Shown piece after piece: positions 1-64,000 of a DNA stretch of 64,000 nt (position 1 is its first letter; each line of letters opens with the position of its first letter). Origin of the DNA: Octopus sinensis (lineage: Eukaryota); NCBI RefSeq assembly GCF_006345805.1, contig NC_042998.1:90706001-90770000 (forward strand), written 5' to 3'. The notes under the pieces are model-generated. The model ran no database searches. It was not told where the DNA came from and worked only from the letters and a program-made list of their open reading frames with translations. The position numbers and the translations under genes were made by a program.

Positions 1-974
1 GCTAAATAGTTGGTGTTAGGAAGGACATCTGGCTATAGAAACCATACACAATAGACATTTGGACAGCTCCCTGCTAGCCATCTCCATGTCAAACCATCCA
101 GCTCATGCCATCCTGGAGAGCAGACATTAAATGATGATATATTCGATGGACATCTTTCCATTTAGTGACCATTTTCTATACTGACACGGTTGAATGATTC
201 TAAAGGAGCTTGTGAGAGAGAACTGCATCAAATTATAATGCCATTCTTTGGCATGGTTTCTATGGCTTGTTCTTCCACATACCAACCACTTTACAGTGTG
301 TTTTGGGTGCTTTTTACATGCTACCAGCACTAATTAGAACACCAAGTAACTCAAGACAAAACCCCCTTAATTGAAGGAGATGGCTTTATACAGGTGGTGA
401 GATATTAGTGTGATAGAGAGAGACAAGAACAGGTGTCTTGCTGTAGAGAGATATACAGTTACCTTAGGTTGAAAAGAAAGATGGAGTATATATATATACA
501 TAGCAGAGTTAGCAGTTGGAATAACTGTCTAATGGATAAAATATTCATTCTTACTACCAAGATCATTTACCTATGCTATCCCTGGGCATGTGTATGCAAG
601 CACTCTATGCTCATAGGGTACAGGTAATTGAATAAAGAAAAGTTTATCCAGAATCAAATTTAAATAAGCAGAAAATGGAGAAAACTTTTGATCACCAAAC
701 AAATTGACCAACATCAGTTAATTATTTTTTAATACAAAAAAATAACATAACATTACATAATACTTGCAGCCATTTTGGCTGCCGATGTTAATCGGTGCTT
801 ACAAAGAAAATTCCGAAAAGAATATTCACCATCTTTATAGCACATTCGATCTAGTACATGGAGCTTCATCAAAGTGAATACAAATACAAAATTATATAAA
901 ATAAAATAAATGAAGGAAGAGGAAAGAATAGGGCCTTGAGATGAGACCAGAAGGAGATATATATATATAAGGTT

Positions 975-1542
975 AGTAGAGTTAGAGGTTGGAATAACCA
1001 TCTAAGAGATAAAAATATCCATTTTATTACCGGTGTAATTACCTATGTTAACCATGAGCATGCATATGCAAGCATATTATGCTCATAGGATACAGGCAGT
1101 GACAAAGATAAACATAAGTTTATCAGGAATCAAATTTAAAGCAAACAGAAGATGGAGAAATATTGATCAACAGCAATTGACTAACATTGATTATTACTTT
1201 TTAATACCAATAGACTTTATCTCATCTAACAGTCATTTCTGCATCCAATGTTGAACAGTGTTGCCATTGAGAATTCTGAAAATATATTTTGTAACACATC
1301 TGATCTGGAGCATCAAACTTTATCAGAGTGAAGAAAAATACATAAAAGAAAAGAAAAGCCTCAAGAAGAAGAAAGGCTTAATATGATGAATATTATTTTC
1401 AGAATTTTCAGTGGCAACACTGTTGAACATTGGAAGCAGAAACGGCTGTTAGATTGGATAAAGTCTATGTGTATTAAAAAATAATAATCAATGTTAGTCA
1501 ATTGTTGATCAATATTTCTGTATTTTCTGTTTACTTTAAATT
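975..1542. mobile_element. (TA)n-anchored repeat with an internal ~150-bp inverted repeat (arms ~1133-1284 and ~1394-1542); a diverged direct copy lies at ~505-735. MITE- or Penelope-end-like
   Basis: The reverse complement of 1394-1542 aligns to 1133-1284 (e.g. gtggcaacactgttgaacattgg vs ccaatgttgaacagtgttgccat). 505-735 aligns to 975-1210. (TA)n runs flank the units. Confidence 0.7.
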
Positions 1543-1559
1543 ATATATATATATATATA

Positions 1560-1850
1560 GGTGGAGGCGCAATAGCTCAGTAGTTAGAGCAGCAGACTCG
1601 CGGTTGTAGGATCACATTGTGAGTGTTTATTGAGTGAAAACACATAACGCTCCACGTGGCTCTGGCAGGGGGTGGTGGCGATCCCTGCTGTACACTTTCA
1701 CAATAACTTTCTTTCACTCTTTCTTCTGTTGGCCTGCTCACTTAGCCAGCAGGGTGGCATCATTTGTAGGCTAAAACAATGTGAAGCGCATTGTGACCAG
1801 CGATGTGTAGCAACATTTGATTGCCTGGTTGGTCACGGTGATATATATAT
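1560..1850 (+). mobile_element. tRNA-derived SINE
   Basis: tRNA-like head with A box (TAGCTCAGTAG). The 3' part (ggctaaaacaatg...gcctggttggtcac) is shared with the SINE at 6446-6689. TA-repeat flanks. Confidence 0.7.
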
Positions 1851-1983
1851 ATATATGTATGTATATGCGTGTGCTGGCATGAGTAGGACAATTATGTGAT
1901 GATGATTTAAATCAATAAAATAAAAGTTAGTGAATTTTCTTGTGCCCTAATTCACTTTTTTTTTTTTCTCTCTCTCTCAATAG

Positions 1984-2188
1984 CATGGAAGAATGTGAAG
2001 CTCTCTGTACACGTTTAGCTATTATGGTAAATGGCAGCTTCAAATGTCTTGGCAGTACTCAACATTTAAAAAATAAATATGGTGATGGCTACACATTTGT
2101 AATTCGTATCAGAGGACCAAACTATGAAAGAAATTGTGTGAACGTCAAACACTTTATTGATAAAAATTTCCCTAATGCTAAAATTAAG
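1984..2188 (+). CDS. ABCA2: ABCA-family transporter (ABCA2-like), exon encoding the end of NBD2 and start of the regulatory domain
   Basis: Acceptor ctctctcaatAG at 1983, donor GTAAGT at 2189. Encodes (S)MEECEALCTRLAIMVNGSFKCLGSTQHLKNKYGDGY...FPNAKIK, the HSMEECEALC H-loop region of ABCA transporters. Confidence 0.92.
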
Positions 2189-2963
2189 GTAAGTAATACT
2201 TTAAAATATTTTCCTATTTATAAAATATTCTCACTATCATCAGAAATAACTTGTTTATCTTGTAATAATTAGGAAATTTTCAAAACAAAATTGTTTTTAT
2301 ACTAGTTTTCTTCAGAATTTAGAAATTAGGTATTATAAGTAACATGTTAATGGGTTTTAAATAGTTTAATGACTTAAATGGAATATAGTGATGATATAAA
2401 ATTTGTTGATCCTCTTTATTTTCTGAGTTGGTTTTATTCAGTATATGTTCAATAATAAAAGTTCATTCCTTGTAAACTGTGGAGTGCAGCTTAGGTGAAA
2501 CCCCACCACCTTTGTACATCTTATCTAGTTTCAAAATACCACTCAAATCCCTGCAAGGTCAGCTTTGCATTTCATCCTTTTGGGGTCCAATGAAATAAAG
2601 AACCATATCAGAGCAAGGGATTGGTGGAATAGTTAAAATATCAAACAGGAGACCTAGTGATATTTGCTCTGGCTCTTTGCATTTTGAGATAGGGTTTAAT
2701 CTATCATCCAGTTTGGCACTGCTACATAGCCTTTGGGTACCTTTAATGGCATTCACTCTGTTGTAAACACTCATGCCAGATCTCTAGTTTAAAGATAACT
2801 TCTTCCTTTCAGTATCGGTAGCCCTGAAAAAGGGCTGCCTTTCTTTCACTGATAGTTGAAAAAGAAAATGTTTGTCTTATTATTGTTACTGTCTGCACCT
2901 ATGTTCAACAAATATATTGATGGTGAAACTAAAGTGTTTTCATTATATATTTTTTCCCCTCAG

Positions 2964-3101
2964 GAGCAACACATTAACATGCTTCAGTATGAAATTAAGT
3001 CAAAGACTATTTCTTTAGCTTACATCTTTTCTAAGCTTGAAGATGCTCAAAGAGATTTCCAGATTGAAGACTATTCTGTCAGTCAGAATACTCTAGATAA
3101 T
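2964..3101 (+). CDS. ABCA2: ABCA2-like exon (regulatory domain R2)
   Basis: Acceptor ttttcccctCAG at 2963, donor GTATGT at 3102, phase 0-0, 46 codons: EQHINMLQYEIKSKTISLAYIFSKLEDAQRDFQIEDYSVSQNTLDN. IEDYSVSQxTLD is the ABCA signature. Confidence 0.92.
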
Positions 3102-4149
3102 GTATGTATTACACCTTTACTTTGCTTGTCTTTTTGCTGTTACAAATTTCAGTATTGTTATGTTAGGAATTTTTTAGTTAGACATTTTCCAGATATTCCT
3201 GTAAAACTGCATGCAAAATTTGTTGAAATGAAACAGAAAATTTTAAAATATTACATTGAAAATTAAAACAATAATTCAGATATTTGTGGAGAATCATATA
3301 GTTTTATTATCTTTGACCACATGTGTTTATGGAAACAATTTTGGATTATGTATCTATTTGTAACAATTATAAAGTATATAAAAATGATGTACTTAGGAAG
3401 GTTCCTCATAAACTAATATTTTCTACTTTACTATTTTATATATGTACTCCTTGGTTTGTTAGAAAATATTTTACAAAACACTAATTTTCTTTTTTCCTCT
3501 CTTTAGAATGTTTTGTTGTTAACTTTGATTTTGTTATTACCATTCATCATCATCCAATCAGGTGATTTTCCCAGACCAATGCAACTCTTTCACACCAGAC
3601 ATCCTGATAAAGCAATGGCTCATGACTGTCAGGCCTGGTTACATTAGTCTTTTGCTCTCTAAAATAGCTCATCTGCACATTCCATGACTACAGATGATAT
3701 CAGTTGTTTGCCAACTGCACTTGTTGATCCTAGTCATTGATAATTTGTTGTCTATTCATCCACTCAGCAGCTAGTGATATTCACTATTGATTCAATAAGT
3801 TCATCTGAAATAGTTCACATCCACCATACTGTATCTCATGATGTCAATGTACCCTTGCTTAGGTGGTTACAAGCCCTTTAACCCATAGCTGGGACCCTGA
3901 CAGATGCAATGACTCCAGGTCAGAGTAGATCTAGAAGTGGCTAAGAGGTGGTTCCACACTTCTCAAAACCCTGGAACTCCTGAACTAGAGCCCCTCTACT
4001 TGATGCAGCTTAGTCATATCCATTAAGAAATATCATCTAAGAAGAAAATAGTTGTATGAATTTCCCTAGTGAAATAAAAACATAAAATACAAATTTTTAA
4101 TTAATCTAAGACCCTTGTTTATGACAAATTTTCATAAATTATTATTTAG

Positions 4150-4740
4150 TTAGTCTTCAGATAAGTCCTTCATTGATGCCTCCAGCCATCTCTGTCCTTT
4201 ATATATCTTACTAGCTAGCTAGTTAATAGTTTCTGCTTCTTCATCTTTCTTTAGTTCATCCATCTTTCTTTTCTATACCAATGTATCAGCTCCCAGAGCA
4301 CCAGCCAGCTGGCAACAAGTTACCAGTATTCCTTGTAGTGACCAGACTGCCTCATTCTTCTTGGAATTTTTTCACTCAAATCTGATAACTGTCTTTACAG
4401 ACTATTGTTACTAGTATCTCTTTTGTTCAGCATTAACTACTAAAAACTTCATTCAGGATTAGTAACCCATTCAGAGTAAACTTTGGGGGCCAGCATTCAT
4501 AGTCATATTATAGAATGAACTTTACAGTTGCATAGAAGTAACTGAGCTTCATATGATGAGGCAGAATGGACTTCCACACATTGGCCATGCCAGTCAGAGC
4601 TTTACCTGCAAATGCCTTTCTCACTTTGAGGAAATAGTATATCATCAACTTCATCATGTATACTTCTATGTCACTGAACTTTAGAGAGAGAACCTAGAGG
4701 AGGATTCAGAGATTTCAAGATTTTGCATCTCAAAATCTTT
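4150..4740 (-). mobile_element. Highly decayed RTE-group LINE remnant
   Basis: Minus-strand translation near 4500-4600 gives ANVWKSILPHHMKLSYFYATVKFIL*YDYEC, resembling the RTE thumb motif xxIWKSxLxxxxKxxFFxATVESILLYGxE. Confidence 0.45.
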
Positions 4741-5494
4741 TGGATTAAAAATGCTATTAGTGCAAAACCATAGATATAGAATTGTTACAATTTTTACCTG
4801 TAATGATGTTAAAGATAAAAATGTGCTTGTTTTTTTACACCTGTTTTCCTATGCTAGCATAGGTTAGATGAATATATTTGTAGAAGCCTTGTTTTAAAAC
4901 CAAATGCCCTTTCTGTCATTTTCCTTCGCATGTTTTGAAGTAGGGGATCTTTTATTTCACACATCTTCAAAGATGACACTGTCATCTTTCAAAGAGTGCA
5001 ATTGTAAACACACACATGCATATATATATATACATATACACACACACACAAACATAATGGACTTCTTTCAGCCTCTTTCTACCAAATTCATTCACAAACT
5101 GGCTCAGAGCTACTGTAGAAATCACTTGCCTTAAGGTGTTGTGCTGTGAGAGTGAACCCAAAACCACATGGTTGGAAAGCAAACTTTTTTACCACACAGC
5201 TTTACCTGCACTTAAACTACACTTTTAAAAATATACACAACCTCAAAGACAACTTTTTAAGTATCAACTTTGTAAGAATAGGAATCATAATTGGATATCA
5301 TCATTTAACATCATATCCATCTTCCATGCTAACATGGGTGAATAATTATACTTTCATATATTTGTTGAATTCTCTGTTTGAAAATCACCAGGTCAAAAAC
5401 CACATTACTTTAAATTTCATCCTTCAGATAGCCTTGTTACAGTGTAACAGTTTTTTCAACACTGTAAATTATCTCTTTATTTCTAATGTTGTAG

Positions 5495-5677
5495 GTATTT
5501 ATTAACTTTGTGAAACAACAAACAGAAATCGTCCAGGAACTCGAAGACAATGATGCATCTTCTGATTCTTTGAACACTTCACCAACAACCAATATTGTTT
5601 CTGGTTGTGCTCCTAATCCTGAAGAGATATTGGAAGGTGAACCAGATGACATCAGTACTTCATTTGACAGACTTGGA
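5495..5677 (+). CDS. ABCA2: ABCA2-like penultimate coding exon
   Basis: Acceptor aatgttgTAG at 5494, donor GTATGT at 5678, phase 0-0, 61 codons: VFINFVKQQTEIV...EGEPDDISTSFDRLG. Completes the conserved TLDN-VFxNF motif. Confidence 0.88.
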
Positions 5678-6445
5678 GTATGTATTATTTTTAAACATTC
5701 TGTAGCTTGTGTTGACATTGAAATATTAAAAAGTAACTATAATAGTCTGTGACTATACAAGTATTTACCATATCGAATAACAATTTTCAGTTGCCTTACA
5801 AAGAAACTCGAAATGAGATTAATCCAAACAGAACTGTAAAAAATTTAGTTCAGTTTCCTCCAATGAAAATTACACTGTTTATTTTTGTGAGATATAAGAT
5901 TTGCCACATCCAGATTGTAACATCCACGCAAATGTTATCGTGATATTTAGGTCGTAAATCTCAAAAAATTTGTGTCATGTATGTAAAGAAGGAAATATCT
6001 TAATAAAATACAGGAAATTAAATACAGTGTAGTTATATATGGTATCATCATCATCGTTTAACATCCATCTTCCATGCTGGCATGGGTGGGATGGTTCCAC
6101 AAGAGCTGGCCAGGCCAAAGCCTGCACCAAACTTCTATTATTGTCTTGGAAAGACTTTTACAGCTGGATGCCCTTCCTAACACCAACCACTCAGCACATG
6201 ATAAATTCTTTTTGGATATTTCTCTAGTGATAGGTTTACTATCTCCATCATCATTTAATGTTCACCTTTCTGTGCTTGCATGGGTTCTTGTTCTATACCA
6301 GTGGTAGTCAACCATCTTTTACCTATGGACCCTTTTGATTCCCTCATTACTCAGGTGAACCCCCTTAGCCATTTGATGTTTTAAAAAATCACCCTTTTGT
6401 ATTTTAATAATTAAATGTAAGGAATTGTATAAAATGATTGTTAAA

Positions 6446-6689
6446 GGTGTATGGCCTAGTGGCTAAGCTGTTGCACTCATGATTACTAGATTGTGGGTTT
6501 GATTCCCTGACTGGTCGACACATTATGTTCTTGAACAAAACATTTCATTTCACATTGCTCCAGTCCCCCTTCAATCAGTGTTGATTGTTGGTCTGCTTGC
6601 CTAGCCAGTGGAGTAGCATCATTTCAAGGCTAAAACAATGCAAAAGCACATTGTAATCTGATAGCCTGGTCGGTCACATAATCATGTGT
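6446..6689 (+). mobile_element. tRNA-derived SINE inserted in the hAT MITE
   Basis: A box TGGCCTAGTGG and B-box-like GTTTGATTCC. 12-bp TSD atgattgttaaa (6434-6445) / atgatggttaaa (6690-6701). Confidence 0.75.
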
Positions 6690-6782
6690 ATGATGGTTAA
6701 AACATTGTGTATTGTTGAAGTATAACCAATTAGTTGCACATAAACTTTAAAAGCAAAATGTTATCTGGATCCCCAAGGGTCA

Positions 6783-7215
6783 TGTAGTGATGCCATCTTG
6801 GAAATCTCCAGCACGCATGCGCAGAGTTGAATTCTTCCGGGAGGCCTGCTGGAAGTTCCCTCATGTGCATGCACAGAAAACTAGCAGCAACGAATTTTCC
6901 CTCGTATCGCTCTCTCGAATGCTGGCAGCTAAACAGGACAGTCATGTTTTAGCAGCTCTCTCAAGCTGCTACCTTGTGGCGTTTCTCCGCTACGCTTGAA
7001 CGGACAGGATTTGGCTCACTCCACTTGACTACTGCGACAAGCTCCTAGGCTGCCGATTCGCCCTGAAAGAAGAATGTATATATTGCGAATCCAGAAATAA
7101 AATATTTATGCTGTTGAAGTTAATCGAAAGTCTTGGCTCTTTCCTTCGATTAATATTTTAATGTAAAGGGTGCAAGCTGTGCCCATCCAGTTCAGGAACC
7201 TCTCATCCTGTTACA
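6783..7215 (+). repeat. 5' LTR (433 bp)
   Basis: Starts TGTAGT and ends TTACA. About 24 differences from the 3' LTR by hand alignment. Confidence 0.95.
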
Positions 7216-7217
7216 AT

Positions 7218-7227
7218 TGGTGACCCC
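7218..7227 (+). promoter_or_regulatory. Primer-binding site, tRNA-Trp-like
   Basis: TGGTGACCCC lies 2 nt after the 5' LTR and is complementary to the GGGGUCACCA 3' end of eukaryotic tRNA-Trp (recalled). The match does not extend further. Confidence 0.7.
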
Positions 7228-7929
7228 TGAACATGAAACGAACATGCAAGCCAACAGACGTACACAGCAACTCGCCCAGGTTTTTATACAGTACTGTTTG
7301 TGAATCATTTCACTGTCGTTTTCACAGCTAGTATACAACCTGCAGGCCAGACCATCTCACTCCACCAATGCCACCACTATATTGATGTCTCTCCACTATC
7401 GCTGTCACTATCTTCATAAGTTGGCTGAACCGAATACGAACAAAGTCTCAACAAGCAGGAACATCAACAGAAAAGAATTCGACGGCCCACTTCAAGTCAA
7501 AGCATTCAGTTTTCATCCACATGCTGACAGAACAAAACTAATTCTTCTGCCATTTTTGCTGATCTTCTACATGGTGTCAACACCGATAAAGAAAGAAAAA
7601 AACAAACAGAAGAACCACATAAAAACACACACACACACACACACACACTCACATATGTTAGCACACACGCACATTGATAATTTGGTTTTTCCATGTTTCA
7701 TTTTTTCTCTCCTTGTTTCATTTCTTTTCCCTTTTCAGAGCGACGAAGGTTGGTACAGAAAAAAAAAAGGAATTTTTTTCTTTTCTCTCTGTACACAATT
7801 AACAATATTGTTCTCACAATTATTTTCTTTTCTCCTTTTGTGCACACACCAGTCCACAAACATATTTTGTCGGTTCGCTAGTTGGTTTCTTTTTTTCTCC
7901 GCTTCTCGTGTTTCATCTCAATTCTCTTT

Positions 7930-8695
7930 GTTCCTTTCTCGTCGCTTTGTTTCCATTCATTTACCTTTCTCTGTGACAGGCATCTCGAAGAAGCATATCC
8001 GTTCCAAACTTACCTTTATTCACGGGAGATGCGACTCTGTGTGGCTCACGGCGTTTCTCCCATTCAACAATTACACCTCCTCTATTCTAGCTTGCTTCCT
8101 CGACTCGCCACATCTGCTAGAGATCTCATTACAGATCCTAGCCCAGATGCCACCTATGCGTTTGTCAAGGCGAAAATTCTTTGACACGACACTCGGTCTG
8201 AAGAAGGTAGGTTTAATGAGCTAATGGCAGACGAGCAGCTAATGGCAGACTCCGTCACAATTCTTGTGTTGCTTGTGTGAGTTAAGTGGAAACTCCGCGG
8301 ATGCGCCTCTTCTTTGAAAAATTTTCTTTTCTAGGTTGCCTTTCAACTTTCAGACAATTCTGGCCACAGCCCTTGAGTCCAACACTTTGGACCAAATTGC
8401 CACAATGGCAGATAAAATTTTGGAATTTTCTGGCCAGCCATTGTCACGTGGCGTGTGCGTTTGCACTGAAACCCCTTCGACAGCCTCAGTTTCAGCCTCT
8501 TCTCTGTCACATGACACTATATCAGACAAAATAGATGCGCTAACACAACACATAGATGAGCTATGCCGGGAAAATAGGCGTCATTTGCGTAGTCGGAGTC
8601 ACTCTGCCTCTAGGCTACGTTCCAGGCTGTGCTGGTACCATTCCAGATTTGCTGATAAAGCATGCAAGTGCATCCTGCCGTGCAGTTTTAACTAA
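7930..8695 (+). pseudogene. gag: Gypsy gag, frameshifted
   Basis: Fragments LYSSLLPRLATSARDLITDPSPDATYAFVKAKIL and the C-terminal CWYHSRFADKACKCILPC motif typical of invertebrate Gypsy Gag. Confidence 0.8.
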
Positions 8696-8699
8696 GTTC

Positions 8700-11610
8700 G
8701 GAGAAGTTGAGCATGGCACCTTCCTCCTTTTCTCTTCCTACTTATGGTGCATTCTTTGTCAAAGATCTGGTGTCGAAGAAATTCTTCATGTAGCATTGTA
8801 GCTTTTGGCATTTTTGTCTCACTGCAGACAAGCCTAAATACTCTTCTATTGTTCTGCACGCTATCAACTCCTCTCCCATAGCCACCTTCAGTCAGATTCC
8901 TCTGCGCTTTGATATTAATCATTGTCGTGATTTTCATCGTCGCTGACATACCTCATCCTATTCTCGGTGCTGATTTCTTGGATCATTTTAATCTATTGGT
9001 AGATGTCAGGCATTGGAGGCTTCTCTACGGTACTACATCGCTCTCCACGCCGATTAGAGGTTCTACCAATGCAGTTCTTAGCCCGACATTTTTTGTTGCC
9101 ACCCCTGGAGATGCCTTTCATTCTCTTTAGGCTTCATTTCTGAAGCTAGTGGACATTACTTTTCAGCCAGCAAAGCCTGCCCACTCGACCACTGGGCTGC
9201 CTGTCCTTTCGCATCCACGGCGCCTTGCGCCTGACCTTCTAAAGACGACTAAGGCTGACTTTGAGCACATGCTCCAACTTGGCCTGATATGCCCCTCCAC
9301 CAGCCCATGGGCGTCTCCCTTTCACTTGGCACGAAAAGGGAAGTCCGATTTTCACCCAGTAGGAGATTATTGATGCCTCAATGCTGTAACGATACCAGAT
9401 CGCTATCCAGTAAGAAATCTTCAGGATATTTCGGCGAATTTTCATGGCTGTACCATTTTTTCAAAAGTTGTTCTTATACATGCTTATCACCAAATACCGG
9501 TCAACCCAGCCGATGTACTGAAAATTGCTATTACCACCCCTTTTGGGTGCTTTGAGCTTTTATACATGAGTTTCGGTTTGCGGAACGCTACCAGCACGTT
9601 CCAGCATTTCATTGATGAAGTTGTCCGCGGTCTTGATTTCATGTTTGCTTATATTGATGATATACTCGTTGTGAGTGACACCTGTGAAAATCATCTCCGG
9701 CACCTGTCTCAGCTCTTTCAGCGTCTTCGTGCCTATAGTGTACGCATAAATCCCGACAAGTGTGTTTTTGGACAATCTTCTCTAGATTTTCTAGGTCATC
9801 ATATTGATTCGAGTGGAATCAGACCTCTGTCGTCAAAAGTTGATGCCATTCAACGCATCACATCACACCTCCTACTTCCTTGCGCCAGCTCAGGCATTAT
9901 CTTGGCATGGTTAATTTCTACCGACGTTTTATACCTTGGTGCGCGGATAAGCTACTTACTCTGACTCAGCTGTTAAAGGACACCTCTAAAAAGGATGGTC
10001 AAAGCACCCTCTCTGCTAAAGCATTATCTGCTTTCGAGTCCATCAAGAGGGAGTTAATTTCTGTCCCATTGCTAACACATCTGGTTCCCGATGCTTCACT
10101 CTCATTAACAGTGGATGCATCGGACACTGTGGTCGGCGCAGTGCTGCAACACACAGTGCACGATCAGACTCAACTTCTAGCTTTCTTCTCTCGCCAGTTA
10201 CAACCGGCTGAGCGGCGGTACAGCACTTTTGATCGCGAACTTTTGGAGATCTACCTGTCAATTCGTCCTTTTCAGCATCAACTCGAAGGGCAAGATTTTG
10301 TGATCTATACTGATCACAAGCCTCTTACATTTGACCTATCGTCTAAGACAGACAAACTCTCACCTTGTGCTTTCCGTCACCTAGATTTTATTTCACAATT
10401 TACCAGTGATATTCGTCATATACCTGAAAGAGAGAACATTCCTGCTAATGCTCTTTCTCGCCTCCAGTCTGTTCTCTTTCATCTCCTGCTGCAATTGACT
10501 TAACTGCCATTTCGCAGGAGCAGCACCTTTGGCGATGTTAGATTTAACTTCGCCTAAGTTCTCCTGTTGCCAGTTTGCCTATCTTCCGCTTCCGTCAGCT
10601 GAAGGCACTTTGTGATACTTCCACTGGTTCTCCTAGGCCACTTGTGCCTGAAAATCATCAATGCTCAGTGTTTGAGGCACTGCACTCCTTATCACATCCT
10701 GGCATCGCTGCTACCCTTAAACTTATCACTGCTCGTTTTTACTGGCCAAATATGCATCGCACTATTACCTCTTGGACACGTACTTGCTCTAAGTGCCAAC
10801 GGTCCAAGATTCAACGGCATGCTCGTGCCACACTCGGACACTTTCCTCCTACGGAGGCCCGTTTTCACCATATCCACATTGATCTGGTTGGACCATGGCC
10901 TGTGAGTCGTGGGTTTTCTTATCTTTTAACATGTGTCGATCGCTTCTCCCATTGGCCAGAAGCCATTCCAATAGCAGATATTTCTGATGTGTCTCTTGCT
11001 CGAGTTTTTGTTTCTAACTGGCTTTCCCATTTCGGAGTTCCATCCAGATTAACCACTGATCATGAACGTCAGTTTGAAGCTTCGTTATTTCATGAACTGT
11101 CATGTATTCTAAGTGTGCATCACATTCACACTGCCAGTTATCATCCATCTTCTAATGGATTAGTTGAACGGTTCCATAGACAGCTCAAGGCCAATCTTCT
11201 GAATTTCTGCCAGTTGTGCTTCTTGTTGTCGTACTGCTGTCAAGGCAGACCTGGGTTTTTCTTCTGCAGAGCTACTGTATGGTACCACACTGGCATTGCC
11301 TGGTACGATGTTGGTGCCAGATACTTCACAGCTCCATGATCCAGCATCTAATGTTGCCAGACTTTGTACTTATTTTTCAAATCTTCTGCCCATAGTTTCC
11401 AGGGAAGAATCTCCACCCTCTCATGTCCCACCAGATATGGACTCTTGGTCACATGTTTTAGTTCGAGACGACTCTGTCAAGGGACCTCTTGTTTCTCCTT
11501 ATAAAGGATCCTTCTGTGTGCTTTCTCGCATTCCCTAAGTTTTCACCATCGAGATGAATGGTCGTACGGAGACCGTTTCTGTGGACCAACTAAAAAAAGC
11601 ATATTTTGAG
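8700..11610 (+). pseudogene. pol: Gypsy pol (protease, RT, RNase H, integrase), frameshifted
   Basis: ILGADFL (protease end); SPWASP, FGLRNA and YIDDIL (RT); DASD and YSTFDRELL (RNase H); HPGI..CSKC, HIDLVGP and GLVERFHRQLK (integrase). Confidence 0.92.
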
Positions 11611-12013
11611 GTGTCTACATCTTTCGATGACACCGCTGCCACACCCACATATATACCTTTGACACCACATTCATCTACACAGGCACCTTTACCTCTACCA
11701 ACGCCTAGAACGCCACCTTCATCGTCGAAGTGCTCCGAGCAAACCTTATGTTACCAGATCAGGAAGAACTGTTCACTGGCCCAAGAAACTTTCAAAAACA
11801 ATTTACATTTGACATTCTCTTTTCTCTCCTGGTCCATTTCATGTTTTACTCTTGGACATTTTGTAAAAAAAAAAAAAACTTTTGTGCATGTTTATTTCTT
11901 TTTGCATTAATATTTATCTGAGTTGTCATATTGTGTGCCACATCTTCTGGGTGATCGGTAACCATCTTGTTTTCTGGAGCCTCTACAATCTTCTGTTTTG
12001 TGCTTCTGCACTC

Positions 12014-12022
12014 GAGGGGGAG
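12014..12022 (+). promoter_or_regulatory. Polypurine tract of the Gypsy element
   Basis: GAGGGGGAG just upstream of TGTAAT (12026), the start of the 3' LTR. Confidence 0.75.
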
Positions 12023-12025
12023 CCT

Positions 12026-13152
12026 TGTAATGACACATCATCATCATTTAACGTGTTTTCCATGCTAGCATGGGTTGGACGGTTTTGACTGAGGGCTGGC
12101 AACCAGATGGCTGCACCAGGCTTGATCTGGCAGAGTTTCTACAGCTGGATGCCCTTCCTAACGCCAACCACTCCGAGAGTGTAGTGGGTGCTTTTCACAT
12201 GCCACCTGCACGGGGGCCAGTCAGGCGGTACTGGCAATGACCTCGCTCGAATCTTTTTACATGTGCCACCGACACAAGTGCCAGTGAAGTGACGTTGGTA
12301 ATGATCACACTCGAATGGTGCCCTTTTACATGCCATGGGTACGGAAGCCAGTTGGCTGCTCTGGCAACAATCACAACGATCACGCTCAGATGGTGTTCTT
12401 GGCATCCTACTAGCACAGGCATAAGTGACAGTAAGGTGATGATGGTAATGCTCATACTCGAATAGCCGCTCTGTCAACGATCACACTCGTATGGTGCTCT
12501 TTGCACCCTGCTAGCACGGATGCCAGTCATCGAAGTGATTTTGATTTGATTTCACTTGCCTCAACAGGTCTTTGCAAGCAAAGTTTAGTAGCCAAAGAAG
12601 GAAAAGCTACGCATAAGCGGGCTGGTTATGCTCCTGGCATAGGCCACGGGTTATGGTTTCATCTGGATTGCCGGGTCTTCTCGAGCACAGCATATTTCCA
12701 AAGGTCTTGGTCGCTTGGCCTCAGTCGCACCATCTTGGAAATCTCTAGCACACACACGCAGAGTTGGATTCTTCCGGAAGGCCTGCTGGAAGTTCCCTCA
12801 TGCGCATGCGCAGAAAACTAGCAGCAGCGAATTTTCCCTCGTATCGCTCTCTCGAATGCTGGCAGCTAAACAGGACAGTCGTGTTTTAGCAGCTCTCTCA
12901 AGCTGCTACCTTGTGGCGTTTCTCCGCTACGCTTGAATAGACAGGATTTGGCTCACTCCACTTGACTACTGCGACAAGCTCCTAGGCTGCCGATTCGCCC
13001 TGAAAGAAGAATGTATATATTGCAAATCCAGAAATAAAATATTTATGCTGTTGAAGTTAATCGGAAGTCTTGGCTCTTTCCTTCGATTAATATTTTAATG
13101 TAAAGGATGCAAGCTGCACCCATCCATTTCGGAGACCTCTCATCCTGTTACA
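12026..13152 (+). repeat. 3' LTR, interrupted after about 11 bp by an RTE 3'-end insertion
   Basis: 12026-12036 (tgtaatgacac) matches 5' LTR positions 1-11. 12731-13152 matches 6794-7215 colinearly (422 bp each). Confidence 0.9.
12037..12730 (-). mobile_element. 5'-truncated RTE LINE (last ~20 codons plus 3' UTR and (ATG)n tail)
   Basis: The minus strand encodes DQDLWKYAVLEKTRQ, matching the C-terminus of the RTE at 55985 (DRDLWKCAVREKTRQ). Shares its 3' tail gctagcatgggttggacgg. Confidence 0.8.
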
Positions 13153-13533
13153 GTCATATGGCCCAAGGTTGAGAACCACTGCTCTATACTAATCTAGTTC
13201 AACCTGCTGCCAAGCTGTGTAATTTACTTTTGACTCATTTATTCCTTATTGTTTATAATCAATAGGAATCAACAACCCGGACCAGCAATAACATAAATTC
13301 CTTTCAAAGATTAATCTAGAATTTCTTAAAGCGTGGCTGAGGCTCTTTTTCACCTTCTCCATTTAATACATTGGATTATTCATTGTTTGAGCTTATACTT
13401 ACACACGCACTCTTATTCTAGTAACATTTTATTTTGAATTTAAGAATATATTTAAACAATCTTAATATTATCATTACACACATTTTCGCTCTTTTTGTAT
13501 CCTTGTTGAAAATATTTTCATTTTTACTTGCAG

Positions 13534-13575
13534 ACACGGCTCTCCCTGCTAAACATTGAAATGTCAACATGCTGA
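13534..13575 (+). CDS. ABCA2: Probable terminal coding exon of the ABCA2-like gene (TRLSLLNIEMSTC*)
   Basis: Strong acceptor tttcatttttacttgCAG at 13533, phase 0 matching the 5678 donor, TGA at 13573-13575. The spliced tail EPDDISTSFDRLGTRLSLLNIEMSTC resembles my recollection of the human ABCA2 C-terminus, which needs an alignment check. Confidence 0.7.
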   Translation, partial: TRLSLLNIEMSTC

Positions 13576-14495
13576 TGCCAACTTCTGTGATATTCTGGGG
13601 GTGGGAAGGAATTGCAAGATTCCAGAACTGTATAATTCTTAATTCCATTCCATGTGCTGCCATTTATTTAAGATTTTTTTCCCTCTTTTTATTATTTAAA
13701 ATCTCTTCATATTTTACAATCTCCAGAACTTATTTATATCTATTTGAATGTATCTTATCTTGTTGATATCATTTATTTAAAACCCCCAAAAAAAAGAGAA
13801 ATTCTGAAAAAAAAAAACCTCAGTAACCTGTGAATGCCAACATAAACCTCTTCTAAACATTTGGAACTCTCTTAGGATTAATTCCTCAAACCATTGGGAT
13901 GTGACTGAATGGATTCGATCATGTTTTTTATAATGTTCAAGGAGGATTATTTTATTTCAGTTTTATCAACTCAAGAATTAAATTTCTTGTTGATACACCC
14001 CACCCCCCAAAAAATTGTTTTCACACTTAAAAAATTTTATTTATGCATTTGAATGAGTTATTTTTGTTCATTTGTCTATTACAAGAAAGCATTTTCAAAA
14101 GACAATGAAAACTAAAACCTTAAGATATGTAAAGTAGAACATGTATTGTCATACTAAGGTGAAAATAGTTATCCATGTACACTTTTAGGGGTTATTTTTT
14201 TAAAACTTGAAAGAAAAATAAACTGATTTTTAAAAACCTAACAAATTTTTTTTAATATATACATATATATTTTCTTGAATCTTTCATTAGAAGAATATTT
14301 CTTAAGAAATATTGCAATTAACAATACCTGATTACTTTTAATTGTATATTGTATCCATTGCCATAAATGTGTCATTAAATTGCTTTTATGCCTCCTTTAC
14401 ATTTTCATATGCATTTTGAATGAGGCCAGAGGATCAGATGTGTTATAATCATCTTGGGTGAAGGAAATAAAAAGAAATTTCTAGGTTGTCCATAA

Positions 14496-14541
<46 letters not shown>

Positions 14542-17500
14542 TATATATATCATGTGTGTGTGTGTGCTTGGTTGTTTATGTCTCTTGAAAGTCATAGTTT
14601 ATCAAAAACTGGAATATTATGAGCCACTCAGTTGGCTCATGTGATTTAATTAGTGCAAACCAATGCATTATAATGCTGCTGATTAGTCTGATATCAGGTT
14701 GAATGTTCAATGATTGGTGAATGTGTCTATCCTTATTCGAATATTTATTTCTTCTAAAATGTGAGACCTGTTATTATTTATTTTGGGTTGTCTGGTTTTT
14801 CTAATATTCCTAAATGGTAAGAATGAGGACCAGATTATCTATGAAATGTGCCTTAAAATATTATCAACCCCAACCTTTCATTTTTCTTTCTCTTGTTCTA
14901 CTTCATCTGTTAATCATTTTTTTTTTGTTTTTATAATTGGTGAAATTAATAAAATTATCATAGTTTTTATCATATCTTTCACTTGAAGATGAAGAATGTC
15001 ATTAGTATTTTCAATACTACATTTTCTTATTTCCATTTTTGTCTTTGAATTTTGTCACATCAAAAATTAAGATTGACCTCATGTATTTTTCATTCATTTG
15101 CAATATTATTCTAATTATTATCATTGATATCCAATTTGAGCTTTGACTCAACTTTTCATTTCTCCAGGGACTGATAAAATATATATCAGTAATATGCTGG
15201 TTGATTCAGCTTTGCATATATAATATTATCTTTGCCTCTAATCAAAAAAATATGAGTTACAATAGTAATAATAATTTATTTTTGTTTCTTTTTGAAAATA
15301 ATTTTAAAACACTAAAAAATGATAAAGCTGTGTGATAGCTAGTCCAGTAGTTGACTTTTTGGTAAATCCTAGAAGTCGCTGTCTGACAGATAGGTATTAG
15401 AAATATGAAAGCATTAATTTATACTCTTTATACTTCTGAACATTAAAGTTTATCATCCAAGAACTTCTTATGGTCATTTAGTTAGTGTGATTGAAGAAAG
15501 TGAAGTTTGTCACTAGACAAGTGATAATTTTCATCAGCTTGAGTCAAATCAAATAGAACCAAGACATTATTGTGTTCTATGAAATGTTAATATCTGACAT
15601 TTTAAGTGTGACCTTTCATGAAAGAATAAAAAGGAAATGTCAGATAACACTAGGTCACAAGTTTTCAGTGGTAAATAGGGATATTTACTAAAATATGATG
15701 GTTTGCATTTGAAATTATGTAGTTATGCTAAGACAAAAAGCAGATAGTATTCTTATTTCAGTGATATCCATCATCAGAAAAATGTAATAAAGAAGTAGTA
15801 AAGTATCTGAAAGAAGGTTATAAAAGTATTTGCTTTTGTTGGTGACAAAACTATTTACTTTCCTTAGAAAAGAGAAAATTATACCTTAGCTACTAGAATC
15901 ACTGTGTTGAAAAGTAAATTATTAAAAAAAAAAAATTTCTGATCCATTGTACATGCAATATGAAATATACTATGCAAAATGGTATGGGATTGACAAATGT
16001 CTTTTACCTAAGAAGTTAATGTTACCCAAAAGATATGAGGAGTAAATTAAGTACCATTAACTGGTGGTGAATAGTTCTAAACAGCTACTGAAGGAGATAA
16101 TTGGACTGACTTCAGAGATATTTGGCCATTTATTACATTAACTAGATCAGTGAAAAGTTATTTTTCAAAATCTACCTGATACATACCAATGTCACCCTTA
16201 AATTCACAGCAATAGATTGATAACATAAGTTAAGCTATGTAAAGAAAAATCACATTTAATTTTAATTATAACCATTTCTCATTTCTAAAGTACAATAGAG
16301 TTGGTACTAATTTGGGCTACCAACTTAATACTTTTGTGATTAGATCTGCTGCTGATTTGTTATTCTTGCAATGGACACTTAATTTTTGTGTCTCAGGAGG
16401 AGAGAATAGGTAATATTTTCAGATGTTTCTATCTGATTGGTGTATTTCATCTGTGATTCATATAGCATCATGAAACAAGGGTTAAACTTTAGTTGTTGGG
16501 CTTTAGAAAATGCTTATCTTTCTGTAATAGATTAGAATTGTATCAATGGATTGTTAAATTCTTTAATGCTTTTGTTACTATATTTCTGTTCCAGCACCCT
16601 ACCTTTGTTTTAATTTTAAAAATGAAGAATTTAGTAAAATAACTTATATAGGTTTTAGGAACATAAATTAACATGAAATTTTGCTGAAAGGCTTTAAATT
16701 TAGACCACTTTAAAAGAAGTTTGAATCTTGGAACCAGAGATGGTCTCAGGCTGATTGTTTCATGTTTTCTTTTGTTAAATACATGATTTGGTCAAAGTAA
16801 CAAATAGCTCTTTATGTATTATATTATTATCCTGGCCTGATCTAACACTAGTGATGGTATTACTGTAGTGATGAATGTTAGAAATGTATAATGGTCGTCT
16901 ACGACTAAATTGGATCCTTCTTAGGAAATATGTCAAAATCCATGCTTATTAGTAAAATATTTGTATTTCTTGATTCAGTGATTTTGTGTGTACCTGTGAA
17001 TGCAAGTGTGTTTCATTTCAATTTTGTGTATTGTTGTTGAGTTTGATGTGGGAATCAGCATCTTTGCCTACTTAAAAAACTAAAAAAAAAAGCAAAAAAC
17101 AAACTTAGTTGTATTATCTTGTGTTATCTTATTGTCTTCTTTAAACTTTGTCATACCTTTTACTAAATTACTCTTATTCACTAAACTAAATCATAAACTA
17201 AATGACTCTCATTCACGTTGTCTCTATATCAACCAATGGATATTAGATATCAAAGTTTTCAAAAAATTTCACCTTAACTTTCACTGCTAAATAGTTCTAT
17301 ATATTAAATTTTGTTTTATGAAATCTGACATGCAAGAAAAAATAGTTTCATTGAATTTTAAATGTTTCATATTTTTTACAAAACATATTTACTTTGTTTT
17401 AACATTCTGTTTGGCAAGTGTCCTGATTTCAGTTCCAATATGGAACTTTTTTTTAGTTATTTCTCTAATGATCTTGGGAAGATTACAAACACCACGATTT

Positions 17501-17959
17501 TCCTTTTCCTCCCACTTTAATCTTTAGATTCCACATTTAATAGAGGTATCAATGACTTGACAGTGAAATTTTAATCTCATATAGAGAACTGGACTCAATG
17601 TTTTTCAACTCAGAATCCCACCAAAGCTTCTTTGTTCTCCCTGGTACACAGGAATTGATAAGTACCAGTTACACAAGAGAGTGAACCTTACAACCCTGCT
17701 AAAAAGATTTTCCTTGTACCTCATCAAAAAAATCATTTGTATAATTTTTTGTCATGTAATCTGAATGGTTGTGATATAAAATGTAAGCCTTTTTTTAAAA
17801 TATTTTTCAGCCTTCACTATAATTAAGCCTTACATATCCTTTTATCATTCAACTGACTATAAGATAACTGGTATTTTTTTTTTTTTATTTAATGGTCAAT
17901 GGTATTCTCTTGATCTGGAATATTCTTTTCAATTCAACTATTTACTATTATTATTAAAA

Positions 17960-18170
17960 CAGTGAGCTGGTAGAATCATTAGCATATTGACCAAAATGCT
18001 TTGTGGCTTTCTGCCAGCTCTTCACATATTTCAAGTTCTGCCAAGGTCAACTTTGTCTTTTCTTTCAGAGCAAGTAAGATAAGTACCAGTTGAGCTCAGG
18101 GGTCAGTGTAATCAAGCTCCTTCCTCCAAAATTTCAGGTATTGTGCCTATATTAGAAAGGATTATTATTT
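17960..18170 (+). mobile_element. SINE, abundant family (gagctggcagaatcgttagc...gttctgagttcaaattc...ggtcgataaaataagtacc)
   Basis: The same consensus recurs at ~26495-26890 (two copies), 28838-29050 and 63638-63850 on +, and at 23050-23210, 46230-46530 and 52740-52990 on -. Confidence 0.75.
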
Positions 18171-21100
18171 AGGCTCTGCTGCTGGCGTTTGTCTAATTCA
18201 TACCTGTGTGGTAAAAATATACATTACAGATAAATATTGACAATAAATGGTTATTTTGAAAATATTACTTTTGTTTATTCACTTCTGATATTGGAATAGC
18301 ATTACAGGCTTATTATATTTTTTGTTTCTTTCTCAAAGCTCTTTCGTCACATGTCCTGTTATCTTTTCAGTGGTCTAAACAAAACAAGACGAGACACATG
18401 AGATAAAGAATTGCTGCTATCATTTACAGAATTCAATTTTTTTTTTCAACTATAGCTACATATCCAAGTCTTTCAAATAAAGTATATTCATATTGTCCCC
18501 TAAATTATTAAGACTCATTAAATAAAGTTATTTGATTTTTATCTGGACATCTTCAGTCCAAAATTGAAATTCTTTCATTTCACTTTTAAATATAACTTAA
18601 CTATTATGAATTTCTCTTGCAATAGAATTATTTTGATTTATATATTAAAAATCCATTTAGTTATGATTCTATTTTGAGTTCATCATGGTCCTTTGTTTCT
18701 TAATAGTTGTAACAATATTTCACTAATTGCTGATGTCCATCGATTGATCTCATTTCTTTTTTCCTTTAATTATCAGTCTAGAACCTAATGTTAAAAGAAA
18801 TATTTTCTCATTAAAACTATTTTTTGTCTTTGATCTCTACAATCTCTATATTCTATGCAACTTACAAACTGTTAAATACTATTATATACATTTTTTAGGG
18901 TAGATAAACTGATGTCATCAATTAATTTCAAAATGTATTATTTATAATTATGTTTAACAGCATTGGTATAAGAAAGCAATTAAGGTTCTTCTAAGGCTTT
19001 TCTTCACACCAAATTTATAATACTTGTCATCTAGATAATATTCTCTCTCTTTTTTTGTGTGTGTACGTTTATTCTATAAAATTGAAAAATACTTCAAATA
19101 ATATTGGATAAACTGGTAATTCTACAGGACTTATAAATTATTTAAATGTAGCTGGAAAATTAAATTGGTCAAATGGTTAAAGAACTTTTGGACCATAAGT
19201 TTATATTCTATTGATCTGTGCAATGTGGATTCTACTCAACACAGTTCACTGCAATAGGAAAAGGGGTGTCAAGCCCTATGAGGTGGAAGCTACTTGTAAA
19301 AATGACCAACATCATGTAGAGAGAGCTGTGTGTATTGTGTTTTAATGTTAGAAAACTGGAACTACTCACTAGTTCAGTGAATCCTTGGTGTTTGTGAAAA
19401 GATACTATTTCAACTATGGCTTTAAAATCATTTTTTAATTATTTATACTAAAATATTTACAGGGCCAGACCTAGGTCGGCATCTCTGGCAAGATGAATTT
19501 AAGCACCTTTTAAATGTACAACTTTTAATTTTCAGAAGAGAGGTGGGAAATGGTGAATGTCAGAATAAAATGTTTATTACAATACACAGGCTAAGGGAAT
19601 GAGTTCAAAGACAGCATCATCTTAAAGTCTTTCAATCAATATAAATTAGGTAGACAGAGAAACATCCACATTGCTAGCAATGTTCTCAACATATTTTTGT
19701 TACAAACATTTGAGTGGAGGATATATGGTGAAAGTTCAAAGATAGATCTTGAACTTCTTGTTGATGTAATGAATTTTTCTCTTAATAAAGTAAAATATAA
19801 ATAAAAGAACAGAAACTGAGAAAAGTGTTAACTATCCTAACTAAAACCATTTTTTTCCCTTGACTTTTGATCTGCAAATGTCTTATCACACCGTTGATAT
19901 CTTTTTCATATCATTTTCTATTGACAAAATTGCCAAAAATTTATTTCTTCTTTCATGGATGATTATAAATATGTTTACAAAAACTTTCCTTTCCCTTCAC
20001 CACAGTTATAGGTAAACAACACATGAGATGGAACACACATACACACCCCTAGGAACATGGTATCCCAAGTAATTGCTCTAGTAGCTGATGCTTTCAGCTG
20101 GTTCTTGCTATTTATATAAGTATGACCATCTAAAAATAAATTGCTATTTTGATAATGATGATTTTCCTATATGATTCACTTTAAAACATTTTGGCTTAAA
20201 GCTTTTCTTTTAATATTTGCAAACATCTTTTAAAATTTAATCTTTCTCATATTATTAAATGTATTTGCAATGTAGTATTTATCTTTGCATCACAGAGTAT
20301 TTGAAGAAGTGAGGATAATTTGAAACATTTACTTTTTGTAATATCTTACAAACTTTTGTTCTTGCATTCAAAATAGCTGTTTGTAATAGCAATAAACAAA
20401 ATTTAACTGTGCAAAAAAGTATCTTCTATTAGAATAGCTTCCACATTGCCTTTTGAAATCCATGGAAATATCTAAGGAAGTCAATCCTTTATAGATAAAA
20501 AAAAATTACACACACATTTATATATAAGTGTTAGTTTGAACAAAAAATTAGAGTACTTAATACAAATTAGGGTGTAAAACATACAAGAAAAATTACATAT
20601 GGGCTAACCGAATCAGCTAATTTTTCTACCATGAAACTCAGTCTTCAGCTTCTATGTGTAATATATATATTATTCATTTAATATCAAGGAAGAATTGATT
20701 TTGTTTCAAGTTATCTGCTAAGTGTAAGCAACTTAAAGCCTTGTAACAGTATTTTACTTTGATAAAAAGAAATAGATATTCCGTTTTTGGACCTGTCATC
20801 AGATTTTGTTGAAAATATTACCAAAGATTTATGACTAAAAACTTAGAATATAGTTTTGCCTTTTGTCTCTACTTCTAAATATATAATCATAAAATTCCTT
20901 CAGAGTAAGTTAAATATTGGCAATTCTATCATAATTTTAATATCATACAAGATATGTTTGTTCTTTGAATATAAACATTTGTCTCTTTTCAAATGTTAAC
21001 AATCAAGACAATAATCAACTGAGGGATAGATCCTAATTCTTAATGAACTTAATAAATATAAGTGAATTCTGTTTAAATCTTGGATTTTCATATGAATCTG

Positions 21101-22084
21101 TTATCACTTTTTCTTGGATTCTTGTTCAGAATATTTTTGTTTTTTGTTCATTTAATTTAAAACCATTTCTTTCTCTGTACAATTGTGTTTAGACACAGCA
21201 TGGCCAAATGGTTAAAGTGTTCACTTCACAATCACAAGGTTGTGTGTTTAATCTCACTGCAAAGCTTCTTGGACAAAAGTATCTTTTACCATTACCTTGG
21301 TTCAACCCAAGCTTTGTGAGTGAAATTGGGTTGATGGAAACTATGGATGCTCACCAGATGGATTGTACCTGTACTTCAAAGATACAGCATTAGCACACAT
21401 ACTGTTCCTGCTAATTCTCTTTTTCAAGGATTACATTAAAGGTACAAAATGCCCAACCACTTACATGCTAATTTGTGAGCAGGTAATTCAGTTGATCAAA
21501 CTGAACCTACCTCATCCAAACCAACAAAGATCCATTCATTTATTCACTTATGTACACTTAGTATCACTTGTATTTTCACTGAAAAATATTGGACTTGTGC
21601 ATATGACTAGCACTTTTTGTTTCATATTGCCATCATTTTTCTTATAATTTAGGGAATTATTCTTTAAATTGGTAACAATTCTGAGCAATATATGATATTC
21701 AGTCTCCTTAACTGAGGGAAATAAATTATTTGACAGCATTTATTGGCTTTGACTTCTCATAAAGTGTATTTTATGTACACTCACAAGGTTTGTTCAGTCT
21801 TTCATTCTACTTCTATCAACAACATTTATTCTAATCTGGGTATGTTCTTTTCAATTTCTCTATTTTTTTTTTTTTTTCTCTGTTGAATGTTCAGAAGTTT
21901 CCTCTTTTGTTGGATTTATTCATTCTTGTTATAAAATTATACTGAATCTAATTAAGAAATAAAATATTGAATATTCAGCTTGTTTCTTTACTTTTTTTCT
22001 TTTATTAAACAGATGCTATTCTATAAATTTCTTTATAGCCAAGATTCAATACCTTTTTTTTTTTTTTTAATTCTGTTTGTCATT

Positions 22085-22350
22085 TGACTCTGGCCAGACT
22101 GGGGCACTAGCTTGAATGGTTTAGTCAAATAAACACCAGTAGTTATTTTTCAAGTCTGGTACTTATTCTATTGATTGTCAAGTGGTTGGAAAATACACAT
22201 GCACTTATGATGGGCTTCCACATAGTTTCCATCTACTAAATTCATTCATAAGGCATTGGTTGGCCTTGGGCTGTAGTAGAAGACGCATACCCAAGGTGCT
22301 GTGCAGTTGGACCAAGCCTAAAATTACATGGTTACTAAGTGAGTTTCTTG
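22085..22350 (+). mobile_element. SINE, second abundant family (ggtacttattctat...tttccgtctaccaaatccactcacaaggc...gaagacacttgcccaagg)
   Basis: The same motifs recur at ~28440-28790, 31010-31130, 44220-44490, 46560-46920 and 53470-53640. Confidence 0.7.
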
Positions 22351-22464
22351 ATGATTCAACCATTCCTAGTGGTTATCAACAATGTTGGAACTGTGTTTGA
22401 GACCAAATCACTGGTCTGAAACATTTCGATAAAAAATAAAGGAAAAATTATTTTAATAGTTTAA

Positions 22465-22915
22465 CATGGGACAAGGTGGTGAAGCATGATCTTCAAATGT
22501 TGGGCCACACAGAGGCAATGACTAGAGTCCGAATCCTTTGGCAATATGCCATGCTTGAGAAGACCCATCAATGTGGCCGATGCCAGTGTTGTGTAACTAG
22601 CACCCATGCTGGTGCTATATAAAAAGCACATTTCAAGTGTTGGGCCTCACAGAGGCAATGACCAAGACCTTTGGTAATATGCCGTGCTTGAGTTGAAAAC
22701 CCATCAAGCCAAGTGAGATCATAGTCATGGCAGATACTGGTGGCATATAAAAGCATCCATTACTCACTTGGAGTGGTTGGTGTTACCAAGGGCATCCTGC
22801 TGTAGAAACAATGCCAAATCAGACTGGAGTCTGGTGCTGCCCCTCAGCTTACCAGCCCTGGTCAAACCATTCAACCCATGCCAGCACGGACAACAGACAT
22901 TAAATGAATATGATT
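22465..22915 (+). mobile_element. RTE LINE 3' end with a locally duplicated C-terminal segment
   Basis: Encodes WDKVVKHDLQMLGHTEAMT...MLEKT; gttgggc..cacagaggcaatgac occurs twice (~22499 and ~22639). Ends in the RTE-type tail. Confidence 0.7.
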
Positions 22916-23554
22916 ATCATATATGTTTATCAATGGCTACAACAACTTTGCCTATTATGTAATTACTTCACCACTATACATGGTCTCAGATCAAATACTT
23001 TGCTAGAAATCTCCTAAATAATGGTTTAAACAGCAAATAGTCTAAACCATTGTTCATAATAATAATGATTTCAAATTTTGGTGCATGGCCAGCAATTTTT
23101 GGGCGGTGGTGGATAAATCAGTTACCTCAACCCCAGTGTTTAACTGGTACTTATATTTAATGTCCTTGAAAGGTAAAGTCAACCTTGGTGGAATATTCAG
23201 ATTAGTAATAATAACTCCCCTGTTTTCAATTGTTGAGATATCTTTCTGTGATAATCTAATCAGAATCTGTATTACAGTAACAAAATATCACATAAATCAA
23301 GAGTTAACACTAAGTCTTAACTTCATCTGTCCAGTTGATCTTATCTAGATATTTACCATTCACTGTATAGCTTGGAGTAGAACATTATGTGTCAGTGATA
23401 GCTATAAAGTTTTTTATATATTTAGCATTTCATAGATGTTGGTATGGTTATATACTAAGGTTCCTTCCTCAGTCATATAGTTTGGGGTTAAATCAAGAGT
23501 CTTCTATAGCCTTAGGTCAACCAAGGCTTTGAGTGGATTTGGTAGACAAACTGT

Positions 23555-23936
23555 GAAATCGATCAATGGAAATTGCAGATGTGTTACCAGTGCCGGTGGC
23601 ATGTAAGAGAACCTTCCGTTTCGCGACCGTTGCCAGCACCACCCCGTTTCGTGTCCGTTGCCAGCCTCGCCTGGCCCTCATGCCGGTGGCACATAAAAAG
23701 CACCATCCGTTCGTGGCCGTTTGCCAGCTCTGTCTGACACCTGTGCGGGTGGCACGTAAAAAGCACCCACTACACTCTCGGAGTGGTTGGCGTTAGGAAG
23801 GGCATCCAGCCGTAGAAACACTGCCAGATTTGACTGGGCCTGATGAAGCCTTCTGGCTTCACAGACCCCAGTAGAACCGTCCAACCCATGCTAGCATGGA
23901 AAACGGACGCTAAACGATGATGATGATGATGATGAT
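23555..23936 (+). mobile_element. Young RTE LINE 3' UTR fragment with (GAT)n tail
   Basis: About 6 differences over ~380 bp from the reverse complement of 55376-55760. Confidence 0.9.
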
Positions 23937-24768
23937 ATACACTGGACCCGGAGGAATAGCAATCCCAGAGGCACAATCAGTGCCTGACCTAGGTATTTAC
24001 ATGAGTGATGACGCAACCTTTTGTGTACATGTTGCTAAATTGGCAATGAAATGTAGACGACTGGCCGGATGGATCCTCAGAACCTTTAGAACAAGAGAAC
24101 AAGAAACCATGATGGTCCTCTGGAGGACACTTGTCCTAAGCCACTTTGACTACTGCTCTCAGTTATGGTCACCATCCAGTGTCAAGTTGATCACAGAGCT
24201 CGAGGCGATCCAACGTAGCTACACGAAGAAGATAGCCTCTATGCAGAATGTAAGCTACTGGGAAAGACTCAAGAGATTAAAACTATATTCCCTGGAGCGT
24301 AGGCGGGAAAGATATGCCATAATATACATCTGGAAGATCCTGGAGGGACGTGTCCTGAACTTTGGCATCGAGAGTTACGCAAATGCCAGAACTGGGCGCC
24401 ACTACGTGGTGCCTAGGACTCCAAACTTGCCATCAAGATGTAGGACAAGATTCTGTGATAGCCTGGGCTTCCGAGGCCCACAGCTCTTCAATATCCTCCC
24501 GAAGAACCTGAGAGACCTGCATGGGGTGGATGCAGATGTCTTTAAAATGAAGCTGGATCTCTTCCTGTCAGGTGTCCCAGATGAACCAACTTCACGGCAG
24601 GAGGAGCAGATGAGGGCAGCTGCATCGAACTCTCTCATGCACCAAATGGCAGTTGCTAGAAAGCTTTCGTGAAGTGAAACCAAGTAGCAACACCAAATGG
24701 CGGTGCCCCAGCATGGCCACAGCTCATAAGCTGAAACTAGAATCAATCAATCAATCAATCAATCAATC
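23937..24768 (+). mobile_element. Young 5'-truncated CR1/L2-group LINE; uninterrupted 245-codon C-terminal ORF2 and (AATC)7 tail
   Basis: DLGIYM, LVLSHFDYCSQLWSP, LEAIQRSYTKKI, LYSLERRRERY and GPQLFNILP are CR1-group C-terminal motifs. Stop at 24672, tail at 24741-24768. Confidence 0.88.
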
Positions 24769-25869
24769 ATATATATATATGCACACATACACACACACAC
24801 ACACATATATATATATCATAATTTAATGCGTGTCTTCCTTGCTGGCATGGGTTAGATGGCTTGATGGGAGCTGGTAAGTAGAAGACTGCTTCAAGCTCTG
24901 CTGTCTACTTTGACAGGGTTTTTATGGTTGGATCTCCTTCCTAACATTAACCACTTTACATGTGTGTGTTTGTGCATGCCTCTTTATTTTGACATCACAT
25001 GACAGTTAAAAAAACAAGTATCACCATCATACAAATGGAGTAATTCATCTTCTATCTTTCATGAAAACATGTCCAGTTATGCATTGGGAAATATTATCTT
25101 CTTGGGAAACCAGTGAAAGTGGCATCTGGCTTTAGAAAAGTTGCCTCAGTGAATTTTGTCTGACCCATGCAAGCATAGAAAAGTGGACTTCAAAATGACA
25201 ATGAATTCAATGTGTGTAGGAAAGTTTCTCAACTTACTTTAGCTAAAGAGAGTTCTAATAGTGTTCCATATATCATCTTCAAACTGTCTCTCCCAAGTTA
25301 GCTAGTTATCTTTGCCAAACACTTCAACCTTTTTTCCTCAATAAGTATTTAACCCATTTTATGAAAACTTTTGTTACTGACATCTTTAACCTAGCCCACT
25401 ACCTCATATTTATCAGCTTCTGATGTTTTCTGAAAATATGATTGATAATGACTACATTCCAAATACTCGACTCCTTTAAAAAAAAACCCAAAATTCATTA
25501 AGTTAGGTACTTAAACAACCAACATTATGTGGTACTTTAGGTAAATGTCTTCTTTTATAACCCCAGGCCAACCAAAGTCTGGTGAGTGGATTTGGCAGAT
25601 GGAAACTGAAAAAAGCCCCATCTTGTATGTGTATATGTGTGCATGTGTCTTCTTTTGACATCATACTAGCAGTGTGATTTATTTTTCAATCTTCCAAGAA
25701 ATCTGGCTGGTCATAGGAAAATATTACCTTCCTTGGAAACAAGTGAAGGTTGGTGATAGGAAGGGCATCTGAACATAGAAACTCCTGCCTCAACAGATTC
25801 GATATGGCACTTGCAAGCATGGGAAAATGGATGTTAAAATGATGATGATGACTACAAAACATTCTTTTC

Positions 25870-26100
25870 CTCTGAAGTTATTTATCAAGCCCTGCTCCCA
25901 CCCACAGTCCACTAAATGCACCAACCAATTTTATCATCCCCACTGTGTTTCATCTCATAAATCCTGTTAAATAATTTTCTCAAATCTTTCTTTCCAGGAA
26001 TTTCAACTCTCTGGAATTCCTCTCCTACCCATGTTGCACCCACAAGTATCATCTGTAGAACTTTTGGTGCATTAACCTCAAAAGTTTTGGCCATTGGTCT
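25870..26100 (+). mobile_element. Old CR1/L2-group C-terminal remnant
   Basis: Plus-strand SFFPGISTLWNSSP resembles the SFFPRTxxLWNxLP motif. Confidence 0.5.
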
Positions 26101-27239
26101 TTCTTCCTTTGGCTAAACAATAAAAGAACTGTGAGTGCTATTGTCAACTGAAATAATTAAAGACTTTATTTTTTATGACTGTTATTATACAGTTAAATTA
26201 CGATTCTAGTTTTATGTATAGCCATTGTGAATTGTTGCACTGACAACCTTTATAATTCTCATCTAATTGTTAATTTAACAGTCAATGCAACAAATAGTTT
26301 AAAATTTAAAACTGAAAAGAGAAATTGCTATACAATTTATATCTTTCATTGTATACGCAGTTGTGTTTCAGTGGCACAAATATATTGATCTCTCAAGAAG
26401 ACAGAAAACATTAGTATTGTATAGCTACTTAAAGAATAAAGCAGAAAGCAAATAAAAATAAGAAGAACAAAAGTTAATATTATTAGATTGATGAAAGTGG
26501 CAAGCTGGCGGAATCATTAACACACTGGGCAAAATAATTGGTGGCATTTCACCTGTCTTTACATTCTGAGTTCAAATTCTGCCAAGGTCAACTTTGTCTT
26601 TTGGGGTCAATAAAATAAGTACCAGTTGATCACTAGAGTCAATGTAATCAAATTACCCACTACCCTGAAATTGCTGGCCTTGTACCAAAATTTGAAATCC
26701 ATATTATTAGGTTGATGAAGGCAGTGAGCTGGCAGAATCGTTAGCATGCTGGGCAAAATGCTAAGCAGCATTTCATCTGTCCTTGTTCTGAGTTCTGCCA
26801 AGGGAGACTTTGTCTTTCATCCTTTCAGGGTCGATAAAACAAGTACCAGTTGATCACTGGGGTCAATGTAATCGACATACCCACTCTCTCAGTGATTTAA
26901 ACTTGGGTACTAGATTTAATCTGGTAACTAGTTTAACACCACCACTTGGTCTTTGGATTTTGCAGTTGATACTATTTTATTTAAAGTGTCTGGGGTAGGT
27001 TCCTGATGTGGAGATGACCCTTTCCTTTCTTTCTACCAATCACAGAGCTTCTGAAAGGATCATTTAAGTCAGTTAAGAAAAAAAAGAAAACAACTAGGTT
27101 TTTTTCTAACTTCAGGTTAAAAGCAAAATTGTTATTGTTAATCAGACCAAAGTTCACTATAATGATATTATCATTTTTAAAATAAACTTGTTGCTCATTC
27201 CTCTTTTCAGTATTGCCTTAAATAAGATAAACAATGGAA

Positions 27240-27620
27240 TGCTGCCTCATGCATTGAACAGTACTGCTGTAACATATGCACACACACATGCACTTGACTG
27301 CATCCATAAGAAAGTCACCCAGCTGATTAACCGGGACACTTCAACTTCTTGTTTAAATATAAAGAGCATCAGCACTCTGTATTGCTACTACAACTGCTGC
27401 TCTTCAGAAGTAGCTAGTTGTAGACAACCTCTATTGAAACCCATTCATCAATCATACTGTTCTGTCTCTATCTCTGCTTCAACAGCTCCCGTCCCATGCA
27501 TTAATCCTTATATTCAATCCTTTCTACCTGAATGTCAACCCCCTGGAATTCTATTCCTCCTGATATTTTTCCTGCTGATATCAAATTATTGAGATTCAAG
27601 TTGAGCATCAACTATACCAG
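27240..27620 (+). mobile_element. Old CR1/L2-group C-terminal remnant
   Basis: LDCIHKKVTQLI, LYCYYNCCSSE and WNSIPPDIFPADIKLLRFK fragments. Confidence 0.55.
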
Positions 27621-29069
27621 TTTAGCAAGTTTCGGATTTTTGCCAAGATCATCAACACACTGCTTCAGAAGCCCTAAATGCTCTTTAGAATTAAAGAACA
27701 ATGGTCTTCTAAATGTCAGATATTCCTTGTTATACACCGTTATGTCTTGCTGTGTATATTTAGTTGTTTTGATCTTGTTTAAAACCTCTAACACAGTTAT
27801 ACATCTCCATAAATTTTTCTTCTGAAAAATTTTAAATAAATGATTGTATTTTTTTTTTTTTTTGTAATGAGATACTTAAAAAAAAACAGTCTAGAGTATC
27901 AAGTTAAGTAAATATTTTTAATGATGGTATTGAGAAATGAAAACAACAATCTCTGATATTTATTCATTGGCTTTGGTTATGTGTTGTAATAGAACAAATG
28001 TTAAAATGAAAATTTTTTAAAACCCCCCCAAATTATTCATTTCTTTAATTTTTCAAAACAATCTTCACATTTCTAAGTTTTGAAGATCAGATGTTCCATG
28101 CCTTACACCATTACATCCTGTAATAAATATTTGGCTGTTTTGATCTTGTGTAACACATGCTGGAACATTTACATGCATAAAACTTCTGAAAACTTTTAAA
28201 TAAATAAATGCATTTTTCTTTACTTTTCGTAAAATATAACCTCAGAACAATACGAATGCTGGTCATAAAAGAGCATCTGTTGTATAAAATCAACACACAA
28301 TTACATTTTTTTTTTAGGTTCGAGAAAATCAATTTTATTTTGATGATGACATAAACTCCCTTTTAACTTTTTTATCATTTTTTAAAAAAGATTTTTTATT
28401 TTTGTTTTGAACATCAGACATCAGGGATATTTTCTCTTTTACCTGTTTCAGTGATTAGTACATGGCCATGTTGGGGCACTGCCTGGAATAATTTTTAGTG
28501 GAGTGAATCAACCCCAGTATTTATTATTTTTAAACCTGGTATTTATTCTATTAAGGCCATTTGCCAAACTGCTAAGTTAGGGTACTTAAACAACCAACAC
28601 CAGTTGTCAAATAGTGGTGGGGGACAAACAAACACACATATACACACATGCACACATACGATGGGCTTCTTTCAGTTTCTGTCAACCAAATCCACTCACA
28701 GGCATTTGATTGGTCCAAGGCTAGAATAAAAGACACTCGCCCAAAAGTGTCACACAGTGGGGCCAAACCTAGAACCATGGCAGTTGTTTTGAATATTCCT
28801 TTTAATCTTTTGATAATGCAATATATGTAATTTAATTAAGGCGGTGAGCTAGCAGAATCATTAGAATGCCAGACAAAATGCTTAGCGACATTTGAAGCCA
28901 TCTTTACATCCTGAGTTCAAATTCCACTGAGGTTGACTTTGCCTGTCATCTTTTTGGAGTTAATAAAATAAGTACTAGTTGGGCACTGGGGCCAATGTAA
29001 TTAGATTTCTGCAAAAAATTCTGGCCTTGTGCCAAAATTTGAAACCAATAATATATAATTTAGTGCAGG

Positions 29070-29702
29070 CTGGTTTCCCCAACACACTGCTCTGAATAAT
29101 AAAATTAGAAGAGGCCTCAACACAGTTGACTTCCTGTCCAAACTGGAGCCAGTAGGTCTTTACCGCAGGGATGGTAAATACCCCGATGAAGTAACCCTCT
29201 TCCCAGACAAGAAAGGCAGATTGCTAATCTGAGATGCGATGTGCAGTGACATGTTCTCTGGCTCCAACATTGTTGCATCATCTGCAAACCCAGTTATTGC
29301 TGCCTGTAACACAGAAGAGAGAAAAATAAATAAATATACGAGCCTGACAGTTGCTATCAGTTTGTGCCAGTCGCCATTGAGACTTCAATGTTCTCGGAAC
29401 CTGCACTACCATTTTCCTCCTCAAAATCAGGACACCAGTTGCCTGTCTGTGAAATGAGCCTTGTGAGGTGGTTTGGCTGCTACAGCATGTGTTGGCCATT
29501 CTCCATGGCAATGTCGACGTGGTCTGAACACTCCATTTATTATGGGGTGTGAAGCCCAGAGCTCCCTCCCCCTCTATCTTCTTCTGTTCAACCCCACCCT
29601 CTCTTTTCTGAGGGGGGGGATTCTGTTTCTTTGTTTCCTTGTAATTAAATTGTGATAACTGCCATCTCAAAAAAAAAATAAATAAAATAAAATAAAAATA
29701 AA
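29070..29702 (+). mobile_element. 3' end of a CRE/NeSL-like non-LTR retrotransposon (restriction-like endonuclease domain)
   Basis: [36 protein letters not shown]...ERKINKY...FVPVAIET matches the LEPxGLxRxDGKRPDGxT..WDxTC..KY..FVPxAxET RLE motif. A-rich tail at ~29668-29702. Confidence 0.75.
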
Positions 29703-30057
29703 CCTTCACAGATTAATAATCAAATTGTTTGATGAATACTGTTGTCAAGAATGGACAAGACCAGAGCAGAAAAAATTCGTTCCAATTTGTCTTGAGAGTA
29801 CTGCATATGTTGAGGCCATTACTGCACAAGGTTAGTGGGAACATGATGAGTGGAGATACTTGAAGAATTTACTAACTAAACCCTTCAAGTCAAATTTACC
29901 TGAAGATACCTCAGCCTTGAATGGAGAGTATAAAAGCAAGCAAAGATCAATTGCAAGCAAAAATCAATTTTCTAAAAAAGGCAACAAAATATGAGAACAA
30001 GAATATATTTCCTGTTGATCTGTTGTTCTTTGATTGTATGATATACAGGTATCATAC

Positions 30058-30215
30058 AATCTGCCTTTCCATCTGATAGAGAAACCCTTGGATACCAACA
30101 AAGGTAGAAGCACTCTGAACTTTGCCCAGCCCGTTCTTATCCTGGCAACTACACTTTCAGAATATTCTCTTCTATTGCTAACTTGGTCACCTAAGCAACT
30201 GGTGAATTCACTGGT
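30058..30215 (-). mobile_element. Internal fragment of the RTE family seen at 55-57 kb
   Basis: Aligns to 56413-56555 (ctctgaactttgccca..., acttggtcaccta). Confidence 0.7.
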
Positions 30216-30404
30216 ATTGCAAATAATGCCCAGGCTGAATAAAACTTGATGTACAAAACTGAAGCTGCATTAAATTAAAATAACCCTCTGTGTATCATAC
30301 TTAGTGCTGAGGAAAACTGCAGTATCTTCACTGTCAATGATGTATATGCATTAAGAGTGAAACAAGAATGGCTATTTTAATTTATTGCTGCTTCAACTGT
30401 ATAT

Positions 30405-30573
30405 ACTATGTATGTATGTATGTATGTATGTATGTATGTATGTATGTATGTATGTATGTATGTATGTATGTATGTTATGTATGTATGTATGTATGTATGT
30501 ATTATGTATGTATGTATGTATGTAATGTATGTATGTATGTGTGTGTGTGTGTGTGTGTGTTGTGTGTGTGTGT

Positions 30574-30610
<37 letters not shown>

Positions 30611-30670
30611 TGTGTTGTGTGTGTGTGTGTGGTGTGTGTGTGTGTGTGTTTGTGTGCGTGTGTGTGCATG
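30405..30670. repeat. Compound (TATG)n/(TG)n microsatellite
   Basis: Direct reading. Confidence 0.95.
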
Positions 30671-30972
30671 TGTGTCTTCTGCTTTTAATAATTTAACTTC
30701 TTCCTTTGAAGAAAGAGCTCATTTCTTACAAAAATATAACGCTTCATCTCTAGAACACAGATAACGAAAACAATGTCACATTTTAAACCTGAGAAAAGTA
30801 TTGCATAGTTTTAGTGTTCTGCTTACAGATTATATCTGTAATGTACAAATCAGTTGGTTGATTTCTTTTTCTGAAAATCTAAGCTTATCCGAACTGACAG
30901 TCAGTGGTCTACTTATTATTGGTATAAATGTAAATTTGTAATCTGGAATGTATGTATGTATGTATGTATGTA

Positions 30973-31013
<41 letters not shown>

Positions 31014-31174
31014 TTTTACTTGTTTCAGTAATTTGACTGCGGCCATGCTGGAGCACCGCCTTTATTCGAGCAAATCGACCCCGGGACTTATTCTTTGTAA
31101 GCCCAGTACTTATTCTATCAGTCTCTTATATATATATATATGATGTATGTATGTATATATGTATGTATGCATAT

Positions 31175-31220
<46 letters not shown>

Positions 31221-31224
<4 letters not shown>

Positions 31225-31706
31225 GTTAAAGAGGACAACAAACGTTAAGATAAGGCAAATATCTCAAGTCATATACATTATAATTATTATTAGAAAAAAG
31301 ATTCTAAGTCTTACAGCTGTTTTGGGGATATCCCAGATTATGGGATAGTTTGTCATCTCTGTAGGTTAAAGTCAGGACTTTAACCTTCATAGGTTTACAC
31401 TGGATTTCACCTAAGGACTAATGGACTTACTTCTACAAGATTGGAAAGTTTAACTGTGAACTTTTATGCTTCTTTTTTCTCCTCTTTCTTCATCTCCTTA
31501 TTCTTTTACGCCTGTCCTCTATGTCATCATTTCATTAATTTATACCCTTCTAATTTTCCCTATTTGTCACCGATGACGGAATATCCCATACTCTGGGATA
31601 TCCCAGAAACAGCTGTAAGACTTAGAACCTTTTTTTCCAATAATAATGTATATGACTTGAGATGGTTGCCTTGTCTTAACGTTTGTCGTCCTCTTTAACA
31701 GTTATA
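31221..31706. mobile_element. (TA)n-anchored inverted-repeat element (~140-bp arms) with a decayed hammerhead-like motif; Penelope-like or retrozyme-like
   Basis: 31221-31360 is the reverse complement of 31566-31706. The right arm reads CCGATGA-hairpin-GAAAC-AGCT-GTA. Confidence 0.65.
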
Positions 31707-32149
31707 TATCTGCTATATTGGAAATCTGCAATGGGTCCATAACTACCATCTTGGCTTTAACCTTGGAACCCTAATAATCTGCTACAGCACTTACCTAGTG
31801 TACCTAGTTGTTTTAATCACCTGTGAATTAAACCCCCATATTTTATACACCTCCCACACACACACACATATACACATACATATATACATATATATATCAT
31901 ATATAGCCATATATATATATGGATATATATATGTAACCAACAAAATGCTATCATGCACATGTTACTAGTGAGTTTTGGGTTCAGTTATTGATCCTACATT
32001 AAACTTCTATACCCTACTATCCTACTGTCATACAGATCTAATTACCTACAAGTGAGAATAGACTAAAATGGGAAAAATGTAGATAATGTATTTGATATTT
32101 ACATGCACTTTAGCCTATCCCCAAATATAATGACTGTACATATATTATA

Positions 32150-32460
32150 TCATCATCATTTAACCTCTGCTTTCCATGCTGGCATGGATTAGACAGTTTG
32201 ATTGAAACTGATAAGCTGGAGAGCTGCACCAGGTTCCAATCTGACTTGGCATGGTTTCTATGGCTGGATCTCCTTCCTAATGCCAACCACTCCAAGATTG
32301 TAATGAGTGCTTTTTACATGCCACTGGCATTGGCCACAACTGTGATTTCACTTGGCTTGATGGGTCTTCTCAAGCACGGCATATTACCTAAGGTCTTGGT
32401 CACTTGTCATTGCTTCTGTGAGACCCAATATTCAAAGATCATGCTTCACAGATGCCCTCC
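32150..32460 (-). mobile_element. RTE LINE 3' end
   Basis: (CAT)n tail on +, RTE 3' UTR motifs, and gatcatgcttcac (VKHDL on the minus strand). Confidence 0.7.
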
Positions 32461-32849
32461 ACAGTTAGAGATTGGCACTTGGAATAAACTTGGCTATTGA
32501 AAAACATGTAGTCATACTTTGAACTATCCATTCATGTTGTTTGTTTGTATGTGTGTGTGTGTGTATTAAAAACTACATTGTTGAATTTCCTGCTGAAATA
32601 GATTATCTAGCAATTTATGTCTTTTGTATTGTGACCTCTCTTTTAGTGAAGGTTTTTAGATTTTTCTTTCATAATTCTCAGATGGACAGAGGCTGAGATT
32701 GATTTGCTTATTCGAGGAAGTAGATTAATCAACAAAAGAGAAGATCCCACACTAGTTCAACCATGTGTGCCATCTGTGATCATCTTTTTCCACTTCTGTG
32801 GCCACTAACAGATTCCTCAATCAAGAATAAAAGAACTCATATATACAAA

Positions 32850-34085
32850 ATGAGGACATTATCCGAATCACTGATCGCGAATCCTGGGTGTATGTTGTTT
32901 ACCTAAGGCTTTTAATTCTGTGCCACACAAAAGACTTATGGTGAAACTCTCTGCAATGGCTGTAAGAGACGATCTCTATAACTGGTTGAAGTACTTTATT
33001 ATCGGCCGAAAAGAGGTTGTCACAGTTCTAGGACAGCAATCTTCACCCTATGAGATGACATCTTGTGTACCACAGGAATCTGTTCGTGGCCCCCTTTTAT
33101 TTGTTGCATATATTAATGACATAGATACCAACTTAAAGAATGCCACAGTGCTGAAATATGCAGATGACATCAAGCTGTACCTCAAAATAAAGAGGTCAGA
33201 TCCTATACACTATAGATCTCTATTGCAATCAGACCTGGACACAATGCAGCATTGGATCATGGACTGGCAATTCAAGCTGGCTGTGGACAAATGTACCACC
33301 ATGCATTTTAAGAGGAAAAACCCAGCATCTACTTACTCCCTCCACAACACTAATCTCAAAAAGTCTTCTTGTGAATGTGACCTGGGTGTTATTGTCAACA
33401 GCGATTTGCGTTGGACAAAACACGTCGCTAAAATTGCCAAGAAGGCTGAGGGTGTCTTGGCATCACTCACCAAGTGTCCTTTGTGAGCTGCTCTCCAGCT
33501 ATCTATCTGCGGGTTTATATAGCTATGGTACGACCTCTCCTGGAATTTGCATCACCGGTCTGGAACCCCTATCTTGCCCAGGATATTAATCGTCTGGAAA
33601 ACATTCAGCAACGTGCAACCAAGAGAATACCCTCCATCAGGCATTTGCCATATTCTGAACACCTTACTTCCCTGGGCATGGATACATTGAAACTCCGACG
33701 TCTGGCAGCTGACTTGACAGACACCCATCTTACTAACAATAACTCTGAGTACCTTTTCAAACTCCACCCGTGGACATATTTACAAAGTCAGAAAACAGCA
33801 CAGCTCCCATGACTTTCGGAAACATTTTTTCATGCTAAGAGTTGCTGAAGCATAGAACAAACTGCTGGCATCAGTTGTTAGTTGTAGGAGCACTGCATCT
33901 TTCAAAACCTCCATGCTTCCTGAGATTCACCTGATTTTCTCCCCTCCATACACATGCAAGCATGTATCTGACTCATACACTGTTCGCTTTCCAGACATTT
34001 GTACATTACTGCATAGGCTTAATACGCACTTTTGACAAGTTGTGGTGCACCTGAGTACTGTATACAATAATTTCATTATTATAAA
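32850..34085 (+). mobile_element. CR1-group LINE 3' fragment (RT core and C-terminus), frameshifted
   Basis: KAFNSVPH, VPQESVRGPLLF, KYADDIKLY, DLGVIV and LEFASPVWNPY motifs. Frameshift near 33480. Confidence 0.88.
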
Positions 34086-35819
34086 ATATATACTGTATTG
34101 CAAAATACATACAGTGTAACATGAACTGCTCCTCTGCATCTAAAGACTGTGTGACTGTGTCTACTTATCATAGCTGGAATCAGGGTCTTCTTAACAATTT
34201 TAAAGACCCCCCCAGGACAAAACAATGCACTGGAGTTACTGTGTATACAGCCATGGAATACATAGATTCGTATTGGGTCCCTAGAACCATGGGATCACTT
34301 TGAACATCAACTTTCCATTGTGTGTGTGATTTAAGATGGCGTTGTTTAAGATGTAAACCAGTAAACCTGAGGGCTGCCTCAAGTTATTTTTAAATAACTA
34401 TCAGCATTTTACAAGTCTGATCCAAAAGAGTTGTCCCAATAACTGAACAACAACAACAACACCAACTACGAATGAAGAAAAGGTGTTAAAGTTAGGGAAT
34501 GGAAAGTAATTTTATTTTTATTTCTTTTGGCAGTTAGTACTTTTCTTTATTATGTTTTAATGCTCCCATAAAGTTGAAAGAAAACGTAGTCATACATAAA
34601 CTTAGAAAAGAGGAAAAGCTAATAAAAACTAGAAAAAAAATTCAGACAATGAGACACAATTGTATCTTGTAATTTTGTTTTTCTTTAAATTGAAAGCAGG
34701 ATTGGAATGTGAAATTCTTTCCATTTTAAAAAGGAACAGTCATAACTAGAATTTAATCAAGACATTACCAGACCGTCATAAAACAGAGATTTCTTTCTGT
34801 TTCTTATTTAGTTTCCTTTGCTTTGATTGTCTTTTGCATTTCCTTTCAACTTGCTTTTATGTAGTTTATATAGTCTATTCATACAACATTCTTTTGTTTA
34901 CTATTTTATGGCTGCAAGTTTGCAAAAATAACGCCTCTTCAAACATGTTGAATATATCAAGCTGTACATGTCTAGGTCTTCTAGCAAATTGTCTTTAATA
35001 AATTATAAAGTATTTAATTAAATATTTTTACAATAGGATTTTAATTCATGATTTACCATCATTAAAAGGATCCTGCATCTGTTTTCACAACGTTTTTGAT
35101 TCAACAAATATTTTCACTTCAAATTTTCTTTTTTGTTACAAGTTCTTTTATTTTCTATTATATCCCAATTTGTTCATAAATGAATTATACGTTTTAACTC
35201 CACTTCTTCTGGCTTACCTTTGCCCAGTTACCATCACTGTTCAGCAATATGATCACTATTCATACAATATGATCTCAGCTTTTCTCATCACATATCTAAA
35301 TCAGAGAAAACCAGAAGTGTTGTGTATTTCATAAAAAAAAAATGAAAAAAACAACTGCAAAGCTTTGCCTCCTTAAGTTCTTGTATATTAAATGGAAGAA
35401 AGATGAATCTTCCCTTGGACACTATGTTAGTCAATTAGATATACAGTTCTGAGAAAATCTGGTATGTACTTATTACAGATAGGAAAATTGAGATGTAAAA
35501 AGTTAAAAACCCTATCTAGTGATTTAAAACACCATAAGCTTTATATGGTCAAAAAGAGAATTTTCTACCATCAGATCACAATTTTTCTTTTATGAAAGTG
35601 TGCCTTTGTAAATTAGGTTCCTTTATATGACTTTACAAAGTGTGTTGTGATTACTACTACCTTTCCTTCAAATAGTTAGATCTTTCAAAATTCCCCGTGT
35701 GCCCAGGGAGGTTTCTCATTGATTTCCTTCTGAAATACATCTATCCTTCAATCCTTCCTCTCCTGCCCACTATTCTTGGGTACTTCCTCTATAGATATCT
35801 GCCAGAAGCAACCATCATT

Positions 35820-36760
35820 AGACTTTCTGGCTGGATTCTCAAGTAAGTAACTATGGTTATCATCTAACCATCTCATTCTTGGTCTACTCCTAGGTCTCCT
35901 GCCACTTAGTTTGCATTGAAAAATTCATCTAGCAATTCTTTCCTATGACATTCCAATTACATGTCTGAAGTATTGGAGCTGTTATCTCTCAATGCAGGAA
36001 AGTAGCGGCTTGACCTGGAGACTTCCCTGATCTCTGAGTTTCACATCCTGTCAAGTAGCTTTTCTCCAGAGAATCTTCAGATGAGCCCCATTTCAGCTGC
36101 TAGTATTTGTAATCAAACACTTTTAGCCATTATCCAACATTCGTGACCACAGGTGAGGAAAGGCATGCAAGCTGAATTGAAGATAGCTAGTTTGGCTTTT
36201 TTACAAACCTCTCCTCTTTTCAAGATTGAATGTTGGAGTTTGCACATCACTGAACTAGTAGCTGCAATTCTAGCTTCAAATTCTGCTTCCTGCTTTCCAT
36301 CACTTGTGAATACAAGTGATGATACTTAAACTTTAACACTTATCTCTGTGATGTCCCACTAATATGCACAATGCACTGGTAAGACTTTCTTGAGAAAACC
36401 TTTGCCTTAGTCTTTGCAACATTAATTTCACCTCTTCTTGCAGCACTCAACAGTAAACCCATTCAGTGCATGCAGGAGAACACTTTTTGATGAGGCAAGC
36501 AGCGCCATGTTGTCTGCATACATCATCTGATTGATCCTACATCCACTGATTGGAATATACTTCCACAACAGCTGTCCATGTCAATCCAGTTCAGAGGTGA
36601 CAATACACACCCTTACTAAAATCCAACACCTATGTTGAAAGGTTTCAAATTAATAATATTTACCAAAACACAAACATCTGGGTAATATCTGAAATACATC
36701 CTCAGCAACATTGAATCCATCTGGATATCAATTACATTTGAATATCTCAAAGTTTATGTT
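35820..36760 (-). mobile_element. Decayed RTE LINE RT and C-terminal fragment
   Basis: Minus strand gives MMYADNMALLASS (YADD box) and GHECWIMA..ILAAEMGL..LLDRM.NSEIR. Confidence 0.75.
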
Positions 36761-38064
36761 AACTGTGGTTAGTAATGAGCTCTCCTTATAATGTTAAGTT
36801 CCAGTTGGGGGATACCTTCCTTCCTCCCTACGATCAGTCAGGGGGTCCTCATAGGAAGTCAAGATCACTGCCCTTCTTGTATTTTTTTTAAAGACACACA
36901 AATAATACTGAAAATAAAAAAAACAAATGAAGTTAGTTAGAAATAGAGGGAAAGCTGAAAATAAGCTTTGCAATGATCAACATGGGAAAAATAATTTGGG
37001 AGCTGTTACCTTCAAAAATATTTCATAGAACTTTTAAAATATTTTGATATATAATCTATTTTTTAAAAATTATTGGCTGGTTTAGATCAGGGATCAGCAA
37101 ATTGATCAATATTAACCCATGGTAGTCTTTGTGGCTATCTAAGGGTGTTGATAAACACCTGAAATGATTTTGAGTATTAAGGGTACTGAATTATTAGCTA
37201 ATTGGATCTAGAAGAGCATGACAATTCATGGATAAAACTCAGCCAAATATTGATGCAGAATCTAATACAGAAGCAATAACATATTTCACTTTAAATATTC
37301 TAGCTGCATCAATATAATATGACTATATTTTTATTGTTCTTTATCAATTTTGTTAAGTTTTTTCTTTAAATTTCTTGAAATATTTCTTATTAAAATATTG
37401 TAATGACAAAAGAATTAAGAAATTACTGTATTTTAAATTAAGACATTTTTTATTAATTATACTTTTTAATTTTATTTCAGAAATGAAGGGTGTCAGTAAG
37501 TAAAATAACTGATTCCATGAAGGGATCAATGATTTAAGTTTGCCAACCTGTGGTTAAGATGAAGGAACTGTGTTCAGGGTTTTGATAGACTGTATGAGAT
37601 CCAGTGAAAGCAATGCAGTTGAAGTTCCTGATTAGTTGCAAGTTGATGGTTGCAGAAAAAAACATTTACTAAGAGGGAATTCCAGATGAACTGTAAGAAG
37701 GACTGGATATAGAAAATGTGATAAGAATTAACAGCACATGCTTTGGAAACATGCATAAAATTGATAAGAAATTGTTCTTTACTGGAATCTCTAGATTTTC
37801 CCCAGGCACAGTTATGGCTTTAAGTGCAGGTGTGGTTGTGGTTAAGAACCTTACTTCCTGACCATGTTGGCAACTTAAGCAAGTGTCTTCTACTATAGCT
37901 CTTGGTCAACCAAAGCCTTGTGAGTGGATTTGGTAGATGGAAACTGAAATGGTTTGACAGGAGCTGGGCAACCAGAGAGTTGCACCAGGCTTCAGTTATC
38001 TGTTTTGGTTTGGTTTCTGTGGCTGGATGCTCTTCCTAATATCAACCATTTTACAGAGTATACT

Positions 38065-38322
38065 GGGTGCTTTTTACATGGCACCAACACCAACGCTTTA
38101 TATGTAGCATCAGCACAGGTGCTTTTTATGTGGCACTGGCATGCAAGCTTTTTATGTAACACCAACACAGGTGTTTTTTACATGGCACTGTCACAGGTGC
38201 TTTTTATGTGGCACCAGTATAGGTGTTTTATGCATGGTACCAGGACAGGTGTCTTTTACATGACACAGCACAGGTGGTTTTGATGTGACACAAAACAGGT
38301 GTTTTTTATATGGCACCAGCAC
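38065..38322. repeat. Minisatellite of ~10 x 25-26 bp (aggtgttttttacatggcaccagcac) inside an RTE 3' UTR
   Basis: Ten degenerate tandem units counted by eye. The unit matches the gtgctttttacgtgccacc motif of the RTE 3' UTR. Confidence 0.8.
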
Positions 38323-38696
38323 CCATGAACTTACAAGACATACAAGCTGAGAGAGATGGAACCAAGAGATTAGAGTATGATAGAGGTAGCCCTCTTACTA
38401 TTGAGGAGATACTTGGCTACTGCAATAGAACAAGGAAGGAGAGGTGAATGAGAGATAGACAGTTAGAGTGTGTGTGTGAGAGAGAGGGGAGGCATGCAGT
38501 GGGGGGTAGTATAAGTAAACCAGAGGGGATAGAGGGAATGTTCCATAAGAATGTGAGGGGAGATGTTTAGAAATAGCAGAGATAGCAAGTAATATTGAGA
38601 AGAATTGAGGTGGCTGTAGAGATAGCAAGTGATGGAGAGAATAATTGGAGTGGCTAAAAAAAAATTGTTTCAAAATAATATATATAGTTATATATG

Positions 38697-39320
38697 TACA
38701 AGGTCTGATCAATGAGTATCCTGATTGTTGCTATAGTAACAAAGCTAAAGCATGCAGAGTGAAGCCACTTGGTACAGATTGACCTTGAACACTGCTGTGC
38801 ATGTGCATTAAGTTTTAACATTCTAGCTCACTTCCACTGTTTACAGTAGTGCTTGGAAGGAAGGTGTGTAGCATGTGATTGTCACATTGACCATGACAGA
38901 GAAAGTTGTCATAGCGATACCTGCTTAGAGGCCTACACAAAGTTGCAGAAAGTGTATAGAGAGGAGTGTATTAGTCACACACAAGCGTATGAGTGGTTCA
39001 GACATTTCCAAGATGGCCGAAAAACTGTCAATATTGATGAACATTCTGGGAGACCCATAACCAGCAGAACTGAGAAAAACATTGCAGATGTGCGTGCAGC
39101 TGTGAGGGGAATCATCAAATTACCATCCATGAGTTATCAGAGGATGTGCAGATTAGCTACAGTTCAGTTCAGTCCATTATCACTAAAGATTTGAGTATGA
39201 GATGCATGTCTACCAAGTTTGTGCCAAAACTGCTTTCAGCTGGCCAAAAAGACACTCAGGTTTCAGTTGAACAAGATCTCTTTGATTGTGTCGAGAACAA
39301 TGAAAACTTTTTGAAAACTT
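38697..39320 (+). mobile_element. Mariner (Tc1/mariner) 5' fragment: TIR and HTH DNA-binding region, catalytic domain missing
   Basis: TA followed by caaggtctgatcaa TIR-like start. YEWFRHFQDGRKTVNIDEHSGRP and KFVPKLL motifs. Breaks off at NFLKT. Confidence 0.8.
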
Positions 39321-41129
39321 TGTGTAGGCCAAGCCTTTGGCAAAATTCAATGCAAATTCTCTGCTCAACTTTCTCTATCATGGTCAGTGCAATAATCACA
39401 TGCTACACACCTTCCTTCCAAGCACTACTGTAAAACAGTGGAAGAGAGCAAGAAAGTTAAAACTTGCCCAACAGTGTTTAAGGTCAATCTGTGCCAAGTG
39501 GCTTTACTGTGGGTACTTCAGCTTCGTTACTATGGCAACAACAATCCATATACTTATTGATTAGACCATGTATGTATATGTTTGTGTTTGTCCCCCACAC
39601 ACCACCACTACCACCACCACTATCTGAGAACCAGTGTTGGTTTGTTTACATCCATGTCTCCTTGTAGTTTGACAAAAGAGACTGATAAAATAAGTATCAT
39701 ACTAAAAAAATAAGTACTGGGATCAATTAGTTTGACTATCCCTTCAAGGCAGTGCCCCAGCGTGGCCATAGTCCAATGACTGAAACAAGTAAAAGATAAA
39801 GATAACAGATATCAATCCAGACAATTACTAGAGTTTCATTTTAATTTCAATCTTAAATTTTTTTTTGTTTTATATTTTAATTTAATAACAATTTGCTTGC
39901 TTTGTTAATAGGAAATAAATATTCAGTTACTTTCTTAATTACAGGCTAACAAAATTTCCAATAACTCACATGTTATTTGCAAGCCATAAAAATTGAAAGC
40001 CAAGTAAGTAAACATAAAATACAATATCCTCTTGTTAAAAGAAATTGGGTGCATGTTATATGCATGTGCAGCAATATAACAGGCAACTGTAAAAACAGTA
40101 ATCACACAATGAACAGGGTGTTAATATATCGTATATGTTCTTCCAGCATTTTTATCCTTGAATATTAATTTAAAGGTGACATATGTTTTCCATGATTAAA
40201 AAACAGCTTCATACTTGTTAAAAAAATTCTAAGCAATTTTATTTTATATGTTAAGTCTCTAATGCATTACCTCTATTATTCACTAGTATTAACAACAACT
40301 ACAAAACCCCCTAGGTGCCACTGTTTTCATCATGTTTGTTTGGTTGATTGTCTGCTGTATGGAAATCAATCCAAATATATTTTTTTTCAATGATGACTGA
40401 ACAAAATGAAAAATATGTTTTTTTTTCATTTTTCTTTTTAAATTTTGTTTTACTCAACATGTCATATGTTGATCAATTATGCAAAGAAAATACAATGTCC
40501 TTGCATAAGGTATACCAATATGTACATCTCAGATGTTAAAGACTATAATAGTGGTATAAAATATATTCAAATATTGGTCACATACACAGAAAGAAATTTT
40601 CTTATTTACATTTAATTTTTTTCCTCAATAACCTCAGGTCACTAAACATAGCTGTTGTAGCTACCAGTGGGGTGAAGATTTCCAGGATATATACACTCGC
40701 ATCCATCTTCAATGATTATTGAATGTAAGCATGTTTTAGTTGGCCTGTGTGTTTTGTTTTAAGAAGGTTTTATTTACACGATAAAGACATTTTTCCTGGA
40801 TTCAAATGGTAAGTTAGGGATGTATGTGATTGTCGTTGTAATGGTATCAGATAATTTCGTGGTCTAGGAGGTTGGCACAACACTAAATAAACATGAGACA
40901 GTACTAAGAGCAAAAATTAACTTAAACTAGTTAGTAGGCTTGCATCTTGGCACATGAAGAAGTAAGTCCATTTTTTTGGCAATTATAATACATTCTCTAG
41001 TGGCAGAGACAATTTTATCAGGAATTTAATTAATTAATTAAATCAAGAACTTATGTTGTATGGTATTTGATATACCTGTATTTATTTATGCCATTCAAAT
41101 ACATATTGGCTCTTTTGAGTTATTTCTCT

Positions 41130-41880
41130 GAACTCAATTTTGTTTAAACTGTAAAGTTAAGCTTGGTTTGGTTTGGTTTGGTACAGGAAAAAGCTACTTG
41201 TCTGAGTTTGCCTCTCACAAAATCCTCTCCAATGTCATTGCTAGACTCTTTAACAATTGTTAGCTGCCCAACATTCCTAGCAAACAGCTTCAGGTCATTT
41301 GTGTAAAAAAGATGGTTTATTATACTGTTTAAAATTTTGTATCCGTATCTGGCATTATGCAATTTGTTTGAGAGTGGGATCAGTGCCATGCAAAAAAAGT
41401 AATGGACAGAGGGAATCAGCTTGAAAGATGTCTTGTTTGATGTTGATGCTGTTGGATTGGCTCATTGCATTACTGTGGTTTAGAAAGAGACCTATGTTCC
41501 ACTTGGTCATGCTATTTTGTAAGAATCGGAAGACAACAGGAGAGATCTTGTATATCTCAAGGGCCTTGAGTATCCATTTGTGTGGGACACTGTCAAACGC
41601 TTTCCTGTAGTCTATCCATACTATACTCAGGTTCTTGTTTTTGCTCTGGCAATTCTCTTCAATTGTTTTATTTATGAGTAATTGGTTTTTGCATGCATAA
41701 GAATTTCTTTTACAACCTTTTTGAACTTGTGGAAAGATAGAGTTCTGTTCAAGGAAAATGTACACTCAGTTATTACAAATGTGAGGATCTTGTAAGTGGT
41801 GTTGGGGCATGTTATTGTTTGGTAGTCCTTTGGGTCTTTTATGTCTTCAGTTTTTGCTAGTAGGCAGCAAAGCAGCTAGT
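41130..41880 (-). mobile_element. R4/Dong-clade non-LTR retrotransposon, RT fragment
   Basis: QKGCKRNSYACKNQLLIN, WIDYRKAFDSVPHKWI, IFQADSLCPLLF and NHLFYTNDLKLFA. Confidence 0.85.
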
Positions 41881-41904
41881 TGCTCTGAGTTCTGAATGAC
41901 ATCA

Positions 41905-42480
41905 GTGATTATTATTTTGGTTTGGCTCAGGTTCAGTCTTATTCCTGGTAGGATTTATGTGGGTAGCAAGTTACTACCTGTAACCTTAGGGTTACACAAG
42001 TTTTCAGTAGTCTTTCAAGTGTTTAGAACCCTCCTGATAATCCTTGCTGTCCCAAAGAGACAAACTTTCTGCAGGAGCTCTACAGGACATTCTGTTTCAA
42101 TCTCCTTCAGCCATTTGTCTATATCTTTGCTTAGTGTTCTCAATGTGCCAATTATTACAGGCATGACCTTTACTGTTCTTATGCTCCAAATTCTTCCTAC
42201 TTCAAATTTTAAGGGATTGTATTTTTCTAACTTTTTGTCCTCTTTCTTTACGATCCTGGAATCAAAGGGGCATGATGGGTCAATCAATAAGCAACTTTGC
42301 TTTTCCTTATCTATAATTGTTATGTCTGGTCTATTATTTTCTAACTTCTTGTCCATTTGAATAGGAAAGTCCCACAAAATCTCACATTTCTCCAACTCCA
42401 GTACTTTTTCGACTTGGTGTTTGTACCATGTGTTTACAGCTTCAAATCCTCATTTCTAGCACAGTTTTACAACTTGGTGA
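41905..42480 (-). mobile_element. R4/Dong-clade 3' end (RLE endonuclease, 3' UTR, (TAA)n tail)
   Basis: ILWDFPIQMD..NRPDITIIDK..LLIDPSCP..KLEKY, a PD-(D/E)xK RLE motif. Confidence 0.85.
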
Positions 42481-42554
42481 TGCCCCCACCTCTTATATTC
42501 TTCCTGTGTCAATTATTATTATTATCATCACCATCATCATCATTGTTATTTCTT

Positions 42555-43116
42555 TTTATCACAGGTTTTGTTGAAACTCCTGGAGTCTTGCATGCATGGT
42601 GGACTTGCTGCCTGCAGCCTATGGTACCATGCTATCTGTTCTTTTCAATTACCTAATACTTTCCAGATTATTCTGGCCATGACAAGGAGGCAAACATTTC
42701 GTAACAGTTCTACTAGGCTCACTATTCCAATTTCCTTTATATTCCTTATGACGTCATGCATTGTCAGAATCTGCTTCTACTGGGTTCACTTCTGACCCAG
42801 CATTCAATTACAGCTTCCTTATCCCAGCTTCTTCTCTGCTTCTGACTTTGTGTATAAGCAGTCGCTGGATGACAAACAGGCCTGCACTGATCAACCACAG
42901 GACACCTGCCTAGCAAAAGGCTTTCATCTTTGATTCCAGCCTTTTTAATACCATTATTTGATATATTTATATTAGGCATTTTCACTCAACATTGAGGTTT
43001 GTGTTTTAAGGTTAGCTACCAACGGGTATTTTTATCAAGACACCATCTCTAATAAGATTGTCAACCAAGACTGCAGAGCTCTTACTACCCATAAGTTGGG
43101 ATACTATTATTATTAT

Positions 43117-43125
<9 letters not shown>
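42555..43125 (-). mobile_element. Internally deleted R4/Dong-like element (5' region, N-terminus, last ~30 codons, 3' UTR)
   Basis: N-terminal RRSWDKEAVIECWVRSEPSR is fused near 42745 to C-terminal ELLRNVCLLVMARIIWKVLGN*. Microsatellites on both sides. Confidence 0.65.
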
Positions 43126-43154
<29 letters not shown>

Positions 43155-43207
43155 TACTACTACTACTACTACTACTACTATACTACTACTACTACTACTA
43201 CTACTAC

Positions 43208-43259
<52 letters not shown>

Positions 43260-43262
43260 TAT
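43125..43262. repeat. Compound (ATT)n-(ACT)n-(ATT)n microsatellite
   Basis: Direct reading. It forms the tail and target tract between two Dong copies. Confidence 0.95.
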
Positions 43263-43264
43263 TT

Positions 43265-43706
43265 ATGTTTGACTTTTGCTTTACATTTGTACAAGTTGGC
43301 TTCAAGTCTCACCCAGAGACCTCAAGAGACAACAAGCTAGAAGTTCATGTTGGTGTTATGCCTAGGGTGCCATATATTTGGTTTTGTACATAGTGTTGTT
43401 CTAGAGAATGTTTAAGAAACCATAAGAAAATTATGTCTGTTTTAAAACTTGAGATTACATAGAAAGTATTTTGCGTAAGATATGGGCAGTTCCCATGAAT
43501 ACTATCTTTTGAATTTCTGTCATTTTGGGGTTTCCTGGTATCTGATCCAGGTAGCAATCAGTCCCTTTTGCTATCATTCCCAAAACACCTATGACAATTT
43601 CTATTTCAAGATCTTTATATTTGCTCAGTTTTTGGTAGGTCTTGATAGATACGTTTACATCGATTGGGATAGTCATATCAATGAGGAGGCATGATTTTTG
43701 TCTGAA

Positions 43707-43712
<6 letters not shown>
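43265..43712 (-). mobile_element. 5'-truncated R4/Dong-clade 3' end between microsatellites
   Basis: CLLIDMTIPID..KLSKYKDLEIEI..GTAHILRKIL. Flanked by (ATC)n/(ATT)n at 43712-43780. Confidence 0.85.
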
Positions 43713-43760
<48 letters not shown>

Positions 43761-44394
43761 TATTATTATTATTACTATTATTTTCTATTTTTTTGGCAAG
43801 TCATTTTGACATGAAACATTTATCCATTTTAGTCAACATATGCTCAACAAGCTATGTAAAACAAAATCAATTACATAAAAACTTGGGTGAAATAAACATG
43901 TTTATTCACATAGGTGCCTAGGAAGTCAATTTCCTTCCAATACAAATAACTCATTAGCAAATTATTTAATTAGGAAATCAAAATACATTAAAATATAAAT
44001 GGAGTCCTACTTGTCATGTCAATATATTGCTTTACATTCCAGAGTAATGAATAAAACAGTTTGACTTATAAAAACATACACATACACCTGCATACACACA
44101 TGTTTATTTGCACACATATACACACGCACACACACACACACTGAGGCAGGTACACATGTGGGTGTACACACACACACATGAACACATGTAGAATTTTAGT
44201 CTATTTTTCAGTATCTTTTATCTTTTACTTGTTTCAGTCATTGGACTGTGGCCAGTTCTTATTTTTTGTATTAGATACTCTTTTATGCTGGTATCTTATG
44301 CCAAACAACTAAGTTATTGGGATGTAAGCAATTCAACACCTGTGGTCAAGCAGTGGGTAGCAAATACTAACACAAACACATATGTGCACGCGCG

Positions 44395-44434
<40 letters not shown>

Positions 44435-44496
44435 CACACACACACACACGCACAACAGGCTTCCACCTCTCAGTTTCTGTGTACTATAATCATGAA

Positions 44497-44826
44497 GGCG
44501 CATGGCTCAGTGGTTAGAGTGTCGAGCTTACAATCGTGAGGTTGTGAGTTCTAATCCCAGACCGGGCTGCATGTTGTATTCTTGAACAAGACACTTTATT
44601 TCATGTTGCTCAAGTTCTCTCAGCCATAGAAATGAGTTGTGATGTCACAGGTACCAAGTTGTATTGGCCTTTCCTTTCCCTTGGATAACACTGGTGGCAT
44701 GGAGAGGGGAGGCCAGTATGCATGAGCGACTGCTAGTCTTCCATAAACAACCTTGCCCGGACTTGTGCCTGGGAGGGTAAGTTTCTAGGTGCAATCCCAA
44801 GGTCAGTCATGACCGAAGGGGGTCTC
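44497..44826 (+). mobile_element. tRNA-derived SINE nested within another SINE
   Basis: A box TGGCTCAGTGG and B box GTTCTAATCC. The host SINE resumes at ~44830. Confidence 0.75.
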
Positions 44827-47800
44827 AGCAATCATTCACAAGTCAGTAATCAACCCAGGGCTATAGATGAAGAAACTTGCCTAAGGTGCCATGCACTTTT
44901 CTGAATTAAATTTTTCCAGATTGATGATATTGATTTTTGTACCCCCACCTCCCCACTTCACCTCAATAAAATAGATATCAATAATAATGTTGATATTAAT
45001 CCATTTAGTTGGCAGTAAGTTAGTAGTCATTAAAGTGTTGGATAAAATACTTCATAGTATTTGTTCTGATTCTCTGACTGCAAATCCCACTGAAGTTAAC
45101 TTTATCATTTATCGTTTCAGGGTATATAAAATTTGCAAAATCCAGTCATTGGATTTGTTGAACTATTTTAGAGGATTAAGAAGAAAACTGCCTTATGTTA
45201 TCTGTTATGGTTTTTATATTCTGACAACAATGCTTGCAACAACACTGGTGCCATACTGTAATGGCCTTAAAGTAGTCACTTTCACCTGCTGCAATAGTAG
45301 TGTAGAGAAAGGAGGCTACCATGTACAAGAAACAACCATTTGTCTCCAAAAAATTTTACCCAGGCCTGTACGATCTTGTGAAGAGAAATGGTCATCCTAA
45401 ATGTACAGAGATCTCCAATTCATTCCTCTCCTAAGATCTCTCTTACAAATCTCTCCTAAAAAATTAGAAGCTTTCCTAAAAATTATGCACATGTGTACAC
45501 AAGTGCATCCATTATTTAAGTTGTCACTAAATATCACCGGAAATCTATTTTAAAATCTATTTTAAAAAGTTTAACATATGCTGTTGAATGCTAGTGTCAG
45601 CAATTAGATTATTGTCTAAGCACAATAAGAACTCTCCCAGAAGGCCCAGTCCTTGTTGTGGTATGATGGCTTGTATGCTTCAATGACACTGAGAGTTATG
45701 CCAGCAGAGTGCAAGCTCATGGTAGAGTCTCCCATTCTGTACAGGTCAAAGGATAGAGGCCAGAGTTATATGGATTCTTCTTTTCAAAGATGAAATAAGT
45801 TTGTGTAAGGTGAACACACCTAGCTAGGAAAAAGTACAGTTGCAGAAGCATCAGGGACAATCAAAACAAACAAGAAATATACAGGGCACCCTCTACCTTA
45901 TACTGAGGGTATAGGCCTGCCTGGAGTTCAGAACAGTGGAGAAAAGTCATCGAGGGTTTATTGCTGCATAGGGAGCAAAGGGTTTAAGTAAGCAACAATA
46001 AGAAGTACTATTTCAGGTAAAGTACTGCATCAATCTTTTGGAGGATTTTTTTATACCTTTTAGCTCCGAGAAAATGCAGTACTCATGACCCTTTGCAGGG
46101 CCTCCAAAACAGGTGGAAGGGAGATATCCTCAAATCAGAAGCTTGTCCTAAATGCTTGCAATATATTGGACTCCCTTAAGAACACCCAGGGTGCCAGGTA
46201 GTGGTGTTACACCAGATAACAGTTCAAGTCTATCACTCAAGTAGACCATGACATGACTTGAACTCACAGCACAAAGAAATGGAACAAATACCACATGGCA
46301 CCCTGATGACATTTTTATATTTGTACCATGACAGGATTTGAACTCAGAATACAAAAAGCTGAACAAATACTACAATACATCCAGTCTACACATTACTACT
46401 AATTCAACACCCATGATTGTCACTCTTTTATTGATCCTATATTGATGAAAAGTGAAGTTGAACTCAGTGGAATTAGAGCCCAAAGCCCCAGGAATCAGAA
46501 CAAGTACTGCAGGACATTTTATCTGATACGCTAATGATTTTACCAATTTGAGTGTACTTTTTGTCTTTTACTTGCTTCAGTTAATTTTGACTGTAGCCAT
46601 GCTGGAGCACTGCCTTGCAGGGTTTAGTCAAAGAAATTGACCTCAGTACTTATTTTAAGTTTGATACTTTATCAGTCTTTTTGCCAAACCACTAAGAAAC
46701 CAACAGTGGTTGTCAAGTGGTGGTAGGGAACAAACACACACATGCACGTGCACACATACAACAGGCTTCTACACAGTTTCCATCAACCAAATTCACTCAC
46801 AAGGCATTGGTCAACCCAAGGCTGGAGTAGAAGACACTTGCCCAAGGTAATCAGCAATTGGACTGAACTTGAAACCTCTTGGTTGCAGACTGAACTTCTT
46901 AATCACCCAGCCATGCCTGTTGAAGTAACCTAAGATAGTTTTTATTTTGCAATTTATTTTATTGATATATGTTCTTTTGGGAATGATTTCACTGATTTCA
47001 AATTTTTTTAATTAATTCTTTGTAGGTAAATGTTAAAGGAAAAGATAATAAATAATAAAAAGAAGAGATGCAAACTATAAACTCTACCTTGAAATTTTAT
47101 AACTTTTAAACTATTACTTTGAATAGCATGACTATTGAACAGGTTGCCAGCATTGAAGTTAATTTTGACAACACAAACTGAGAAATTTTCAGCCAATGAA
47201 AAGCCAGGCTGGTTCTGCTTTTGATTGGTAATTTAAAACATGATATTTTAATTAGCCTATCAATAAGTAAGCTGCATGCGGCATTGTGGACTACATTTAC
47301 ATATATTGTCTGCCATAAGAAACAAGCAGTTGTTGAGTAGAACATAGTTGAAGTCACACATAACAATACTATAAGAACAGGCATCAGGATTTAAAATTTG
47401 ATAACATTCAGAAGACCAAGCTATAAAGAACAACAGAAAGTAAGAATTGTTCATGTTGGTGTATTTCCCTTTTTAGTCGCTGACATTTTATATAAGTTAA
47501 ACTATAAAAAAAAATATCATTCAGCTGAATACTTTTGCTAGTTTTCTTTTTAAGGATGCTGTCATAGAATTTAGTTCCATTGAATACTTACAAATTGTTA
47601 GTTTAACTTTAATTCCTATCCTGTTAACTGAACAATATCAGACACAATATTTTCACTATTTTATTATTATTTTTGACTGATTATTTTAAAACAATCTCTG
47701 ACATGTTCTTATGTCGCTCCCAAACTGGCAAGCATCAGACCCCTATCAAAAATATTTGTGAAATTCTTTTGCTACCCACTCCACTTCCTTTATCAATTCT

Positions 47801-48559
47801 TTCTAGTTCTAATTTTGGCACAAGGCCAGCAGTTTTAAAGGAGGGAGTGAGTTGATTATTTGATCCCATTACTTAACTGGTACTTACCTTATCAAACCCA
47901 TCTTTATTAAGGAGAAGACAAAACAGAGTTTATATCCATATAATTCTTCTTTCTTTGTCATGATGTCGGACAAGATTAAAAGGTTTAAAGCTATCTTAAT
48001 TTTCTGAAACCGGTTGCACACATTTCAATCCTCACAGTCCCACTTGTATGAAAAGCACTATCATAGATTGTTTTGCTTTCAAAGCAGAGAAAATGTACCA
48101 GAGACATCAAATAAAAACATTTTTCTCAACACTATGAACTTACAGCTACACACACACAAGGGGAAAAAAGACAAAAAAACACAGGAATCACAAACTATGT
48201 TACTACATTTCACACTGCTCATAGAAGACAATGAAACACAAGGCAAAACATGCACTATGAACACTCATGGGGACCACATTTGTCTGAAAGTGTAGGCATG
48301 CCTGTGTGGTTAAGACATTCATTTCCCAACCCCATAGTTTCAGGTTCAGTTCCATTGTATGGTTCTTTGGGTAACATATTCTACAAGAGCCCCTGGTCAA
48401 CCAAAGGTTTGTGAGTGGATTTGAAGAACAACAACTGAAGAAATCTGTTTTGTGTATGTATATATTGTATTACATTGAACTCCCTTGTTGCTTCAACAAA
48501 TGGGCTGCACAGTGTTTTGCCATGTTATGTCATGTGGAAACACAGATCCATTCAGGATT

Positions 48560-49290
48560 TACAGCTCCTGTTGCAGACATTACATTGGTGGTCACCATCA
48601 CCTGGAGGTAGATTGAACCTGGCTCTATGCTGGGCTCTTTTTCCCCTTCAGGGTGCCAATCCTGGCTGCTTCAAAGTCAGAAATGTGCTTGGGAGCAAGA
48701 GCTTTTCTACTGAGCTCTATTCATTACTACCAATTTCCACATCTTCAGATTTATCTGGCAAATCCTCAAGCAGGTCTTTGGAGTATTGTGTCCTTGTAAT
48801 GGAGCAATGGGTGGCCCTGGTGCCTGGCACCAGAGTTTAGTTAACCATAAAAGAGGGCATTAGGTAAACCAGTACTCTTTCTTGAGTACCACATGACCAA
48901 CCCACCCCAGCTACACTTTGATCTGGAAGCTCTCTAGAATGTCACATCTTGTAAGAACATTTGTGTTGGGAACTTTGTCCTGTCATTTGATGTTGCAAAT
49001 TCAATGAAGACAGCAAAGATGGAATGAGTCTAGCCATTTAATAAATGCTTGTTGAGTGTTCATGTTTCACAGCCATATAGGAGAGAGGTAAGCACTACTG
49101 TGCAGTACATTTTTATCTTTGTGGTCAGGCAAATGCCATGTTCTCTTAACAGTCTTTGACGGAATCTACTGAAAGCTGAGCTTGCCTTAGACAATAACTG
49201 TGAGTGTTCTTGTCCTGACATCATGTGGTAGTTATAAATGAACATCACTATCATACACATGGTGCCTCTCATTTCTAGTCTTCCACAATG
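48560..49290 (-). mobile_element. Decayed RTE (BovB-like) LINE C-terminal fragment
   Basis: SKASSAFSRF..TKIKMYCTVVLTSLLYGCET. Confidence 0.75.
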
Positions 49291-50948
49291 ACATGCCTAA
49301 CCATAGAAAAAATATTATCTTGCTTGGAAACAAGTGGAGGTTGGCAAAACGAAGGGCATCTTGCCACAAAAATTCTGCCTTAACAATTCTGTCTGACCCA
49401 TGCAAACATGGAAAAGTGAATGTTAAAGCAATGATGATGATGATGAAGATGATCAGTCCTCACTGGGCCTCAGATCTCTACATAACAAAATTGAATACTG
49501 CTTGCTCTCTACATTTAAACATTCCACCTTCAAACTTCTCTGCACCATGATCTGAAATGTAAGATTTTTTTTCTTCCCAGATCATGGAGGCTCGATTTAT
49601 CCAATGTTTATTTGCTTCCATTGTGGTCTGCATATTATGGTGAATTACATCTACCAATATTATGATGGATATCCAAGTCCCCAGAAACAGTTGTTCGACT
49701 TATAACACCTTAGATCTTCCCCTTTAATTTTCTCTGTCACTTATACTTTGTGGAAGTGTGATCTATTAATATATATATATCTATAAATTTATATTGAAAT
49801 AGTCATCATCTGAAAGCCTTCAGTCTTTGCTTTCTTTCTGCTTGCATGTATACATACATGTATATTTTGTATATCAAACCCAAGCAGTTATATTTTAATC
49901 TGTTTATCTACATAAATGTATATATAAATGTGTGTGGGGGTGTGTGTGTATGCTTGTGCATGCATGTGCATGTTCCGTGTTTGTACCCCACAAACACAGA
50001 ATCCATAATCTAGCAGTTCAGCTATTGACATCAATGGAATAAGTGCCAGACTTAATTTTTTAAAAATGTTCTGAGGTGAATTCATTCAACTAAATATTAT
50101 TCAAAGTGATGTCCCAGCATGGCCACAGTTTAATGACTGAAACAAGTAAAAGGACAGATAAAGGAAGGTTGAGAAAGTGGTTAATAACCTCTTCCCAAGT
50201 AGTAAGCTGCAAAACATCTGAAAGAAACTAAAGGTAGTTTATATCAATATACTGATGTGTTGTATGGTATTTTGTTTGGCACTCTATTGATGGTACCACA
50301 TCTCCACCATTCTTACACCATACTTATACCATACCATCACTAATACCACACCACTGCCATTACTGTACTACCTCCATCACCATTTCAGTTCTCTGACAGT
50401 TACTAATCCTATTCAAAAGCTCAATGGAATACTACTTCTTTATTAGGAGCATTGCTGCTGCTGCTGCACACACACACACACATGCACACGTGCGCGCACA
50501 CACACACACGCACACGTGCGCGCGCGCACACACATACACACACACACACACATTCTAGACTGCATTAAAAGAAAAAAAATATCAACTGACTGATTGCTAT
50601 TAGAATGCTTGTCACCAACACATTCCAAACTTGGGTTTACATATGTTCTGTGTCTTCTCTGTGATTTTTCTAGTACTACTACTATAGTGGTTTCTGTTCT
50701 TTGGGACTAGCTGGTCTCGTGTCACTTCTACTTAGACCTCCTCTAACTTGGTTCTTCTCCTCTTCTTGTCAGCTGTATTGTGTAGTAACCACTAAATACA
50801 GTCCATCATCTGTAGACTGTCACTCCTTCATCTCATTTACTTTCTAGATACATCACAGGCAAAAGCCATTTAAATTGTATTTCAATGTATTTTGTTTTTC
50901 TTTAACAGATATCATCAATTGACATTTCATTTTATTTATTAGAACAGG

Positions 50949-51009
50949 ATGGAAACTACTTTTCAAATTATTTTCATCTTATTGCTGTCAATTTGCTCTG
51001 CTGAAAAAA
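50949..51009 (+). CDS. Unrecognised glycoprotein, coding exon 1: signal peptide METTFQIIFILLLSICSA-EK
   Basis: Acceptor tttgtttttctttaaCAG at 50908, ATG at 50949, hydrophobic core with a CSA cleavage-like site, donor GTAAGT at 51010 (phase 1). Confidence 0.8.
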
Positions 51010-51199
51010 GTAAGTAAGATTCTAAATTTATAACATTTCTATGCTATCAGCAAAAATTTACAACTAAGTTTTTCAGTCTGTTTATAAATTGATTTGAGAT
51101 ATAATTTTCTTTCTTTGTTACCATTTTTTCCCCTGGTATAATGAATATATCAAACTGAACTTTTTACAAGTATCAAGGCTTTTAGAGTGTGAAGAACTA

Positions 51200-51500
51200 A
51201 AAACAATTTTTGCTCCAATACTGTATTGACTACTTACTCTTACCCACTCATTCTTGTGACCTGTCCAACAACTTATCATCACTCTCGTCCTTCTCCTGTC
51301 TGCTGTATCCTCATTACTATTCTACTGTTCTGCACTGGCTACTCATTTCTGACCCCCACTTCTTCCTCTCTTGTATTGTTGGTGTTGCCTACCTCTCTTT
51401 TTCTCACGCATTTTCCACCTCCATACTTTTCATGAAACTCCTGAACTCTCTTGCTGGGACTTTACCACCAGATGCATTTAATGTTTTGCCCTGGACGCAT
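51200..51500 (+). mobile_element. Old CR1/L2-group remnant in intron
   Basis: SLSSFSCLLYPHYY and SILFMKLLNSLAGTLPPDAF are distantly similar to the remnants at 25.9 and 27.2 kb. Confidence 0.4.
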
Positions 51501-52118
51501 AACCAGATAAGATTGTACATCTGTTAAGATGGTAAACAGAGAAGGATGTAGATACATACATATGAATTTATGTAGATAACAGGTTGGCAAATAAGTAGTT
51601 AAAGAAGAAGCTAGATAAATTGGTAAATAGTATCAAAATCTGGATAAATTGTTAAAGAAATATGTAAATTTATATGCCATAAGGAAATATGAGTACTTAC
51701 ATTTCAAAGAAAGCCATTCTTTAGATAATACTGTGTAAAACCTATTAGCTCAGTGATATCTTAAACATTTAAATGTTTCTCTTCCTGAAGAAATTGCTTT
51801 TCTCAAAATGTTAGAACTCATGCCTTCCTTGGCATTAAAACTAAACTATATTGTGAACTTTGTTAAATGATTTTTATCAACACAAATCATTATTAGTGTC
51901 CCTGCATTCTGATTCTTATTTGCTTGTAAATAAAAATTTAGAAGCATAATTTAGTAGGTAAGGATATACAAAGGTAGGAAGAGAGAGATAAAGGATATGC
52001 TATATAACTGGCTGGGTAGATCAATATAGTGATAGGAAGGTAGGTTTGTAGGTATACAGGTATTTATATTAGTAGTTATGCAGATATATATGTTAATAGA
52101 AATTAATTTCCATTGCAG

Positions 52119-52250
52119 ATTGTTACTACAAGAATGTTTCTATACTAACCCAACAAAACAAAACATTGTCATTTAATGGCTCTCCCTACAACTGTAAATG
52201 TGTTGATGACAATGATGGAAATGTCCCTTATCTTATGTGCACCAAGGACT
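52119..52250 (+). CDS. Unrecognised glycoprotein, coding exon 2: 4-Cys module (C-x23-CxC-x12-C; FnI/vWC-like spacing)
   Basis: Acceptor aatttccattgCAG, donor GTAAGT, 132 nt, phase 1-1, open frame NCYYKNVSILTQQNKTLSFNGSPYNCKCVDDNDGNVPYLMCTKD. Confidence 0.82.
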
Positions 52251-53938
52251 GTAAGTATTCATCAGAGCAATTTCCATTTATAGTAGAAGAGTTTTCAGTT
52301 GGTGAATTTATTTATTTTTTTCAGTCAAGGACCAGCAATTTGGCTTTCCATAAAATTTTAACTAAATCTAAGAATTTTAATCACCAGTTAATGCAAGTAA
52401 TTATACATAGCTGTTTCTTAAAAGTTATCAATGCACTGTAGGTGAACATTTAGATATTTTTAAGCCTGAGATTGAAGGCCAGAAGTAATTCTGTGACAAA
52501 GTCAGACACCCAAGTTTTTCACTCCTTTCCATGTCCTAGGTTTAGCCTAATTCTTTTTCACTAAGGTGTAGTATATTTTCATTATATATCCAGACAAGTA
52601 CAGCAACAAATTCTGTTCACATTACTTAAAAACTTTCCTTCTCAGTCTATCTCCTGAGAACTTGTGTTTAACTTCTAGCTCAAATTTGTATATTTGATGC
52701 CTCATACATGATTTCTTTCTTTCAATTCTCTGTAGATGATCTTCTTTCATTATTTATTTCTTTATTGCCCGCAGGGGATAAACATAGAGGGGACAAATAA
52801 GATCAGACAAAGGGATTAAGTTGATTACATCGACCCCAGTGCATGACTGGGACTTATTTAATCAACTCTGAAAGGATGAAAGGCAAAGTCGACCTCGGCG
52901 GAATTTGAACTCAGAACAAAATACTGGCAGATGAAATACCTCTAAGCATTTTGCCTGGTGTGCTAACGTTTCTACCAGCTCACCACCTTAAAAGTCTTCT
53001 TTCAATATTACAACTATGCAACAACAAACTTCTTACTTCTTGCACAGGCTTCACACACTCTGATATTGTGAACTGAATCTTATGACAAAAATCGAAGTTT
53101 TTTTGTTGCTCTTTTTTCCCCCTTTTAACAAAATCAGAACAGAAAATTTAGTGTTAAAGGATTTCATTCATTTACTTATTTGTTTGTTTCATTTAATGAC
53201 CATACTGGCATGGCTTAGACAGAGGAAATAGAGGCAGGATTTTTATGACCAAATGCACTTTCAATCCCAATCCTTATAGCAATTGAAGTATTTCTTTTTG
53301 GAAGCAGAGCTAGCAGACAATTTGTTGATTGGAAATGCCAACAAACATCACCATTTGCAGTCCAAACACAAATGGTAATGTTATTATTCATAGCCATGGC
53401 TCCGTGTAGTTTTGTAAACATTGATACATGCATGTGCACACATACACATGCACATGTATACACACACACACGCACACACATAATGGGCTTTTTTCAGTTT
53501 CTGTCTATCAAATTCCCTTGCAAGGCATTGGTCAGTCTGAGGATATAGTAGAAGACACTTGCAAAAGGTGTGGCACACTAGGACTGAACCTGAAGCTGCA
53601 TGATTGAGAAGCAAACTTCTTAACCCCATGACCATGTTTGTTTCATTTATATATTTCATTACATTGAACATATAAATGATTTCAACTATTTCCTTACATT
53701 AAACTTATAGATATTGCTGGTACAGTGACAGGAATCCCTTGCCTCAGAAACACGAAATTTAATGCTTCAAAATATTTTATAAATAGAACAGTAGAAACAA
53801 ATGATTTCACATAAAACAAATATTATTACTGTTGCCACTTAGCTTTCTAAATTCACCAGAGTTCTTGACTATTCCATTAATTAACATTTCATTATGATTG
53901 CTGCTTACAGTTTTAAATTCTATAATTTTTATTTTCAG

Positions 53939-55219
53939 CCTCAGAAAATGCTACTTTAAATATGATAATTATTCAAAATCAACCATCATCCAAGGCAGCT
54001 CAGAATGACTCTTCAAAGATTACATTACAAGAAAAAAATATCCAGCAATCTAATAACTCTGTGGTGCAAGCTGATGGCTCAAGCAATAGCTCTGTTTCAA
54101 ACTCAAACAAAACTGTCAATTACTGTAAAAACTCCACTGTTTCTAATGATACAAATGTGAGTCCTGTGACAGATACCCAACATTTCAATTTTGAGACTGA
54201 AGACAAAGCTCCAGAAAGCAATGTTTCAACTGGAAATAATTTAGAAGTTACAAATGATACAGCTGTAAATACATCAAGTAACTCAATCCAACACATAAAC
54301 AATAACACAACAGAAATTTTAAATAGTAGTGTAAAAACTGGAGATCATCAACTTGTTAATGCATCTAGCAATGTTACTTCAAGTTTTAGTAAAAAGGAAA
54401 CTGAAAGTAAATCAGATAACCAGGTGAATATGTCAACTAGGGGAAATACAACAAGAGAAAATGGCACAGCAGTAAGAAATAGTGAAGAAACAACTATGAA
54501 AAATGTCAGTTCTTCAGATGGAAAAATAACAAGGGAAATAAGAACAGTGAATGATTCAAATATTGCCAATGGAGAAAATGTAGAAAAGGGTCCTAACTCT
54601 ACCAGTACAGGCCAAGGGCAAAATATTTCAATGACCCAACATACAAATGACACTGACAAAAACCTTGATAATCTTCCAGAATCATCCACAGTCAAAAACT
54701 TTGTAGCACTTGAAGCAGAAAGTTTCCAGGAAGAATTAACAAACTTCAGCAAGAGGGGTGACATGCCAAACAAGACTGCTACTAATGAAACTATAAACAA
54801 TGATCAACAAACTATAAATGGTACTACTGTGAAAAATGATAGTGCTGAAGCTGTCACACCAAACACAAAAAGTAAGATCAAAAACGTAAATGGTTCGCAG
54901 TATGCAGTCAGGAGTACAGCTGAAATTTCCAACCCTTCTGCTGCTGATGAAACTAAATATAAGAACAACAAGGCAAATGCAACAGTGTCAAATAAGACTA
55001 ATGCAGAAAGAGACAATGGTACAAAGAATGGGACCAATTTTTCAACAAATACCACTGTGGCCAAACATAATATGAGTTCTCCTCTCATGAGTAACTTGAA
55101 TTTGGTGAGTCTGACTTTAAGGGAAATATTGTCTCTTGAAATAACTACCCAAGCAAACAATCCAACATTGATGAAGAAAAATAATATTTCCAAAGCAGCT
55201 ACAGGCAATGTTTCCCTTG
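53939..55219 (+). CDS. Unrecognised glycoprotein, coding exon 3: 427-codon Asn/Ser/Thr-rich region with ~39 N-X-S/T sequons
   Basis: Acceptor tataatttttattttCAG at 53938, in frame with the 53962 ORF, donor GTATGT at 55220, 1281 nt, phase 1-1, no stops in very AT-rich DNA. Confidence 0.88.
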
Positions 55220-55375
55220 GTATGTATGAAAGATTTTGAAAGAAATTCATAATTTATTCTGCATTTTTTCTTTTAGTCTTTAGATTTGTTATTGCTGCAT
55301 TGAACCAAAACAACATTGGAGTATATCAGTGTACATTGCCAGTAAATTATTCTTTATTGTTCTGTTAAAGAAGTC

Positions 55376-57259
55376 ATCATCATCATCATCATCATTTAGC
55401 GTCCGTTTTCCATGCTAGCATGGGTTGGACGGTTCTACTGGGGTCTGTGAAGCCAGAAGGCTTCATCAGGCCCAGTCAAATCTGGCAGTGTTTCTACGGC
55501 TGGATGCCCTTCCTAACGCCAACCACTCCGTGAGTGTAGTGGGTGCTTTTTACGTGCCACCCGCACTGGTGCCAGACAGAGCTGGCAAACGGCCACGAAC
55601 GGATGGTGCTTTTTATGTGCCACCGGCACGAGGGCCAGGCGAGGCTGGCAATGGACACGAAACGGGGCGGTGCTGGCAACGGTCGCGAAACGGAAAGTTC
55701 TCTTACATGCCACCGGCACTGGTAACACATCTGCAATTTCCATTGATCGATTTCCATTGATCGATTTCGATTCTGATCCTCACTTGCCTCAATGGGTCTT
55801 CACAAGCAGAGTTTCGATATGCCACCGGCACTGGTAGCACATCCGCAATTTCCATTGATCGATTTCGATTCTGATCCTCACTTGCCTCAACACGTCTTCA
55901 CAAGTAGAGTTTTGTGTCCCAAGAAGGGAAGGTATGCATACGTAGGCTGGCTCCATCCCATGTAGAAGGCCACGGGTTGTGGACTCACTTGTCCTGCCGG
56001 GTCTTCTCGCGCACAGCACACTTCCAGAGGTCTCGGTCTCTAGTCATTTCCTCAGTGAGACCTAAAGTTCGAAGGTCGTGCTTCACCACCTCGTCCCAGG
56101 TTTTCCTGGGTCTGCCTCTTCCACAGGTTCCCTCAACCGCTAGGGTGTGGCACTTTTTCACACAACTATCTTCATCCATTCTCGCCACATGACCATACCA
56201 GCACAAACGTCTCTCTTGCACACCACAACTGATGCTTCTTAGGTCCAGCTTTTCTCTCAAGGTACTTACACTCTGCCGAGTGTGAGTACCGGCATTACAC
56301 ATCCATCGGAGCATACTGGCTTCATTTCTAGCGAGCTTACGCATATCCTCAGCAGTCATGGCCCATGTTTCACTGCCATGTAGCATGGCTGTTCGTACAC
56401 ACGCATCATACAGTCTGCCTTTCACTCTGTGCGAGAGGCCTTTTGTCACCAGCAGAGGTAAGAGCTCTCTGAACTTTGCCCAAGCTATTCTTACTCTAGC
56501 AGTTACACTTTCAGCACACCCGCCCCCGCTGCTGACTTGGTCACCTAGGTAACGGAAACTATCAACTATTTCTAGTTTTTCTCCCTGGAAAGTGACGGAA
56601 GTTGGTCTCAGAGCATTTTCAGTGTTTATTGTTCCTGAGCATCTGCCACATACAAAAACCATCTTCCTAGTTAGCCTTCCTTTGACATTGCTGCATCTCT
56701 TATGTGTCCATAGCTTACACTTGGTGCATCTTATAGAGTTTCTACCTACACCTTTTCTACAGATCGAGCAGGGCCATCTACCTGAAGGTGTTTGTGATTT
56801 GTCTACCTTCCTACTGATTACGACTTTGGTTTTAGCTAGATTGACTCTGAGGCCCTTCGATTCTAATCCTTGTTTCCACACCTGAAACTTCTCCTCCAGT
56901 TCTGATAGCGACTCAGCAATTAGAGCAAGGTCATCAGCATAGAGGAGCTCCCAAGGGCATCCTGTCTTGAATTCCTCCGTTATTGCCTGGAGGACTATGA
57001 TAAATAGGAGGGGGCTGAGTACTGAGCCTTGGTGGACCCCTACCTCTACCCGGAATTCTTCACTGTACTCACTTCCAACCCTCACCCTACTAGCGGCGTC
57101 CCTATACATGGCCCGCACAGCTCTCACTAACCATTCATCTATCCCTAGTTTTCTCATTGCCCACCAGATAAGGGATCGGGGGACCCTGTCGAAGGCTTTC
57201 TCCATGTCAACAAAAGCCAGGTACAGGGGCTTATCTTTGGCTAGGTATTTCTCCTGCAG
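55376..57259 (-). mobile_element. Young 5'-truncated RTE LINE, antisense in the intron after exon 3
   Basis: (CAT)n tail at 55376, ~600-bp 3' UTR, intact ORF to the truncation point near 57259. Confidence 0.93.
55985..57259 (-). CDS. RTE ORF2 fragment: RT core, embedded PHD-type finger, thumb and C-terminus
   Basis: LAFVDMEKAFDRVP, GVHQGSVLSPLLF, LLYADD, FRYLG, LHGSETW and GRGRPRKTW. No stop over ~424 codons. Confidence 0.9.
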   Translation of the reverse strand: MQEKYLAKDKPLYLAFVDMEKAFDRVPRSLIWWAMRKLGIDEWLVRAVRAMYRDAASRVRVGSEYSEEFRVEVGVHQGSVLSPLLFIIVLQAITEEFKTGCPWELLYADDLALIAESLSELEEKFQVWKQGLESKGLRVNLAKTKVVISRKVDKSQTPSGRWPCSICRKGVGRNSIRCTKCKLWTHKRCSNVKGRLTRKMVFVCGRCSGTINTENALRPTSVTFQGEKLEIVDSFRYLGDQVSSGGGCAESVTARVRIAWAKFRELLPLLVTKGLSHRVKGRLYDACVRTAMLHGSETWAMTAEDMRKLARNEASMLRWMCNAGTHTRQSVSTLREKLDLRSISCGVQERRLCWYGHVARMDEDSCVKKCHTLAVEGTCGRGRPRKTWDEVVKHDLRTLGLTEEMTRDRDLWKCAVREKTRQDK

Positions 57260-58675
57260 TTTCTCAAAATCATTATTTCTAATTCTGAGATGGAATCAGA
57301 AATTTGTATGGAAGAAGTAATAATAATCCATTAAATTGATCCCAAGATGAAGTGCAAAAATAATCCTTATAAAATCCCCCCCAAAATCTGAACTCAGAAT
57401 ATAAAGAAATATAGCAAAACATTATAAGGTATTTTAGACAATCACTAAAGCAGAAAACAGTGGTTTGTAGAAACTGTAGAAAGTTAAACTGAATATCTAA
57501 TGGCCTTTAGTTGCTTTTTATTGCTAAATTCAAACCTTAATATGGTTAACTTTACTTTCTTTCTAAGATTGATATTGAAAAAAAACAAAACAAAAGCAGT
57601 CAAATATTGGATCAATCAGATTGACTGCAATCTTCTTCCAAAATTTGTGTCTTTGAGCCAAAATAATAACTTATGCTAAAGTTAAATAGATATGATAATG
57701 ACAAAAATATTAAACTCACATACAAAATCATTTAATCTAACAAACATAACAACTGTTGAATTTGCCTTTCTTTGAAAGGATTAATAGATATTTACCATAC
57801 AAGGTCTACTCAATTAAAATCCTTCCTGACAAATTTATGACCTTCCACCAATAAAAGAAATTAATATGAACCTAGAGAGCATGACTCTCTTAGAATTCCT
57901 CTCCACCCTAATCTATTACATCCTCCATTTCCTCTTTCCCCCACCTAACAATTCACTCTATCACTTTCCTACTCTGTCCTCCCATTTTTCTTAATAACCC
58001 TTGACACTGATCCCTTCACTCTCCCTTGTTCTTTGCCATACTAACTACTTAATGCTTACTGTCACTCCCTCCACAGCCATCCAATTGTAACAATAAATCT
58101 GGTCCTCTCCTCTCACTTACCTCCCCTACTTAGAATCATTGCATGCTCTCTCCTTTATTTTCCCTCAGCTGTAGAAAACATTTCAGGCACCTTAACCTGA
58201 AACAATCTTCACTAGTGCTAATGTCACAAAAAAAAAGCACCCAGTCCACTCTGTAAAATGGTTGGCATTATGAAGAGGTTCCAGCTATAGAAATCATGCT
58301 AAGTAAACATTGGAGCATGACATAGTTCTCCAGCCCATCAGGTCCTGTCGAACCAGCCAGCCCATGCCAGCAGAGTAGCTGACATTAAATCCTGGGGTCG
58401 ATTTGTTCAACTAAAGGCAGTGCTCCAGCATGGCCACAGTCAAATGACTGAAACAAGTAAAAGAATAAAAGAATAGATACACATACAAACCAATTTTAAC
58501 TGTCAACTGTTCAAGATGCCTCAAGAAATGGTTTGGTTATGTAATTCACATTATATAATATCATTATATAATATCATTGTGAACAAATAAATAGACATGC
58601 TGTCTAAATATATGTAGCATAGTTTGAACAAAAACAACTCTATTCATATTTTTCATTCTCTCTCTATCTCTCTAT

Positions 58676-58727
<52 letters not shown>

Positions 58728-58968
58728 CAAAATGGAACAAGAATGCAAGACATCTGGACAGCATAAGGTTTCACAATTCACAGAGGTCTCAAAATAATGG
58801 AAAGGACCTTCTTGTGTATATAAGGCTTTATACAATATATCTTAGAGTCTTCCCATGTTTAAATCCTACATTGGCTATAAGTAGGTCTTTGTAAAAGGAA
58901 TACATTAAGATTGCAACAGAAATTTCTTAATGTTTTCCTTAATTAAATACTTCACAAAATATTGTTAG

Positions 58969-59055
58969 TATCGAGCTGTTTTTATTCATCTCCAACTGTT
59001 TTGGAAGACCATCTCAATGGAAAACTAGCAAAATCTGTGAATTGTTCAACTGATA
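58969..59055 (+). CDS. Unrecognised glycoprotein, probable coding exon 4 (VSSCFYSSPTVLEDHLNGKLAKSVNCSTD)
   Basis: Acceptor aatattgtTAG at 58968, donor GTAAGT at 59056, 87 nt, phase 1-1, open in the required frame, two Cys. Confidence 0.62.
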
Positions 59056-60479
59056 GTAAGTAGCTACTAAAAATAGTTTTAAATTAATTTTCTTGTGTTG
59101 AGATTTGTTCAATGAGTTATTGAATATTAATTGGCAATAGGAACAGAATTATCATTATATTTTAACTAGGCAACTGATTAAAATCTTGGATCTAATATCC
59201 CCAAAGTGAATAATTTGAAAGCACTAAAGCAATTCTCCCCAAACTCATAAGAATTATGAGCCTTTAAAATCCATTGAATTACTTTAAGTGTCATGAACCT
59301 GTTGATAGTATTTTTTTCCTTTTCTTTTTCCATCCATAAGTGGCTTGTAACAAGAGGTAAATTAAGAGTTGGGCTTTACCAGTTTAGGAAGTATATTTAG
59401 ATGTGTGCACATAAGAAGGTTTGAATGTATAAATGCATGTTTTACATAAAGGTAACACTAAAAATCAGGAGGTATGCTTTTGGTTAACAAACATAATTTA
59501 TTCCTTGCTCACACATGAAGTAGGTAGCACAACAGAGATAAGTGTACAAGACACTAGGGTGTAGGAGGCATGGGTTAATTCCTTAATGCACATCAAGGTA
59601 GTTAGCTCCAGTACTTGGCTGCAAATCTAAAATATCCAATAAGTTTTGAAGTGGTAGTGAGGTGAGGTAGAAATCCCATAGTGTGTCGAGCTAGACAAGC
59701 CACAAGCTTGTCAATAGATTAGTGCCTACATCTGAATGGGATAAAGCAAAGCAGCTACGAAAGGGAACCAGATGTTAATGTTCTGACATTTAGACAGTAA
59801 CTGGATAAAACACCTTTGAAAAGCGCATGCTATTACTCTGGGTGGAAGTTGTCGTGTGTATTCCTCTGCCGTTAGCTTTCAAGAGTGGTGGAACGCAGCA
59901 CCAATGTGCTGCAATGCTGGAGCAAAGTAATTCGACTGCCCTGCCAATGTTACAGGCTCATTATGTTTGCTTCAATGTTCCTGACTCCATGGCCTGCTTT
60001 GGCATGGTTTCTATGGCTGGATGCCCTTCCTAACACCAACCATTTTAAAGAGTGTACTGGGTTTTTTTTTATTTGTGGTACCAGCCCTAGTGAAGACGCC
60101 ATGTAAATTGCAAAACTAAGATCTCTATCAGGTAAGTAGAGCTACGGTAGAGAAAAAGGCAGCTTTTACACTCAGTGATGAAAAGTTAGAGTATTCTTGC
60201 TGGATAAGAAGTAAATGGCTGCTCATATTATACAAGAGTGGATTATCAGTATGGAGTTGGAAGGAGAAATAAAGTTGGTGGAGACGAGGTGTCAGGGTGG
60301 GCCCTGGGGACAGAAGAACAGTGTGTATGCTTATGTGTGTGTATATGTACACACACACACACACACACACTTCGATATAAAGAGAGAGAAAGAGAGAGAG
60401 AGAGAGATGAGATGAGATGGGGTGAGAATGAAAGGTCAGTGAATAACAAAAATATATCAGTTTCTAAATACTATTTTTT

Positions 60480-61700
60480 GCGTCAGGGCAGGTTTTGCCA
60501 TGGGCAGACTGGTCTTCTGCAGCATCATATATCACCAATCAGCAGTAATTTGTCATCTCCTCCATGAGATGTTGCAACTTTCACCAACTTGTCCCATGTC
60601 TTCCTTGGTTTCTCTCTTCAGCAAGTTCCTCTAATTTGGAGTGCTTGGCACTTCCTCATGCATTATCTATCTTCCATATGCATCATATTCTCATACAAAT
60701 GCTGTTTTCTCTCTTGCACATTACACCTAATTCCTCCCTTACTTAGTTTTCCTCTCAACTCGTTTCTGCTTTAGTATTCATGCACACAAACTTAATCTTT
60801 ACAAGCATTTTGTATTCAAGGCCCATATTTCACTATTATCCAGCATAACAATTCTAACATAAGCATCACACCCTTAGATTTGAGGGAAAAGATCTTCATT
60901 GCCAGCTAAGTTTATAGCTGAACTCATGGTTAACAATCAGTTTCCATAGGGGCTATCAGATTACCAAACATGGAACCTACATCTACAAATACCAACTATA
61001 GCAACTTACTTTTAGCTAAGTATTTCTCTTGCACTCGTCTCATGAAGATGATTACATCTGTAGTAGCTTCTTCAGGGCACAAAACCAAACAGCATCATAT
61101 TTATTATGTTGTTCAATAGATAACTTCATTGAAGAACATTAGTGCTATGACTCTCCATGGTCCTCCAATTTGATGTCTCTATAATTTCTTTTCTAAAAGA
61201 CATCTCCTTTGCCCTTGTAGCAGTTTGTAATGATACTGCTACACCAGTCATTGGCTAAGATGCCTTCCTGTATTACTTGATTAACTATGCAGCTGATTAT
61301 GAATCCTATTTTGAGTATCTCAGCAACTATCAATGATAAGCAAGTAGCTTTCTTTACTTTCATGTTCTTATTCATTGTCTAACACACTATAGTCAATGTG
61401 AATTGTTGGTCGTTTTGAGGGTCAGCATGAGGCATTCCCTCTTTATCCCATGCATTCTCTAGATTTAACAGCATCTCATCATAGCAGATCTTTGCTTCTT
61501 TCTGATCATCAGAAACAATAGCATGTGTACCTTCAGAATTTTTAATATGCTTCTCCCTAGTGATACCTTGCTTTCTTTAACACACTCTCTTCCCAATCGC
61601 AATGTGTTAACATTTTATGTTAAGGGTTATAAGATGTCATAGTGGCATTCAACTGTGAGTGTACAGTTCCATGTGGCTGAAACAGCAGTAATCCAATGAA
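60480..61700 (-). mobile_element. Older decayed copy of the RTE family
   Basis: Minus-strand LLNLENAWDKE and DWCSSIITNCYKGKGD match the RTE pre-RT region. Confidence 0.7.
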
Positions 61701-61726
61701 GATGACATAACTTCTCTTTTGTCATT

Positions 61727-61728
61727 CA

Positions 61729-61807
<79 letters not shown>

Positions 61808-62034
61808 TTATCGATCTATCTATCTATCTATCTATCTGTCTGTCTGTCTGTCTACACATACATCCATCCATACATACACCCATACATACATATACTCATA
61901 CATACATACATACACTCATACATACATACATACACCCATACATACATACACCCACACATACATACATGCATCCATACATACATGCATCCATACATACACC
62001 CATACTTACACACATACCTACATACATACATACA

Positions 62035-62069
<35 letters not shown>

Positions 62070-62085
62070 GTGTGTGTGTGTGTGT
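61727..62085. repeat. Compound (TATC)n/(TGTC)n/(TACA)n/(TG)n microsatellite
   Basis: Direct reading. Confidence 0.95.
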
Positions 62086-62125
62086 AAAGGTTATAATATT
62101 CTGTTTTTATTTTTATTTTTTACAG

Positions 62126-62142
62126 AAACCAATGTTATCTGA
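62126..62142 (+). CDS. Candidate terminal exon of the glycoprotein gene (KTNVI* if phase 1)
   Basis: Strong acceptor ttttatttttattttttaCAG at 62125. The frame is unverified, and the gene may instead continue past the window. Confidence 0.25.
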
Positions 62143-62775
62143 TGCTGACAACACTATATATTCAAGAACTTCAGAAAAGAACAGAATGCAAAATCCAAAT
62201 ATGTATCAATATTATTTTCTTCCATACATACACCAAGAGGCACGTACATAGTGTCAATCATTGCACCAACAGCAATAAACTGTCAAATTTGAGACCAAAT
62301 CCATTTAATAATAGCAGTTAAAGTTTCACTATCAAACAATTAACCAAGACATCTTAAATATGTATTATCTGTTTTAATACTTGCATGGCAAACGTGTACA
62401 TTGACCACAAAGCTAGATGTGTTTTGATACACAATATATAATACGTACATGCATGCAAACATATACATATATATATTCACATACACACACACATACATGC
62501 ATGCACATGTGCACACACACACACACACACACACACATAGTTCTCCAATTCTTATATTTGAAACTGAATGGTAAAAGCAACTGAAATAAGTCTATAATAT
62601 AGTATTGTATAAATAATATATATATTCCAAACATATATTTTACTATATGCAAGTCCTCTTTTCCCTTAATATTTCTGTTTATTAAAATTTATAGCATATC
62701 TGTCTACATATCTAATAAGACATTTAGCAATATATGTATATGTGTGTACAGTCGCATGTGTCTGTGTGTGTATAT

Positions 62776-62830
<55 letters not shown>

Positions 62831-63149
62831 ACCCATACACACACACACAAGTAATATAGAATTCTGCTCATTCTCCCTCTGATGATGGAATAGATTGCTA
62901 CTATAAGGTTGACTGTTGATTGTTTGCAGAATAAAGCACCATCTGCAGATCAACTCTTGAAACAGCTTTCAGAAACTACCTGCACACTTCTTACTTCCTT
63001 CCTTCACATGATCTGTACTCATGTAATGACTCAACCCTCATGTTTAGATATATAAATGTCATAATCTAACCTCATATCTGTTGTTTGCCTGTTTATAATT
63101 GTGTCATCTCCTAATATAATAATGAGCATAGTGTTTTGATATATTTGAA

Positions 63150-63194
<45 letters not shown>

Positions 63195-63923
63195 CCAAAA
63201 TCACAGAGTAGGAGTAGGGTGGAGTAGGAGAAAGACTAGTATAAATGGAGAGGAGAGAGTAATTCAGTGAAGGAGAAGTAGTGAGAGTAATAGCCCTGAC
63301 TGAGAGTGAGTGAAAGAAAGTAATAGCAATGGAAAAGGGAAGGCGTGATAGATGAATAAGGAAGGAAGGGGTGAAAAAAAATCAACATTTCATCTCTGTG
63401 TGAGTATATGTGTGTGCATGTAAAAGGGAGGTATGTGAATGTTTGTGTGTGTGTGTGTGTATGTGTGTGTGTGTATACATATATCATATATATGAATAAA
63501 GTTTTTCTAAGTCTACAGTGAGATATATTAGTAACGACAGAAAATATGTCAGAAGTGATTGTTGTCTTGCATTGGAGAGAATATACCCCCATCTTCTGAT
63601 TTATTTACCAATTATTATTAATATATTCATTTAGGTGGCAAGTTGGCAGAAATGTAAGACCCCTAGGCAAAATGCTAAGCGGCATTTTGTTCATCTTTAC
63701 GTCCTGAGTTCAAATTCCACTGAGGTCAACTTTGCCTTTCATCCTTTCAGGGTCGATAAAATTAATACCAGTTGATCACTGGGGTTGATTTAATTGACTA
63801 ACATGTTCTCCTAAAATTGCTGACCTTGTGCCAACATTTGAAACCATTATTAATATATACTTTATATGTGTGTATGTATATGTACATACATACATACACA
63901 CACACATATATGTGTGTGTGTAT

Positions 63924-63973
<50 letters not shown>

Positions 63974-64000
63974 ATATAGTGTGTGTGCATATATATGTGG

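What the first reader, a model, noticed from the sequence alone, without database searches (positions are those of the whole stretch)
50949..59055. Unrecognised secreted protein with an extreme N-glycan brush (about 43 sequons in ~520 aa)
Seen: four exons splice in frame as signal peptide, 4-Cys module, 427-aa N/S/T-rich region, and a 2-Cys segment. In exon 3, 39 of 71 Asn (55%) sit in N-X-S/T sequons, against about 18 expected from its 26% Ser+Thr content. Unlike mucins it is Pro-poor and non-repetitive. Inference: selection for N-linked rather than O-linked glycan density, giving a heavily glycosylated extended spacer between small disulfide modules. Possible roles are mucus, egg coat, skin or sucker matrix, or a receptor stalk. 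I recognise no family. This is the strongest candidate for an undescribed system in the window.
Basis: partly seen in the sequence, partly recalled or inferred. Interest (0 to 1): 0.7.

Follow-up and report, generated by a model that had tools for sequence, protein, structure and literature searches.

The report
Octopus-only secreted protein, N-glycan brush

Summary
The sequon excess is real. Exon 3 (53939-55219) has 39 N-x-S/T sequons on 71 Asn, against 18.2 +/- 3.4 in composition-preserving shuffles (z about 6; 0 of 20,000 reach it). The excess occurs only at the +2 offset, and 49 other open stretches in the window show none.

Exons 1-3 match the annotated Octopus models: O. bimaculoides LOC106875936, O. 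sinensis XP_036371174/8 and O. vulgaris CAI9718096/7.

Every annotated isoform splices exon 3 to a micro-exon at 62126-62142 (ETNVI-stop).

The product is a soluble secreted protein:
- a signal peptide;
- an alternatively spliced 43-aa four-Cys beta-finger, perfectly conserved against O. bimaculoides;
- a 427-aa region predicted disordered (pLDDT about 29), with dN/dS of 0.63-0.70.

Individual sequons turn over, but their density is held at 7.5-9 per 100 aa in three lineages.

An exhaustive HMMER search of 1.84 billion representatives found no relative outside the Octopus cluster, and Pfam gave no match.

Best reading: a lineage-restricted, N-glycan-based analogue of a mucin. Glycan occupancy, expression and tissue are untested here.

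The parts
47410..47439 (+). 3' end of an upstream, probably non-coding, exon; donor gtaaga at 47440
   Evidence: The O. vulgaris model CAI9718096 (P0001) reads ...RRPSYKEQQK|NRMETTF. tblastn places RRPSYKEQQK at 47410-47439 and the sequence shows the donor. It lies in the best-conserved non-coding block, 46561-47704, 95% identical to O. bimaculoides. The exon start was not determined.
50943..51009 (+). Start-codon exon: acceptor ttattag|AACAGG, ATG at 50949, signal peptide METTFQIIFILLLSICSA|EK
   Evidence: Kyte-Doolittle 19-residue maximum of 1.46 at residues 1-19. 19 of 20 residues identical in O. bimaculoides.
52119..52250 (+). Exon 2, a 132-nt frame-preserving cassette. It encodes a four-Cys module, C-x23-C-x-C-x12-C, carrying three sequons (NVS, NKT, NGS).
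   Evidence: Skipped in the X2 isoforms of O. sinensis (P0006) and O. bimaculoides (P0003). No nonsynonymous changes over 104 nonsynonymous sites against O. bimaculoides. 40 of 43 residues identical in a third species. AlphaFold2 of the module alone gives pLDDT 80.4 and a three-stranded sheet.
53939..55219 (+). Exon 3, 427 codons. Asn/Ser/Thr-rich region predicted disordered, with 39 sequons.
   Evidence: sequon statistics. (pLDDT 23-32 throughout). (dN/dS 0.63-0.70). The ORF is kept open in three lineages, with only in-frame indels.
54355..54423 (+). 69-nt GT..AG segment inside exon 3 (aa NASSNVTSSFSKKETESKSDNQV, two sequons). Variably present.
   Evidence: Present in the window, in the O. 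vulgaris models and in the third species. Absent from the O. bimaculoides genome and from both O. sinensis RefSeq isoforms.
54658..54750 (+). Well-conserved segment KNLDNLPESSTVKNFVALEAESFQEELTNFS (aa 305-335) with a single sequon, NFS at its C-terminal end. An RGD follows at 54754-54762.
   Evidence: Conservation profile and alignment. The sequon-free gap length itself is not statistically unusual. RGD is kept in O. bimaculoides but reads RDD in the third species.
55072..55155 (+). Conserved hydrophobic segment MSSPLMSNLNLVSLTLREILSLEITTQA (aa 443-470). It holds the only predicted helix in the protein.
   Evidence: AlphaFold2 helix at 423-448 in P0002 numbering, which is 446-471 here, at low confidence. 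Second-highest hydropathy in the protein, 0.92, below transmembrane level. Nearly invariant in three lineages.
55220..62125 (+). Intron 3. It holds a minus-strand reverse transcriptase + PHD ORF (55985-57205) and other lineage-specific insertions.
58969..59055 (+). Not supported as an exon.
   Evidence: Absent from all annotated isoforms. No O. bimaculoides counterpart. One of 181 comparable open segments in the intron; its acceptor tract is pyrimidine-poor (11 of 20), like exon 2's but unlike exon 3's or the terminal exon's. A species-specific cassette exon cannot be excluded without RNA data, because 87 nt would keep the frame.
62126..62142 (+). Terminal coding micro-exon: (G)AA ACC AAT GTT ATC TGA, giving E-T-N-V-I-stop. 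The 3' UTR follows, with the first AATAAA at 62274.
   Evidence: The orthologous position in O. bimaculoides is L001 ~18271-18285, reading ETNAI.

Best explanation
This is the Octopus sinensis/vulgaris orthologue of O. bimaculoides LOC106875936. It is a single-copy gene found so far only in Octopus.

The product is a soluble secreted protein of 496 aa (477 aa and 51.6 kDa mature, pI 5.6).

Proposed mechanism; every step after the signal peptide is inferred:
1. The N-terminal signal directs the chain into the ER.
2. Almost the whole chain is predicted unfolded, so oligosaccharyltransferase can reach most of its 42 sequons, about one every 11 residues.
3. The polypeptide then leaves the cell carrying at least its own mass in N-glycans.
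4. Crowding of the glycans stiffens and extends the chain into a hydrated, protease-shielded bottle-brush. This works like a mucin domain, but with N-linked glycans on a Pro-poor, non-repetitive backbone.
5. Three better-conserved elements are the likely contact points for partners or self-association: the alternatively spliced four-Cys beta-finger, the segment at aa 305-335, and the hydrophobic helix at aa 446-471.

Selection appears to act on sequon density rather than on individual sites.

The most likely role is an extracellular coating, lubricating or glycan-presenting component of a secretion such as mucus, an egg or gamete coat, or a gland product. The tissue is unknown.
For: - Gene model: three independent annotations agree on it and on the exon-2-skipped isoform. 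The CDS is complete.
- Localisation: a signal peptide and no other hydrophobic segment or GPI-type tail.
- Sequon excess: z about 6, confined to the +2 offset. It is absent from 49 control ORFs in the window. It is present in each orthologue at z 5.6-6.3.
- Density: 8.8 sequons per 100 aa. HIV-1 gp120, described as showing extreme selection for sequons, has 5.02 (PMC2920574).
- Turnover with the density held: 29 of 36 and 28 of 38 sequons are kept in register, with 4 new ones in each comparison.
- Neutral simulation: undirected substitution at the observed divergence predicts a net change of -13.4 +/- 3.1 sequons against -6 observed (P 0.014) for the third species. For O. bimaculoides it predicts -6.9 +/- 2.5 against -3 (P 0.08).
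- Disorder: full-length AlphaFold2 gives mean pLDDT 29.2.
- The Cys module is far more constrained than the brush: 0 nonsynonymous changes, against about 5.6 expected at the exon-3 dN of 0.054.
- No relatives: 1.84 billion representatives searched with HMMER and only the gene's own cluster found. Pfam finds nothing.
- Precedent: in the disordered PTPRA ectodomain, dense glycosylation shapes and shields the chain (PMC10369406).
Against: - No transcript, protein or glycan data could be examined here.
- None of the collection's clusters holds a transcript-derived copy; the only Logan members are genomic contigs.
- The accessions do not occur in the supplements of two O. vulgaris skin-mucus proteome papers or one ink proteome paper. 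This is weak evidence, because heavy glycosylation hides peptides.
- Constraint on the brush is weak: dN/dS 0.63-0.70, Fisher P 0.03-0.13 against neutrality.
- Sequon positions are no better conserved than other positions against O. bimaculoides, 88.7% versus 87.9%.
- The orthologues are close relatives, so their z-scores are not independent.
- Occupancy will be incomplete. Some sequons are 1-5 residues apart. Six have Asp at X. The three in the last 55 residues are all NXS, whereas STT3B prefers NXT there (PMC3613688 abstract).
- Spacing is only marginally more regular than random placement: CV 0.745 against 0.918, P 0.08.
- With 25% Ser+Thr, O-glycosylation is not excluded.
Confidence: 0.6

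Rival explanations
1. A fast-evolving reproductive or gamete-coat protein. The N-glycans are the recognition ligands, not a physical brush. Rapid sequence change reflects sexual selection. This overlaps with the main explanation on biochemistry and differs on purpose.
For: The gene is lineage-restricted and has a high dN/dS of 0.63-0.70. Sequons turn over. In octopods, genes dating to the shared octopod ancestor are most highly expressed in male reproductive tissues (PMC7656900).
Against: There is no expression data. dN/dS is below 1 in all three pairs, so positive selection is not shown. No ZP, lysin-type or other reproductive domain was found.
Confidence: 0.2
2. The sequon excess is an inherited relic, not something maintained by selection. 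An ancestral short repeat that contained N-x-S/T expanded and then decayed. The three lineages are simply too close for the excess to have eroded.
For: Sequon positions are no more conserved than other positions against O. bimaculoides. Overall constraint is weak. Self-comparison gives several weak internal matches, the best at 39% identity over 41 aa. The orthologues are not independent samples.
Against: No periodicity and no tandem repeat were detectable. Losses are fewer and gains more frequent than undirected substitution predicts: net P 0.014 for the third species and gains P 0.018 for O. bimaculoides. Sequon Asn is kept 35/38 against 22/30 for other Asn in the most distant comparison (P 0.05).
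Confidence: 0.12
3. It is mainly an O-glycosylated, mucin-type protein. The 25% Ser+Thr are the functional sites and the Asn sequons are secondary.
For: Ser is 13.0% and Thr 12.2% of a chain predicted to be disordered. In the PTPRA ectodomain, O-glycans outnumber N-glycans and contribute more to the solution structure, and can even sit within sequons (PMC10369406).
Against: Pro is only 2.5% and there are no PTS tandem repeats. The specific +2 coupling of Asn to Ser/Thr has no explanation under O-glycosylation alone.
Confidence: 0.1
4. It is an annotation artefact or a non-functional ORF: an A-rich low-complexity stretch that happens to be open.
For: No transcript-derived copies are in the protein collection. 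There is no family and no confident fold for the bulk of the protein.
Against: A 427-codon ORF stays open in 35-40% GC DNA across three lineages at dS up to 0.18, with only in-frame indels. The flanking exons have consensus splice sites, a signal peptide and a perfectly conserved Cys module. An offset-specific sequon excess has no reason to exist in non-coding DNA.
Confidence: 0.04
5. It is a membrane-anchored receptor stalk or a longer multidomain protein whose downstream exons, including the reader's exon 4, were missed.
Against: The segment is absent from the O. bimaculoides locus. All models stop at ETNVI/ETNAI. There is no transmembrane or GPI signal anywhere in the model.
Confidence: 0.04

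Closest known systems
Secreted mucins (PTS domains)
   Same: Secreted. Long chain predicted disordered and rich in hydroxy-amino acids. The glycan mass is expected to rival the protein mass. Small Cys-containing module at one end. Fast-evolving backbone, with selection plausibly acting on glycan density.
   Different: No tandem repeats and only 2.5% Pro. The enriched signal is the N-x-S/T sequon, pointing to N-linked rather than O-linked glycans. No VWD, CK or SEA domains. About 0.5 kb of protein-coding repeat-free sequence rather than kilobases of repeats.
HIV-1 gp120 glycan shield (benchmark for sequon selection)
   Same: Sequon number far above the compositional expectation. Sites shift while the total number is held.
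   Different: gp120 has 5.02 sequons per 100 aa and about 3.8-fold enrichment on a folded domain (PMC2920574). Here there are 8.8 per 100 aa and about 2.1-fold enrichment on a chain predicted disordered, because the composition itself is already Asn/Ser/Thr-rich. There is no homology.
Disordered, densely glycosylated ectodomain of PTPRA
   Same: An intrinsically disordered extracellular chain whose shape and shielding are set by closely spaced glycans (PMC10369406).
   Different: PTPRA's ectodomain is short and membrane-anchored. It carries 7 N-sites but more than 30 O-sites, and the O-glycans dominate. The Octopus protein is soluble, about four times longer, and enriched specifically in sequons.
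Dentin sialophosphoprotein / SIBLING proteins (the UniRef name for this cluster is 'Dentin sialophosphoprotein-like')
   Same: Secreted, acidic, disordered and heavily modified. An RGD is present in three of the four Octopus sequences.
   Different: Only 2 DSS and 1 SSD triplets and no Asp-Ser-Ser repeat array. No sequence relationship was found by HMMER. The RGD is not kept in the third species. The name reflects composition only.
Dictyostelium DDB_G0286901 (the RefSeq name for the O. sinensis protein)
   Same: Asn-rich low-complexity composition.
   Different: It was not recovered as a relative in either search. The longest Asn run here is 3. The name comes from a compositional best hit.
Fibronectin type I 'finger' module (for exon 2 only)
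   Same: About 43 aa, four Cys in a C...CxC...C arrangement, and a small antiparallel sheet. These modules give the best geometric matches to the AlphaFold2 model: 2cku TMq 0.76 at rmsd 1.9 A, and 3gxe_B TMq 0.68.
   Different: The Foldseek E-values of 2-3 are not significant, and the top-ranked hits by E-value are unrelated proteins. There is no Pfam fn1 hit even at E<=10. The PROSITE FN1 pattern is not met, and the C3-C4 loop is 12 residues rather than 6-9. The pattern and the view that FnI modules are chordate proteins come from my own knowledge.
Lineage-specific ('novel') octopod genes
   Same: No relatives outside a narrow clade. Secreted. Weakly constrained.
   Different: Papers treat that class in bulk (PMC7656900). 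No paper in the searchable library mentions this gene's identifiers.

Membership tests
N-glycoprotein of the secretory pathway | N-terminal signal peptide or other ER-targeting signal | tested here: met
   METTFQIIFILLLSICSA|EK: a hydrophobic core of 11-12 residues, small residues at -3 and -1, KD19 of 1.46, conserved in O. bimaculoides. This is a heuristic reading; no SignalP run was available.
N-glycoprotein of the secretory pathway | N-{P}-S/T sequons in the lumenal or extracellular part | tested here: met
   42 sequons in the 477-aa mature chain. The excess has z about 6 and is offset-specific.
N-glycoprotein of the secretory pathway | Sequons actually occupied by glycans | not testable with these tools
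   Needs a PNGase F or Endo H shift and glycoproteomics.
Mucin (PTS-domain glycoprotein) | Pro/Thr/Ser-rich tandem repeats | tested here: not met
   Pro 2.5%. TRF finds only two 19-20 nt micro-repeats, and self-BLAST gives no repeat unit.
Mucin (PTS-domain glycoprotein) | Dense O-GalNAc glycosylation | not testable with these tools
   Ser+Thr are 25%, so it is possible. No predictor or data were available.
Mucin (PTS-domain glycoprotein) | Flanking VWD/C8/TIL/CK or SEA domains | tested here: not met
   No Pfam family at E<=10 for the full protein.
DSPP / SIBLING | Asp-Ser-Ser repeat array (DPP part) and detectable homology | tested here: not met
   2 DSS and 1 SSD triplets. No hit outside Octopus in the HMMER search.
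Fibronectin type I module (exon 2) | Match to Pfam fn1 or the PROSITE FN1 pattern | tested here: not met
   No fn1 hit at E<=10. The regex for the PROSITE pattern, taken from my own knowledge, returns false.
Fibronectin type I module (exon 2) | FnI fold with 1-3 and 2-4 disulfides | tested here: inconclusive
   The AF2 model has pLDDT 80.4. TMq is 0.68-0.76 to FnI modules, but Foldseek E is 2-3 and nothing reaches E<=0.001. Disulfide pairing could not be read from the model with these tools.
Taxonomically restricted (orphan) gene | No detectable homologue outside a narrow clade | tested here: met
   Word-indexed search of 5.8 billion proteins: four clusters, all Octopus. Exhaustive profile HMMER over 1.84 billion representatives: only its own cluster. 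The module-only search found only the third Octopus-like species. Unannotated copies in other cephalopod genomes could not be searched.
Taxonomically restricted (orphan) gene | ORF maintained by selection in more than one species | tested here: met
   The ORF is open in three lineages with in-frame indels only. dN/dS is 0.63-0.70 for exon 3 and 0 for exon 2.
Taxonomically restricted (orphan) gene | Evidence of transcription or translation | not testable with these tools
   Only annotation models exist. No transcript-derived sequences are in the collection, and there is no hit in three proteome supplements.

The most novel reading that the evidence does not exclude
This protein could be the first recognised example of an 'N-mucin'. 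That would be a secreted bottle-brush glycoprotein built on a non-repetitive, Pro-poor disordered chain, in which N-linked rather than O-linked glycans supply the brush. Selection would hold sequon density at about one per 11 residues while individual sites turn over. Such a gene would be an Octopus-lineage invention, perhaps tied to a cephalopod-specific secretion such as a sucker, skin, egg or gamete coat.
Probability: 0.3. Interest if true: 0.6.

Novelty: new variant of a known kind. Interest (0 to 1): 0.4.

Why it matters
If most of the sequons are occupied, this would be one of the most densely N-glycosylated polypeptides described, at 8.8 potential sites per 100 residues against about 5 for HIV gp120. 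It would also be a natural case of reaching mucin-like physics through the N-glycosylation pathway.

The gene gives a clean, single-copy system for two questions: how selection maintains a bulk property (glycan density) without conserving sites, and how a young lineage-restricted gene acquires a function.

It may also be a useful scaffold for studying how oligosaccharyltransferase copes with closely spaced sites on an unfolded chain.

If the sites are poorly occupied, or the gene is barely expressed, it is only a compositional curiosity in an annotated orphan gene.

Tried and rejected
Checked against seven annotated isoforms and the O. bimaculoides locus; rejected as a conserved exon.
- **Distant homology.** A full-length word-indexed search, a module-only search and an exhaustive profile HMMER search found nothing outside Octopus. 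Pfam gave only a sub-threshold DUF4251 match to the module (E 0.031, 14.8 bits against a cut-off of 27), which I dismissed. PDB sequence search gave one chance-level hit at E 0.18.
- **Full-length structure.** pLDDT of 29, too low for a fold search. Foldseek on the module had no significant match.
- **Site-wise conservation of sequons.** No signal against O. bimaculoides and a borderline one against the third species.
- **Regular spacing of sequons.** A trend only, P 0.08. The long sequon-free gaps are not longer than chance, P 0.67. I therefore base the 'handles' on conservation, not on gap length.
- **Amphipathicity of the C-terminal helix.** It is not among the top hydrophobic-moment windows.
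- **AAT over AAC in sequon Asn codons.** P 0.008, but explained by CpG avoidance before G-starting codons and absent in the third species.
- **Local paralogues.** None in the window or in 28 kb of the O. bimaculoides locus.
- **Literature.** Gene and protein identifiers appear in no paper text and in none of three O. vulgaris proteome supplements.

Full report
**What the window is.** The region is AT-rich animal DNA full of retroelements. At the two positions where the O. vulgaris and O. sinensis proteins differ, the window agrees with O. sinensis.

**Gene model.** Exons 50949-51009, 52119-52250 and 53939-55219 have canonical borders and join in frame. They reproduce the annotated proteins.

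- It has no stop codon and ends on a donor site.
- All seven annotated isoforms end ...GNVSL-ETN(V/A)I.
- That tail is encoded by a micro-exon at 62126-62142, behind a strong polypyrimidine acceptor.
- With this exon the CDS is complete: 1491 nt, 496 aa plus stop.

In the orthologous O. bimaculoides locus (L001) synteny is continuous through exons 1-3 and most of intron 3. Intron 3 contains 181 frame-preserving open AG..GT segments of 60-240 nt.

Upstream, the O. vulgaris model uses an exon ending at 47439 that splices to an acceptor at 50943. Exon 2 is skipped in the X2 isoforms of two species. There is no paralogue in the window or in the 28-kb O. bimaculoides locus.

**The sequon observation.** It is correct and robust.
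- Exon 3 has 71 Asn, 39 of them in N-{P}-S/T. Shuffles give 18.2 +/- 3.4, and none of 20,000 reaches 39.
- The excess sits only at the +2 offset. The mirror motif and offsets +1, +3, +4, -1 and -3 are all at expectation.
- Gln, Asp and Lys show no such coupling to Ser/Thr.
- Shuffling within 20-residue blocks changes nothing.
- Forty-nine other open stretches in the same window carry 43 sequons against 38.1 expected.
- Under the corrected model the mature protein has 42 sequons in 477 residues, or 8.8 per 100. HIV-1 gp120, described as showing extreme selection for sequons, has 5.02 per 100 (PMC2920574).
- The enrichment over composition is about 2.1-fold, lower than gp120's roughly 3.8-fold. 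The composition here is already 16.6% Asn and 25% Ser+Thr.

**Evolution.** Besides O. bimaculoides, a third, unnamed species is represented by genomic Logan contigs from runs SRR11869384/390/391/394. They cover exon 3 (L002, 87% nucleotide identity) and exon 2 (L004).

The exon-3 ORF is open in all three lineages, with only in-frame indels. dN/dS is 0.63-0.70 in all three pairs, so constraint is weak.

Exon 2 has no nonsynonymous change against O. bimaculoides, where about 5.6 would be expected at the exon-3 rate. In the third species 40 of its 43 residues are identical.

Each orthologue keeps the sequon excess at z 5.6-6.3, but they are close relatives and not independent. Individual sequons are not better conserved than other residues against O. 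bimaculoides (88.7% versus 87.9%). In the more distant comparison, sequon Asn is kept 35/38 against 22/30 for other Asn (P 0.05).

A simulation of undirected substitution at the observed divergence predicts a net loss of 13.4 +/- 3.1 sequons for the third species. The observed net change is -6 (P 0.014). For O. bimaculoides the prediction is -6.9 +/- 2.5 against -3 observed (P 0.08), and the observed gains exceed expectation (P 0.018). Together these results are modest evidence that density, rather than particular sites, is what is maintained.

**Architecture.**
- The N-terminus is a typical signal peptide. No other segment approaches transmembrane hydropathy and the tail is not GPI-like. The product is therefore soluble and secreted, not a receptor stalk.
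- AlphaFold2 on the four-sequence alignment gives mean pLDDT 29.2. The only regular element is a helix over PLMSNLNLVSLTLREILSLEITTQAN.
- That helix and the segment KNLDNLPESSTVKNFVALEAESFQEELT are among the best-conserved parts of exon 3 and carry few sequons. The sequon-free gaps themselves are no longer than chance.
- The 43-residue exon-2 module, folded alone, gives pLDDT 80.4 and a three-stranded sheet.
- Foldseek finds nothing significant for the module. The best geometric matches are fibronectin type I fingers (TMq 0.68-0.76, E 2-3). These share the C...CxC...C pattern, but neither Pfam nor the PROSITE pattern supports membership. I treat this as a lead only.

**Relatives.** There are none outside Octopus.
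- The word-indexed search returned four clusters, all Octopus.
- The exhaustive profile search of 1.84 billion representatives returned only the query's own cluster.
- Pfam and PDB sequence searches were empty or at chance level.
- The database names 'dentin sialophosphoprotein-like' and 'DDB_G0286901' reflect composition. There is no DSS repeat array and no Asn run longer than three.
- No paper in the searchable library mentions the gene's identifiers. They are absent from the supplements of three O. vulgaris secretion proteome papers.

**How it most likely works.**

*Shown:* a conserved, single-copy, spliced ORF with a signal peptide, a constrained Cys module, a long body predicted to be disordered, and an offset-specific, lineage-maintained sequon excess.

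*Inferred:* the unfolded chain is glycosylated at most of its sequons in the ER and is secreted carrying at least its own mass in N-glycans. The crowded glycans extend, hydrate and shield the chain, as shown for the disordered PTPRA ectodomain (PMC10369406) and as in mucins. The Cys finger, which alternative splicing can include or skip, and the two conserved segments provide attachment or self-association.

The biological setting is open. Mucus, an egg or gamete coat, or a gland secretion are all possible. The observation that octopod-age genes peak in male reproductive tissue (PMC7656900) makes a reproductive role a serious alternative.

**Verdict.** One exon of the model, and with it the 'spacer between two disulfide modules' picture, is wrong. 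No family membership could be found. This is a new variant of a known kind, a heavily glycosylated disordered secreted protein built on N-sequons. It lies in a gene that is already annotated but uncharacterised. Occupancy, expression and tissue all remain untested, so I score interest as moderate.

Noticed in passing
window 54355-54423: A 69-nt GT..AG segment inside exon 3 (23 aa, two sequons). It is present in the window, in the O. vulgaris models and in the third species. It is missing from the O. bimaculoides genome, where the junction reads CAACTT|GTGAAT between GT(T/G)AAT direct repeats. It is also missing from both O. sinensis RefSeq isoforms. In the third species the 3' AG reads CAAG, so it could not be spliced in register. 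Most simply this is a slippage deletion in O. bimaculoides, and the RefSeq 'intron' may be homology-guided rather than real.
   Followed up: partly
window 54754-54762: An RGD tripeptide (aa 337-339) lies two residues after the conserved aa 305-335 segment. It is kept in O. bimaculoides but reads RDD in the third species. It may be a chance occurrence or a young integrin-binding site.
   Followed up: partly
window 55985-57205 (minus strand), within 55376-57260: An intact-looking 406-aa ORF with reverse transcriptase (RVT_1, E 6e-19) and a PHD finger. It lies in a block of intron 3 that has no syntenic match in O. bimaculoides, so it looks like a lineage-specific retroelement insertion.
   Followed up: partly
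In O. bimaculoides about 0.8 kb of unalignable sequence stands in its place, so there has been a large indel since the species split.
   Followed up: partly
window 46561-47704: The best-conserved non-coding block near the gene: 95% identity to O. bimaculoides, against 90-93% for the introns. It contains the upstream exon ending at 47439 and is a candidate promoter or 5' UTR region.
   Followed up: no
window 16291-16410: The O. vulgaris model CAI9718096 begins with an exon here, 34 kb upstream, which adds 52 residues in front of the signal peptide. The other isoforms and species start at METTF. This extension would bury the signal peptide and is probably a prediction artefact or non-coding 5' exons.
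   Followed up: partly
window 1940-2272 and 2856-3266 (+): Two exons encode the ABCA1-like C-terminal R1 regulatory domain (PF23321, E 2.5e-14 for the second). They are the 3' end of an ABCA-type transporter gene and the upstream neighbour.
   Followed up: partly
window ~9370-11340 (+); 32875-33810 (+); 23914-24669 (+): Retroelement remnants. There is a Ty3/gypsy-type pol with integrase zinc-binding and core domains (10575-11339), and another RVT_1 reverse-transcriptase ORF (32920-33486). An open 251-aa ORF at 23917-24672 has no Pfam match.
   Followed up: partly
window 50110-50150 and 58386-58475: Copies of a short dispersed element (…cagcatggccacagt…aatgactgaaacaagtaaaag…). It also recurs several times in the O. 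bimaculoides locus, so it is probably an abundant octopus SINE.
   Followed up: no
window 53941-55218: Sequon Asn uses AAT 33:6 over AAC, against 17:15 for other Asn (P 0.008). AAC is followed by G only once in 25 cases, and sequon middle residues often start with G, so CpG avoidance explains the bias. It is not seen in the third species.
   Followed up: yes
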